Below, piece by piece: positions 1 to 38,018 of a DNA stretch of 38,018 nucleotides (positions are counted from its first letter, which is position 1; every line of letters starts with the position of its first letter). The notes beneath the pieces are model-generated. The model searched no databases and had not been told where the DNA came from. It saw nothing but the letters and a program-made list of their open reading frames with translations. The translations under genes and the position numbers were made by a program. The DNA comes from Candidatus Poseidoniia archaeon. GTDB lineage: Archaea > Thermoplasmatota > Poseidoniia > MGIII > CG-Epi1. The stretch spans positions 1 through 38,018 of the forward strand of contig JAPYSZ010000003.1 of NCBI GenBank assembly GCA_029941645.1, written 5' to 3'.

Positions 1-470
1 TCAATCGCCATCTTTAATTCTTCACGTGTCACACTTTGAGGATTTTGCCAATTATCATCCAGTCTTCCTCTGTATTCTAATTTTCTATCTTTATTGTATA
101 AAAAAATATCAGGAGTACAAACAGCACTGTATGCTTTTGCTATTTCTTGGGTTTCATCAAAGAGGTAAGGAAAGGGATAATTTTTGTATTTAGCTTTTTC
201 AGCCATTTTTTCAGGTGAATCAGCAGGATAGTTCTCTATATCGTTTGAACTTATTAATACAAAATCGGTTCGTCCTTTGTAGTCATTTCCCAAGTTGACT
301 AATCGGTCTTCTACTGCTTTTGCATAGGGGCAATGGTTGCAGGTAAAAATTACAACTAAAGTTTCAGCTTCAAAATAATCTAGTGAAATATTATTTCCGT
401 TTGTATCTGGCAAATTAAAAGATGGTGCATCGGAGCCTAATTTCACCATAGTTGATTCGGTTAATGACAT
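1..470 (-). CDS. Thioredoxin-fold redoxin (AhpC/TSA-like thiol-disulfide oxidoreductase); its 3' end runs off the left edge
   Basis: Own translation of the minus strand from ATG (470-468): MSLTESTMVKLGSDAPSFNLPDTNGNNISLDYFEAETLVVIFTCNHCPYAKAVEDRL...DIFLYNKDRKLEYRGRLDD. The frame stays open to position 1. The CxxC (CNHC) directly after a VVIFT strand is the thioredoxin-fold active-site layout. Absent from the ORF track because it is truncated. Confidence 0.7.
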   Translation of the reverse strand, partial: MSLTESTMVKLGSDAPSFNLPDTNGNNISLDYFEAETLVVIFTCNHCPYAKAVEDRLVNLGNDYKGRTDFVLISSNDIENYPADSPEKMAEKAKYKNYPFPYLFDETQEIAKAYSAVCTPDIFLYNKDRKLEYRGRLDDNWQNPQSVTREELKMAI

Positions 471-532
471 AGGGTAGGAACTATAGCGTCTATTAAGAGC
501 ATTTCTTTTAAACCGTTCTAAATAGGACAATA

Positions 533-1924
533 ATGAATATTTCTCAGGATATATTTAGAGCCTATGATATTCGCGGAGTTTATGGCGAAGAACTTGATGC
601 TAATATAGGTAAAAGAGTAGGTTTGGCATTTGGTAATTTCTTGGCAAAGAATAACGACAAAGGTACTGTCTCAATAGGTTGTGATGCTCGTGTAAGTTCA
701 CCTGAATTACAGGAAGCAGTAGCCGCTGGACTTTCTAAGGCTGGTTTTGATGTTGATGTAATTGGAATGGTACCAATACCAGTTGCAAATTTCACCACAT
801 GGAAGGCTAATTCGACATCAAATCCTTACTTGGCAGGGGTTTACATTACAGCAAGCCATAACCCTGCCGAATACAATGGTATTCGCTTCAGACATCCTGA
901 CGGGACAGGATATACTGAAGGAAATCTTGAGATTAAAAGAATTTTCTTTGAAGATGAATTAATAGAATCAAATATCTCTGGAAAAATCAATGAACTTTCT
1001 ACAGATGAGATTTTAGACACGTATGTCAAATTTGTTTCTGATAAAGTCGGTAGCATTGAAGGGATACGCGTAGCACTTGATCCCGGTAATGGTGTAGGTT
1101 GTGTTATTATTGAGAGACTTTTTCAAGAGTTTGGAGCAAAAACTCATAGCATAAATAATGAACCAGATGGTACTTTTCCTAATCGACCTTCAGAACCAGC
1201 TCCAAAGAATCTGAGTGATCTTATTTCTTTAATGGAGAAAGGTGATTATGATCTCGGAATAGCCTTTGATGGAGATGCCGATCGTTGTGTTTTCATAGAT
1301 AATCGAGCTCGGGCGGTTTCAGCGGAGAAAATAGGTATAATTACTTCTAAAAGTTTGATAAAACCAGATTCAAACAAAGTTCTAGCTGGAGTTCCATGTT
1401 CAATGATTCTGGAGGATGAGATTCCTAAGATTGGTGGTGAGTTGATTTGGATTAGAGTTGGAGATGTTTTTGTTTGTGAAGAATTAAAGAAACACAATGC
1501 AGCTATTGCAATGGAGATTTCAGCCCATTTCTTTGCTCCTGGTTTGACTGAATTTATATTTGATGATCCTCTTATTTTCAGTTTGAAATTAGCCGAACAA
1601 GTTTCTAAATCAGGTTTGACCTTGGCAGATTTATCAGATGAAATCCCCTCCTATCCTTATGAAGAATTGAAGTTTAAATGTCTTGATTCTATAAAATTTA
1701 AGGTTAATGAACAATTGGAGAAGACATTCTTAGATATGGGATACAAAGTCGAAACTATTGATGGGGTGAAAATATGGTTAGATGATGGCTGGGTTTTACT
1801 CAGGCCTTCTAACACACAACCAGTCATCCGAATGTTTGTAGAGGCAAAAAATAAACCAAGATTAGAAGCTATTAAGGATGAATTCAAAGCTCATTTTGAT
1901 GAGGCTGTGAGGTCTGTTTCTTGA
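533..1924 (+). CDS. Phosphohexomutase family (phosphoglucosamine / phosphomanno / phosphoglucomutase)
   Basis: 463 aa. N-terminal FRAYDIRG, active-site serine loop TASHNPAEYNGI, metal loop FDGDADR, and C-terminal RPSNTQP phosphate-binding loop are the four hallmark motifs of alpha-D-phosphohexomutases. Confidence 0.9.
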   Translation: MNISQDIFRAYDIRGVYGEELDANIGKRVGLAFGNFLAKNNDKGTVSIGCDARVSSPELQEAVAAGLSKAGFDVDVIGMVPIPVANFTTWKANSTSNPYLAGVYITASHNPAEYNGIRFRHPDGTGYTEGNLEIKRIFFEDELIESNISGKINELSTDEILDTYVKFVSDKVGSIEGIRVALDPGNGVGCVIIERLFQEFGAKTHSINNEPDGTFPNRPSEPAPKNLSDLISLMEKGDYDLGIAFDGDADRCVFIDNRARAVSAEKIGIITSKSLIKPDSNKVLAGVPCSMILEDEIPKIGGELIWIRVGDVFVCEELKKHNAAIAMEISAHFFAPGLTEFIFDDPLIFSLKLAEQVSKSGLTLADLSDEIPSYPYEELKFKCLDSIKFKVNEQLEKTFLDMGYKVETIDGVKIWLDDGWVLLRPSNTQPVIRMFVEAKNKPRLEAIKDEFKAHFDEAVRSVS

Positions 1925-2685
1925 TATTACCAGACCCAATAACAATATTTTTCATTACAGTTATTAGTTTGATAATTTCAGGCATTGCATTTTCTAAGAA
2001 AGTTTTGGATCAAGGAGGATCTGCACTAGCTTTTCTTATTTGTTTTATTACAGGTACATTAGGTCATTGGACTTGGTTGCTACTCATGTTGATATTTGTG
2101 GGAGCTTCTTTTTTAGCTACAAAATTTGCTATAGTTTATAAAAAAGCGTTGGGTGTTGAAGAGAGTGATGATGGTACTCGTGGTGGTTCGAATGTTATTT
2201 CTAATGGGATAGTTCCAGCCATTGTGGCTGTATGTTATAGTATGAATTTATTGTCCCCTGAGCAAGCCCTCGTTGCATTTACTACGTCTGTAGCGGCAGC
2301 TACTGCAGATACGATGGCTAGTGAGATAGGTGTACTAGCTCCTGAACCGGTTTTGATTACTAATCCAACAAAACACGTAGAACCTGGAACGAATGGGGGT
2401 ATTTCATTAGAGGGAACAACAGCCTCATTACTTTCTGCAGTCTCGATATCTATGCTTTCTTTTTCTGCTTTTGTTCTAATTATAGAGGAAAATCACGCCT
2501 TTTATTCTTCGTTTGAGGTTAATTTTTTATATATTTCAGCATTTTTTGGGTTTTTGGGTAGTGTTATTGATTCTTTGTTAGGTGCAACACTGGAAAATAG
2601 AGGTATTTTAGGTAATAATGGTGTAAATTTCCTTTCAATATCCTGTGCAGTGATGTTTTCTTTACTCTTTTTGTCACTAAATTGA
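1921..2685 (+). CDS. DUF92/TMEM19-family integral membrane protein (family that includes plant phytyl-phosphate kinase VTE6)
   Basis: 254 aa, multi-TM. The conserved GTRGGSNVISNG motif is typical of the TIGR00297/DUF92 family. TTG start overlaps the upstream TGA by 4 nt (coupled). Confidence 0.65.
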   Translation: MILPDPITIFFITVISLIISGIAFSKKVLDQGGSALAFLICFITGTLGHWTWLLLMLIFVGASFLATKFAIVYKKALGVEESDDGTRGGSNVISNGIVPAIVAVCYSMNLLSPEQALVAFTTSVAAATADTMASEIGVLAPEPVLITNPTKHVEPGTNGGISLEGTTASLLSAVSISMLSFSAFVLIIEENHAFYSSFEVNFLYISAFFGFLGSVIDSLLGATLENRGILGNNGVNFLSISCAVMFSLLFLSLN

Positions 2686-2700
2686 TTATTTTACGGGTAT

Positions 2701-2710
2701 TTTTATATAT
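2701..2710 (+). promoter_or_regulatory. TATA box for the thermosome gene
   Basis: TTTTATATAT ends about 30 nt upstream of ATG 2740, giving a near-leaderless transcript. This argues against the TTG at 2710 used in the ORF track. Confidence 0.45.
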
Positions 2711-2739
2711 TGGCCTCGCAAATATTAATTTGTGATACG

Positions 2740-4380
2740 ATGATTCCAGGTAATGCACCGGTTGTAATCCTTAAGGAAGGAACTAAAAGAGACAGTGGTC
2801 GAAGGGCTACGCAGAATAATATTGCAGCAGCTAAAGCGATAGCTGAAGCCGTTAGATCCACATTGGGTCCTAAGGGAATGGACAAAATGTTAGTAGATTC
2901 CATGGGTGATGTGGTGATAACTAATGATGGTGTTACAATCTTGAAAGAAATTGAGGTTGAACATCCTGCAGCTAAAATGGTGGTTGAAGTAGCTAAGACT
3001 CAGGATTCAGAATGTGGAGACGGTACAACTACTGCAGTAATTCTTGCAGGGGAGCTATTGAAAAATGCCGAGGAGTTGTTAGAAAAAGGAGTTCATCCTA
3101 CTGCAATCTCTAATGGATATCGCAGAGCTTGTGTTGAATCACTAAAGCTTTTGGATAAAATAGCTCGGCCAGTTCGTAGAAGTGATAATGCTACATTGAG
3201 AGCTATAGCAGTAACTTCAATGACTGGTAAATCATCTGAAACAAATGCAGATTTCTTGGCAGATTTAACAGTTAAATCAGTTAAATTAGTTTCTAAGAAC
3301 CAAGGTAAAACTACAGAAGTAGACAGAGATGATATAAAAATTCAAAAAAAGCAAGGAGGTTCTATATCTGATACTGAATTAATTTCAGGAATTATATTGG
3401 ACAAAGAACCCGTTCATAGTGGAATGCCAAAGAATGTGAATAATGCTAAAGTTGCTTTAGTAGACGCACCACTTGAAATCAAAAAAACTGAAATAGAATC
3501 TAAAATTCAAATTAATGATCCTTCTCAAATCCAAGCCTTTTTAGATCAGGAAGAGGCCACAATCAAAAAAATGGTGGATAAAATTCATAAAACCAAAGCA
3601 ACAGTTCTTATTTGTCAAAAAGGTATTGACGATTTAGCACAACATTATTTGGCTAAACATGGAATTATGGCTATTCGCAGATCTAAAAAATCAGATATGG
3701 AAGCCTTAGCCAAAGCTACAGGGGGTCGTATCGTATCTAATTTGGATTCTATAAGTAAAGATGACATCGGTTTTGCAGGTCTTGTACAAGTTAGAAAAAT
3801 TGGGGATGATGATATGACGTTTGTAACAGATTGTAAGAATCCTAAGGCCGTTTCTATCTTAGTAAGAGGTGGCAGTGAGCATGTTATCGATGAAATTGAT
3901 AGAAATTTAGCTGATGCTATTGGTGTTGTATCGCTTGTTATTGAAGATGGTAAGATTGTTACGGGCGGAGGAGCTGCTGAGATTGAATTGGCACTTAAAT
4001 TGAGAAAATTTGCACCCCGAATTGGAGGGAGAGAGCAAATGGCCATCGAATCTTTTGCTCATGCGATTGAAGTTGTTCCAATTACACTGGCAGAAAATGC
4101 AGGCCTTGATGTTATTGATACATTAATGGGTCTTAGAAAGGCTCATACTCAAAAAGGTAGAAATCCACATGCAGGATTAGATGCCTTTACCGGTAAAGTC
4201 GTCAATATGCGATCAAGAAATGTTGTTGAACCACTTAGGGTTAAGACACAGGCATTGAGTAGTGCTACAGATGTAGCAACGATGATTCTGAGGATTGATG
4301 ATATCATAGCTTCAAAACAGCCAGAGGGTCCCGAACCAGATGGTAGTGATGGTATGGGCGGCATGCCACCAGGAATGTAA
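2740..4380 (+). CDS. ths: Thermosome subunit (group II chaperonin)
   Basis: Motifs [18 protein letters not shown], the ATP-site [17 protein letters not shown] and VTGGGAAE, plus a C-terminal GMGGMPPGM tail. The ORF-track start 2710 (TTG) lies inside the TATA box; ATG 2740 ([14 protein letters not shown]) is the likelier start. Confidence 0.95.
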
Positions 4381-4382
4381 GT

Positions 4383-7043
4383 TTAATTTCTTGAAGGATC
4401 TGGTGCGTCAGAGTTTATATCTAAATTTTCCATATAGGATTCAGCTTTAGCTTTAGTTAGTTTTCCTTCTGTTAATAGGGAACTTATTGCAGCTGCAGCA
4501 ATATGCTCTGCATCAATTTCAAAGAATTTCCTTAAATTTTCTCTAGTGTCACTTCTACCAAATCCATCCGTTCCTAGTGTAATATATTCCCCAGGAATCC
4601 ATCTTTCAATCATTTTTGGAACTGCTTTGATATGGTCAGTTGTAGCTATTGTAACCATTTCTTCGTTCTTCATTACTTTTGAAATATAGGGTATTTTTGC
4701 TTTTTTTGTTGGATTTAAAAGATTCCAACGCTCACATTCCATAGCATCTCTTTGGAGTCCTCCAAAGCTTGTTGCACTCCATATCTCACAATTTATTCCC
4801 ATTTCGCTTAGTATTTTATCAGCTGAAATTACTTGTTGCATTATAGAACCACTACCAATCAGGCGCACTATTGGTTTTGTTATCTTCTTAAATCTGTAGA
4901 TTCCTTTGATTATCCCTTCTTCGCTATTCTTAGGTATTGGAGGCATGTCATGATTTTCATTATATAATGTCAAATAATAGAATAAATCCTCATTATTCTC
5001 ATACATTCTTCTTAATCCTTCTTTAATAATAATTCCAATTTCATAGGCGAAAGCGGCGTCATATGACACACAATTTGGTACGGTTGTTGCAGTCAATAAA
5101 CTGTGCCCATCTTGATGTTGCAACCCTTCTCCATTTAGAGTGGTTCTGCCTGCCGTTGCCCCTAAAAGGAAACCTCTAGCCCTTGAGTCTGCTGCGCACC
5201 AAATTTGGTCACCTACTCTTTGGAAGCCAAACATTGAATAATATATGTAGAAAGGAATTGTAGGTTTGCCTACAGTAGAATATGCCATTCCCGCAGCAGT
5301 GAAACTGCTCATTGCACCAGCCTCAGAAATACCTTCTTCCAATATTTGCCCACTTTCGGATTCTTTGTAACTTAGTAAAAGCTGAGAGTCTACGGGCGTG
5401 TAGATTTGCCCTTGCGCATTATATATTTTGAATTCAGTGAAGAGAGCTTCCATTCCAAATGTTCGGGCTTCATCAGGAACGATAGGAACAATGAGATCAC
5501 CTATTTTTTCATCTTTCATCAAATTTCTCAATAATCTAACAAAAGCCATTGTGGTTGAAACTACTTGATTCTTTGGAGTTCCCTTATCAAATTCTGTGAA
5601 TACATCATTTTTAGGCATGTGAAACCCACTATAGCTCGCATTCCTTTTAGGGAGGAAACCACCCAATCTTTCTCTTTGATCCTTCAAGTATTTGATTTCT
5701 TCACTATCTGGTGGTGGTTTGTAGTATGGCATGTCTTCTAATTCCGAATCTGTAAATGGTATTTCTAATAAATCTCTAAAATATTCCCAGTCCGATTTGT
5801 CGAGGGATTTTTTCTGATGTGTCATATTACGTGCTTGAAATCCTTTTCCTAGGGCCCATCCTTTGACTGTCTTTGCTAATATTACTGAGGGTTGATTTTC
5901 GTGTTTTGTGGCCTCATTATAGGCTGCAAATAATTTCGTCGAATCATGACCACCTCTTCTTAATTTAGTAAGGGAATTATCATCCATATCTTCTACAAGT
6001 TTTTTCAATTCATGTTCGGGTCCAAAGAATTTTTCTCTTATGTAATCACCAGACGAAGCTGCAAGTGTTTGATAGTCGCCATCCACTGTTTTTTCCATTT
6101 TTCTGAGGAGGTGACCCCTTTCGTCTTTCAGAAGTAGTGGATCCCAATCTCGCCCCCACAAAACTTTGATTACATTCCATCCCGATCCTCTAAAAATCGC
6201 TTCCAATTCTTGAATAATTTTACCATTGCCTCTTACGGGGCCATCCAGTCTTTGCAGGTTACAATTTACAACAAAGGTCAAATTGTCTAATTTTTCCCTG
6301 TGAGCCAAATGTAAGGCGTGTAATGTTTCCGGTTCGTCACACTCCCCATCGCCCAGGAATGCCCATACTCTACTGTTGGATGTATCTGCAATTCCTCTTT
6401 CTTGAAGATATCTTAAGAATCTTGCATGATATATTGCGTTTGTAGGACCTAATCCCATTGATACAGTAGGAAATTCCCAGAACTCAGGCATTAGTCTTGG
6501 ATGTGGATAACTTGATAATCCATCTGTGAAAGCTTCCCTCCTGAAGTGATCAAGGTGTCCTTCGTTTAATCTTCCTTCAAGATATGCTCTTGAATAAATT
6601 CCTGGTGATGCATGGCCTTGATAATAGATGAAGTCACCTATCCCGTTATTTTTACCTTTGAAGAAATGATGAAATCCGACCTCGTATAGACTAGCAGCTG
6701 AGGCGTAAGTGGATATATGTCCTCCTAAACCTTCAAATTTTTTATTAGCTTTGGATACCATCATAGCAGCATTCCATCTAATTATACGTCTTATTTTCTT
6801 TTCGAGTATTTCATCCCCTGGGTATTTAGGTTCTGATTCAGGCGGTATTGTGTTTACGTATGGACTATTCGTCAGAGGTGGAATTGCTATATTTCTATCT
6901 CTTGCCTCTCTTATCAGAGTTTGTAAGAGGTATCTTGCTCTTTCTTCGCCTTTTATATCAATAACAGAGGCTATTGAATCTATCCATTCCTCTGTTTCTT
7001 GAGGGTCCCTATCCGGTAATTGTTGCCTGTATCCTTTTCCCAT
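4383..7043 (-). CDS. aceE: Pyruvate dehydrogenase E1 component, homodimeric bacterial AceE type
   Basis: 886 aa, collinear with E. coli AceE as I recall it: ETEEWIDSI..., YVNTIP, IRWNA, GGHISTYASAA, FLGDGECDEPE (ThDP-Mg motif), NCNLQRLDGPVRGNGKII, IPFYIYYSMFGFQR, TLNGEGLQHQDGHS, GTDGFGRSDTRENLR. Confidence 0.93.
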   Translation of the reverse strand: MGKGYRQQLPDRDPQETEEWIDSIASVIDIKGEERARYLLQTLIREARDRNIAIPPLTNSPYVNTIPPESEPKYPGDEILEKKIRRIIRWNAAMMVSKANKKFEGLGGHISTYASAASLYEVGFHHFFKGKNNGIGDFIYYQGHASPGIYSRAYLEGRLNEGHLDHFRREAFTDGLSSYPHPRLMPEFWEFPTVSMGLGPTNAIYHARFLRYLQERGIADTSNSRVWAFLGDGECDEPETLHALHLAHREKLDNLTFVVNCNLQRLDGPVRGNGKIIQELEAIFRGSGWNVIKVLWGRDWDPLLLKDERGHLLRKMEKTVDGDYQTLAASSGDYIREKFFGPEHELKKLVEDMDDNSLTKLRRGGHDSTKLFAAYNEATKHENQPSVILAKTVKGWALGKGFQARNMTHQKKSLDKSDWEYFRDLLEIPFTDSELEDMPYYKPPPDSEEIKYLKDQRERLGGFLPKRNASYSGFHMPKNDVFTEFDKGTPKNQVVSTTMAFVRLLRNLMKDEKIGDLIVPIVPDEARTFGMEALFTEFKIYNAQGQIYTPVDSQLLLSYKESESGQILEEGISEAGAMSSFTAAGMAYSTVGKPTIPFYIYYSMFGFQRVGDQIWCAADSRARGFLLGATAGRTTLNGEGLQHQDGHSLLTATTVPNCVSYDAAFAYEIGIIIKEGLRRMYENNEDLFYYLTLYNENHDMPPIPKNSEEGIIKGIYRFKKITKPIVRLIGSGSIMQQVISADKILSEMGINCEIWSATSFGGLQRDAMECERWNLLNPTKKAKIPYISKVMKNEEMVTIATTDHIKAVPKMIERWIPGEYITLGTDGFGRSDTRENLRKFFEIDAEHIAAAAISSLLTEGKLTKAKAESYMENLDINSDAPDPSRN

Positions 7044-7086
7044 TGTGTTACCTTTTTTTATCTTATAGTCAATTGTATTTATATTG

Positions 7087-8157
7087 TTAGGATTGGAATA
7101 TATTACTGAGTTTGCGTCCTTTTCTTTTTTGATTTCTCATTTTTTGATTAATATATCCAATTAATAATGGGAAAAAAACAGTTGCCTCGCCCCACACCAT
7201 TATTTCTTCCATTTGTTTGTCATTTTTACCCCATGATATTGCTTCCTTGAGGGTAGATCCAGACAATCCTCCATCTCTTAAATCAGCAGTACTAATCTGG
7301 ATTCCAAATTTGTGTTTTTCTACATCGTATCCAAGCATCTCTGCCATAACTACAGCATCTTGGGTATAGTTCTTAGGGACTCCTCCACCAACAACTATTA
7401 TTCCAGATTCTCCACAGTTACTTTGCATGAATGCGATTTCTTTTAAATCTTTGATCGAATCAATAGTCATTCCATTTCTTTCTTTTTGCTGCATTGCTAA
7501 TCCAATACCTATTGAACAGTCATTAATTGCAGGTATGAAAATGGGAATGTCTTCTTCAAAAGCTGCTTGCATTACACTGTCTCTTATTCCTTTGGCCTGT
7601 GACAACCACCGACCACAAATCTTCATAAATTCTCGGCTTGAATAATTACCTTTTGGAATATTTTCAGATATCTTCTTAAATGTTAAATCAACTTGTCTTA
7701 GTGCAGCTTCATCCAATAAGTGATCATATATTCGGTCAATATACAAACTTTGAAGCTCAGAATCATCTTGAATGGGTTTACAAACGTAATGTTTGTGACC
7801 TAATGCCTCCAACATATCTTGTTCAAATAAAGCGCCTGTACACACTAATGCATCCACATGTTTAGCTCTTATTGAATCAATGGTTATTTGTCTTAGGCCT
7901 GCACTGAATATGCTTCCTGAAAGAGACCAAATTATTGCAGTATCGGTGTGAAGTATCTTATAGTATAATTGTGCGGCTAGTCCTATATTTCTAGCCTCAA
8001 AACTGGATTCTGCAAATGAATCCACTAAGTTAGAAATGTCATTTATATCATTAATCTTTATTTGTTTCACTTCATTAGCCAGGAGTTCTTTTTTCCTTTC
8101 TATTTGTTTTTTGGATAACCTGACCACAGGCATATTTGGGATTTCATATTTTCCCAT
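7087..8157 (-). CDS. dys: Deoxyhypusine synthase
   Basis: 356 aa. Contains the GGGVPKN NAD loop and EAISWGK with the catalytic lysine. Last gene of the S6e-aIF2g-PIN-DHS string. Confidence 0.88.
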   Translation of the reverse strand: MGKYEIPNMPVVRLSKKQIERKKELLANEVKQIKINDINDISNLVDSFAESSFEARNIGLAAQLYYKILHTDTAIIWSLSGSIFSAGLRQITIDSIRAKHVDALVCTGALFEQDMLEALGHKHYVCKPIQDDSELQSLYIDRIYDHLLDEAALRQVDLTFKKISENIPKGNYSSREFMKICGRWLSQAKGIRDSVMQAAFEEDIPIFIPAINDCSIGIGLAMQQKERNGMTIDSIKDLKEIAFMQSNCGESGIIVVGGGVPKNYTQDAVVMAEMLGYDVEKHKFGIQISTADLRDGGLSGSTLKEAISWGKNDKQMEEIMVWGEATVFFPLLIGYINQKMRNQKRKGRKLSNIFQS

Positions 8158-8158
8158 C

Positions 8159-8518
8159 TTAGATTCCCTCAGTTGAGATAAGTTTGTTTTTTTCCCTTAT
8201 TTTCAATGCATTTAATTTCAAAGATTTTAATTCGGATAGCATTTCTTTATCATTGGTTGCTATTAAGTATCCGTTCTTTGCAGCATCTATTAGCATATTA
8301 TCGGTATATCCCTCTCCTATGTCTATAATTTCCAAGGCCTTACACATGTTTAGTGCAGCTCTTGCATCTTTTGATTCTAATTTTTCCAATTCAGTAATTA
8401 CACAACTAGGTATAGCTAAATTCCATCCAGGTGCAGCCTTCGAAATTGCTTCTCTGAAATCAGGTCCACCACTAAATGTCCACAAAATGATATTAGTATC
8501 TGCTAAGACAGTCTTCAT
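8159..8518 (-). CDS. PIN-domain protein (Fcf1/COG1412-like, conserved partner of aIF2-gamma in archaea)
   Basis: 119 aa. Acidic PIN residues sit in LADTN, ITELEK, DNMLID and ATNDKE. There is a 4-nt overlap with the aIF2-gamma stop. Confidence 0.7.
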   Translation of the reverse strand: MKTVLADTNIILWTFSGGPDFREAISKAAPGWNLAIPSCVITELEKLESKDARAALNMCKALEIIDIGEGYTDNMLIDAAKNGYLIATNDKEMLSELKSLKLNALKIREKNKLISTEGI

Positions 8519-9738
8519 TCCTTAATAATTCCATATCCTATTAAGTGCCATTTTCCATCAACTCTTCTACTCAAAGCTATTCTTTGACCAATCGGTGCAC
8601 AAACAGGAATTGTTAAATTAATATCAACGATATTTTTTCTAACGGTAATTGGAATACCTACTGTAGTTCTGGTACCTACAGTTATCATCAGGGGTTCTTT
8701 TGTTTTTAATTCATCCATATCTTGTATATTTTTTGTTCCGACAACCCTGTCCAATAATGTAGCTTCTACACTGAACTTGTTCCAAACTGGTGGTAAAGTA
8801 CCAGGTTTCCCTATAACATTACCCAACAATGAATCTGATTTTGTCATAGCCGGATCTAAACTAGTACCAATTGCAACCAACCCTCCCGGTCCTAATGAAT
8901 CTCTAGCTACACCGCTATGTAGGCTATTGACTTCAGTTTCAATGGTTTCTAATCCCTTTTTGGTTGTCCTTCCAGGTTTTATCTCTATTTTGTCGCCAAC
9001 TTTTATTTTTCCAAGACCAACTGTTCCTCCAAGAACTCCACCTCTCATCTTTTTTGGTTTAGTTCCGGGCTTGTTAATATCAAATGATCGGGCAATCATC
9101 ATTTGAAAATCGCTTTTCAAATCTTTATCAGGAGTTGGAAAAAGTTCTTCTATAGCTTGTATGAGTAAATCAATATTTCTATGGTGGTGTGCTGAAACAG
9201 GTATTATAGGGGAATTTTCCAAAAGAGAGCCTTTTAGGAAATCCTTAATTTCACTGTATGATTCTAAAGATCTTTCTTTTGAGCAAACATCTATTTTACT
9301 CTGTACAATTATAAATTTGTCAAATCCCATTATTTCAAGGGCTGATAGGTGTTCTCTAGTTTGTGGTTGAGGACATTTTTCATTTGCAGCAATAATTAGT
9401 ATTGCAGCATCCATTATTGCAGCTCCGCTGAGCATAATCGCCATCAGTGTTTCGTGACCTGGTGCATCAACAAAACTTACCGTTCTCAGATGTTCTAATT
9501 TTCCGCCCTTAAATTCCTCTTTTCCAGGTTCAGAAGTATAATATTCCTCCCCCCCTTTCATTTTAACATGATAAAAGTCAGCATCAGCATATCCTAATTT
9601 GATGGATATACCTCTTTTCATTTCTTCACTGTGTTGATCGGTCCACTTTCCAGTTAATGCCTGAGTCAACGTTGTCTTTCCATGATCCACGTGCCCCACC
9701 ATTCCGATATTTATCTCGGGTTGTGGAGATGCTGTCAA
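8515..9738 (-). CDS. eif2g: Translation initiation factor aIF2 gamma subunit
   Basis: 407 aa. GTPase motifs GHVDHGKTT, DAPGH and QSKID, followed by EF-Tu-like domains II/III. TTG start one nt after the S6e stop. Confidence 0.93.
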   Translation of the reverse strand: MTASPQPEINIGMVGHVDHGKTTLTQALTGKWTDQHSEEMKRGISIKLGYADADFYHVKMKGGEEYYTSEPGKEEFKGGKLEHLRTVSFVDAPGHETLMAIMLSGAAIMDAAILIIAANEKCPQPQTREHLSALEIMGFDKFIIVQSKIDVCSKERSLESYSEIKDFLKGSLLENSPIIPVSAHHHRNIDLLIQAIEELFPTPDKDLKSDFQMMIARSFDINKPGTKPKKMRGGVLGGTVGLGKIKVGDKIEIKPGRTTKKGLETIETEVNSLHSGVARDSLGPGGLVAIGTSLDPAMTKSDSLLGNVIGKPGTLPPVWNKFSVEATLLDRVVGTKNIQDMDELKTKEPLMITVGTRTTVGIPITVRKNIVDINLTIPVCAPIGQRIALSRRVDGKWHLIGYGIIKE

Positions 9739-9739
9739 C

Positions 9740-10129
9740 TTAAGCCTCCTCTGGTTTTAGTAGCTCCTCTATAGATTTAGGTCCGTAGTCAACAACTTTT
9801 AGATTTACTTGTGAGATATCACTACTGATAGTTCGACCTCTAACTAACTTCCTTTTACGTTGACCGTCCTTTGTTGGGTTAAATCCAACAGAACCTTTCA
9901 TCAGTATTTTTCTTCTTTGGTTTCCATTTAAATCACCACGCATGGGTACACCAGACTTATCAGATCCGCCAGTTATTTTCAATCTGTATCCGGGTAATTC
10001 AACAAAAATCCCGTCTATTTCTTCTCCTACAGACTTACCAACTAATGCATTGGATTTGTTTTCTGAAAGGACTTTTTTGTAGGTCATTTTGCTTTTTGGG
10101 TCTGCTATTACGGTTTTGAACTCAGCCAT
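9740..10129 (-). CDS. rps6e: 30S ribosomal protein S6e
   Basis: 129 aa. ITGGSDKSGVPMRGDL and KGSVGF...RKRKLVRG are the S6e signature regions. Confidence 0.9.
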   Translation of the reverse strand: MAEFKTVIADPKSKMTYKKVLSENKSNALVGKSVGEEIDGIFVELPGYRLKITGGSDKSGVPMRGDLNGNQRRKILMKGSVGFNPTKDGQRKRKLVRGRTISSDISQVNLKVVDYGPKSIEELLKPEEA

Positions 10130-10224
10130 ATCTCACCTTGTGTGAAGTTTGCGTGATAAAAGCTAATATTTAAAGAATATTGTCAAAAGTAACAATTATA
10201 TAGTAGATATGCACGTACACACCA

Positions 10225-11352
10225 ATGGGATTGCTGATTATTGCCATAGACAGGGATAACGATTTGGGTCGAAAGACAGGAATCCGTAGTCCTGTAATCG
10301 GAAGAGAAGCTAATATTAAAGCAGCATTGGAATTAGGTTTAGCCGATCCTGAAGAAAGTGATACTAATACAATGTTAGAGGCAATTCGTACTTATGACCA
10401 ATTGTTGGATGATGGTGAAAATGTAGAGGTTGTAACAATCTGTGGAGATATCAGAGTTGGTACTAAATCAGACATGAAGATTGCTAATACATTGGATCAA
10501 GTAATTACTCAAACTAAATCGACTCGGGCAATACTTGTTAGCGATGGTTCCGATGATCTTCAGTTAGAACCAATAATCCGTTCACGTTTACGAATAGATT
10601 CAACACGTATGGTTGTTGTTCAGCAATCAAGACCTATAGAAGATACATTATACACAATCGTTCATAAAATGGAAGATCCTAAAATACAGAGACAATTTAT
10701 TCTTCCTATTGCATTAATCGTGTTTGTGTGGGGTTTAGCAGGTATTTTGGGTTTATCTGAAATAGCTTCAGGGCTTATTTGGGTTATTCTAAGTGGTTAT
10801 CTGTTAGTGAAGGTAGCTGGTTGGGAGGACGAATTCCGAACTTTTTATAATGAATTATTGACAACTAGCGAACGCGTTTCAGTATATTCTTATGTTTGGC
10901 TTATTGCAATTTTGTTATTTATTGTTGGTGTAGCACAGGGAATAGAGCAAATGGATTTGTCAAAAGAGCTTGGAGTTGCAGCAATGGTTCTTGCCTTCTT
11001 GGGTCTGGATGGAATCTTGCCATATCTGTTATCAGCGATAATTTGTATTGAGGTTTCACGAACAATAGATACTTACGTTAGAGAAGGTATTTTCAATATA
11101 AATATTATTAGATTCATATTTACGGTAGTAAGTCTCGGAGTGATTACAGCCGGAATTATAGATATAATGTCAGACGTTGTTGTTAGAACTGATTTGGCAG
11201 CTACTGAAGATCCCGATTATACTCAAGGTATTTGGTTTATTAGTTTAGGTTTGTTAATAGCGTTTATAGGCCGTATAGTTTTTGATATTCTTCGAGAAAG
11301 AATCGCAGAGGGTGATTCCACTTCCGACGAAAAGTTGACTATTGATGAATAG
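10225..11352 (+). CDS. DUF373-family archaeal membrane protein
   Basis: 375 aa. A soluble N-terminal domain (IIAIDRDNDLGRKTG...ADPEESDTN) is followed by about 6 TM helices, as in COG2237/DUF373. Confidence 0.6.
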   Translation: MGLLIIAIDRDNDLGRKTGIRSPVIGREANIKAALELGLADPEESDTNTMLEAIRTYDQLLDDGENVEVVTICGDIRVGTKSDMKIANTLDQVITQTKSTRAILVSDGSDDLQLEPIIRSRLRIDSTRMVVVQQSRPIEDTLYTIVHKMEDPKIQRQFILPIALIVFVWGLAGILGLSEIASGLIWVILSGYLLVKVAGWEDEFRTFYNELLTTSERVSVYSYVWLIAILLFIVGVAQGIEQMDLSKELGVAAMVLAFLGLDGILPYLLSAIICIEVSRTIDTYVREGIFNINIIRFIFTVVSLGVITAGIIDIMSDVVVRTDLAATEDPDYTQGIWFISLGLLIAFIGRIVFDILRERIAEGDSTSDEKLTIDE

Positions 11353-11358
11353 ACAATT

Positions 11359-11886
11359 ATGGGAACTTGTGAAGTTTTACGAATAGGTCATCGTCCTGAA
11401 AGAGATAAAAGAATAACAACACATGTAGCTTTGACAGCCCGAGCCTTTGGTGCTTGCAAGATTTTTTTGTCAAAGCCAGATAGTCGTATTATTGACACAG
11501 TAGGTAAAGTGACTGAAAAGTTTGGGGGGGATTTTATCATAGAAACTACAACAAATCCTAAAGCAATTGTTAAAAATTGGGTGGGAACAACTATACATCT
11601 GACTATGTTTGGACTTCCCATAGATGATAATTTAGAAGATATTAAGAAATGTAAAGGTCCTTTGTTATTTGTTGTGGGTGCAGAAAAAGTACCTCCTTGG
11701 GTTTTTGAACATTCCGATTTCAATATAGCTATTGGTAGCCAACCCCACTCTGAGGTATCAGCATTGGCAATTGCTTTATCAAAGATCAATGATGTATCTT
11801 ATAGCCAAAATTTTGAGGGTCAATTACAAGTAGTTCCATCAGGTGAACGTCGGAAAATGAAAAATAGAAGTGAAGTTGATTACTAG
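11359..11886 (+). CDS. trm56: tRNA (cytidine56-2'-O)-methyltransferase aTrm56 (SPOUT)
   Basis: 175 aa. VLRIGHRPERDKRITTHVALTARAFGA, HLTMFG, VGAEKVP and IGSQPHSEVSALA match Pyrococcus aTrm56 nearly motif for motif. Confidence 0.85.
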   Translation: MGTCEVLRIGHRPERDKRITTHVALTARAFGACKIFLSKPDSRIIDTVGKVTEKFGGDFIIETTTNPKAIVKNWVGTTIHLTMFGLPIDDNLEDIKKCKGPLLFVVGAEKVPPWVFEHSDFNIAIGSQPHSEVSALAIALSKINDVSYSQNFEGQLQVVPSGERRKMKNRSEVDY

Positions 11887-12275
11887 TCGGCTTTTTCTCT
11901 CTTTTTATCTGCCGCCAATGTTATTTCAATAAATGACATCCTAAAAGTTCCTTTTCCATCTTTCTTTGGTACATTTTCAGTTCCTATTTCTACGTTTTTA
12001 ACAACAGTTCCAATATCTTTTTTAAATCTATTTTTGAATTGTTCTGTGATGTTTACAGCATTAGAGATTGATTTCCCCCTTGCTTTTAATTTAACTTCTT
12101 TGATTTCCTCACGATCTAAGTATGACATCATATCAGGGAAGTACATGAATGGATCCTCAGCCCCTATGAATATAGTCCCTACATTACCATCTAACTTCTT
12201 GTTTACTCGAAATCTTCTTTTGTGTGTTTTCTTTGGTTTAGGCTTTTCAGGCTTCTCATTTTTGTTCTTGGCCAC
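11883..12275 (-). CDS. albA: Alba (Sac10b) chromatin/RNA-binding protein with a lysine-rich N-terminal tail
   Basis: 130 aa. The core IFIGAEDPFMYF...VKLKARGKSISNAVNITEQFKNRF...EIGTE...SFIEITL is the Alba fold signature. GTG start at 12275 sits 24-31 nt from an ATATATAG box. Confidence 0.8.
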   Translation of the reverse strand: MAKNKNEKPEKPKPKKTHKRRFRVNKKLDGNVGTIFIGAEDPFMYFPDMMSYLDREEIKEVKLKARGKSISNAVNITEQFKNRFKKDIGTVVKNVEIGTENVPKKDGKGTFRMSFIEITLAADKKREKAD

Positions 12276-12298
12276 TTAGTTTTTCCATTCCACAGTTC

Positions 12299-12306
12299 TA
12301 TATATC
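12299..12306 (-). promoter_or_regulatory. TATA box for alba (leaderless GTG start)
   Basis: The minus strand reads ATATATAG at -24..-31 relative to GTG 12275. Confidence 0.4.
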
Positions 12307-12307
12307 T

Positions 12308-13744
12308 CTAATCGAATGTTTCATTTTGCCATTTTACCTCTATTTTATTGTAGAAGAATATACTGAATAATGCTAAAATACCACATATACAGGATAATGC
12401 TATCAGCACTGTTGAAATACTGTGGCTAATCGCTAGACTTAGGATAGTCATAGCAATCATGGGCGGTACAGAAACCACAAAAAATTTGAGAAAGACTATT
12501 GCATCAAAGAGAGCTGAGTTTGTTCTAAGGCCAGTAGACCATGCAGTATAATTTACAATGTACATTCCAACAGTAATCATTACTATAATACCTATAGGGA
12601 GCAAATATATTTCTGAGCTCATATATGATATTAATGATAAAAATAATAGCGGAATCCACCAAGTTATAGTAAAAAACAGAACTAGCCGGGCTCTGACCAC
12701 ATCTGAAACAGTAACTGGTAATGTTGAATAAAAAGTAGGGCTATCTATCGTGTTTAACCAAGAGTAGATCATAGTCCCAAAAAACCCAACCATGACTCCA
12801 TAGAAAATTGTATTGAAATCAATTTGAATAGGTAGTCCTTTATCTATAAACCAATTCATAAAGGTTAGAATGGCGAGAGGGAATGCAAAAGAAAAAAACA
12901 TTTTTGTTCCGGTCTTACTCCTTTGCAAATCAATTCTTTCCTTTGAGATTATAGTAGGGTTTGAAATTTGTTTGGCCCAGTTAAACTTTCCAATGTATTC
13001 TTTTAATCTGTCTTGATACCCAACAGTCCTTATGGTCCCTTCTTCGTAATAATCCGTCACTAAAATTGTTGCACAAAAAGCAATTATTAAAGGATTAATT
13101 AATGATATAAAAATAAAAATAGGCTCTTTATGCAAATACCATTCTAGTGATGGTGTAATTGCAGTATCTTTAACAGATAACGCATAGATAATTAGTGTCA
13201 CAAGTCCACCACCAACACTAAATCCCCAGGAAAGTCTGTAAAGGCTTGATATTAAATATGCAAAAGATAGGCCAGTTAGGAACGAAAAAGATAAAGAGAT
13301 GCTGAATTCTATTAGGCTAATTAGATTTATCCCGTAAACATAGGATCCTATCAAACCTCCTATGAATGCAGGGATGAGTGTGAAAAAGGAATAGAAGATA
13401 AATTCTTTTACAAAGTATAGGAAGGTAATCTTTCTTTGTGTTATTGGTTGCGTTGTTGGTAGTCCTATGATCAATCCTAAATATCCGAAAATTCTTTCTA
13501 AGAATTCATTTCCAAAAAAAGCTAATGATCCTGCAAAAATGCCATAAAATAGAAATCCAAAATGCAGTACTTCTAAATATCCTAAGTATCCCATATCTGT
13601 AATCATTTCATCTGTAAATACAATTGCAAGAAAACCACTTATTGAGACTAATATAGGAAAAGAATAGAATCCTTTTCCACTTGCAAAGCTTGTGTTAAGT
13701 CTTATTTCTTCTTGAAGCATTCTCCATAATATTAGCCTATTCAT
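12308..13744 (-). CDS. Polytopic membrane protein, putative permease partner of the adjacent ABC ATPase
   Basis: 478 aa, at least 12 hydrophobic segments. ATGA overlap with the ATPase gene. No family motif recognised. Confidence 0.55.
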   Translation of the reverse strand: MNRLILWRMLQEEIRLNTSFASGKGFYSFPILVSISGFLAIVFTDEMITDMGYLGYLEVLHFGFLFYGIFAGSLAFFGNEFLERIFGYLGLIIGLPTTQPITQRKITFLYFVKEFIFYSFFTLIPAFIGGLIGSYVYGINLISLIEFSISLSFSFLTGLSFAYLISSLYRLSWGFSVGGGLVTLIIYALSVKDTAITPSLEWYLHKEPIFIFISLINPLIIAFCATILVTDYYEEGTIRTVGYQDRLKEYIGKFNWAKQISNPTIISKERIDLQRSKTGTKMFFSFAFPLAILTFMNWFIDKGLPIQIDFNTIFYGVMVGFFGTMIYSWLNTIDSPTFYSTLPVTVSDVVRARLVLFFTITWWIPLLFLSLISYMSSEIYLLPIGIIVMITVGMYIVNYTAWSTGLRTNSALFDAIVFLKFFVVSVPPMIAMTILSLAISHSISTVLIALSCICGILALFSIFFYNKIEVKWQNETFD

Positions 13745-14442
13745 TGTATTATTTCATGGAATAATTCTTCTAGGTTCATGTTTTGATCATCCAATTCCTT
13801 TACTTTTATCATAGATTGTATTTCCCCATTGTGGATTATAGCTGCACGATCGCAAAGTCTTTGGGCATTTTCTAACAGATGTGTATTAAGAAAAACAGTC
13901 CCACCTTTGTCAACATACTGAATTAACCAATCTCTTACTTTTGTCTGTACAATTGGATCTAAATTTATGAATGGCTCATCCAAAAACATAAGGTCAGTGT
14001 CAGAAATAAAAGCGGCGGCAAGCATTACTTTTTGTTTTTGACCTCTAGATAAGTTTCGGCACACCCGTCCTTCCATTGCTTCTAGTTCAAAGAAAGTTAT
14101 CCATTCTTCAATATCTGGATTTTCAATTTGTCTTATTGATGCAACCATTTCTAGAACTTCTCTCGGAGTTAGAAAACTAGGCGGAGACTCTTGTTCAGGT
14201 ACGATGGCTATTTTCTTCTTTACATCTATTACGTTATCTTCAATATTCATTCCTAATATTTCTGCCGTACCTTCAGACGACTTAATCTGGCCTGTCAGAA
14301 TCTTTAGTAAGGTTGTTTTTCCAGCTCCATTCGGACCTAGTAATCCAAAAAATTCTCCTTTTTCTATTTCTAGATTTACTTTGTCAAGAGCTAATACATC
14401 CTCATATTTCTTTGATAATTTATTACAAGAGATTACGGCCAT
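13741..14442 (-). CDS. ABC transporter ATP-binding protein (ABC-2/exporter-like)
   Basis: 233 aa. Walker A GPNGAGKTT, Q-loop, signature LSRGQKQ, Walker B LMFLDEP and H-loop NTH. Confidence 0.9.
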   Translation of the reverse strand: MAVISCNKLSKKYEDVLALDKVNLEIEKGEFFGLLGPNGAGKTTLLKILTGQIKSSEGTAEILGMNIEDNVIDVKKKIAIVPEQESPPSFLTPREVLEMVASIRQIENPDIEEWITFFELEAMEGRVCRNLSRGQKQKVMLAAAFISDTDLMFLDEPFINLDPIVQTKVRDWLIQYVDKGGTVFLNTHLLENAQRLCDRAAIIHNGEIQSMIKVKELDDQNMNLEELFHEIIQ

Positions 14443-14444
14443 TA

Positions 14445-14951
14445 TTATTTGAACATGGACAATATATTCTGAGTTATAGTATTTTCATCTTTTTCGTCTA
14501 CTACTAATTCTTCGTCATCATTTCCAAAAATGGTATTTCTTAAGAGGTACATAGTGGAATTATATCCTAAACTATCTTTACCAATAAGTCTTACTGGCAA
14601 TGGTAGGAGTTCCCAAGTTTTATCTACAAAGCCTTGGTAATTTCCATCGTTAGAGACATAGGATGTACCTTTACTGGCAACTTTTTTCATTGAACTTATT
14701 ACTATTTTTGTAGCTACAGTTATCACAATTTTATCTATAGCCCCTTTAACAACTTTTTCAGTAGTTACTGCAGCTTCAGTAACTTTTTCTGTTGCTATTT
14801 CTCCTATTGCTTTAGCCGAGTCCATCACTTTATCGGTTGCTTCTGATGCCTTTTCTCTTAGTGTATCTATGCTTTTCGCTCCCATTTCAGTTGCTTTTTC
14901 CAATATTCCCTCATAATCTTTCTTTTCTTTATCCTTATCATCATCTGGCAT
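14445..14951 (-). CDS. Hypothetical protein: acidic/helical repeat N-terminus, one hydrophobic segment, globular C-terminus
   Basis: 168 aa. First gene of the ABC operon, with a 2-nt gap to the ATPase start. No recognisable motif. Confidence 0.5.
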   Translation of the reverse strand: MPDDDKDKEKKDYEGILEKATEMGAKSIDTLREKASEATDKVMDSAKAIGEIATEKVTEAAVTTEKVVKGAIDKIVITVATKIVISSMKKVASKGTSYVSNDGNYQGFVDKTWELLPLPVRLIGKDSLGYNSTMYLLRNTIFGNDDEELVVDEKDENTITQNILSMFK

Positions 14952-14970
14952 AAACTCCCATCACCAATTC

Positions 14971-14980
14971 TATTATTAAA
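14971..14980. promoter_or_regulatory. Shared AT-rich TATA element between divergent tRNA-Leu and the 168-aa ORF
   Basis: TATTATTAAA ends 24 nt from the tRNA-Leu 5' end (15004) and begins 20 nt from ATG 14951 on the other strand. Confidence 0.4.
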
Positions 14981-15003
14981 TGTGTGGCCCAGAGGTATCC
15001 GTA

Positions 15004-15090
15004 GCGGGGGTCGCATAGCCAGGCCAATTGCGCTGGGTTTAGGTCCCAGTCCTTAGTGGTACGTGGGTTCAAATCCCTCCCCCCGCACCA
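15004..15090 (+). tRNA. tRNA-Leu (anticodon UAG), class II, CCA encoded
   Basis: Hand fold: acceptor GCGGGGG/CCCCCGC, 3-bp D stem GCA/TGC with AGCCAGG loop, anticodon stem CTGGG/CCCAG, loop TTTAGGT, 13-nt variable arm, T arm GTGGG-TTCAAAT-CCCTC (one U.U mismatch), then A-CCA. Confidence 0.85.
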
Positions 15091-15098
15091 TTTATATT
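15091..15098 (+). promoter_or_regulatory. TATA-like box upstream of the small basic ORF / ROK kinase unit
   Basis: TTTATATT lies immediately after the tRNA-Leu CCA, 20 nt before ATG 15118. Confidence 0.3.
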
Positions 15099-15117
15099 CT
15101 TATGATTTTAGTGAGTT

Positions 15118-15237
15118 ATGGTAGATGACACTGAAACTCCCAAAAAGAAAAGGGTTACCAAGGGAGATAAGAAGGCAAAAAAACATTTTAGTAGATACAA
15201 AAAAGGCGGACCTAAGAAGCAGAGAGTCAAATTGTGA
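15118..15237 (+). CDS. Candidate 39-aa highly basic small protein
   Basis: Own translation: MVDDTETPKKKRVTKGDKKAKKHFSRYKKGGPKKQRVKL*. Its TGA overlaps the GTG start of the ROK gene (GTGA). It is preceded by a TATA-like box. Below the ORF-track size cut-off. Confidence 0.3.
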   Translation: MVDDTETPKKKRVTKGDKKAKKHFSRYKKGGPKKQRVKL

Positions 15238-16091
15238 TTGGTGGTGCTGAACTTGGAGGGACAAAATGTATTCTTGCTGTAGCTAAGAGTCCTACAGAGA
15301 TTATAGAGAGAAAAATAATATCTACAAAGAGACCTGAATACACACTTGCAGAGATTTTTAAATTTTTCAATAATTTTGAGATAGAAAGTTTAGGAGTCGG
15401 AACTTTCGGTCCAATAAATATCGATAAAAAATCAAAAGAATATGGGCTTTTAGTGTCTGAAAGTAAGGAAGGTTGGCAAGGCGTCAATATATTTTCTGAG
15501 TTTTCAAAAAATATTAATACAAAGATTAGCTTAGACACTGACGTTAATGCAGCAGCTCTTGGAGAATATTTTTATGGTTCAGGTAAGAATTGTGATAATT
15601 TGATATACGTAACAATTGGTACGGGCATAGGTGTTGGGGTTTTGGTAAATGGTAAATCATATACAGGCAATTTTCATCTTGAGGTAGGCCATATACCTAT
15701 ACCCAATCCAGATCAAGTATCAGGCGTATGTAAGATTCATGGAGAATGTTGGGAGGGTTTAGCTAGTGGCCCTGCTTTAGAAAGGAGGTGGAAAATGCAG
15801 GGTTCGGAAATTCCAGAATCCCATATTGCTTGGGAAAAAGAGTCTCAATTAATTGCCTATGGTCTTATTTCAATAGTTGCGAATCATTCTCCAGACAAGA
15901 TAATACTAGGTGGTGGTGTTATGAAACAAAGTCATCTATATTCAAAAATTAGATCTCATTTTAAGAAAATGTGGAATAATTATACTCCATTAGTTGATTT
16001 AACAGATTTGATTTCCAAACCAGGTTTAGGTCCTGATTCAGGTATTATTGGCTCTTTAATTTTAGCAGATGGTGAGCCCGCCCAGATTTGA
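15234..16091 (+). CDS. ROK-family sugar kinase (fructokinase/mannokinase-like)
   Basis: 285 aa. N-terminal MIGGAELGGTKC (ATP-binding DxGGT-type loop), DVNAAALGE, IGTGIGVG, and zinc motif GHIPI...C..HG.CWE. Confidence 0.85.
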   Translation: MIGGAELGGTKCILAVAKSPTEIIERKIISTKRPEYTLAEIFKFFNNFEIESLGVGTFGPINIDKKSKEYGLLVSESKEGWQGVNIFSEFSKNINTKISLDTDVNAAALGEYFYGSGKNCDNLIYVTIGTGIGVGVLVNGKSYTGNFHLEVGHIPIPNPDQVSGVCKIHGECWEGLASGPALERRWKMQGSEIPESHIAWEKESQLIAYGLISIVANHSPDKIILGGGVMKQSHLYSKIRSHFKKMWNNYTPLVDLTDLISKPGLGPDSGIIGSLILADGEPAQI

Positions 16092-16145
16092 ACTGGAGTC
16101 TATACCACCCCAAGGTACAAGGATGCCAAACTACCCCACGGGCTC
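16070..16145 (-). tRNA. tRNA-Pro (anticodon GGG), CCA encoded
   Basis: Reverse complement: GAGCCCG-TG-GGGT-AGTTTGGCA-TCCT-T-GTACC-TTGGGGT-GGTAT-AGAC-TCCAG-TTCAAAT-CTGGG-CGGGCTC-A-CCA. Cloverleaf with a 7-bp acceptor stem. Overlaps the last 22 nt of the ROK ORF antisense. Confidence 0.88.
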
Positions 16146-16384
16146 TGCCAAGCAGAACTCTCCTCGAGGGGTTATGAGGTTTTGTTCTTGACTCCATACA
16201 CACTCAATAAACACTGACACTAAGGTGTTGCCGTCATTACACTAACGTGCTCAGGTTGAAGCACTAAATACATTGAATGCGTAAAGAAGAGTGATTGTCA
16301 GTTCCTGATTATCCCTTGAAAACCTACTGTTATGTGCTTGTTCGGGGGTTAATTATTACTTATCTTTACCTATATTTTAAAAAT

Positions 16385-16576
16385 TTAGTCGTAAGGTAAG
16401 AGTTCGTCAATTAAGTCTATATGAGAAACGTAAATCTTTCTGCAGCAGTAGCGTTCTATCCCTAAATCATCCATTACTTTACCAGGATCTTCACCTTTTT
16501 CTCTTCTCTCTACAAATTCTTCATAATGGCCGCCAATAACTTTGTTGCAACTAAAACATCTGACTGGTATTAACAT
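16385..16576 (-). CDS. rpoN: DNA-directed RNA polymerase subunit N (Rpb10 homologue)
   Basis: 63 aa. [15 protein letters not shown]...YCCRK is the Rpb10/RpoN zinc-bundle signature. Confidence 0.92.
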
Positions 16577-16583
16577 TTTTTCT

Positions 16584-16985
16584 TCACCTGTATGACTTCT
16601 GCCTCTTTTTACGCGCTCCGCGTCCCATTGGATGCTTAGGTTCTTTACGTCTTGTGTCGTTAACTAATAAAGCTCTATCATAGCTTTGGAAAAGTTTCTG
16701 TAGTTTTTCATCTCCTGACCATTCTACTATTCCTCTGGCGATTGCTGTTCTTGATGCCTCAGCTTGTCCCATGACACCACCGCCCGCTACACTGACATTA
16801 ATATCAATGCGATTTGTGTGTTTGCCTGCTAATTCTAGAGGTTCTTGAATTTTTAGTCTGGCTAATTCAGGTTGGTAAAATTCAACTGGTTTATTATTTA
16901 TTCTAACACGGCCTTTTCCACTTCTAAAAGTAGCTCTAGCAATAGCAGTCTTTCTCTTACCACTGGTATGTATTATTTTAACCAT
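16584..16985 (-). CDS. rps9: 30S ribosomal protein S9
   Basis: 133 aa. [10 protein letters not shown]..., [10 protein letters not shown] and the C-terminal [13 protein letters not shown]. Confidence 0.95.
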
Positions 16986-17397
16986 TAAATTTAGCTCCTA
17001 AATTTTTGGAAACATCACCTAATCTTATGTATTTTGTAGAATCGTTCATTTTTGCATTCTCAATAGTTTCAGCTTTTTCTTTTTGTAAGGCTAAAGGAGT
17101 TCCAACATCAACTTTTAATCTTTTGAAAGCTTCTCTTCCTTTTGGTTTTTGGTAAGGAATCATTCCTCTTACAGCCCTTTTGAGCATCAAATGAGGCATT
17201 CTTGGATAGTATGGCCCTTTTCTTGGATGGTTTAGGTTTCTTTTGGATATATATTCACCAAATACCATGTCCTTAGATCCCGAAATTACTGCATTTTCTG
17301 CATTAATTATATGAACTTCTTCTCCATTTAATAGACTTTTAGCAACTGAACTTGCTAATCTTCCCATAATACATTCACTGGCATCTATGATTTTCAT
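16978..17397 (-). CDS. rpl13: 50S ribosomal protein L13
   Basis: 139 aa. [24 protein letters not shown], and the conserved position between L18e and S9. Confidence 0.93.
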
Positions 17398-17768
17398 TAA
17401 CCAACCACCACTATATTTGTTCCTTTTGGAACTGATTTGATTAGTTCATTATATGTTAAACATTTCCCGCCTGCAGACTGTATTTTATCTTTAGCAGAGG
17501 TCGTAAAACTATATGCAGCCACCGTCATTTTTTTCGTAATTATACCAGTTCCCATTAATTTACCAGGGATTATAGCTTTTCCATTTTTGTCAATGTTGTA
17601 TTCTAACTTACTAATATTTACACTGGGCCAGTTACGTGCTGGTCCTTCTAATCTTGTTGCAATGCTCCTCCACAGAGGGGCTTCATTTTTACGGGAAGCT
17701 TCTTTCAAATCTGCTATAGTTTTCACTAGGGTTGAATTGCTCTTTCGATTGATTTGTTTCAGAGACAT
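17397..17768 (-). CDS. rpl18e: 50S ribosomal protein L18e
   Basis: 123 aa. Size, basic composition and its position heading the archaeal L18e-L13-S9-RpoN cluster. Confidence 0.85.
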   Translation of the reverse strand: MSLKQINRKSNSTLVKTIADLKEASRKNEAPLWRSIATRLEGPARNWPSVNISKLEYNIDKNGKAIIPGKLMGTGIITKKMTVAAYSFTTSAKDKIQSAGGKCLTYNELIKSVPKGTNIVVVG

Positions 17769-17820
17769 TTTTGCATAGCCAAGCTTAGAGTGGTGGCCAG
17801 ATTGTGGTGTATATAAAGCA

Positions 17821-18426
17821 TTAGTCAGTTTTGATTTCTACTTTTCTACCTATAATAATTAACTTATCTGAGCATAGCAACTGTAAAGCTTTAGGTAATA
17901 TTTCGTGCTCATGTATTAAAATTTTTGCTGAAAGTGAATCTTCAGTTTCTCCATTTTCTACTTCAATTGATGCTTGCATTATAATTGGGCCTGAATCAAT
18001 ACCCTCATCTACTAAATGGGCAGTACAACCACTTATTTTAGCTCCATTATTTATTGTGTCTCTATGTGCATGTGCTCCTGGAAAGGCAGGTAGTAAGGAG
18101 GGGTGGATATTCAGTATTTTGTTACGATATGTTTTTATAAATATAGGAGTAAGTATTCTCATAAATCCAGCTAAAACGACGACTTCTATATTTTTTTCAC
18201 GGAATAAATCAATAACCTTTTGATCAAATTTATCCCTATCCATAGTACTGGAATCAACTACATCAAAATTTATTCCATGTTTTTTTGCTCTTTCTATAGC
18301 ATATGCATCTTTTTTGTTAACAATTAGGTGTACAATTTCAACATCAGGCGTTTCTCCCCTTATGCCTGCATCTATAATGGCTTGAAAATTACTCCCTCTT
18401 CCGGATGCCATCACACCGACTTTCAT
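17821..18426 (-). CDS. purN: Phosphoribosylglycinamide formyltransferase
   Basis: 201 aa. ASGRGSNFQAI, LAGFMRIL, NIHPSLLP and HLVDEGIDSGPII. Confidence 0.9.
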   Translation of the reverse strand: MKVGVMASGRGSNFQAIIDAGIRGETPDVEIVHLIVNKKDAYAIERAKKHGINFDVVDSSTMDRDKFDQKVIDLFREKNIEVVVLAGFMRILTPIFIKTYRNKILNIHPSLLPAFPGAHAHRDTINNGAKISGCTAHLVDEGIDSGPIIMQASIEVENGETEDSLSAKILIHEHEILPKALQLLCSDKLIIIGRKVEIKTD

Positions 18427-18450
18427 TTTGTCCCATCTAGGTCGTTTGTT

Positions 18451-19092
18451 TTAATTGTTACTTTTAGTATATTTAACTAAAAATCCATTCCCCATTTTTT
18501 CTATATTATCTAATTTGAGCTCAAGCAGTTCACTGTCATCTATGAATCCCTCACCACCGGCAATAGTGGGGGTGTTTGATCCTCCTATTATTACATTAGA
18601 AACAAATATATTCAGTTCATCAAAAAGCTTATTCTTTAGAAAAGACCAAATAACAGTTTCCCCTCCTTCTACCATTATTTTTTGAATACCTCTTTCACTC
18701 ATTTTTCCAATTAATTTTTCTAAATTTATTTCCTTATTACCACACCTTAGTAGTTCAGCATTCGGTAGTTTTTTTTCTTCGGTTTTATTGCCTATTGCGA
18801 TTATTGTTTTATTTTTTCCGTCCAATACTTTTGCATCTTTTGGCGTTCTGCAATTTGTATCTAATACTATTCTTATGGGCTCTTTTCCCGAAGCATATTT
18901 TGTATTTATGGTTAAGCTAGGATTATCTTCAAGAATAGTTTCAATTCCTACAATAATTGCGTCACAATCACTTCTTAGGGAATGAACTCTCTTGAAATCT
19001 TCTTCATTAGATAAGTTTAGTTTTCGCCTATTGGCAAGAGCTATTTTTCCATCAGCGGAGGCTGCACAATTGAGGATAATTTCTGGATTCAC
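18451..19092 (-). CDS. RibD C-terminal-type reductase (2,5-diamino-6-ribosylamino-pyrimidinone 5'-phosphate reductase, archaeal riboflavin pathway)
   Basis: 213 aa. AASADGKIA, DAIIVGIETILEDNPSLT and IMVEGGETV are DHFR-like RibD_C motifs. GTG start. Confidence 0.8.
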   Translation of the reverse strand: MNPEIILNCAASADGKIALANRRKLNLSNEEDFKRVHSLRSDCDAIIVGIETILEDNPSLTINTKYASGKEPIRIVLDTNCRTPKDAKVLDGKNKTIIAIGNKTEEKKLPNAELLRCGNKEINLEKLIGKMSERGIQKIMVEGGETVIWSFLKNKLFDELNIFVSNVIIGGSNTPTIAGGEGFIDDSELLELKLDNIEKMGNGFLVKYTKSNN

Positions 19093-19147
19093 AGGTTTGT
19101 ATTAACACCGAGTTAAAATATAATGGGTATCTACTCAATATTGAGTA

Positions 19148-19957
19148 TTAGTATTCTTCTTCATTATTTGGGAACTCTTTGTTCTTTACATCTTTACAAT
19201 ATCGTTCGATTGCATTGTTAATATCATCAAAGAGATTCAAATATCTGCGTAGGAAACGCGGATTAAATTCATGAGTCATTCCTAACATATCGTGTAGAAC
19301 AAGGACTTGCCCATCAACATCAGCTCCAGCTCCAATTCCTATAATTGGTATGTTTACTGATTTGGCTACTTTTTTTGCCAATTGTGCCGGTATTTTTTCC
19401 AATACGATTGAGAAGCATCCAGCTTTCTCTAAAAATTTAGCATCCTCCACTAATTTTTTAGCTTCTGCATTTTCTTTTGCTCTGACTGTATATGTTCCGA
19501 ACTTATAAATTGACTGAGGTGTTAAACCGAGATGTCCCATAACTGGGATTCCTGCAGTAAGAATTCTTTCAATCGAATCTATTACTTCTGATCCTCCTTC
19601 TAATTTGACAGCATGAGCACCTGATTCTTTCATTATTCTAATTGATGAGCGGAGAGCTTTTTTTGAGTCACCTTGGTAAGAACCAAACGGTAAGTCAATA
19701 ACAATTAGTGATCTTTTTGCAGCCCTTACTACCGATGACGCATGATATATCATATTATCTAAAGTAATAGGTAATGTGGTTTCATGGCCAGCCATTACAT
19801 TTGATGCAGAGTCTCCAACTAATATCACATCAACACCAGCATTATCTACAATTTTAGCCAGTGTGTAATCATAGGCTGTTAACATAGTAATCTTTTCTCC
19901 ATTGTTTTTCATTTCTTGGAGAACATTGGTTGTTATTCTTTTGTAATTTGGGCCCAT
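19148..19957 (-). CDS. panB: 3-methyl-2-oxobutanoate hydroxymethyltransferase (ketopantoate hydroxymethyltransferase)
   Basis: 269 aa. MLTAYDY, ILVGDS, DLPFGSY, VKLEGG and GHLGLTPQS. Confidence 0.93.
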
Positions 19958-20050
19958 GGCATTACCTTTTCCGGGGTCTAGCCATCCAGAGCTGACTAGT
20001 TATTATTTGCCATTTATTGAATCAAAATTAGGTGCATTTACCCGAACTCT

Positions 20051-20058
20051 TTTAATAG
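20051..20058 (+). promoter_or_regulatory. Candidate TATA box for the nuo operon
   Basis: TTTTAATA lies 15-21 nt upstream of in-frame GTG codons at 20073/20079. It sits in the 120-bp AT-rich divergent panB/nuoA region. Confidence 0.35.
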
Positions 20059-20072
20059 GGTTTGACAACAGG

Positions 20073-20438
20073 GTGTTCGTGCTGGGAGACGAGTACGTTC
20101 CTATAGGGATTTTTGCGCTTATTGCGCTTTCATTTCCTGTAATGACATTTTTCATCGGAAGGTTCTTCCGACCCCATAATGACAATGCTCTAAAAAATTC
20201 AACATATGAGTGTGGCGAGGTGCCTGTAGGTGAAGCTCATATACAATTTCATTTCCAATATTATATGTTTGCAATTTTGTTTGTGGTGTTTGATTTAGTC
20301 GTTGTATTCCTAATACTTTGGGTACAAGTATATCTTGACTTAGCAATAGCAGCCAAAGTTGTGATGTTGTTATTTTTACTTTTAACATTATTGGGGTTAT
20401 GGTATGCTTTTAGAAAGGAGGATGTAATCTGGATATGA
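20073..20438 (+). CDS. nuoA: NADH-quinone oxidoreductase (complex I) subunit A
   Basis: YECGE...FHFQYYMFAILFVVFDL is the NuoA/ND3 signature. The ORF-track start 19956 shares its ATG with the divergent panB ATG (CCATGG) and adds 39 non-homologous residues. GTG 20073 or 20079 gives the usual roughly 120-aa protein. Confidence 0.8.
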   Translation: MFVLGDEYVPIGIFALIALSFPVMTFFIGRFFRPHNDNALKNSTYECGEVPVGEAHIQFHFQYYMFAILFVVFDLVVVFLILWVQVYLDLAIAAKVVMLLFLLLTLLGLWYAFRKEDVIWI

Positions 20439-21076
20439 GTTCTAAAGGCGTACGTGGCAATCCAAGCCTTAGAAGAGGTGTCGGTTCTAAAACTACAGAT
20501 TCTGAAAAAATAATGGAAGATCCACCAGCGGGTGATTGGTTAGCATTAAGGTCGGATCAGTTACTCAAATGGATTGATGATGCCGTCTATAATGCAGCTG
20601 AAGCAACAGGTATGCGAGAGGTTGTTGACCGTGTTACACGGCCAATTTTTAATTATGCTCAAAGATTTTCACCTCATCCTTTGCACTTTGGTATAATGTG
20701 TTGTGCCATTGAAATGGGTCAGGCATCAGCTCCAGATCATGATATTGATAGATTAGGTTTGGTCTACCGTTCATCTCCAAGACAGTGTGATATTTTGATA
20801 GTCAATGGCCCCGTCTGTGAAAAATTAAGACCTAAATTGAAGACATTATACGAACAAATGCCTGAGCCGAAGTGGGTAATTGCCATGGGTGAATGCGCAA
20901 TCTCAGGAGGTCCATATTGGGATTCCTATTCTGTTGTTGCAGGTGCAGATACATTTATGCCCGTTGATGTTTACATACCAGGTTGTCCCGTCCGTCCAGA
21001 GGCTTTAATGCATGGTTTTCTAACTTTACAAAAGAAAATTAGAGAGAAAGAGCCAGGTATGTTTCTGAGGAGGTAA
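20435..21076 (+). CDS. nuoB: Complex I subunit B (N2 cluster) with an N-terminal extension of roughly 65 aa
   Basis: FGIMCCAIEM, MGECAISGGPY and IPGCPVRPE supply the four N2 cysteines. GGAGG Shine-Dalgarno; ATGA overlap with nuoA. Confidence 0.92.
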   Translation: MSSKGVRGNPSLRRGVGSKTTDSEKIMEDPPAGDWLALRSDQLLKWIDDAVYNAAEATGMREVVDRVTRPIFNYAQRFSPHPLHFGIMCCAIEMGQASAPDHDIDRLGLVYRSSPRQCDILIVNGPVCEKLRPKLKTLYEQMPEPKWVIAMGECAISGGPYWDSYSVVAGADTFMPVDVYIPGCPVRPEALMHGFLTLQKKIREKEPGMFLRR

Positions 21077-21078
21077 TT

Positions 21079-21558
21079 ATGGAGATAACTTCCTTTAAGC
21101 AGAAATTATCATCCTGTGAGGGTGTTACTGAAGTTTCAGTAATTAGAGATAATGTTGTTAAGTTAAATTTAGGAAATAAAGAATCTAAGGATTTTTTTAT
21201 TAAGTTAAGAGAAGATTATGGTTTTGAGCATTGTTCTTTAATCACTGCGATAGATAACCAACCCGAATTCGAATTAGTTTATCACTTTTCAGCAATAAAT
21301 GGTTCAGTTTTTGTTAAAAACAGCCCCTCTGCAGTAATGGTAGAGGTGCATGTATTTTTAGAACGGGACACGCCTACTATTGAATCCATTTCAGATCTAT
21401 GGGGTGGCGCTAATTGGCATGAAAGAGAGGCTTTTGATATGATGGGGATTTATTTTATTGGGCATCCTGACCTGCGTAGAGTACTTCTACCAGAGGGATT
21501 TGCTGGTCATCCATTAAGAAAGGATTACGTGTATGAGATACACGAGGAGGAGTGGTAA
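21079..21558 (+). CDS. nuoC: Complex I subunit C
   Basis: 159 aa. ANWHEREAFDMMGIYFIGHPDLRR is the NuoC/30-kDa signature. GAGGAGG Shine-Dalgarno. Confidence 0.9.
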   Translation: MEITSFKQKLSSCEGVTEVSVIRDNVVKLNLGNKESKDFFIKLREDYGFEHCSLITAIDNQPEFELVYHFSAINGSVFVKNSPSAVMVEVHVFLERDTPTIESISDLWGGANWHEREAFDMMGIYFIGHPDLRRVLLPEGFAGHPLRKDYVYEIHEEEW

Positions 21559-22652
21559 TGGCTGAAATGTGGATTAGTATGGGTCCTCAGCATCCTATGA
21601 CTCATGGGTTATGGACATTAAAAGTCAAAGTTGATGGAGAAACTATTGTTGATGCAGATCCTGAACTCGGCTATCTCCATCGGTCGGTGGAAAAGATGGG
21701 TGAACGTAGAAAGTATTTCATGAATACTACACTAACTGATAGGTTGTGTTATGCTAGTTCAACAACCTGGACCCATTGTTATGTCAATACAGTAGAAGAA
21801 TTAATGAAGGTAGAAGTTCCCCAGAGGGCAAAGTACATTCGTACAATTATGCTAGAATTACAGAGGCTTGCGTCTCATTTAATGTGGGCTGGTGCTTACA
21901 TGCCTGATTTAGGTCATATTACGGGGGCCTTGTATTTTTGGAGAGATAGAGAATTATTTTTGAATTTATTAGAAGCTCCAAGTGGTAGCCGTTTGTTGTA
22001 TAATTACATAAGGATTGGTGGTGTTAAGAGAGATTTACCTGATGGTTTTGAGGCTAAAACAGAACGAGTTATGAAATTGTTTGAGCAGAGATTAGATGAA
22101 TACGCTGATCTTTTTGAAAATTCTAAAATATTTAGAATGCGTACTGAGGATGTTGGAAAGTTCACAGCTTCACAAGCACAGAATTTGGGAATAACAGGAC
22201 CTAATCTAAGGGGTTGTGGTACTAAATTTGATTTGAGAAAACATGATGCTTATGAGATATATGATGAAGTTGATTGGGATATTCAAACTAGAGAAGCTGG
22301 CCCTGGATATGGTGATTGTTTCAGTAGATATATGGTAAGAATAGATGAAATGAAGGAATCAGTCCGTATTATACGTGATTGTTTCAAGAAAATGCCAGCA
22401 GGTCCAACGCTAGCGTCACAAATCCCCGTTCGTGCACAGGGAGAAGCATTTAGGCGTACTGAAGATTCTAGAGGTGAAGCTCTCATGTATGTTGTTGGTG
22501 ACGGTTCAGATAGGCCTTACAGATGGAAAATAAAGAGCCCGATGTTTACTACAATTTCAGCATGTCCTCATTATCTTAAAGGCTACAAAGTTGCAGACAT
22601 CCCTGCTATAATGGGAAGTATTGACATTTGTATAGGAGAGACAGACAAATGA
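21558..22652 (+). CDS. nuoD: Complex I subunit D
   Basis: MGPQHPMTHG, LGYLHRSVEKMGE, plus a C-terminal GSIDICIGETD(K). ATG 21558 (TAATG overlap) is preferred over the ORF-track GTG 21552. Confidence 0.92.
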   Translation: MAEMWISMGPQHPMTHGLWTLKVKVDGETIVDADPELGYLHRSVEKMGERRKYFMNTTLTDRLCYASSTTWTHCYVNTVEELMKVEVPQRAKYIRTIMLELQRLASHLMWAGAYMPDLGHITGALYFWRDRELFLNLLEAPSGSRLLYNYIRIGGVKRDLPDGFEAKTERVMKLFEQRLDEYADLFENSKIFRMRTEDVGKFTASQAQNLGITGPNLRGCGTKFDLRKHDAYEIYDEVDWDIQTREAGPGYGDCFSRYMVRIDEMKESVRIIRDCFKKMPAGPTLASQIPVRAQGEAFRRTEDSRGEALMYVVGDGSDRPYRWKIKSPMFTTISACPHYLKGYKVADIPAIMGSIDICIGETDK

Positions 22653-23881
22653 GTTTGTTCAGCTTCTGTAAATGGATGGCCGAGTGGACTGCTCAAAAGA
22701 TGCTTATACCTATATTTGAGTTTCAAGAGGGTTTGTTCCCTCCATTTACTAATCCAGCAGGTTCAATTGCGGATTGGTTAGGAACTGATGGCGGTATTAC
22801 GACACTAGCTTGGCTGTACGCAGTTAATATTGCATTTGCAGTGGGAATGACGAATCTGATTTTAGTTATACACTTAGAAAGAAAGATAGCTGCGCGTATC
22901 CAAGATCGTCGAGGGCCGATGCTTTCTTTCCGTTCATTTAGAGAGTTGGGTGAGGACTTAGCAGGTAGTGCACCTTCATGGAAATTTAAGGAGAATTATG
23001 CAGGTATAGGTATCCTTCAGAATCTGGCTGATGGTATCAAAGCAATTGCTAAGGAATTGATTGTCCCTGCTAAAGCGGATAAATTTCTCTTCACAATGGG
23101 TCCTATTATTTTCATTTCATCATCAGTATTTTTGTTAGTTCTTTTTCCTTTATCTGATAGATTTGCAGCTTCTTCAGCTCCTGCAGGTTTGATGGTGATT
23201 ATGGCTGCATTTTCAATTGCACCTATTGGAGTTTTAACTTCTGGTTGGGCTTCCAATAATAAGTATTCAATGATTGGAGGTATGCGTTCAGCAGCTCAGC
23301 TCATGTCATATGAAATTCCTTTGTTGCTGAGTATGGCTGGTGTCTTTCTCATGGCTGGTTCTTATGACCCTGTGGTTATTGTAGAACAGCAGCAAGCATC
23401 TTCTTGGTTCTTTGGGATTCCAATTTGGAATTTCATACCGCAGTTTATAGGTTTTATAGTATTTATGATATGTATTCTAGCTGAAGTTGAAAGGGTTCCT
23501 TTTGATCTTCCTGAAGCTGAAGCTGAATTAGTTGAAGGATGGACTACTGAATACAGTGGAATAAGATATATGTTCTTCTTGATGGCAGAATATATTCGAG
23601 GTTTTGCAGGTGCGGCGGTTGCTACGATTTTATTCTTAGGTGGTTGGGCAGGGCCTTGGCCAATTCCTCCAGAAATTTGGTTTTTAACTAAAGTCTATTT
23701 GATAATAATTTTCTGGATTTTTATTAGATGGTCTGTTCCTAGAATAAGGACCGATCAAATTTTAGAACTCGGATGGAAAAAATTATTGCCTTTATCATTA
23801 ATAAACCTTCTAATCGTAATATTTATGGTTGAGATTTACCCTTATTTTTCAGAAATAGTTAGCCTTCCGGAGGTATTCTAA
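22649..23881 (+). CDS. nuoH: Complex I subunit H with an N-terminal extension and a loop insertion
   Basis: ERKIAARIQDRRGP...LQNLADGIKAIAKE, EVERVPFDLPEAEAELVEGW.TEYSG and RWSVPRIRTDQ. ATG 22649 (ATGA overlap with nuoD) is preferred over 22628. Confidence 0.9.
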   Translation: MSLFSFCKWMAEWTAQKMLIPIFEFQEGLFPPFTNPAGSIADWLGTDGGITTLAWLYAVNIAFAVGMTNLILVIHLERKIAARIQDRRGPMLSFRSFRELGEDLAGSAPSWKFKENYAGIGILQNLADGIKAIAKELIVPAKADKFLFTMGPIIFISSSVFLLVLFPLSDRFAASSAPAGLMVIMAAFSIAPIGVLTSGWASNNKYSMIGGMRSAAQLMSYEIPLLLSMAGVFLMAGSYDPVVIVEQQQASSWFFGIPIWNFIPQFIGFIVFMICILAEVERVPFDLPEAEAELVEGWTTEYSGIRYMFFLMAEYIRGFAGAAVATILFLGGWAGPWPIPPEIWFLTKVYLIIIFWIFIRWSVPRIRTDQILELGWKKLLPLSLINLLIVIFMVEIYPYFSEIVSLPEVF

Positions 23882-23882
23882 A

Positions 23883-24659
23883 ATGAAGAGTGAAAGAGAC
23901 CTTGGCATAATGGATATAATTGTAAATCCAATGAAAGTTACCTTAAAACAGTTTTTCAAGTCAACATTTGGCAAACCTACAACAGTAATGTATCCTCTTG
24001 AAAAAAGAGCTCCGCCCCCTACCTATAGAGGTATGAATGCTGTAATCTGGGATCTTTGTATTGGATGTGGCATATGTGGTGAAGTTTGTCCTAATAAATG
24101 TTTGAAGATGAAACCTGTCGATTTATCGGATGAAGAGCAGGACAAGGCTTGGTATGGTTCACACTTAGCTAAGAGGAAAAGTAAGGCTGAACGACCTGCA
24201 ATTAATTTTGGTCATTGTATGTTTTGTGGTTTTTGTGAGGACTATTGCCCTACTGGTGCCATGACAATGACGGATTTTTATGAATTAGCAGACACAACGC
24301 GTGAGGGTTTGATTTATCCTGCAAGATCTATGAAAGTTGATTTAGAAGACGCTCCTCAATTACCACTTACAAATTATATGATGGAATCTCCTGTTTTAGA
24401 TGCAGATCCTTGTATTGGCTGTAGTAAATGTGTGGATAATTGTCCTACTAATTGTATTATTATGGATCTAGGTCCACAAAATAAGAAAATGAAGAGTGGC
24501 AAAGTTCGAAATGTAGAAAATCCTTACTTTGATTATACTATTTGTATTGGCTGTTCAACTTGTGTTAAGGTATGTCCTGCAGACTGTTTGCATATGGAAC
24601 CTATTAGCAATTCTAGTTCCAGTGGTTTAAGTGAGGAGGGTGCTTCTAACGAGGCTTGA
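23883..24659 (+). CDS. nuoI: Complex I subunit I (2x[4Fe-4S]) fused to an additional C-terminal 2x[4Fe-4S] ferredoxin domain
   Basis: 258 aa with four CxxCxxCxxxCP motifs: CIGCGICGEVCP, CMFCGFCEDYCP, CIGCSKCVDNCP and CIGCSTCVKVCP. Canonical NuoI has two. Confidence 0.9.
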   Translation: MKSERDLGIMDIIVNPMKVTLKQFFKSTFGKPTTVMYPLEKRAPPPTYRGMNAVIWDLCIGCGICGEVCPNKCLKMKPVDLSDEEQDKAWYGSHLAKRKSKAERPAINFGHCMFCGFCEDYCPTGAMTMTDFYELADTTREGLIYPARSMKVDLEDAPQLPLTNYMMESPVLDADPCIGCSKCVDNCPTNCIIMDLGPQNKKMKSGKVRNVENPYFDYTICIGCSTCVKVCPADCLHMEPISNSSSSGLSEEGASNEA

Positions 24660-24928
24660 TATTTTTGGCTTTAGATCTCCTTGTTTTCTGGTTTTTAGCC
24701 GGTTTAATCTTAGCTGCAGCTTGGGCAGTGGTTAATGGGAACGATATTGTTCACTCAGTCGTTTGGTTATCTACTGTATTTCTTTTGACAGCAGGCCTAT
24801 TCATTTTGGCAGAGGCTGAGTTTTTAGCAGTTATTCAGGTTTTAGTCTATGTGGGTGCTATTTCGGTTGTTATAATTTTTGGAATTATGCTAACTAAAAG
24901 AACGTTGAAGGGAGGAGAAGATGTCTAA
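24656..24928 (+). CDS. nuoJ: Complex I subunit J, N-terminal part (TM1-3)
   Basis: 90 aa. AEAEFLAVIQVLVYVGAISVVIIFGIML is the NuoJ/ND6 TM3 signature. TTG start overlaps the nuoI TGA. Confidence 0.85.
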   Translation: MIFLALDLLVFWFLAGLILAAAWAVVNGNDIVHSVVWLSTVFLLTAGLFILAEAEFLAVIQVLVYVGAISVVIIFGIMLTKRTLKGGEDV

Positions 24929-25709
24929 CCGTACAGTAATTTGGGTTCGGGATGCCTTAGTGATATTTTTTTCATTTTATGTTGTTTTTGCTGTAGCTTC
25001 TGTTCCGTGGGCTAATCTGAAAGTTTCCCCTCCTCTTCCAGAGACTTGTGAAACGGGTTGTCCACCTGTAGTTAGCTTTCCAGAAAATGGATATTATCAT
25101 TATCAGAATTCTGTTACTTTTGAGTGGAGTTCAGTTTCTGTTGGTTACAGAATTGTAGTTACTGAAGTTGATACTGGCGATGTAAAAATGGATAAGAATA
25201 TAACTAATGAAGTAACTTCAACAACGTCTAGATTACCAGCAGGTACTTATCTTACAAGAGTATATTATACGGGAATTGCAGGTTCAACATTTAGCACATA
25301 TCCTATATTAAAATCTGAATTTGTAACTATTGAAACTTCTTCAAAGATTACTATGGTTTGGCCTGAGGTTAGTGTAACTTATGGTTTAGAAATTAGGGTT
25401 ATTAAGGAGGCGGAAAATGAATTGCCTGAAATTGTTAAAGTCTATGAAGTTAATATGTTAGAGGAATCATCCTACACTTATTCTGATTTTGAAAATGGTA
25501 AATCTTATTCTTGGTCAGTTTATGTCCAGGATTCAAAAGGATATACTTCGGCGTCATCTCCTTTTCATGTAGTTAATATAGATACTACTAAATTTTTGGC
25601 TTTTGAACTTTTTAATAATTGGGAAGTCCCTTTCATTCTTTTAGGAGTTATGATGGTTATAGCAATGCAAGCAGGTGTTTTTCTGGCAAGGGAGGAACTA
25701 AATGATTGA
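24921..25709 (+). CDS. nuoJ: Complex I subunit J, C-terminal part (TM4 + TM5), with a soluble tandem-repeat insertion of roughly 190 aa between the helices
   Basis: 262 aa. N-terminal TM (VIFFSFYVVFAVASV). C-terminal LAFELFNNWEVPFILLGVMMVIAMQAGVFLAREE resembles the NuoJ C-terminus. The middle holds two roughly 85-aa repeats (VTFEWSSVSVGYRIVV... and ITMVWPEVSVTYGLEIRV...). GGGAGG Shine-Dalgarno; 8-nt overlap with the upstream ORF. Confidence 0.75.
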   Translation: MSNRTVIWVRDALVIFFSFYVVFAVASVPWANLKVSPPLPETCETGCPPVVSFPENGYYHYQNSVTFEWSSVSVGYRIVVTEVDTGDVKMDKNITNEVTSTTSRLPAGTYLTRVYYTGIAGSTFSTYPILKSEFVTIETSSKITMVWPEVSVTYGLEIRVIKEAENELPEIVKVYEVNMLEESSYTYSDFENGKSYSWSVYVQDSKGYTSASSPFHVVNIDTTKFLAFELFNNWEVPFILLGVMMVIAMQAGVFLAREELND

Positions 25710-26004
25710 TCCAATTAATTTTGTTGTATTCTCTTCTATTTTATTGCTGATTGGAGCATATGGAGTAATTCGAAATAAGAATGCTATTGTTGTTTTGATG
25801 TCTGTTGAAATAATGCTTACAGCAGCCAACGTAAATTTTATAGCTTTTTCAAGCTTTTACAATGATTTATCAGGTCAAATAGTTGCGTTATTCGTTACAA
25901 CAATTGCTGCGGCTGAAGTTGCAATAGGTTTGGCAATATTGTTGAGTTTGTTTAAACAAAGAGATACTATTGAGTTAGATTTACTGAATAGTTTGAGGTG
26001 GTAA
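25702..26004 (+). CDS. nuoK: Complex I subunit K
   Basis: 100 aa, 3 TM. LMSVEIMLTAANVNF and TIAAAEVAIGLAILL carry the conserved Glu residues. Confidence 0.92.
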   Translation: MIDPINFVVFSSILLLIGAYGVIRNKNAIVVLMSVEIMLTAANVNFIAFSSFYNDLSGQIVALFVTTIAAAEVAIGLAILLSLFKQRDTIELDLLNSLRW

Positions 26005-26005
26005 A

Positions 26006-28186
26006 ATGTCAAATAATGATAATCAAAATTCTGAATCTGACTTGTTGAGGTTTATTTCATTAAGTTTGGCAGCTTCACTTATTCTGTTTTATTTTTCTAC
26101 AGATGGTTTGGCAGATGATTTCGTTAGTGTAGCTTGGATGATTCCTGTTTTTCCTATTGTTTCATTCGTGGCAATTTTGTTATTTGGGCACATGGATTCA
26201 AGAAAAGGTGGTTCTTTTGCTCTAGCAGGTATTGGTTTATCTGCAGTATTTTCTTTAGCCATTGCCTACGATGTTCTGATACAAAATTCATTACATGGAG
26301 AGTATGTAGAATCAACTAGAACTTGGTTTAGTGGTGCGACTTATTCTTTTGATTTTGGTACGTATGTTGATGCCTTAGCTGCGTTGTTGTTGTTAGTAGT
26401 CGGTTTGGTTTCCTATCTTGTCATTGTTTTTTCAACAAGTTATATGGAGGAAGAAGGCGATCGCCAAGTAAGATACTTTGCAGAAATTTCTCTTTTCGTT
26501 GGAGTTATGCTCGGTTTGGTCGTAGCAAATTCATTCTTATTAATGTTTATTTTCTGGGAGTTAGTTGGTGTTTGTTCTTATCTTCTAATTGGTTTCTGGT
26601 ATGAGAAGCCATCCGCAGCTTCGGCAGCTAAAAAGGCGTTTTTGGTTACACGAGTAGGTGATGTGTTTTTGCTGATGGGGTTAGTTATACTATACAGTAC
26701 ATTCGGTACACTTAGATATTCAGAATTGTTCGATAACCCTGAAGATTTAGCAGCTAATGCTACAGAATTGAAATGGGCTACACTTTGTATATTCGGTGGT
26801 GCTGTTGGCAAATCGGCTCAATTTCCGTTACATGTATGGCTTCCAGACGCCATGGAAGGCCCTACTACAGTATCAGCACTGATACATGCTGCAACGATGG
26901 TCAAGGCTGGTGTTTTTTTGGTTGCTCGAGCTTATCCTTTGATTGTTCATAGTCCTGATACAGCAATTTACATTGCAGTAACGGGGGGTGTTACAGCATT
27001 CATCGCAGCTAGCATGGCTATGGTGATGTATGATATCAAAAGGGTTCTCGCTTATTCGACAATTTCTCAATTGGGGTATATGTTCCTTGCATTAGGTACA
27101 GGCGCTTGGGCTGTCTGGCATGCTGCAGAAAATGGAATAGAAGATCATGCTCAAGGGTATACTGCAGGTTTATTCCATTTGATGAATCATGCATTTTTCA
27201 AGGCTTTACTTTTCCTTGGTTCTGGTGCTGTTATACATTCAGTACACACTCAGGATATGCGAGAGATGGGTGGTTTACGCAAAGGTATGCCCATTACATC
27301 TGCGGCTATGGGTTTGGGTGTTCTTTCCATTGCTGGAGTTCCATTTTTCTCAGGTTTTTGGTCTAAGGATGAGATTCTTGAAGCAGTTCATCATAATTCC
27401 GAGGCAGAAGGTATTTTCGGTATATTGTGGTGGCTTGCACTGTTGACTGCAGCCATGACGGCTTTCTATATGACTCGATTATGGATGATGACTTTCAGTG
27501 GTCCGGAAAATCGTGTTGTTGAAGAAATGGTAGAGTCTAAAGACCATGCTGAAACGGGTAATTGGGAACTCAAGTCAAAGACGATTAAGTCCCATGCGCA
27601 CGAGGCACCTCTTGCTATGACTGCACCTCTTATGATTTTAGCTTCTCTTGCCGTCTTTTCTGGATTTTCGTTATTCCTTGGTGAGGGTTTTGGATCTAGA
27701 GTGTATTATGGCCATCATGCAGATTCTGAGTCTATGATTCAATGGTCTATCTTAGATCATATTCTAACATCATCTTTGACTTATCTTTCAGTTATTGTTG
27801 GTTTGAGTGGTGTTACTTTGGGTTATTTGTTCTATAAACGTGATTCTGAAGGTCAAACTACTTTCTCACCAGCGTTTGTAGAATCTTTTGCTGTAACCAG
27901 TTACTTGCATGTTTTTCTTTCGAATAGACTTTACATGTCAAAATTTTTTGATTGGTTTGGTATGAGAACCTGGGATACTGTTGCTAGGGCATGTGATTGG
28001 TTTGATATTTACATCATTGACGGTATAGTGAATGGTGTGGCTTCAGCTTCACAGTTTTTCAGTAGTCAAGTGAGAAAACTTAACTCAGGTTTTACAGGTC
28101 ATTATGCTTCACTTACAGTTGGTGGTTTGGGAGCTCTTGTAGTTATTACTAGAATAATAATGCCCTTTATGGGATGGTCACTATGA
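26006..28186 (+). CDS. nuoL: Complex I subunit L (antiporter-like, long C-terminal lateral helix region) with an extra N-terminal hydrophobic segment
   Basis: 726 aa. WELVGVCSYLLIGFWY, GKSAQFPLHVWLPDAMEGPT.VSALIHAATMV, AYSTISQLGYMF and HAFFKALLFL. GAGGTGG Shine-Dalgarno. Confidence 0.93.
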   Translation: MSNNDNQNSESDLLRFISLSLAASLILFYFSTDGLADDFVSVAWMIPVFPIVSFVAILLFGHMDSRKGGSFALAGIGLSAVFSLAIAYDVLIQNSLHGEYVESTRTWFSGATYSFDFGTYVDALAALLLLVVGLVSYLVIVFSTSYMEEEGDRQVRYFAEISLFVGVMLGLVVANSFLLMFIFWELVGVCSYLLIGFWYEKPSAASAAKKAFLVTRVGDVFLLMGLVILYSTFGTLRYSELFDNPEDLAANATELKWATLCIFGGAVGKSAQFPLHVWLPDAMEGPTTVSALIHAATMVKAGVFLVARAYPLIVHSPDTAIYIAVTGGVTAFIAASMAMVMYDIKRVLAYSTISQLGYMFLALGTGAWAVWHAAENGIEDHAQGYTAGLFHLMNHAFFKALLFLGSGAVIHSVHTQDMREMGGLRKGMPITSAAMGLGVLSIAGVPFFSGFWSKDEILEAVHHNSEAEGIFGILWWLALLTAAMTAFYMTRLWMMTFSGPENRVVEEMVESKDHAETGNWELKSKTIKSHAHEAPLAMTAPLMILASLAVFSGFSLFLGEGFGSRVYYGHHADSESMIQWSILDHILTSSLTYLSVIVGLSGVTLGYLFYKRDSEGQTTFSPAFVESFAVTSYLHVFLSNRLYMSKFFDWFGMRTWDTVARACDWFDIYIIDGIVNGVASASQFFSSQVRKLNSGFTGHYASLTVGGLGALVVITRIIMPFMGWSL

Positions 28187-30036
28187 GATACTTTTTTGCC
28201 TTGTTATTAGTTATACTTTTACTTCCTGTAGCCTCAGGCGAGGATCATACTGTGATGGTTGGAACTGAATCTGATACTTATGTTTTCAGTCCTGCCGTTC
28301 TTAAAATTTCACCAGGTGATAATGTGACATTTCTCTGGACGCCAGGTATGCCTCATAATGTAGCCGAAGTCGAGAATTCTGAATCTTTAACTTACAACGA
28401 CGGATTCCGTTCTGGTGAACCTCAAGACGGAGGTGAATGGGCACTTCCATCTAATTTGACTGCAGAAGATGGAACACTCTATTACGTATGTGAACCGCAT
28501 GCAGGAATGAAGATGCGAGGAGAAATCATCATTCAGAGTGCTCCTGAAATCGCTATGGAATTTGGGGACTTTCCTTGGCTTTCTTATCTATTGGTTTTCC
28601 CTCTAATAGGTGCCTTATGGACCTTTGGTTTTAGAGAAAATACTAATGCGCCAAGAATCATAGCATTATTTACAACTTTATTCACATTGATTATTTCAAT
28701 TATTGTATTTGTAAAAACAGGAAATAAGTCTGGATATAGTTTGATGGAGCAATATGATTGGGCCCCTAATTTTGGTATTTCATTACTTCTTGGAGTTGAT
28801 GGTCTTAGTTCGCCAATGGTTTTGTTAACAGGTATAATAGGACCTTTAACGGTTATATTTGCTTGGCATGAGAAAGAGAAACCAGCTTTGTTCTTCGTAC
28901 TTCTCTTAGTTATGCAAACAGCTCTTTTTGGTGTGTTTATTACTCTAGATTATTTTGTTTTCTATATATTTTGGGAGATTGTTTTGATACCAATGTTTTT
29001 CCTTATAGCCATTTGGGGTGGGGATAATCGACGCTATGCCTCAATTAAATTTTTCATTTACACTTTTACAGCATCACTAGTAATGTTAATTGGATTTATG
29101 GCACTTTATTTCGAAACAGGTGGTGAAACTTTTTCTATGATAGAAATAGCTAAGCAAAATGGCAATTTTTCTGAAGATTTTCAAAAGTGGGTTTTTGCAG
29201 CTTTATTTATTGGATTTGCAGTTAAGATTCCTTCAGTACCTTGGCACACTTGGTTGCCAGACGCTCATGTTGAGGCACCTACAGCAGGATCTATCCTTCT
29301 AGCAGGAGTCATGCTGAAAATGGGACTTTATGGTCTTATTCGTGCTGCTTTACCAGTTGTACCGCTTGGGGCTGAATATTTTGTTCCAGTTATGGTTGTT
29401 TTAGCTATAGTTTCCATACTTTACGGAGCGGCATTAAGTCTGGGTCAGACAGATTTAAAGAAATTAGTTGCATATTCTAGTGTTTCTCATATGGGTGTGG
29501 CGTTATTGGGTGTAGCTACAATGACCGAATTGGGTCTAGCAGGTGCAGTTTTCATGATGTTTGCCCACGGTATTCTAAGCCCAGCCATGTTTATGGTTGC
29601 AGGAGTTCTTTTGCATCAAGTAGGAACAAGAGACATTCCAAAACTAGGGGGTCTTGCTAAACATCAACCTAATACTGCTGGAATCTTTGTTGTTATATTC
29701 TTGGGAAGTCTTGGTCTTCCAGGTATGGCTGTTTTCGTTGCAGAATTAGCTGTTTTTATTGCTTTCTTCCAGTCTCATGGTTATTGGTTGCTTCTTCCTA
29801 TATTTGGTATGGTGCTTACTGCAGGTTATCATTTATGGGCATTACAGAGGGCCGTATTCGGAGTGGATAGTGAACAAATAGATATGTCTGATGTTCATGA
29901 GGCACCATGGTATGAAATGTACCCTATGTTTTCTATTATCCTATTAGCAGTTTTCTTTGGTATATTTCCGCATTATCTTATGGATCCTATATCTGTAGCA
30001 TGTTATGACATCTTGAATTTTATGGGGGCTATCTAA
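28183..30036 (+). CDS. nuoM: Complex I subunit M with an N-terminal signal peptide + cupredoxin (type-1 copper) domain fusion
   Basis: N-terminus MRYFFALLLVILLLPVASG, then ...PGDNVTFLWTPGMPHNV...YYVCEPHAGMKM (His, Cys-x2-His-x2-Met). The NuoM core follows: FWEIVLIPMF, KIPSVPWHTWLPDAHVEAPT.GSILLAGV.LK and AYSSVSHMG. ATG 28183 (ATGA overlap with nuoL) is preferred over 28174. Confidence 0.9.
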   Translation: MRYFFALLLVILLLPVASGEDHTVMVGTESDTYVFSPAVLKISPGDNVTFLWTPGMPHNVAEVENSESLTYNDGFRSGEPQDGGEWALPSNLTAEDGTLYYVCEPHAGMKMRGEIIIQSAPEIAMEFGDFPWLSYLLVFPLIGALWTFGFRENTNAPRIIALFTTLFTLIISIIVFVKTGNKSGYSLMEQYDWAPNFGISLLLGVDGLSSPMVLLTGIIGPLTVIFAWHEKEKPALFFVLLLVMQTALFGVFITLDYFVFYIFWEIVLIPMFFLIAIWGGDNRRYASIKFFIYTFTASLVMLIGFMALYFETGGETFSMIEIAKQNGNFSEDFQKWVFAALFIGFAVKIPSVPWHTWLPDAHVEAPTAGSILLAGVMLKMGLYGLIRAALPVVPLGAEYFVPVMVVLAIVSILYGAALSLGQTDLKKLVAYSSVSHMGVALLGVATMTELGLAGAVFMMFAHGILSPAMFMVAGVLLHQVGTRDIPKLGGLAKHQPNTAGIFVVIFLGSLGLPGMAVFVAELAVFIAFFQSHGYWLLLPIFGMVLTAGYHLWALQRAVFGVDSEQIDMSDVHEAPWYEMYPMFSIILLAVFFGIFPHYLMDPISVACYDILNFMGAI

Positions 30037-31526
30037 TGGACGATTCTATCTTCTTTTTGCCTGAAATATTGATGGTAGTGAGTATAATAGGTATTCCAGC
30101 CCTTTATATTTTGACAGAGAATAATAAGTCATATTCCATATGTTCTAATATTTCTTTAGGTTTTGCATTCATGTTTTTAGTTCTTTCATGGTATTACCCT
30201 GATTTCTTATCGTTAGATAAAAGTGGTTTGGTATCCTATGATCATTTTAGAGTAGATGATTTTTCTCAATTATTCAAGATTATCTTTGTTTTAACAGCTT
30301 TAGTAGTTTCTATTGTAAGTACTTCTTACTTTGATGATGAAGAGCCTCATCAAGCTGAGTATTACACACTCCTTCTTTCCAGTACTTTGGGAATGCTGGT
30401 TGTTGCCTCAGCTACTGATTTCTTAACTCTGTTTTTGGGAATAGAAATATCTGCGTTTAGCAGTTATGCAATGGTTGCTTTTAGAAAACAGGATGATAAA
30501 TCAACGGAAGCTGGAGCAAAATATCTTTTGATTGGTGCATTTTCTTCAGGTTTAACTCTTTATGGCATTTCATTATTGTATGCTATTACTGGTTCTTTGA
30601 CATTTGATGGTGTTAGTTCATTTATGCACGGAATTAGCAATGGAGTTGTTGTTGGAGATTTTACTGAAGTAATATTTATTTCTTGTTTGTTCATAATGGC
30701 AGGTTTAGGTTTTAAGATAGCAGTAGTTCCATTCCATGCTTGGGCTCCTGATGTTTATCAGGGAGCACCTACGCCAGTTACTACTCTTCTTGCTGCTGCC
30801 AGTAAGGCGATGGGTTTCATTGCAGTTTTTAGAGTATTTGCGTTTACTTTAGAATCAGTTTCAGAGGAATGGAAATTAGTTTTGGGAATTATTGCTTTAG
30901 CTTCTATGACTGTAGGTAATTTGGCAGCTATCTCACAGAAGGATATTGGGAGAATGTTGGCATATTCTTCAATTGCTCAAGCTGGTTATATTATGATTGC
31001 AATTCCAGCTCTTACTGAAGAAGCAATGTCCGGTGCTATTGCTCATACATTAGTACATGCATTTATGAAAGGTGGAGCCTTTGTCATAGTTGGATGTATA
31101 GGGGCGGTAGGTTTGGGTTATAATTTGGAATCATATAAGGGATTGGCAAAGAGATCCCCGTTGTTAGCACTTTCAATGACAGTTTGTTTACTATCTTTGG
31201 TTGGTATACCTCCTTTTGCAGGTTTTATTAGTAAATTTTTCTTATTCTATGGAACTTTACAGGCAGGGCTTGCTGGAGAATCTTGGATTATTGCTTTGGT
31301 AATTGGAGGAATTCTAAATTCAGCATTGTCTCTCTATTATTATTTGAAAGTTATAAGATATATGTATCTCTATGATCCCGAAGATTCGGGCGAGGTTGAG
31401 TTCCCTAATTCAGTTAGGTACATCTCCTTTGGAGTAATTCTGTTATTAGCAGTATTCTTCCCATTATATTGGGAATCTCTTTTTGAACTTTGTAAGGAAG
31501 CTTCAATAGCTTTGATTAATGGATGA
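30036..31526 (+). CDS. nuoN: Complex I subunit N
   Basis: 496 aa. GIEISAFSSYAMVAF, FKIAVVPFHAWAPDVYQGAPTPVT and AYSSIAQAGY. TAATG overlap with nuoM. Confidence 0.92.
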   Translation: MDDSIFFLPEILMVVSIIGIPALYILTENNKSYSICSNISLGFAFMFLVLSWYYPDFLSLDKSGLVSYDHFRVDDFSQLFKIIFVLTALVVSIVSTSYFDDEEPHQAEYYTLLLSSTLGMLVVASATDFLTLFLGIEISAFSSYAMVAFRKQDDKSTEAGAKYLLIGAFSSGLTLYGISLLYAITGSLTFDGVSSFMHGISNGVVVGDFTEVIFISCLFIMAGLGFKIAVVPFHAWAPDVYQGAPTPVTTLLAAASKAMGFIAVFRVFAFTLESVSEEWKLVLGIIALASMTVGNLAAISQKDIGRMLAYSSIAQAGYIMIAIPALTEEAMSGAIAHTLVHAFMKGGAFVIVGCIGAVGLGYNLESYKGLAKRSPLLALSMTVCLLSLVGIPPFAGFISKFFLFYGTLQAGLAGESWIIALVIGGILNSALSLYYYLKVIRYMYLYDPEDSGEVEFPNSVRYISFGVILLLAVFFPLYWESLFELCKEASIALING

Positions 31527-31783
31527 TTGATAAGGAAAGTAAGGAATATATTCAATTCGAAAACTTGTGGTCAGGAACTACACCCAAGGGGACAAATAAA
31601 AGTAAAAGAGATACATTTCGGTCACGGATGAAAAATTCTTGTCAACAACAAGGCATAGGATTCAGTAAAATAAATTCATTTAGGATATTTTCAGGTGAAA
31701 TAAAGGCTTTAGATTCTGATACTCATAAGGTTGGAGATGTTAAAGTAACTAAACCACCTAGAAGACATCTGCGTGGAATTTAG
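31523..31783 (+). CDS. Hypothetical basic 86-aa protein trailing the nuo operon
   Basis: ATGA overlap with the nuoN stop. It fills an otherwise 231-nt gap in a gap-free genome, and the plus strand is purine-rich like other soluble-protein genes here. No motif recognised. Its last 26 nt overlap the convergent polyprenyl synthase. Confidence 0.35.
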   Translation: MIDKESKEYIQFENLWSGTTPKGTNKSKRDTFRSRMKNSCQQQGIGFSKINSFRIFSGEIKALDSDTHKVGDVKVTKPPRRHLRGI

Positions 31784-32756
31784 TTTTATCACTTGCAATT
31801 AATTCATTCGAAAATGACATAGGAACTTGCTCTAACAATAGTTTATGTGATGAATCTGGAACTTCTTCTAGATATTTTCTAGACATTTCTTGCCAAGGAG
31901 AGATAAGTTCTTCAAAGATATTTTGAGCGTCGGTAATTTTCACATGTTCAATTATTTTATCTGCCTTTCCTGTTTTTACAAAAATATCAATGGCTCCTTT
32001 GTATTCAGGATGTCTACTTAGTCTGGTTACAGGCAAAGTAGGAATTCCAAGCGCCAAGTCACCTATGGCTGTTTTAGTTATAATGGAATTTAGTAAATCT
32101 AGATAATCGTCAGTTATTTGATACATAATACCTACTGTTTCTCCAAATTTGTGCATTTGGGATGCTAAATCGATACGTGGTGAGACTAATGCACCTAATT
32201 CGGCAGCTGTACTATACAATGCACCTGTTTTTCTTTTAATTCTATCAAGATATACCGATTCACTGTAATTCTCTTTATCTGTAAAATCGGCAATAGCACC
32301 TTCAGTTAGATTTCTAGCGCATACAGCCAGTGATTTTCCAGTGGCCAATGATATAGCACCGTGAAGTGAACCTGTTGCAACCATCAGATCCGCAACTAAA
32401 ATTGCAGTTCTTGGCCCTAATTCGTCCCATAAGGCCGGTGCTTCTCTTCTAAATCTATCTCCATCCAACCAATCATCGTGTATCAAAGTTCCACAATGAA
32501 TTAATTCAAGCGCCATGCCACATTCAAAAGCAGAATGTGCGTCTCCACCTAACGAATCAGAAACTAGTCTACAAAGTATAGGTCTAAGTTGTTTTCCTTC
32601 GCCTATTCCTTTTGAAATTAGAGGTGCAATAGATTTTGATTCTTTACTTATTTCTCTTTCAAGATGCCTTTGAAATTCTGTTTTTACATCTCTATAATAG
32701 TCATTCAAGTTAACTGAGAATGCTGTGTGTTTTTTAACTTCATTCTTTTCTTTCAT
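31758..32756 (-). CDS. trans-Polyprenyl diphosphate synthase (probable quinone side-chain synthase)
   Basis: 332 aa. First Asp-rich motif LIHDDWLDGDRFRR, second ITDDYLD, and KTGALY between them. Small residues (Gly, Thr) at -5/-4 before the first motif suggest a medium or long chain product (inference). Confidence 0.85.
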   Translation of the reverse strand: MKEKNEVKKHTAFSVNLNDYYRDVKTEFQRHLEREISKESKSIAPLISKGIGEGKQLRPILCRLVSDSLGGDAHSAFECGMALELIHCGTLIHDDWLDGDRFRREAPALWDELGPRTAILVADLMVATGSLHGAISLATGKSLAVCARNLTEGAIADFTDKENYSESVYLDRIKRKTGALYSTAAELGALVSPRIDLASQMHKFGETVGIMYQITDDYLDLLNSIITKTAIGDLALGIPTLPVTRLSRHPEYKGAIDIFVKTGKADKIIEHVKITDAQNIFEELISPWQEMSRKYLEEVPDSSHKLLLEQVPMSFSNELIASDKTKFHADVF

Positions 32757-32758
32757 AT

Positions 32759-34036
32759 TTAGATGTATTCAAGCCCGATAATTAGTAAAATTCCAGTTAT
32801 TGCATGTATTCCTATAGTTCCCCAGTTTGCACCTGCTAATTCACGTGTATTATAATTGCGGATTACTTGGTATGAATAGTAGAGTGCTATCGGCAATCCT
32901 AACAGAGAAAGAAGAGCCCCTTGTTCAACAATGTCATATGTGTATAAGGCATATATGGATCCAAAGGCTGCTAACATTAAGATTAGGTAACCCCAACTAG
33001 CTTTTTCAAGTCCTAATACTACTACTAGATGATGTTTTCCTGCAATTTCGTCAGATTTACTATCAGGGAACTGATTAATCCAGAGGATTGCAGTTGTTAG
33101 AAGCCCTAGTGGTATTCCAAATAGAAATGCGTCCCATGAGTGTATTCCAGACATTGCAAAGATAGCCCCCATAGTCATCAAAGGCCCATAATTCAAACCA
33201 ATTAGTAGTTCTCCTATACCTTTGCGAGCTACTAATCTTAGAGGATATCCTGTGTAGAAATAACCTGAAAATGCTCCTGCAAGTCCATAATATAACAATT
33301 CAACTTTATCATCTAGCATAATTATTAATCCCGCTAAACCAGCTAATGCTAGGAAAGTTGTTGCTAATTTGAATAACTGTTTTTCAGTGATTAGCCCTAA
33401 TTCAATAGCTCTACTTCCTCCAGATAGTTGTAGAAAATAGTCATTGTTAATTTGATCGGTTCCACTGGTCCAATCAAAATAATCATTGTACGTATTTGCA
33501 GCTAAATGTAGGAACGAACCTCCTAAGAAAACTAGGGTAAAAGTCATCCAATTCATGGTGATAAGCTCTTCGTGTATACCCCACACAACACTAGCTATGA
33601 TAGGAATCCAGGTAGCACTGAGAAAGGGCAGTCTTGTTATTGCTACGATTGAGATTATTTTCGTTAATAGTGAAGTTTTTGGCATGGTTTCTTCGGGTGA
33701 GGTATCTACTAGTTCTTTTGTTCGGCCACAATATCCAATATGTTTTCCATCTTTCATTGTAGCAGTACATGTAAATTCGGCAGCAAATTGTGTTCCATCT
33801 TTTCGTATGAATGTGCTTTTTGTGGTATATCCGTTCTTGTTTTGTCTTGCTTTTTTTAACCAATTTGCAACATGTCCTAAAACAACCATACCCGGAGAAA
33901 ATAATGATACTCTTTTCTTTCCAATGACTTCATCTGCAGTGTATCCGAATATTTTTTCTGCATGTTCATTAAAGCTCTCAATCCTACCTTCAGTATCACA
34001 TGTAATTATGCTAACTATTTTGTCAGATTCTGCCAT
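32759..34036 (-). CDS. menA: PAS domain fused to a UbiA-family prenyltransferase of MenA type (1,4-dihydroxy-2-naphthoate polyprenyltransferase-like)
   Basis: 425 aa. Residues 1-108 have PAS fold signatures (ITCDTEGRIESFNEHAEKIFGYTADEVIGK...IRKDGTQFAAEF...DGKHIGYCG). The TM body carries ANTYNDYFDWTSGTD and NQFPDSKSDEIAGKHHLVVVLG, close to E. coli MenA NDYGD..KG.D and RDINSDRENGKNTLVVRLG. Confidence 0.85.
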   Translation of the reverse strand: MAESDKIVSIITCDTEGRIESFNEHAEKIFGYTADEVIGKKRVSLFSPGMVVLGHVANWLKKARQNKNGYTTKSTFIRKDGTQFAAEFTCTATMKDGKHIGYCGRTKELVDTSPEETMPKTSLLTKIISIVAITRLPFLSATWIPIIASVVWGIHEELITMNWMTFTLVFLGGSFLHLAANTYNDYFDWTSGTDQINNDYFLQLSGGSRAIELGLITEKQLFKLATTFLALAGLAGLIIMLDDKVELLYYGLAGAFSGYFYTGYPLRLVARKGIGELLIGLNYGPLMTMGAIFAMSGIHSWDAFLFGIPLGLLTTAILWINQFPDSKSDEIAGKHHLVVVLGLEKASWGYLILMLAAFGSIYALYTYDIVEQGALLSLLGLPIALYYSYQVIRNYNTRELAGANWGTIGIHAITGILLIIGLEYI

Positions 34037-34097
34037 ATTTGTCCTGTATTATAATCTCATATGTTGTTCTATATAAAATATAACTTTAGTGCATAGT

Positions 34098-37000
34098 TTA
34101 GTATTTAATTTTCTTCAATGGTTCGAGGTAATCCATTTCCCCTTCTTTCAGTGAATAAATTGCTGCCTTAGCTCCAGTTAATGTAGTTATGAATGGTATT
34201 CCAAGTTCAACAGCTAGTCGTCTCATTTGAGCGCCGTCTGTTGCCGCTCTTCTACCGGTTGGGAGATTGATAATTAAATCCACATTCCCTCTTCTCATTA
34301 TCGACAGGATATCTGGTTGTTTTTTATCTGATATTCTCCAAATTACTTTACTCTTTATTCCTTTTTTACGTAAGTGAGCTGCTGTTCCTTTTGTTGCAAT
34401 AAAGTTAAACCCTAAATCAATTAATTCCTGTGCTATATTGCCAAATTCAAGTTTTAATTTATTAGAAATAGAAAGGAATACAGTTCCTTTGGTTGGTAGT
34501 TTTTTGTTCCCACCCTTCATTGCTTTAAGGTACGCTGTACCGAAATTGGGCCCATGACCCATTGCTTCACCTGTAGATTTCATTTCAGGTCCTAATACAG
34601 TATCTAATCCCGTTATTTTCAACCAAGAAAAGATTGGTACTTTTACTGAGGCACCTTTCATTGGAATTATTTTAGGCAAATTAGTTATCTTTTCTCCAAG
34701 CATTATGTTTACTGCGATTCTTGCTAAAGGATAACCCGTTGATTTGCTGACATAGGGCAGGGTTCGACTTGCTCTTGGATTTGCTTCCAAAAGGTATATT
34801 TTTTGATCTTTAATTGCCAATTGTAAGTTAGCGGTGCCTACAATGTTCAGTGCTTTAGCTACTTTTGTTGATATTACTACAATCTCTTCTACATCTGCCT
34901 TTGATAATGATTGAGGAGGCATTACACAGGCACTATCTCCTGAATGTACACCAGCCATTTCTATTTGTTCCATAATGGCTCCGATGACAACTTTCTTTCC
35001 ATCCGAAATCAAATCTACATCCAGTTCTATTGCTCCTTCTAAAAATTTGTCAACCAAAACAGGTTTTTCTGGTGAGGCATGTGTTTCTAATCTAAGATAT
35101 TTTTGTAATTGGGTTTTGTTGTGAACAATCTCCATCCCTCTTCCACCTAGAACAAAGGAGGGTCTGACAAGTACAGGAAAACCTATCTTTTCTGCACAAT
35201 TAATTACTTCTTCGGAATTTTCTGCAGCAGCCCATTCAGGCATATTTATTCCAGCCTTCTCCATCAATTTACCACATTTACCTCGGTCCTCAGCTAGATT
35301 CATATCGCTAACCTTTGTTCCTAGAATTTTTGTTTTGAGCTTTTCTTTTTTGATATATTTCTCGATATGTGTAGCTAAATTCACGGCAGTTTGACCGCCC
35401 AGTTGGAGTACAATTCCATACGGTTTTTCTAAATCTAATATTTCAAAGATAGATTCTCTATCTAAAGGTTCAAAGTATAACCTATCTGAAGCATCAAAAT
35501 CGGTTGATACAGTTTCTGGATTATTGTTGATTACTACAGCTTCATATCCTGCGTTTCTAGCGGCCTGTACTCCATGGACAGTTGAATAATCAAATTCTAT
35601 ACCTTGGCCTATTCTTATCGGGCCTGAACCTAAAATAACTACGCTTTTCCCAGTCTTAAAATCAGACTTATTATCGGCATATGTAGTGTAGAAATAGGGT
35701 GTTTTAGCTTTAAATTCTCCTGCACAAGTGTCTACCATCAGAAAACTAGAAGTAATCCCAAGTTTCTTTCTTTGATTTCTAATTTTTTCTTGTGTAATTC
35801 CTGTCAAATGACTTATGTGCTTATCTCCAAATCCATTCATTTTTATTTCTCTAAGCAGTTTATCTGGAATCTTTTTCTCACATATTTCAGTTTCAATTTC
35901 AAGTCTGACTAGTTTGGCGATTCTTTCTATGAAGAAAGCATGAAATTCTGTAATTTTACATACTTTATCAATACTTCTTCGTGTAGCCTTTTTGTTTTTG
36001 AGATATGACCATATTGCTAAGAGTCTTCTATCATTTGGTGTACTAAGATTCTTCATTAGTTTCTTTTCACTCCATTTCAAATCTTCAGGGAATCCTTTTC
36101 CTTGGCCTATTGATCTCCATGCTTTCATCAAAGATTCTTCGAATGTCCTTCCGATAGACATTGTTTCTCCCGTAGATTTCATTTGAGTTCCTAATTCTCT
36201 ATCTGCTAGTTTGAATTTGTCAAATGGCCATCTTGGTATTTTAGTTACAATATAATCTATAGATGGTTCAAAGGCAGCACTCGTATTGCCGGTAACACGG
36301 TTAGATAATTCGTGTAGTTTGTGTCCTAAACACAACATTGATGCAATTCTGGCAATTGGTACTCCTGTTGCTTTTGATGCTAATGCAGAGGAACGTGAAA
36401 CTCTGGGGTTTACTTCAATAAGAATATAATCTTGAGTTTTGGAATTATATGCAAATTGTACGTTACATCCCCCTACAATCCCTAAACTCCTGACAACTTT
36501 TAGAGCTGATGTTCTCAATTTTTGATAGGATCTTTCAGGAAGGGTTAGGGCCGGTGCAACAACTATAGATTCTCCGGTGTGAACACCCATTGGATCAAGA
36601 TTTTCCATAGAACAAACAATGATTGCATTATCATCTTCATCTCTTAATACTTCAAATTCAAATTCTAACCAACCCAAAATTGATTCTTCAATTAGTAATT
36701 GTTTTACAGGCGAGAGTGCTAGTCCTCTGCCAGCAATAATTTCCAATTCCTCTTTTGTGTATGCTATTCCACCTCCAGTTCCTCCAAGAGTAAACGCAGG
36801 TCTGACCACAACAGGAAATTTCAATTTTTTAGCAAGTCTTAGTGAATCATCAATTGTATTTGCGATTCCACTTGTTGCAACAGGTTCTCCTATTTCTACC
36901 ATTCTTTTACGGAAGAGATCTCTGTCTTCGGACATTTCAATTGATTTTAATGAAGTTCCCAATATTTTGACCCCGTGTTTTTTGAGAACTCCTTTTGCAT

Positions 37001-37298
37001 CTAATCCCACGGTCAGATTCAATCCCGTTTGGCCTCCCATTCCAGGTATTATTGCATCAGGTTTTTCTTTTTCTATAATTTTCTCTACAGATTCTACAGT
37101 TAGTGGTTCAATGTATACAATATCTGCAGTATCTGGGTCTGTCTGTATAGTTGCAGGATTGGAATTAACAAGTACAACTTTGTGGCCAGCTTCTCTTAAT
37201 GCAGAACAACATTGCGTTCCTGAATAATCAAATTCAGCAGCTTGGCCAATGATAATGGGTCCTGCTCCAGGAACCAAGATTTTCATTTTACTCATCAA
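34098..37298 (-). CDS. carB: Carbamoyl-phosphate synthase large subunit
   Basis: 1066 aa. Duplicated ATP-grasp halves (GPIIIGQAAEFDYSG... and GPIRIGQGIEFDYS...), EVNPRVSRSSALASKATG / EANPRASRTLPYVSKSTG, and a C-terminal MGS-like domain. Confidence 0.96.
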   Translation of the reverse strand: MMSKMKILVPGAGPIIIGQAAEFDYSGTQCCSALREAGHKVVLVNSNPATIQTDPDTADIVYIEPLTVESVEKIIEKEKPDAIIPGMGGQTGLNLTVGLDAKGVLKKHGVKILGTSLKSIEMSEDRDLFRKRMVEIGEPVATSGIANTIDDSLRLAKKLKFPVVVRPAFTLGGTGGGIAYTKEELEIIAGRGLALSPVKQLLIEESILGWLEFEFEVLRDEDDNAIIVCSMENLDPMGVHTGESIVVAPALTLPERSYQKLRTSALKVVRSLGIVGGCNVQFAYNSKTQDYILIEVNPRVSRSSALASKATGVPIARIASMLCLGHKLHELSNRVTGNTSAAFEPSIDYIVTKIPRWPFDKFKLADRELGTQMKSTGETMSIGRTFEESLMKAWRSIGQGKGFPEDLKWSEKKLMKNLSTPNDRRLLAIWSYLKNKKATRRSIDKVCKITEFHAFFIERIAKLVRLEIETEICEKKIPDKLLREIKMNGFGDKHISHLTGITQEKIRNQRKKLGITSSFLMVDTCAGEFKAKTPYFYTTYADNKSDFKTGKSVVILGSGPIRIGQGIEFDYSTVHGVQAARNAGYEAVVINNNPETVSTDFDASDRLYFEPLDRESIFEILDLEKPYGIVLQLGGQTAVNLATHIEKYIKKEKLKTKILGTKVSDMNLAEDRGKCGKLMEKAGINMPEWAAAENSEEVINCAEKIGFPVLVRPSFVLGGRGMEIVHNKTQLQKYLRLETHASPEKPVLVDKFLEGAIELDVDLISDGKKVVIGAIMEQIEMAGVHSGDSACVMPPQSLSKADVEEIVVISTKVAKALNIVGTANLQLAIKDQKIYLLEANPRASRTLPYVSKSTGYPLARIAVNIMLGEKITNLPKIIPMKGASVKVPIFSWLKITGLDTVLGPEMKSTGEAMGHGPNFGTAYLKAMKGGNKKLPTKGTVFLSISNKLKLEFGNIAQELIDLGFNFIATKGTAAHLRKKGIKSKVIWRISDKKQPDILSIMRRGNVDLIINLPTGRRAATDGAQMRRLAVELGIPFITTLTGAKAAIYSLKEGEMDYLEPLKKIKY

Positions 37299-38018
37299 TC
37301 ATTTCTCCTACCTTGTTGAATAAAACATTAGCATCCATAGGCCCCGGGGCCGCTTCAGGATGGAATTGAACAGACCAGCAGTTCCTTCCACTTATTCCTT
37401 CGCAAGTGCCATCATTTAAATTAACGAATGTTTCTTTTACGTTCTTAGGCAATTTGTGCAATGCAAAGCCATGGTTCTGTGAAGTAATGTACACCTTCTC
37501 GGTTTTCACGTGTTTAACGGGCTGATTTCCGCCCCTGTGTCCATATTTCAGCTTGTATGTCTCACCACCAAGTGCAAGTCCTAGGATTTGATGTCCTAAA
37601 CATATGCCTATTGTTGGATATTCTTTTATTAGGGATTTTACAGTATCAACAACAGTTTTCATTTCAGGATGATCTGGATCTCCAGGTCCATTACTCATAA
37701 AAATCAAATCAGGTTTTGTTTTCCGTACTTGTTCTATACTATAATTCCAAGGCACTACTGTGACTTTATTCTTTTCAGCTAGATTAGTTACAATAGACTG
37801 TTTTACTCCCCAGTCTAAAAGAGTCACATTATGTCCTTTCTTTCCTTTCTTGTATATTTTTTTTGTTGATACTTTAGCTACTAAGTTTGAGTCTGAAGGC
37901 CATTCCATTTTTTTTGCCCTCTTAACACCTTCTTCAGGCGTCATTTTACCATCCGTGCTTATTACAGCCCTTAATGTTCCAGATTCTCTAGTTATGATTG
38001 TTAATTTTCTCGTATCAA
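37288..38018 (-). CDS. carA: Carbamoyl-phosphate synthase small subunit (glutamine amidotransferase); 5' end runs off the right edge
   Basis: GATase triad region GICLGHQ...QFHPEA. The frame stays open upstream of the ORF-track Met to the window edge (..DTRKLTIITRESGTLRAVISTDGK = CarA N-domain). 11-nt overlap with carB. Confidence 0.9.
   Translation of the reverse strand, partial: DTRKLTIITRESGTLRAVISTDGKMTPEEGVKRAKKMEWPSDSNLVAKVSTKKIYKKGKKGHNVTLLDWGVKQSIVTNLAEKNKVTVVPWNYSIEQVRKTKPDLIFMSNGPGDPDHPEMKTVVDTVKSLIKEYPTIGICLGHQILGLALGGETYKLKYGHRGGNQPVKHVKTEKVYITSQNHGFALHKLPKNVKETFVNLNDGTCEGISGRNCWSVQFHPEAAPGPMDANVLFNKVGEMIDE

Follow-up and report, generated by a model that had tools for sequence, protein, structure and literature searches.

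Thirteen tightly coupled genes occupy positions 20079–31783 on the forward strand of a 38-kb stretch of DNA (hereafter, the window) from a Marine Group III archaeon (MGIII, Poseidoniia). They follow the order nuoA, B, C, D, H, I, J1, J2, K, L, M and N and end with orf86, which encodes an 86-aa protein. The initial annotation counted twelve coupled ORFs; the coupling is borne out by inspection of the junctions, where the intergenic spacing is −13 to +2 nt and ATGA-type overlaps occur, and by GGAGG-like Shine-Dalgarno sequences preceding most of the starts, whereas the count has to be raised to thirteen. The operon is flanked, as originally proposed, by a divergent panB (PF02548) and a convergent polyprenyl synthase gene (PF00348). 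The window also encodes a bacterial-type pyruvate dehydrogenase E1. The start of nuoA (20079–20438; PF00507, E=6e-25) is uncertain between GTG 20079 and 20073: orthologue alignments start at query residues 26–42, and the mechanical ORF, from ATG 19956, runs into the panB start. The mechanical nuoH ORF opens at TTG 22628, orthologues begin at residue 8, and the start of this gene (22649–23881; PF00146, E=5e-98) is most likely ATG 22649, which overlaps the nuoD stop in an ATGA arrangement.

By its subunit sequences, the operon encodes a complex I-type quinone reductase with a NuoD of the quinone-reducing kind. The 11-subunit Nuo core is complete, every subunit scoring above its Pfam cut-off; NuoJ is represented by J1 together with the C-terminus of J2, the latter through a weak NCBIfam NuoJ match. 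NuoD (21552–22652; PF00346, E=1e-84) aligns over its full length to NdhH and Nqo4, carries GPQHPMTHG and DRLCY in the places of the GPQHP..TH and DRLxY motifs, and has NdhH of cyanobacterial NDH-1 as its closest solved relative. It lacks the NiFe cysteine pairs and ends in IDICIGETDK instead of DPCxxC. NuoB (20435–21076; PF01058) contains the N2-cluster motifs CCAIEM, GECA and GCP; we assume for these ligands, and for the quinone-site His and Tyr of NuoD, the roles known from Thermus complex I. The nuoC gene lies at 21079–21558 (PF00329, E=2e-38).

The proposed lack of NuoE/F/G and FpoF genes in or beside the operon was confirmed twice: Pfam searches gave no match to the NuoE/F/G and FrhB/FpoF families among the 29 larger ORFs of the window, and tblastn detected no NuoE/F-like sequence in the window and 86 related loci. 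The canonical 14-subunit NADH:quinone oxidoreductase was thus rejected as a classification, its N-module (NuoE/F/G) not being found among the window ORFs scanned, nor a NuoE/F-like sequence in the 86 loci. The F420H2 dehydrogenases (Fpo/Fqo) were rejected as well, since FrhB/FpoF was not found in the window and the NCBIfam FpoI model reached 86.9 bits against a cut-off of 180. Haloarchaea also lack NuoEFG (PMC8305020). For NuoEFG-less complex I the electron donor is regarded as unresolved, with ferredoxin suspected (PMC8305020, PMC3144371).

The nuoI gene (23883–24659) encodes a 258-aa protein with four Fer4 stretches and four CxxCxxCxxxCP motifs, and the second 2x[4Fe-4S] ferredoxin domain that had been proposed for it is real. 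To a canonical core the protein adds a single polyferredoxin-like module: canonical NuoI from solved complexes covers aa 24–155 only, whereas aa 156–247 resemble modules of the polyferredoxins MvhB and FwdF and also PorD and RnfB. The extra module spans aa 156–245 (24348–24617). In a Foldseek search with the AlphaFold2 model (pLDDT 82.6, pTM 0.71), FwdF was the only full-length structural match. Across the window protein and 19 representatives, 20 sequences at 25–64% identity, none of the 16 cysteines varies, and the extra module evolves with a dN/dS of 0.036. Four-cluster NuoI forms a subfamily that carries no name in the libraries used and is characterized by an N-terminal LYPxE region and four CxxCxxCxxxC(P) motifs in tandem di-cluster modules, to which the window protein belongs. 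It also occurs in about 20 other protein clusters, mostly archaeal, which rules it out as a trait specific to MGIII or to this operon; its members sit in archaeal nuo operons. In one related locus (L082), ETF genes lie immediately upstream of a nuo operon bearing a four-cluster NuoI.

In a sister lineage (L029, L083 and L084), whose nuo operon is otherwise collinear with that of MGIII, motifs 3 and 4 of the extra NuoI ferredoxin domain are separated by an inserted Fer4_20 and GltD-like FAD/NAD(P)H module, and this fusion was found on five contigs. The insertion of a flavoprotein at this very place marks the domain as the probable electron-entry port and thereby lends independent support to the idea that the complex has its own input wire, in which the redox role of the clusters is itself deduced. 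The L029 insertion is confined to two 90%-identity protein clusters and has as its closest relatives bacterial flavoproteins of ~1100 aa at ~50% identity, suggesting a recent acquisition and not an ancestral partner. Neither protein belongs to PRK13984 (NCBIfam NF010590; cut-off 946 bits): the L029 NuoI scores 335 bits, and the window NuoI scores 95.5 bits through its N-terminal part only and has no flavoprotein module. In mbx-like operons, GltD-like flavoproteins are found at the NuoI position (PMC4758237).

The second elaborated subunit is NuoM (28174–30036; 620 aa; PF00127 and PF00361), which combines a predicted signal peptide, a plastocyanin domain and a canonical 14-TM core. Residues 27–120 match the Copper-bind family PF00127 (E=1e-11; 45.6 bits, the family threshold being 21.2), and phmmer aligned the N-terminal domain to plastocyanin 1PLA over the full domain, copper ligands included (E=2e-10). 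Together with a hydrophobic segment at aa 1–19, these matches bear out the signal peptide and cupredoxin that the initial annotation had placed on this subunit. The predicted Sec-type signal peptide (aa 1–22, 28174–28239) has a cleavage site, VASG|ED, that was inferred from sequence; it is poorly conserved and evolves fast. The blue-copper domain that follows (aa 23–121, 28240–28536) has the type-1 ligands His61, Cys106, His109 and Met114 in the canonical spacing H...C-x2-H-x4-M. In 73 sequences, Cys106, His109 and Met114 are 99–100% conserved and the His61 column at least 98%; the ligands are kept down to 53% domain identity, and the domain shows a dN/dS of 0.074. A linker of ~11 residues leads to TM1, and the canonical core begins at aa ~132, aligned from residue 3–4 of E. 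coli NuoM and NdhD1. Every one of the 28 intact MGIII loci has the plastocyanin domain, and L029 and the MGII loci all lack it. Taking the N-terminus of NuoM to lie outside, as in the published N-out topology, and given the signal-like hydrophobic segment, the domain would be located outside the cell. An outward-facing copper site is thus upheld as far as the domain and its four ligands are concerned, while the redox role of the copper is deduced. No description of a blue-copper carrier fused to an antiporter-like subunit of complex I was found in the literature searched. MGII archaea transcribe halocyanin and plastocyanin genes at high levels (PMC9723583).

NuoJ is encoded by two genes, and NCBIfam holds separate models for both halves. 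The first, nuoJ1 (24656–24928), supplies TM1–3 (PF00499, profile positions 2–62 of 146); the second, nuoJ2 (24921–25709), supplies TM4, an insert and TM5, its C-terminus matching that of NuoJ. The tandem beta-sandwich repeats previously noted in a NuoJ loop were recovered as an FN3-like pair between TM4 and TM5 (aa 41–222, 25041–25586): the AlphaFold2 model (pLDDT 72) has helices at aa 4–26 and 223–261 and, between them, two strand-only domains at aa 65–137 and 144–219, for which the 50 best Foldseek matches are nearly all tandem FN3 pairs, the top ones with probabilities of 0.99–1.0. Sequence evidence for FN3 is weak in the window protein (Big_13, E=0.005), with precomputed PF00041 matches in some orthologues. 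An invariant C43-x3-C47...H60 motif lies N-terminal of the pair, which varies between 38 and 84% identity with dN/dS of 0.18–0.31. None of the ~100 NuoJ2 protein clusters has an informative source name. If the TM4–TM5 loop of NuoJ faces outside, as we take from the published topology, the FN3-like pair would be exposed on the same side of the membrane as the plastocyanin domain, where it probably serves as a structural spacer or for docking.

Downstream of nuoJ2 lie nuoK (25702–26004; PF00420), nuoL (26006–28186; 726 aa; PF00662 and PF00361) and, after nuoM, nuoN (30036–31526; PF00361) and orf86 (31523–31783). The extra ORF after nuoN is a real, conserved gene: it invariably closes the operon and was found in the L029 lineage and in the 26 MGIII loci reaching that position, and its homologues share 46–91% identity and 24 invariant residues (dN/dS 0.09). 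Its product is a basic (pI 10.1), soluble protein with no matches in Pfam, NCBIfam or PDB, and co-occurs with four-cluster NuoI in MGIII and L029. The reported extensions of NuoB, NuoH and NuoL also exist but are unremarkable, being modest in size and larger in the MGII relatives. NuoB has an N-terminal extension of ~25–45 aa, its core starting at aa ~55–70 in PDB alignments; NuoH has ~33 extra N-terminal residues and a ~24-aa insert in the TM1–TM2 loop; and NuoL has ~35–40 extra N-terminal residues including, by hydropathy, one hydrophobic helix, the PDB alignment beginning at aa 41.

Compared with the 11-subunit NuoEFG-less complex I of archaea (e.g., the haloarchaeal nuo cluster) and many bacteria, the MGIII operon shares the core, the gene order, the missing N-module and the J1/J2 split, and it adds two [4Fe-4S] clusters on NuoI, an exported plastocyanin on NuoM, a tandem FN3 pair on NuoJ2 and the 86-aa gene. 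The view that it exceeds the usual 11-subunit core therefore stands for these additions, but not for the missing NuoEFG and the split NuoJ, which are ordinary in archaea. The additions are not mentioned in the literature searched.

Cyanobacterial and chloroplast NDH-1 is a ferredoxin:plastoquinone oxidoreductase, in which ferredoxin delivers electrons at NdhI, aided by small accessory subunits. Its structures (PDB 6HUM, 6KHI and 6L7O) are the closest solved relatives of MGIII NuoD, NuoH, NuoL and NuoM, and both complexes lack NuoEFG. For NDH-1 without NuoEFG, the accepted entry of electrons is through ferredoxin that docks on NuoI. The two systems differ in that NdhI has two clusters and MGIII NuoI four, and in that the plastocyanin is free and lumenal in the former instead of a domain of the NuoM counterpart NdhD. 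No homologues of NdhS, NdhV or NdhO were detected in the MGIII operon with Pfam, NCBIfam and PDB. In the [4Fe-4S] wires MvhB and FwdF, the extra NuoI module finds its match in individual repeat units; MGIII has one repeat only, fused to a bona fide NuoI. The mbx-like complexes of Thermotoga and proteobacteria, in which a GltD-related flavoprotein replaces NuoI, and PRK13984 resemble the L029 NuoI in joining a NuoI-type di-cluster domain to a GltD-like NAD(P)H module; in L029, however, the module is inserted inside the second ferredoxin domain and within a full quinone-type nuo operon, and the window NuoI lacks the flavoprotein part.

Sulfocyanin SoxE of the Sulfolobus SoxM supercomplex is a membrane-anchored archaeal blue-copper carrier. 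Lipid-anchored halocyanins and the halocyanin-CbaD fusion OE_4073R likewise have in common with MGIII NuoM a type-1 copper domain at the outer membrane face, attached to the membrane or to a respiratory subunit, but in MGIII the anchor is an antiporter-like complex I subunit and not an oxidase or a lipid. Halocyanin is a one-electron carrier in haloarchaea, where the CbaD fusion also exists, and such anchored archaeal blue-copper proteins stand in for soluble cytochrome c (PMC8305020).

We favor, with about even confidence, a quinone reductase that receives its electrons from ferredoxin or a dehydrogenase and bears a copper carrier tethered to its outer side. A low-potential donor, most likely reduced ferredoxin or alternatively a docking dehydrogenase, would feed electrons from the cytoplasm into NuoI at its two additional [4Fe-4S] clusters, which would extend the wire outward from N6a, where NuoG sits in canonical complex I. 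From there electrons would pass through N6a, N6b and N2 to the membrane quinone, with proton pumping by NuoL, NuoM and NuoN. As a guess, the small basic orf86 product may help bind an acidic donor. On the opposite face, the plastocyanin domain would be exported and tethered by its short linker to TM1 of NuoM, too far from the quinone site for complex I's own electron path, and is therefore most likely a tethered one-electron carrier between a quinol-oxidising complex and a terminal oxidase, as halocyanin and sulfocyanin are in other archaea. Such a role would place both partners beside the membrane arm. The window and the surroundings of all related nuo operons, out to 10 kb, contain neither a ferredoxin or 2-oxoacid:ferredoxin oxidoreductase gene nor a Rieske/cytochrome b complex or terminal oxidase gene.

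It is possible, though on balance doubtful, that the complex is instead an NAD(P)H:quinone oxidoreductase. A flavoprotein whose gene lies elsewhere, GltD/NfnB-like or some other dehydrogenase, would then dock on the extra NuoI ferredoxin domain and form an alternative N-module with it, MGIII representing the unfused state of the L029 fusion. The covalently inserted NAD(P)H flavoprotein of the sister lineage and the ETF genes of L082 speak for such docking, and the pyruvate dehydrogenase E1 of the window, being NADH-producing, suggests that NADH rather than ferredoxin may be a major reductant; nonetheless, the window and the 10-kb surroundings of every MGIII nuo operon are free of GltD-like and NuoE/F-like genes, and the rarity and bacterial affinity of the L029 insertion point to its late arrival. 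We consider it unlikely that the outer domains do not transfer electrons at all, the cupredoxin being structural, copper-buffering or copper-sensing and the FN3 pair, in a cell that has no outer membrane, a spacer that touches the S-layer or lends stability to the membrane arm. The linker is too short for the plastocyanin domain to swing between distant partners, no partner complexes are seen nearby, and the FN3 pair evolves fast for the operon, as expected of a surface spacer; yet nothing would keep a domain of purely structural use from losing its copper ligands, all four of which are 98–100% kept (dN/dS 0.07), and the whole length of the NuoM domain aligns with plastocyanins that are true electron carriers. 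Finally, that the fusions are assembly chimeras, frameshifts or mis-called ORFs is practically ruled out, despite some database entries for MGIII NuoM called without the cupredoxin (P0073 and P0074) and a NuoL and NuoM joined in one 1234-aa ORF (L024), given that P0073 begins 122 nt from a contig end, that the NuoI, NuoM and NuoJ2 additions occur in uninterrupted ORFs in 28 of 28 intact MGIII loci from independent assemblies, including single-cell genomes (L004 and L030) and LRMED-labelled MAGs (L011, L015, L017 and L018), that more than 70 full-length fused protein clusters exist, and that every addition is under purifying selection (dN/dS 0.04–0.18).

Beyond the favored reading of a donor-fed quinone reductase with a tethered copper carrier, a bolder and rather improbable extension would make the MGIII complex I the hub of a hard-wired respiratory supercomplex. 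The NuoM plastocyanin would then be a built-in carrier from a quinol-oxidising complex to a terminal oxidase, both docked on the membrane arm with the NuoJ2 FN3 pair in the docking surface, and the second NuoI ferredoxin domain would be a universal socket for exchangeable inputs, accepting ferredoxin in the case of MGIII and, in the sister lineage, an inserted NAD(P)H flavoprotein of the GltD type.

The electron source of archaeal NuoEFG-less complex I is a long-standing open question, for which the two-cluster NuoI extension, together with the NAD(P)H flavoprotein spliced into it in a close relative, provides a concrete and testable entry location and a natural pair of enzymes for comparison. 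If true, the supercomplex and socket reading would describe a route to an N-module independent of NuoEFG. The NuoM plastocyanin, if functional, would imply that complexes I, III and IV necessarily lie close together in an abundant group of uncultured ocean archaea and would link the respiration of MGIII to copper supply.

The nuo operon (20079–31783, + strand) comprises 13 genes separated by intergenic gaps of -13 to +2 nt, most of them preceded by GGAGG-like ribosome-binding sites. Divergently oriented panB on one side and a polyprenyl synthase in convergent orientation on the other delimit it, as proposed in the initial annotation, which had counted twelve ORFs. The set of subunits named there was recovered: NuoA, B, C, D, H, I, J (N-terminal part), K, L, M and N were assigned by Pfam, and the eighth ORF, encoding the second half of a split NuoJ (NuoJ2), gave just a weak match to the NuoJ C-terminus in NCBIfam. 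As anticipated, NuoE/F/G and FrhB/FpoF families were absent among the window ORFs scanned, and no separate cupredoxin, GltD-like or NuoE/F-like gene was found near related nuo operons. An Fpo identity of the complex was ruled out by NCBIfam comparison, and a hydrogenase-type (MBH/MBX) identity by NuoD, which is of the quinone type. Judged from its sequence, the operon encodes the full core of a quinone-type complex I but not the NuoE/F/G (N-) module.

Only residues 24–155 of NuoI align to solved NuoI, NdhI and TYKY chains. For residues 156–247 the matches are individual repeats of the polyferredoxins MvhB and FwdF, as well as PorD and RnfB in NCBIfam, in agreement with the second 2x[4Fe-4S] ferredoxin domain proposed for this four-motif protein. 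In the AlphaFold2 model (20 sequences; pLDDT 82.6, pTM 0.71) both ferredoxin modules score >90, and Foldseek aligned ~135–185 columns of it to NuoI of solved complexes and >210 columns only to FwdF. When 1.84 billion representative proteins were searched exhaustively with HMMER, the four-motif layout turned up in ~20 further 50%-identity clusters (25–47% identity). All 16 cysteines are invariant across these clusters, and the genomic contexts recovered for them belong to archaeal nuo operons, one of them nuoABCDHI. The four-cluster NuoI is thus a genuine subfamily that extends beyond MGIII. For example, an archaeal nuo operon (L082:987–15083) encodes a four-cluster NuoI of 359 aa, four antiporter-like subunits and a 140-aa NuoJ2, lacks only an adjacent nuoB, and has ETF beta and alpha genes directly upstream. 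No description of a four-cluster NuoI was found in the literature searched. L081:9367–14677 (GCA_030157145.1) encodes a homologue of NuoB together with a NuoI-like protein of the four-cluster type but no membrane subunits; luciferase-like oxidoreductase, Rieske and HdrD-like CCG proteins are encoded alongside, and the pair may constitute a soluble Q-module relative.

Within a GC-rich sister lineage, the extra ferredoxin domain itself hosts an insertion. Locus L029 has 59% GC, shares ~60% identity with the window Nuo proteins and encodes a 719-aa NuoI (L029:3914–6070, + strand), with counterparts in two related loci (L083:10001–12181 and L084:2704–4884). The inserted module of ~480 aa lies between Fe-S motifs 3 and 4, and the nuo operon is otherwise collinear. 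It consists of Fer4_20, which follows motif 3, and an FAD/NAD(P)H-binding Pyr_redox_2 domain, the architecture of GltD/NfnB/SudA. Past the insert, the L029 NuoI resumes at NPFFDYTICIGCASCVTACP, which is motif 4 and is collinear with NPYFDYTICIGCSTCVKVCP of the window. Only two 90%-identity clusters of this fusion are known; the second, at 88% identity, is found on five contigs with identical operon order, demonstrating that the fusion is real. The nearest relatives of the insert are bacterial flavoproteins of ~1100 aa with ~50% identity, so that it was apparently acquired late. For mbx-like operons, a flavoprotein resembling GltD has already been described at the position of NuoI (PMC4758237). 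The module within NuoI looks like a built-in alternative to NuoEFG. That an NAD(P)H-oxidising module sits within the extra ferredoxin domain is an argument for this domain being exposed at the surface and serving as the site of electron entry. MGIII possess this socket but have no fused or nearby flavoprotein.

The N-terminal part of NuoM combines the predicted signal peptide and cupredoxin. Residues 1–22 form a hydrophobic, signal-like segment, and canonical NuoM, NdhD and ND4 align only from residue ~132, which corresponds to residue 3–4 of E. coli NuoM. The domain in between matches plastocyanins from end to end, with parsley plastocyanin as the best hit (1PLA, E=2e-10), and PHN and YYVCEPHAGMKM of NuoM align with the His and C-x2-H-x4-M ligand motifs. 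The four copper ligands are kept in 98–100% of 73 full-length NuoM homologues. The domain itself diverges down to 53% identity, and its dN/dS is 0.074 against the closest relative. Precomputed annotations combine PF00127 and PF00361 on all 72 full-length (>=600 aa) homologues among the best matches, whose source names, if any, are just 'NADH-quinone oxidoreductase subunit M'; among the MGIII entries called without a cupredoxin (P0073, P0074), P0073 is truncated at a contig end. A linker of ~11 residues to TM1 would fix the copper site near the outer surface of NuoM.

The beta-sandwich repeats proposed for NuoJ were likewise recovered. NuoJ2 consists of an N-terminal helix, a ~190-residue insert and the conserved C-terminal helices of NuoJ. 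Its AlphaFold2 model (38 sequences, pLDDT 72) contains two all-beta blocks (aa 65–137 and 144–219), for which tandem FN3 pairs are the best Foldseek matches. NuoJ spans the membrane with five helices, with the N-terminus outside and the C-terminus inside, and the TM4–TM5 loop that holds the insert would therefore face outward, on the side shared with the NuoM N-terminus. No other part of the operon evolves as fast as the insert, which is nonetheless constrained (dN/dS 0.18). Cys43-x3-Cys47 and His60 (25047–25100 of the window), located in a low-confidence, predicted outward-facing linker before the first FN3 domain, are invariant; they might provide a disulfide or, close to the plastocyanin, a metal (copper?) site. 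The ~100 protein clusters of NuoJ2 have no informative source name, being mostly unnamed or 'hypothetical protein'.

The final gene, orf86, overlaps the nuoN stop and is always last in the operon. Its sequences in MGIII and the L029 lineage share 46–91% identity and 24 invariant residues, and its dN/dS is 0.09, which identifies it as a real gene and rules out a spurious ORF overlapping the convergent gene. The product is a basic protein (pI 10.1) lacking hydrophobic segments. It matched neither Pfam nor NCBIfam, and a profile search of all PDB sequences, looking for kinship with NdhS, FpoO or Nqo15, gave no match at all at E<=10. Among the lineages sampled, orf86 is confined to those with the closest four-cluster NuoI; our guess is that it is a donor-binding accessory subunit.

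Scanning one genome per species yielded 79 loci, and the ORFs called in every locus were matched to the 13 window proteins. The closest loci belong to MGIII (Poseidoniia) archaea, with 75–93% identity in NuoM, and include single-cell genomes and MAGs labelled MGIII-CG-Epi1-LRMED. Every MGIII locus intact at the relevant position encodes a NuoI of 258–259 aa with four CxxCxxCxxxC motifs, NuoJ1 (~87 aa) and NuoJ2 (251–274 aa), NuoL (~725 aa), NuoM (620–638 aa), NuoN (~497 aa) and the 86-aa final gene. Assembly chimeras at the fusion junctions are thus ruled out, the architecture being kept in 28/28 intact MGIII loci, single-cell genomes included. In one MGIII MAG, NuoL and NuoM form a single 1234-aa ORF (L024:10001–12546), probably through a frameshift or a lost stop codon of that assembly.

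The next relatives, MGII (Poseidoniales; ~48% identity in NuoM), are built differently. Their NuoJ is also split (89 and 90 aa) but lacks the insert carried by NuoJ2 of MGIII, and neither the cupredoxin nor orf86 is present. MGII NuoI proteins (L031–L079, e.g., L032:5676–6647) are 317–446 aa long and have a long insert separating just two Fe-S motifs, in contrast to the four motifs of MGIII. NuoH is much longer (507–562 aa, e.g., L032:4063–5664), and NuoN reaches ~560 aa; none of these extra regions matched a Pfam family. No respiratory partner genes were found downstream of the MGII operon, just housekeeping and acyl-CoA carboxylase genes. The extensions previously noted in the window subunits are present but modest, and the MGII relatives exceed them: NuoB has ~25–45 additional N-terminal residues, NuoH ~33 plus a ~24-residue insert in the TM1–TM2 loop, and NuoL ~35–40, including one hydrophobic stretch.

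Elsewhere the window carries archaeal housekeeping genes (thermosome, aIF2-gamma, deoxyhypusine synthase, ribosomal proteins S6e, S9, L13 and L18e), and two ORFs of 478 and 168 aa without a Pfam match (12308–13744 and 14445–14951, both - strand) on either side of an ABC-transporter ATPase (13741–14442). The convergent polyprenyl synthase (31758–32756, - strand) adjoins a prenyltransferase of the UbiA family that begins with a PAS domain (32759–34036, - strand), and the two may serve quinone or lipid synthesis controlled by redox state or a ligand. Two related loci, L085 and L086, retain the order nuoN, orf86, polyprenyl synthase, PAS-UbiA.

On the input side, reduced ferredoxin or a docking dehydrogenase would deliver electrons to the extra NuoI clusters, from which they would pass through N6a, N6b and N2 to quinone. 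The main rival reading is that a partner encoded elsewhere oxidises NAD(P)H. A bacterial AceE-type pyruvate dehydrogenase E1 (886 aa; 4383–7043, - strand) in this archaeal genome points to NADH-producing pyruvate oxidation and bears on what the complex oxidises. On the outer side, the copper domain would lie out of reach of the quinone site and would therefore most likely act as a tethered one-electron carrier of the downstream chain, like halocyanin in haloarchaea, where this carrier is also known fused to CbaD (PMC8305020). The main rival there is a structural or copper-handling role of the outward domains.

Only MGIII showed the fusion of plastocyanin to NuoM and a NuoJ2 with FN3 domains, the L029 lineage having a larger NuoJ2 insert, and no description of either was found in the literature searched, which did not include the principal genome paper on MGIII (ISME J 2017). 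Of the remodelled respiratory complex initially envisaged, the additions stand as conserved features: two extra cluster-binding motifs in NuoI, a predicted-exported plastocyanin with an intact copper site in NuoM and two FN3 domains in NuoJ2. Its own input wire and outward copper site are putative roles, and there is nothing unusual in the lack of NuoEFG or in a split NuoJ. The MGIII complex is a known kind of enzyme with additions, not a new kind, and if its copper domain is such a tethered carrier, the short NuoM linker implies that partner complexes would need to sit beside its membrane arm.

Follow-up and report, generated by a model that had tools for sequence, protein, structure and literature searches.

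A second ferredoxin domain fused to subunit I of an archaeal complex I as a candidate port of electron entry

The way in which an 11-subunit complex I is fed without NuoEFG is a long-standing question for archaea, many bacteria and the chloroplast-type enzymes. It is raised again by the window analysed here, i.e. the whole stretch of 38,018 nucleotides from a Candidatus Poseidoniia archaeon of the MGIII lineage, in which such an enzyme is encoded with an unusually long subunit I. The contig that carries it is part of a 1.07-Mb genome (90.5% complete), and the genes, other than nuoI, are arranged as follows.

19956-31526, plus strand: nuoA-B-C-D-H-I-J(split)-K-L-M-N operon, assigned from ORFs and from Pfam matches for NuoB, C, D, J and M
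19956-20438, plus strand: nuoA
20435-21076, plus strand: nuoB
21079-21558, plus strand: nuoC
21552-22652, plus strand: nuoD
22628-23881, plus strand: nuoH
24656-24928 and 24921-25709, plus strand: nuoJ, split in two frames
25702-26004, plus strand: nuoK
26006-28186, plus strand: nuoL
28174-30036, plus strand: nuoM
30036-31526, plus strand: nuoN

The operon is tightly packed, with nuoI flanked by nuoH and nuoJ, and it codes for an 11-subunit complex-I-type enzyme; its neighbours are panB and a polyprenyl synthase gene. A cupredoxin carried on NuoM and an ectodomain in NuoJ are additional features of the MGIII operon. Whereas the 14-subunit NADH:quinone oxidoreductase and the F420H2 dehydrogenase possess an input module, either NuoEFG or FpoF, none of nuoE, nuoF, nuoG and fpoF is found in the nuo operon, and the genome as a whole is devoid of NuoF and FpoF. 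Indeed, neither PF01512 (NuoF) nor PF04432 (FpoF/FrhB) matches in this genome; of 18 genomes from its genus, 17 lack the former and all 18 the latter. The absence of NuoEFG that an earlier note on this DNA had claimed is thus borne out for the operon and, as regards NuoF, for the genome.

The nuoI product contains four CxxCxxCxxxCP motifs, all complete, and can be divided into a core, a linker, an extra domain and a tail.

23883-24659, plus strand: nuoI, open ORF of 258 aa plus stop, with a GGAGG site upstream
24018-24287, plus strand: canonical NuoI ferredoxin core with motifs 1 and 2 (aa 46-135), from TIGR01971 and from alignment to solved NuoI/Nqo9/TYKY chains
24057-24092, plus strand: motif 1, CIGCGICGEVCP (aa 59-70)
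24216-24251, plus strand: motif 2, CMFCGFCEDYCP (aa 112-123)
24288-24389, plus strand: linker from the core to the extra domain (aa 136-169), moderately conserved, pLDDT 78-91
24390-24602, plus strand: predicted extra 2x[4Fe-4S] ferredoxin domain with motifs 3 and 4 (aa 170-240), from a PorD_KorD-like match
24411-24446, plus strand: motif 3, CIGCSKCVDNCP (aa 177-188)
24456-24530, plus strand: basic beta-hairpin between motifs 3 and 4 (aa 192-216), with DSSP strands at aa 192-202 and 208-216
24543-24578, plus strand: motif 4, CIGCSTCVKVCP (aa 221-232)
24612-24656, plus strand: Ser/Glu-rich C-terminal tail (aa 244-258), disordered and lineage-specific

Four stretches of the protein are matched by Pfam Fer4 (E 3e-23), and nuoI is the sole ORF with four motifs among the nine of the 1.07-Mb genome that carry a CxxCxxCxxxCP motif. 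The NCBIfam model of NuoI (TIGR01971) matches aa 24-147 with 138.7 bits (cut-off 113.05), the core cysteines are invariant in 105 aligned sequences, and motifs 1 and 2 are separated by a long spacer, as in NuoI. By homology, these two motifs would supply the ligands of clusters N6a and N6b. The earlier note, which had counted four motifs, assigned the first two to N6a and N6b and placed the third from nucleotide 24411, proves accurate on these points. The likeness to canonical NuoI/Nqo9/TYKY (NDUFS8)/NdhI covers the N-terminal 150 aa, the two motifs with their long spacer, the fold and the position between nuoH and nuoJ; the canonical subunit has one ferredoxin domain with two clusters, whereas the window NuoI has around 100 more residues and a second dicluster domain. 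This second domain is matched by TIGR02179 (PorD_KorD) over aa 166-239 only (68.3 bits, cut-off 60.05). Judged from its sequence, the window NuoI is a canonical two-cluster connecting subunit fused to a second, PorD-like 2x[4Fe-4S] ferredoxin domain, which very probably binds [4Fe-4S] clusters. An internal duplication of the NuoI core was considered as a possible origin of this domain; the two share generic ferredoxin similarity alone (27% identity).

The length of the extension, put at about 110 aa including a Ser/Glu-rich tail in the earlier note, depends on the reference. Position 24330 corresponds to codon 150, immediately past the end of the TIGR01971 match, the alignment with Thermus Nqo9 spans aa 24-155 of the window protein, and the net extension relative to canonical NuoI ranges from about 70 to about 110 aa. 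The two-cluster domain and the tail are real features of the protein, but the tail is disordered (pLDDT <50) and unconserved, with a top-residue frequency of 0.21 and 45% gaps.

A single-chain AlphaFold2 model was built on 105 aligned full-length relatives, of which 91 share less than 50% identity with the query. The model (mean pLDDT 85, pTM 0.73) comprises an N-terminal helix (aa 9-29), the NuoI core, an ordered linker, the second ferredoxin domain and the disordered tail. The extra domain is predicted as a compact unit spanning aa 168-240 with a pLDDT of about 88-95. In the linker region, the conserved residues are E134/A136 just upstream, R140, and then P170. The hairpin of the window NuoI has a net charge of +3 and contains the near-invariant K207; the family mean for the loop at aa 196-216 is +1.9. 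When the model is compared with the PDB by Foldseek, all matches are NuoI/TYKY/NdhI/HycF chains that cover about 150-165 residues of the model, with a TM-score normalised to the query of at most 0.40. As all these matches are NuoI-sized, no solved complex I contains the four-cluster form.

The long subunit I is widespread. A profile search recovered 1379 proteins at E<=1e-10, and most of the best 120 measure 235-305 aa with a query coverage of at least 85%; the relatives bear generic names, either "4Fe-4S binding protein" or "NuoI". In a sample of 301 genomes from the whole phylum, eight families have full-length matches, and those found elsewhere are shorter. Proteins of 235-305 aa from Thermoplasmata and Methanomassiliicoccales match over the full length at 33-45% identity. 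At most loci examined, the long form is encoded in the order nuoABCDHIJKLMN; in one soil Thermoplasmata lineage, a nuoB-nuoI pair stands apart from the remaining nuo genes, and its four-cluster nuoI adjoins a gene for an FAD-linked oxidase. Over 105 sequences, the eight cysteines of the extra domain are all invariant or at least 90% conserved, and the mean conservation, expressed as top-residue frequency, reaches 0.61 for aa 170-240 versus 0.59 for the core. The extra domain is thus as conserved as the core. In Ferroplasma and other Thermoplasmatales-type nuo operons, NuoI is short (157-180 aa) and has two motifs. Four clusters are the rule for subunit I in one large Thermoplasmatota clade, to which all the Methanomassiliicoccales FpoI examined belong.

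Other unusual frames were met around NuoI. In the high-GC genomes of four loci (L093, L095-L097), long open frames were rejected as artefacts of stop-poor sequence rather than fusions. At another locus (L092), NuoH is genuinely fused to a NuoI of the short type.

In the literature searched, extra clusters in NuoI/FpoI are nowhere mentioned, and no study of a four-cluster subunit I by biochemical or structural means was found; Lang 2015 (PMC4309702) and Welte & Deppenmeier 2011 (PMC3133127) lie outside that search. The extension singled out in the earlier note is not special to this organism; it is common and standard within its Thermoplasmatota clade, and no characterisation of it was found in that literature. 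As far as can be told, the four-cluster subunit I is common in one archaeal clade and uncharacterised.

In a maximum-likelihood tree of NuoD, with hydrogenase-like clusters as the outgroup, all the complexes with a four-cluster subunit I, including that of the window, form one clade (97/90), and the nuo operons with a short NuoI form a separate one (100/99). A single change suffices to explain the four-cluster trait on this tree in 97% of the bootstrap trees, which is consistent with a single gain of the extra domain. The trait does not strictly follow the loss of NuoEFG, a co-variation that the earlier note proposed to check. A NuoF-like gene is found in 3 of 57 sampled genomes of the long-form families, never beside nuo, versus 45 of the 99 genomes with a short NuoI-like match alone, a difference (Fisher p = 3e-8) confounded by phylogeny, by hydrogenase-type NuoI-like matches and by NuoF-like genes belonging to other enzymes. 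The other 54 of these 99 genomes have no NuoF-like gene, and confirmed short-NuoI nuo operons without NuoEFG occur in Thermoplasmatales and others. Because many short-NuoI nuo operons equally lack a NuoF-like gene, the extension was rejected as a strict substitute for NuoEFG; together with the confounding, this makes it a clade trait and not a general consequence of N-module loss. Since such short-NuoI operons without NuoEFG exist, a headless complex can do without the extra domain.

The four-cluster clade includes cultured methanogens. Exact-sequence matches were obtained to AGN25606.1 (Ca. Methanomassiliicoccus intestinalis), AGI84956.1 (Ca. Methanomethylophilus alvi) and WP_019176178.1 (M. 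luminyensis), each with four motifs, and the best 120 relatives of the M. intestinalis protein all measure 229-262 aa. In Ca. M. intestinalis and Ca. M. alvi, the four-cluster genes are placed in the order fpoABCDHIJKLMN. In Borrel 2014 (PMC4153887), the genes of the three proteins appear under fpoI of the Fpo-like complex. The likeness of these FpoI to the window NuoI lies in the four-cluster architecture, an identity of 33-39% along almost the whole protein, the operon order and the NuoD clade. They differ in that their hosts are strict anaerobes, the Ser/Glu tail is missing and HdrD, not quinone, is the presumed acceptor (PMC7374477); as for the operons, the cupredoxin and the ectodomain mentioned above are extra in MGIII relative to the Methanomassiliicoccales fpo genes. 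According to a review (PMC7374477) that cites Kröninger et al. 2016 and 2019 (see also PMC7886697), the "headless" Fpo complex of M. luminyensis oxidises reduced ferredoxin with proton translocation, data that concern the whole membrane system rather than the extra domain. The analogy with ferredoxin-dependent Fpo-type complexes drawn in the earlier note is strengthened, since the complex reported to oxidise ferredoxin contains an orthologous four-cluster FpoI. The alignment to archaeal FpoI/NuoI and polyferredoxins proposed in the earlier note gave counterparts, i.e. four-cluster orthologues in Methanomassiliicoccales FpoI, and single dicluster units of MvhB and FwdF that align to the extra domain.

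Outside this clade, the resemblances are partial. With PorD/KorD, RnfB and the polyferredoxins MvhB and FwdF, the likeness is at the domain level alone, and the extra domain of the window NuoI is found without any 2-oxoacid:ferredoxin oxidoreductase (OFOR), Rnf or hydrogenase context; the fit of the whole model to FwdF is poor (TM ~0.2). The PorD/KorD delta subunit is free-standing and encoded with the alpha, beta and gamma subunits of OFOR, whereas here the domain is fused in NuoI and the OFOR genes are on other contigs (C105 and C79). In formate hydrogenlyase, HycB acts as an extra ferredoxin-like wire to HycF, a NuoI homologue, and homologous chains are present among the matches. Ferredoxin docks on NdhI of cyanobacterial NDH-1 (6l7o) and on MbhN/MbsN (6u8y), so that low-potential electrons reach a NuoI homologue there too. 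In all three systems the wire or donor is a separate polypeptide, unlike in the window, where it is fused to subunit I.

The most direct pointer to a function comes from a sister family. Locus L039, from a genome (G019) of the same order as that of the window, has the same nuo operon with, at the same position, a nuoI coding for 710 aa. The first 200 residues of this protein, through motif 3, are 61% identical to the window protein, and its C-terminal end, ...NPFFDYTICIGCASCVTACPTDCLSMEAI, is the counterpart of motif 4. Between motifs 3 and 4, and more precisely between ...MDTGP and NPFFDY..., a module of about 480 aa replaces the hairpin. The module contains Fer4_20 and Pyr_redox_2 domains, scores 463 bits to PRK12771 ("NAD(P)-binding protein") and has as its closest structures NfnA/StnC of Bfu-type Nfn/Stn transhydrogenases (9bov, 9n5u, 8oh5) and NfnB (5jca). 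NfnA, StnC and NfnB likewise have a GltD-like module between two ferredoxin half-motifs. The flanking segments are orthologous to the extra domain of the window NuoI, so that both proteins consist of a NuoI core plus an extra ferredoxin domain, split in L039 by the insert. By these sequence comparisons, what has been spliced into the surface hairpin of the extra domain is an entire NAD(P)H flavoprotein of the NfnB/GltD-like type. Up to seven contigs from four sources carry the fused protein, which is therefore not a chimera. Among the best 150 matches to it in a library of 1.84 billion representatives, none is end-to-end except its own representative, and many cover just the split ferredoxin and flavoprotein part. 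In the NuoD tree, the L039 lineage is sister to the four-cluster MGIII family and nested inside the four-cluster clade, which makes a derived insertion the simplest reading.

The wiring of an NAD(P)H flavoprotein into the extra domain is strong circumstantial evidence for a domain that faces outward and hands electrons on to N6a, and the splice thereby points to the extra domain as the site of electron entry. The window NuoI itself has neither the Pyr_redox_2 nor the Fer4_20 module of L039, and a separately encoded GltD-like partner was rejected since no GltD-like gene matches in the genome at E<=1e-10. Lacking both the flavoprotein module and such a gene, the window protein cannot oxidise NAD(P)H by itself.

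What, then, would feed the extra domain in MGIII? The genome has two POR_N matches (on contigs C105 and C79), corresponding to 2-oxoacid:ferredoxin oxidoreductases of the two-subunit type; POR_N is found in just 6 of 18 genomes of the same genus, which are incomplete MAGs. Two ORFs (contigs C25 and C52) have a zinc-containing ferredoxin model as their best match, below its cut-off, and code for very acidic proteins with net charges of -18 and -15. The charge complementarity between the basic hairpin and these zinc-ferredoxin-like proteins is only suggestive. Direct docking of a 2-oxoacid:ferredoxin oxidoreductase onto the extension, one of the donors proposed in the earlier note, finds no support; for ferredoxin as the donor in MGIII, the chances are about even.

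A route through the protein can be proposed. In the 2x[4Fe-4S] ferredoxin topology, the last cysteine of the second motif ligates the cluster held by the first three cysteines of the first motif. In the Thermus structure, the cluster ligated by the last cysteine of motif 2 is presumably N6a, the outer cluster, to which NuoG passes electrons. As this cysteine would ligate N6a, the chain would leave the core beside N6a and run via the conserved linker into the extra domain. One extra cluster would have C177, C180, C183 and C231 as its ligands, and the other C221, C224, C227 and C187. The two would lengthen the chain outward from N6a, presumably within electron-transfer distance of it, on the face that NuoG holds in the 14-subunit complex I. 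Reduced ferredoxin made by 2-oxoacid:ferredoxin oxidoreductase would dock near the basic hairpin of the extra domain, and electrons would then flow from the second extra cluster to the first, to N6a, N6b, N2 and finally quinone, with the transfer to quinone coupled to proton pumping.

The extra domain is hence viewed, with somewhat more confidence than doubt, as a built-in entry port from reduced ferredoxin to quinone for an otherwise headless enzyme, and an on-pathway role of its clusters is probable. An electron-input role is supported by three independent lines, namely the single gain and retention of the domain, the flavoprotein splice in the sister family and the orthologous FpoI within a complex reported to oxidise ferredoxin. 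The electron entry wire envisaged in the earlier note thus gains a conserved two-cluster module and these three lines in its favour; it is the best reading available and keeps the status of an inference.

According to a first alternative, which is unlikely, the extra domain would be a socket for a dedicated dehydrogenase partner (a flavoprotein, or an HdrD-like or GlcD-like protein) and electrons would enter from this bound partner instead of free ferredoxin. The sister family, where an NfnB/GltD-like NAD(P)H module is physically joined to the domain, fits such a socket, as do the FAD-linked oxidase gene beside the soil Thermoplasmata nuoB-nuoI pair and the proposal that Fpo-like complexes work with HdrD and/or GlcD (PMC7374477). 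However, a GltD-like gene is lacking in the genome at E<=1e-10, no candidate partner gene lies in or beside the operon, whose neighbours are panB and the polyprenyl synthase gene, and the partner would have to vary between lineages despite the conserved domain.

Even less probable is a wire working in reverse, in which the proton-motive force would drive electron transfer from quinol to a low-potential acceptor, ferredoxin or another, or in which electrons would exit to HdrD in methanogens. Complex I is reversible in principle. Moreover, with HdrD rather than quinone as the presumed acceptor of the Methanomassiliicoccales Fpo-like complex (PMC7374477), the extra cluster pair could serve there as an exit. 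However, MGIII encodes 2-oxoacid oxidoreductases that reduce ferredoxin, so that a ferredoxin sink is needed rather than a source, the GltD/NfnB-type insert of the sister family suits the oxidation of NAD(P)H feeding the chain, and the domain is conserved across lineages with very different acceptors. Similarly improbable are clusters lying off the main pathway, as does N7 of NuoG, a conserved off-pathway cluster of complex I, within a mainly structural domain that would shield N6a from solvent or oxygen or aid assembly: short-NuoI headless complexes do function without the domain, but anaerobic methanogens and aerobic archaea of sea and soil alike retain its eight ligands and hairpin, and the recruitment of a redox flavoprotein precisely into it would make little sense for a dead-end cap.

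A broader and more tentative view can be put forward, which is less likely than not. The four-cluster subunit I would define a distinct monophyletic class of complex I whose fused ferredoxin "head" is a universal socket, accepting free ferredoxin in MGIII and Methanomassiliicoccales and carrying a spliced NAD(P)H flavoprotein in the sister family. The latter enzyme would then be a self-contained NAD(P)H:quinone oxidoreductase, and its head an N-module invented independently of NuoEFG, FpoF and NdhS/V/O.

A conserved fused two-cluster domain, apparently gained once, offers a concrete and testable entry site in a clade that spans abundant marine heterotrophs, soil archaea and cultured gut methanogens, and the sister lineage with its spliced NAD(P)H flavoprotein is a natural experiment pointing to the same site. 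If this reading is true, the "headless" Fpo-like complexes would not be headless, and ferredoxin-linked catabolism by 2-oxoacid oxidoreductases would feed a proton-pumping respiratory chain directly.

Beyond subunit I, two further subunits encoded by the operon of the window depart from a plain layout, and the 1.07-Mb genome holding it carries a second zinc-ferredoxin-like gene on another contig, C52.

Window 28174-28545: N-terminal part of NuoM, comprising a signal-like segment and a copper domain of the plastocyanin type (PF00127, E 1e-11)
Window 24656-25709: NuoJ, present as two separate ORFs
C52:1497-2141: second zinc-ferredoxin-like gene

The second of the NuoJ ORFs includes a large insert with a weak match to the Ig-like domain Big_13. 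The product of the C52 gene bears an extension of about 100 aa, whose terminal CxxC...CxxC pairs are similar to a zinc ribbon.

The following loci have fused subunits or another gene layout.

L092:2211-4322 (genome G096, family f23): single 704-aa frame that fuses NuoH to a NuoI of the short, two-cluster type
L047:7586-10813 (soil Thermoplasmata): nuoB-nuoI pair, with similar pairs in L041, L045, L050, L067 and L077-L079

The NuoH-NuoI frame ends in a long charged C-terminal tail, and its lineage is the sister of the four-cluster clade in the NuoD tree. In the soil loci, nuoB lies directly 5' of a four-cluster nuoI, with no further nuo genes within 10 kb; the pair is flanked by an FAD-linked oxidase (GlcD-like) gene immediately upstream and by metE downstream. 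Two other operons with a four-cluster NuoI, from Thermoplasmata MAGs (L046 and L058), have nuoA-nuoB divergent from nuoC onwards and include nuoM in two copies. In families f3 and f4, which belong to the class of the window outside the MGIII order and are presumably Marine Group II, matches to NuoI were weak (E about 1e-9) or none, suggesting that the Nuo-type complex is missing altogether from these genomes.

In two loci a flavoprotein forms part of the NuoI or NuoI-like protein.

L039:9974-12103 (G019:C15:34962-37091; sister family in the order of the window genome): 710-aa nuoI
L094:1864-3759 (G050, family f14): 632-aa frame with three motifs, in which a GltD-like flavoprotein is fused to a NuoI-like core

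In the 710-aa protein, an entire NAD(P)H flavoprotein of the NfnB/GltD-like kind, made up of Fer4_20 and Pyr_redox_2, splits the extra ferredoxin domain between motifs 3 and 4. Among its best 150 matches from 1.84 billion representative proteins, only its own representative matched end to end. In the L094 fusion, located on a short contig, the flavoprotein is joined directly to the core without this split-ferredoxin arrangement.

Six motifs in all are found in the relative P0015, a 305-aa JGI metagenome protein of alignment A1, the two additional ones (CxxCxxCxxxC-type) standing within the hairpin and at the C-terminal end. This layout suggests that in some lineages subunit I carries polyferredoxin-like wires of even greater length.

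What the first reader, a model, noticed from the sequence alone, without database searches (positions are those of the whole stretch)
25014..25589. Split NuoJ whose second half carries two tandem beta-sandwich-like repeats in the TM4-TM5 loop
NuoJ is encoded as two overlapping ORFs. The first (90 aa) is TM1-3. The second has an N-terminal TM and a C-terminal NuoJ-like helix (FELFNNWEVPFILLGVMMVIAMQAGVFLAREE). Between them lie about 190 soluble residues: a Cys pair (ETCETGCPP) and two ~85-aa repeats sharing a pattern. The repeats read VTFEWSSVSVGYRIVVTEV...LPAGTYLTRVYY and ITMVWPEVSVTYGLEIRVI...FENGKSYSWSVYV. This W..V..Y.I.V ... G.(S/T)Y.W.V pattern is typical of Ig/FN3-like beta-sandwiches. 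In known complex I structures the TM4-TM5 loop of NuoJ lies on the P side, so the insert would be extracellular, on the same face as the NuoM cupredoxin.
Basis: partly seen in the sequence, partly recalled or inferred. Interest (0 to 1): 0.65.

Follow-up and report, generated by a model that had tools for sequence, protein, structure and literature searches.

The report
Split NuoJ with outward-facing FN3 pair
In a marine archaeon of the Marine Group II/III class, a core membrane subunit of respiratory complex I (NuoJ) is encoded in two pieces. The second piece carries two fibronectin-type-III-like domains in a loop that should face outside the cell, a built-in external add-on not described before for this enzyme.

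Summary
ORF 24656-24928 is NuoJ TM1-3. ORF 24921-25709 (262 aa) is NuoJ TM4 and TM5 with about 190 residues between them.

Cutting out residues 41-217 in silico and joining the rest to J1 gives one end-to-end match to the NuoJ models: PF00499 positions 2-146 of 146 (94.7 bits) and NF005168 positions 6-168 of 172.

The insert is two homologous domains (repeat against repeat, hhalign E 4e-6). AlphaFold2 models them as two 7-stranded beta-sandwiches (pLDDT 80-90), and Foldseek matches them to tandem FN3 pairs. Known NuoJ topology, the positive-inside rule, a conserved Cys pair and a conserved N-x-T sequon all place the insert outside the cell.

The architecture was present in all 34 full-length genes recovered from Poseidoniia (MGII and MGIII) genomes. 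It is absent from other Thermoplasmatota, whose J2 is 75 aa. It is inherited vertically and is under purifying selection (dN/dS 0.18).

It co-occurs with a cupredoxin fused to NuoM and an extra ferredoxin domain on NuoI, but shows no specific co-evolution with the cupredoxin.

The most likely role is a self-encoded structural or scaffolding ectodomain, which is an inference. This is a new variant of a known kind. Public databases label the protein "hypothetical".

The parts
24656..24928 (+). nuoJ1: the N-terminal half of NuoJ (TM1-TM3), 90 aa from TTG 24656, or 87 aa if translation starts at TTG 24665
   Evidence: PF00499 positions 2-62, E 1.2e-19. NF005025 split-NuoJ model, E 4e-18. Cyanobacterial NdhG 6hum_G residues 9-83, E 2e-11. 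Three hydrophobic segments.
24910..24928 (+). J1/J2 junction: GGAGG Shine-Dalgarno sequence inside the last J1 codons (KGGEDV*) and an 8-nt overlap ATGTCTAA (translational coupling)
   Evidence: Sequence. J1 ends in ...LKGGE(D/N)V, or a close variant, in nearly all related loci.
24921..25709 (+). nuoJ2: the C-terminal half of NuoJ (TM4, ectodomain, TM5), 262 aa
   Evidence: There are 101 homologues of 46-100% identity. It lies between nuoJ1 and nuoK in all 36 related loci.
24930..25001 (+). TM4 (residues 4-27), a signal-anchor helix preceded by R4 and R10
   Evidence: AF2 helix 4-27. Hydropathy. The deletion construct aligns to NF005168 positions 101-168, which cover TM4 and TM5.
25002..25073 (+). 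Pro-rich linker (residues 28-51) containing the C43-x3-C47 motif (nt 25047-25061)
   Evidence: C43, G46, C47 and P49 are invariant in 87 MGIII-type sequences. The Cys pair is absent from the MGII-type orthologues. Model confidence here is lower (pLDDT 55-76).
25074..25334 (+). FN3-like domain 1 (residues 52-138)
   Evidence: AF2 strands between residues 51 and 137. Foldseek tandem FN3 hits. Conserved core residues F67, W69, Y76, L105, Y110. N93-x-T95 sequon present in 32 of 37 sequences.
25335..25583 (+). FN3-like domain 2 (residues 139-221)
   Evidence: AF2 strands 144-220. PF00041 residues 138-216, E 0.03. Titin FN3 domains in the PDB profile search. Homologous to domain 1, hhalign E 4.3e-6.
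25584..25694 (+). Surface amphipathic helix (residues 223-232) and TM5 (residues 235-258) of NuoJ
   Evidence: AF2 helices. PF00499 positions 106-145. Aligns to NdhG residues 135-169. This is the most conserved part of J2 (mean column identity 0.83; dN/dS 0.035).
25702..26004 (+). nuoK, overlapping the J2 stop by 8 nt. Its GGGAGG Shine-Dalgarno sequence lies in the J2 codons for the invariant ...AREE
28174..28578 (+). N-terminal signal-peptide-like segment plus cupredoxin domain fused to NuoM. This is context: the other predicted outward-facing add-on of the same enzyme.
   Evidence: PF00127 residues 27-120, E 1e-11. Found in every related locus that reaches nuoM; the one apparent exception, L011, is an assembly gap of Ns.

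Best explanation
ORFs 24656-24928 and 24921-25709 together encode subunit NuoJ (the ND6 homologue) of an 11-subunit complex-I-type enzyme (nuoABCDHIJ1J2KLMN, without nuoEFG). The organism is a Poseidoniia (MGIII-clade) archaeon.

The gene is split in the cytoplasmic TM3-TM4 loop, as in many archaea. What is unusual is the TM4-TM5 loop, which canonically lies on the outer (P) face. Here it has been expanded from about 15 residues to about 195 by a Pro-rich linker and two tandemly duplicated FN3-type beta-sandwich domains.

Inferred biogenesis: TM4 acts as an N-in signal anchor. The loop is exported and the two FN3 domains fold outside the cell. FN3-2 is joined by only about 2 residues to the surface amphipathic helix that leads into TM5, so the pair should sit directly on the outer face of the membrane arm. 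That position would be near NuoK, NuoN and TM16 of NuoL.

Inferred role: a self-encoded 'supernumerary' ectodomain that stabilises or scaffolds the outer face of the complex. This would be analogous to the intermembrane-space accessory subunits of mitochondrial complex I or the lumenal PnsL subunits of chloroplast NDH. It is not expected to take part in electron or proton transfer.

The architecture, distribution and selection are shown by the analyses. The topology is strongly inferred. The structural or scaffold function is inference only.
For: NuoJ identity and insert position:
- J1 matches PF00499 positions 2-62. J2 residues 215-254 match positions 106-145.
- After in-silico deletion of residues 41-217, J1 plus J2 aligns to PF00499 positions 2-146 of 146 at 94.7 bits (J1 alone gives 71). 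It aligns to NF005168 positions 6-168 of 172 at 98.8 bits.
- The deleted J2 alone matches NF005168 positions 101-168 at E 2e-6.
- Orthologous 75-77-aa J2 proteins without an insert sit between an 87-aa J1 and nuoK in other Thermoplasmatota.

FN3 pair:
- hhalign of repeat 1 against repeat 2 gives E 4.3e-6.
- The AF2 model has pLDDT 78 overall and 80-90 in the sandwiches, with two 7-strand domains.
- Foldseek finds tandem FN3 pairs at E 2e-5 to 1e-3 and probability about 0.99.
- The PDB profile search hits titin FN3 domains.
- PF00041 is hit by 76 of 87 members.
- The family profile hits giant multi-repeat proteins. In two that were examined, the repeats pass the PF00041 threshold.

Outside location:
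- The ND6 C-terminus contacts the hydrophilic arm in bacterial complex I.
- K and R residues flank the cytoplasmic ends: TKRTLK at the J1 C-terminus, R4 and R10 in J2, and R at the J2 C-terminus.
- The Cys pair is invariant in the MGIII clade.
- N-x-S/T sequons average 3.2 observed against 2.1 expected, and one sequon is conserved in 32 of 37 sequences.

Functional constraint and history:
- The two-domain architecture is present in all 34 full-length Poseidoniia genes recovered.
- Core aromatic residues are at least 95% conserved across MGII and MGIII.
- dN/dS is 0.18 in the insert and 0.035 in TM5.
- Insert distances track NuoL distances with r = 0.90, which indicates vertical inheritance.
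Against: - No structure or biochemistry exists, and the organism is uncultured.
- J2 alone falls below the curated thresholds of PF00499 (14.3 against 33.2 bits) and PF00041 (14.9 against 25 bits).
- The relative orientation of the two FN3 domains, and their contacts with other subunits, could not be examined.
- The insert is the fastest-evolving part of the operon (mean pairwise distance 0.56, against 0.16-0.26 for core subunits). Conserved positions are mostly fold-core residues, so no conserved binding surface was identified.
- A purely structural role is a default inference, not a tested one.
Confidence: 0.75

Rival explanations
1. Docking module. The FN3 pair is a protein-protein interaction platform on the outer face. 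It would hold the NuoM-fused cupredoxin, or another respiratory complex (the cytochrome b/Rieske unit, the terminal oxidase, or soluble halocyanin/plastocyanin), against complex I. That would make complex I the hub of a copper-protein-based supercomplex.
For: The FN3 pair and the NuoM cupredoxin are both class-wide in Poseidoniia and both absent from the outgroup operons. Both are predicted to face outside. MGII archaea rely on halocyanin/plastocyanin-type carriers and lack a canonical bc1 complex (PMC6336850; PMC9723583). FN3 domains commonly mediate protein-protein contacts (general knowledge).
Against: A mirror-tree test shows no specific co-evolution between the insert and the cupredoxin. 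Raw r is 0.63, but the partial r controlling for NuoL is 0.11. Conserved residues are mainly fold-core. No interface could be modelled.
Confidence: 0.12
2. Envelope tether. The FN3 pair binds the S-layer, glycans or another envelope component. It would position or immobilise complex I in the membrane of a wall-less or S-layer-only cell.
For: The closest sequence relatives of the repeats are repeats of giant multi-repeat proteins of 1,000-6,000 aa, which look like secreted or surface proteins. A sequon is conserved and sequons are mildly enriched. The insert evolves fast, as is typical of surface-exposed domains.
Against: No carbohydrate-binding or S-layer-homology signature was found in the Pfam scans. 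The taxonomic origin of the giant proteins was not established. Nothing in the gene neighbourhood points to envelope functions.
Confidence: 0.08
3. Metal or redox site. The invariant C43-x3-C47 together with H60, at the base of FN3-1, would form a copper/zinc-binding or thiol-redox site (Sco- or CuA-like spacing). It might serve copper delivery to the neighbouring cupredoxin, rather than being a simple structural disulfide.
For: C43, G46, C47, P49 and H60 are invariant in 87 sequences. H60 is at least 95% conserved across the whole class. A blue-copper domain is fused to NuoM in the same operon.
Against: The Cys pair is completely absent from the MGII-type orthologues, which keep the FN3 pair and the cupredoxin. 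The motif lies in a lower-confidence linker. No metal-binding family was hit. The resemblance to Sco and CuA motifs is from memory only and was not tested.
Confidence: 0.07
4. Unrelated inserted gene. ORF 24921-25709 would be a bitopic surface protein that landed between nuoJ and nuoK, and the real NuoJ would lack TM4-5.
For: J2 alone is below the Pfam and NCBIfam thresholds for NuoJ. Public databases call it 'hypothetical protein'.
Against: The deletion construct aligns end to end with the NuoJ models. The C-terminus aligns to NdhG residues 135-169. The 75-aa outgroup J2 proteins match 84-96% of the deletion construct and occupy the same operon slot. The 8-nt overlaps with both neighbours are consistent with translational coupling.
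Confidence: 0.02

Closest known systems
Split archaeal NuoJ (nuoJ1/nuoJ2; NCBIfam NF005025/PRK06433 for the first half, NF005030/PRK06439 for the 72-residue second half). The 87 + 75 aa pair in other Thermoplasmatota is an example.
   Same: The split point is the same, in the cytoplasmic TM3-TM4 loop. The operon slot between nuoI and nuoK is the same, as is the 3 + 2 TM arrangement. The TM5 motif is conserved.
   Different: The canonical second half is 72-77 aa with a short TM4-TM5 loop. Here the loop carries about 190 extra residues folded as two FN3 domains, so J2 is 262 aa.
ND6/NuoJ TMH4 and the TMH4-5 loop in solved complex I structures
   Same: It is the same helix pair and the same outer-face loop. 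The literature describes TMH4 and its flanking loops as the most variable part of ND6. TMH4 is shifted between bacteria and mammals, and mammals have a beta-hairpin in the TMH4-5 loop. This fits the region tolerating both a split and an insertion.
   Different: In the papers consulted, the loop is described as a variable loop or beta-hairpin, with no folded domain mentioned.
Accessory subunits on the P side of eukaryotic and plastid complex I relatives: intermembrane-space subunits of mitochondrial complex I, and the lumenal PnsL subcomplex of chloroplast NDH
   Same: They are soluble domains added to the outer face of the membrane arm and are thought to stabilise or scaffold the complex (general knowledge). 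This is a functional analogy only.
   Different: Those are separate polypeptides of unrelated folds. Here the add-on is fused into a core subunit loop and is FN3-type. No homology is implied.
Prokaryotic FN3 domains (PF00041) in giant multi-repeat proteins
   Same: The sequence pattern is the same: P-x-N/D ... L-x-W-x-x-V ... Y-x-L/I-x-V ... Y-Y/S-W-x-V. The family profile hits such proteins with up to 25 matched stretches. In two examined examples the repeats pass the PF00041 threshold.
   Different: Those are soluble or surface-anchored repeat arrays. Here exactly two copies are embedded between two transmembrane helices of a respiratory enzyme.

Membership tests
NuoJ / ND6 (Pfam PF00499 Oxidored_q3; NCBIfam NF005168 and relatives) | Sequence match to the family model over its full length and above the curated threshold | tested here: met
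   This holds for the J1 + J2 pair with the insert removed: PF00499 positions 2-146 of 146 at 94.7 bits (threshold 33.2), E 5.5e-27. J1 alone scores 71 bits. J2 alone scores 14.3 bits, below threshold. The NCBIfam equivalog cut-offs (for example 154 bits) are not reached; the best is 98.8 bits.
NuoJ / ND6 | Five transmembrane helices, with TM5 carrying the conserved ...PF.L..V....A...GV.LAR.. motif | tested here: met
   There are 3 hydrophobic segments in J1 and 2 in J2. AF2 gives helices 4-27 and 235-258. The TM5 segment aligns to NdhG residues 135-169.
NuoJ / ND6 | Gene located between nuoI and nuoK in a nuo operon | tested here: met
   The operon order is nuoA-B-C-D-H-I-J1-J2-K-L-M-N. The order I-J1-J2-K-L(-M) is the same in the 36 related loci, as far as each locus extends.
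NuoJ / ND6 | Physical incorporation into complex I next to NuoK/NuoA/NuoH | not testable with these tools
   This needs a structure or a multimer prediction.
Archaeal split NuoJ, second half (NCBIfam NF005030 / PRK06439, 72 positions) | Match above the curated cut-off (121 bits) and a short (about 70-80 aa) protein | tested here: not met
   The score is 17.7 bits for the native protein. With the insert removed it is 21.1 bits, matching positions 13-71 of 72. The protein is 262 aa. It is homologous to, but not a member of, that equivalog family.
Fibronectin type III domain (Pfam PF00041) | Sequence match above the gathering threshold (25 bits) | tested here: not met
   The window protein scores 14.9 bits, E 0.031. 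Of 87 family members, 76 hit at E<0.1, the best at 4.1e-6. A transitive link exists through multi-repeat proteins that do pass the threshold.
Fibronectin type III domain (fold level) | Seven-stranded beta-sandwich with a conserved Trp (strand B) and a Tyr corner (strands C and F), superposable on solved FN3 domains | tested here: met
   AF2 gives two 7-strand sandwiches. Foldseek's top 50 PDB hits are nearly all tandem FN3 pairs, with probability 0.9-1.0. W69/W147, Y76/Y154 and Y110/Y196 are at least 95% conserved. This rests on a predicted model, not an experimental one.
Tandem duplication (the two domains being homologous to each other) | Significant profile-profile similarity between the two halves | tested here: met
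   hhalign probability 86.8%, E 4.3e-6 over 52 columns. The single-sequence Smith-Waterman comparison is only marginal (8 of 500 shuffles reach it).

The most novel reading that the evidence does not exclude
Poseidoniia complex I has built its own extracellular module from fused domains: the FN3 pair in NuoJ2 and a type-1-copper cupredoxin on NuoM. An extra 2x[4Fe-4S] domain on NuoI sits on the cytoplasmic side. In this reading the FN3 pair is the docking scaffold that holds the tethered copper carrier, and partner complexes, against the membrane arm. Complex I would then be the physical hub of a cupredoxin-based respiratory supercomplex in some of the ocean's most abundant archaea.
Probability: 0.12. 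Interest if true: 0.8.

Novelty: new variant of a known kind. Interest (0 to 1): 0.55.

Why it matters
Complex I core subunits are among the most conserved membrane proteins known. Prokaryotic enzymes are usually regarded as the minimal form, and accessory mass is seen as a eukaryotic or plastid feature supplied by separate subunits.

Here a whole class of abundant marine archaea (MGII and MGIII) has instead inserted folded extracellular domains directly into a core subunit loop. It sits alongside other class-specific fusions: a cupredoxin on NuoM and a ferredoxin domain on NuoI.

This has three consequences:
- It is an independent, genetically simple example of how complex I acquires 'supernumerary' structure.
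- It marks ND6 TMH4 and its loops as the permissive site for such additions.
- It raises testable questions about how the copper-protein-based respiratory chain of these uncultured organisms is organised.

There is also a practical point. The protein is annotated 'hypothetical' in public records, so automated reconstructions may see an incomplete NuoJ. A published survey calls the MGII complex I 'canonical' (PMC6336850).

Tried and rejected
- Concatenated J1+J2 structure prediction. I built alignment A4 to place the FN3 pair relative to TM1-5.
- Homologue search with J1. It returned only near-identical Poseidoniia J1 proteins (83-99% identity) and no outgroups. It was still useful, showing that the split is universal and that J1 is far more conserved than J2.
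- PDB sequence searches. The whole-family profile found no NuoJ chain. The C-terminal 51 residues alone gave only a weak NdhG hit (E 0.78). The deletion-construct HMM scans were the decisive test instead.
- Co-evolution of the FN3 insert with the NuoM cupredoxin, by mirror tree. The partial r is 0.11, so there is no support, and the docking hypothesis was downgraded.
- Apparent lack of the cupredoxin in locus L011. This turned out to be an assembly gap of Ns, so it is not a counter-example.
- A class-wide metal site formed by C43, C47 and H60. It was rejected as universal because the MGII-type orthologues lack both cysteines.
- Literature searches for any prior description: NuoJ with Marine Group II; Poseidoniales with complex I; nuoJ1/nuoJ2; FN3 with NuoJ; MGIII with NADH dehydrogenase; NuoM with cupredoxin. 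Nothing relevant was found. The library does not hold most subscription journals.
- The origin of the giant FN3-repeat proteins was not pursued, so it remains open whether the domains were captured from the lineage's own surface proteins.
Full report
**What is in the sequence**

The region lies inside a 12-gene nuo operon on the + strand: nuoA 19956-20438, nuoB, nuoC, nuoD 21552-22652, nuoH, nuoI 23883-24659, nuoJ1 24656-24928, nuoJ2 24921-25709, nuoK 25702-26004, nuoL, nuoM 28174-30036 and nuoN 30036-31526. There are no nuoEFG genes in the operon.

J1 and J2 overlap by 8 nt (ATGTCTAA). A GGAGG sits 5 nt upstream of the J2 ATG, inside the last J1 codons. J2 and nuoK also overlap by 8 nt, and a GGGAGG lies in the codons for the invariant ...AREE. 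No ORF of 50 aa or more lies on the opposite strand under J2.

All the quoted peptide strings are present.

**Is J2 the second half of NuoJ?**

J1 matches PF00499 positions 2-62 (E 1.2e-19) and the NCBIfam models for the short first half of a split archaeal NuoJ. It also matches residues 9-83 of cyanobacterial NdhG in the PDB (E 2e-11).

On its own, J2 gives only sub-threshold hits with its last 40-50 residues. These are PF00499 positions 106-145 (E 0.035), NF005167 (E 0.001) and the 72-position split-J2 model NF005030 (E 0.0027).

The decisive test was an in-silico deletion. Removing residues 41-217 lets J2 align to NF005168 positions 101-168 (E 2e-6) and to PF00499 positions 80-146 (E 9e-5). 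Joining that construct to J1 gives one uninterrupted alignment to PF00499 positions 2-146 of 146 (94.7 bits, against 71 for J1 alone). It also aligns to NF005168 positions 6-168 of 172 (98.8 bits, against 70.3).

The N-terminal helix of J2 is therefore NuoJ TM4 and the C-terminal helix is TM5. The roughly 190 extra residues sit exactly in the TM4-TM5 loop.

A profile of insert-deleted J2 sequences also retrieved 75-77-aa proteins from other Thermoplasmatota. They cover 84-96% of the construct at about 30% identity, and one is named NuoJ by NCBI. In their contigs they lie between an 87-aa J1 and nuoK.

**Is the insert two beta-sandwich repeats?**

Within the single sequence the two halves are only marginally similar. 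The Smith-Waterman score is 45, against 29.3 +/- 5.9 for shuffles, and 8 of 500 shuffles reach it. Profile-profile comparison of the two sub-alignments from 87 homologues gives probability 86.8% and E 4.3e-6.

AlphaFold2 with the 87-sequence alignment gives mean pLDDT 78 and pTM 0.59. Blocks within the sandwiches are mostly at pLDDT 80-90. The model has the following elements:

| Element | Residues |
|---|---|
| Helix (TM4) | 4-27 |
| Less confident linker | about 28-50 |
| Sandwich 1, about seven strands | about 51-137 |
| Sandwich 2, about seven strands | 144-220 |
| Short surface helix | 223-232 |
| Helix (TM5) | 235-258 |

Foldseek against the PDB returns almost exclusively tandem FN3 pairs: LAR, fibronectin, integrin beta4, titin and cytokine receptors. 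E-values run from 2e-5 to 1e-3, with probability 0.9-1.0. The high rmsd over both domains suggests that the inter-domain angle in the model differs from extended tandems. That is my inference, because I had no coordinates.

Sequence evidence agrees:
- The PDB profile search hits titin FN3 domains.
- PF00041 is hit by 76 of 87 members at E<0.1, the best at 4e-6.
- An exhaustive HMM search of 1.84 billion representative proteins finds only about four full-length J2 clusters. Beyond those it finds hundreds of giant proteins with up to 25 matched stretches.
- In two of those giant proteins that I examined, the repeats pass the PF00041 threshold.

The window protein itself is below the PF00041 threshold (14.9 against 25 bits). 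Family membership therefore rests on fold and on transitive homology.

**Which side of the membrane?**

In solved complex I structures the ND6/NuoJ C-terminus lies on the cytoplasmic or matrix side. In Paracoccus its extension reaches up onto the hydrophilic arm. The TMH3-4 loop lies beneath a hydrophilic-arm-associated subunit (NDUFA9), so the TMH4-5 loop is on the P side.

The charges agree with this. The J1 C-terminus reads TKRTLK, J2 begins MSNRTVIWVR, and J2 ends LAREE. All of these are at predicted cytoplasmic ends.

Three further points are consistent with export:
- A Cys pair (C43-x3-C47) is invariant in 87 sequences.
- An N93-x-T95 sequon is present in 32 of 37 sequences. Sequons are mildly enriched, at 3.2 observed against 2.1 expected.
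- The repeats are related to repeats of giant, probably secreted, proteins.

The outside location is strongly inferred but not demonstrated.

**Distribution and evolution**

A scan of GTDB species genomes found 36 loci. All those with an informative taxonomic label belong to Poseidoniia or to marine 'Euryarchaeota'/Thermoplasmatota. The closest relatives are MGIII MAGs and single-cell genomes, at 60-86% identity. The window therefore comes from an MGIII-clade archaeon.

A more distant set of loci (31-36% identity, 238-241 aa, one labelled Thalassarchaeaceae, which is MGIIb) has the same TM4, two-FN3, TM5 architecture but lacks the Cys pair.

All 34 full-length genes have two domains. Every J1 recovered is a separate short protein, so the split was seen wherever J1 was recovered.

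The FN3 core aromatic residues (F67, W69, Y76, Y110, W147, Y154, Y196, W198), together with P54, H60 and K142, are at least 95% conserved across the class.

Rates of change differ sharply between parts of the operon:

| Region | Measure | Value |
|---|---|---|
| J1, NuoK, NuoI | identity to the window | 72-100% |
| J2 | identity to the window | 31-86% |
| FN3 insert | mean pairwise distance | 0.56 |
| NuoK, NuoI, NuoL | mean pairwise distance | 0.16-0.26 |
| FN3 insert | dN/dS against L002 (dS about 0.55) | 0.18 |
| TM4 | dN/dS against L002 | 0.10 |
| TM5 | dN/dS against L002 | 0.035 |

The insert is thus the fastest-evolving part, yet it remains under purifying selection. Its distances track NuoL distances (r = 0.90), which indicates vertical inheritance rather than repeated capture.

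In the two outgroup Thermoplasmatota operons examined, J2 is 75 aa and NuoM is about 490-510 aa. NuoI is 136 aa in the one operon that has it. None of these proteins carries an FN3 pair, a cupredoxin or an extra ferredoxin domain.

**Context**

The same enzyme carries two more class-specific fusions.
- NuoM has an N-terminal signal-like segment followed by a cupredoxin (PF00127, E 1e-11). It has His ... Cys-x2-His-x2-Met ligand spacing.
- NuoI has a second 2x[4Fe-4S] module and is 258 aa, against 136 aa in the outgroup.

The cupredoxin is present in every related locus that reaches nuoM. The one apparent exception is an assembly gap.

A mirror-tree test finds no specific co-evolution between the FN3 insert and the cupredoxin once phylogeny is controlled (partial r = 0.11).

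**Mechanism**

Shown by the analyses:
- The protein is a split NuoJ.
- A tandem FN3 pair sits in the TM4-TM5 loop.
- The pair is class-wide, vertically inherited and under purifying selection.

Strongly inferred:
- The pair faces outside the cell.
- It is anchored at both ends to NuoJ. FN3-2 is joined almost directly to the surface helix before TM5. In bacterial enzymes TMH4 lies toward TM16 of NuoL.

Inferred only:
- The pair acts as a built-in accessory ectodomain that stabilises or scaffolds the outer face. This would be analogous to accessory subunits on the P side of mitochondrial complex I and chloroplast NDH.

The region of ND6 involved (TMH4 and its loops) is described as the most variable and probably least mechanistically critical part of the subunit. 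This fits its tolerating both a gene split and a large insertion.

The rivals remain open at low probability each: docking of the cupredoxin or of partner complexes, envelope tethering, and a Cys/His metal site. The 'unrelated inserted gene' reading is effectively excluded.

**Novelty**

The split is ordinary, since NCBIfam has models for both halves. A folded FN3 tandem inside a core complex I subunit was not found in any of the literature searches. Public records call the protein 'hypothetical', and a survey of MGII genomes describes their complex I as canonical.

I rate it a new variant of a known kind, of moderate interest. It would be of higher interest if the outer-face domains prove to organise a copper-protein respiratory supercomplex.

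Noticed in passing
window 28174-28578 (NuoM residues 1-135): NuoM carries an N-terminal hydrophobic signal-like segment followed by a cupredoxin domain (PF00127, E 1e-11). The type-1 copper ligand pattern is ...PHNV... and CEPHAGM (Cys-x2-His-x2-Met). It is present in all related Poseidoniia loci that reach nuoM and absent from outgroup NuoM proteins (490-507 aa).
   Followed up: partly
window 23883-24659 (NuoI, 258 aa): NuoI has four Fer4 stretches. Beyond the canonical N6a/N6b pair there is a second 2x[4Fe-4S] ferredoxin module at about residues 170-240. It is conserved at 75-94% identity over the full length in all related loci. The outgroup NuoI is 136 aa. It may be an alternative electron-input module in an enzyme that lacks NuoEFG.
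   Followed up: partly
window 19956-31526 (whole nuo operon): Most core subunits are longer than in the outgroup Thermoplasmatota operon L037: A 160 against 119 aa, B 213/166, C 159/143, H 417/367, I 258/136, J2 262/75, L 726/about 656, M 620/490, N 496/470. This suggests a general accretion of extra segments onto core subunits in this lineage.
   Followed up: no
window 32759-34036 (-) and 31758-32756 (-): Immediately downstream of the operon, on the opposite strand, lies a PAS-domain/UbiA prenyltransferase fusion (425 aa) next to a polyprenyl synthetase. This could be sensor-coupled quinone or prenyl-lipid biosynthesis adjacent to complex I.
   Followed up: no
proteins P0062, P0078 (385-387 aa) and P0061 (288 aa), alignment A1 columns 45-75 and 186-305: Some J2 homologues carry further insertions in the same loop. 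One is an acidic segment of about 125 aa, containing Cys, between FN3-1 and FN3-2. Another is a Cys-rich segment of about 31 aa before the CxxxC motif. The loop seems to be a hot spot for additional modules.
   Followed up: no
window 24910-24928 and 25685-25709: The Shine-Dalgarno sequences for J2 (GGAGG) and nuoK (GGGAGG) are embedded in the last codons of the preceding genes (KGGEDV* and AREELND*). The strong conservation of these C-terminal peptides may partly reflect ribosome-binding-site constraints.
   Followed up: partly
J2 residues 93-95 (window 25197-25205): An N-x-T sequon is conserved in 32 of 37 J2 sequences across MGII and MGIII. It is a candidate N-glycosylation site on FN3-1.
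   Followed up: partly
locus L011, about 6180-6300: A run of Ns (assembly gap or masking) replaces the start of nuoM. This mimicked absence of the cupredoxin in the tblastn table.
   Followed up: yes
window 24656 versus 24665: The J1 start is ambiguous. TTG 24656 overlaps the nuoI stop. TTG 24665 would give an 87-aa product beginning MALDLL, which matches the length of many homologues.
   Followed up: partly
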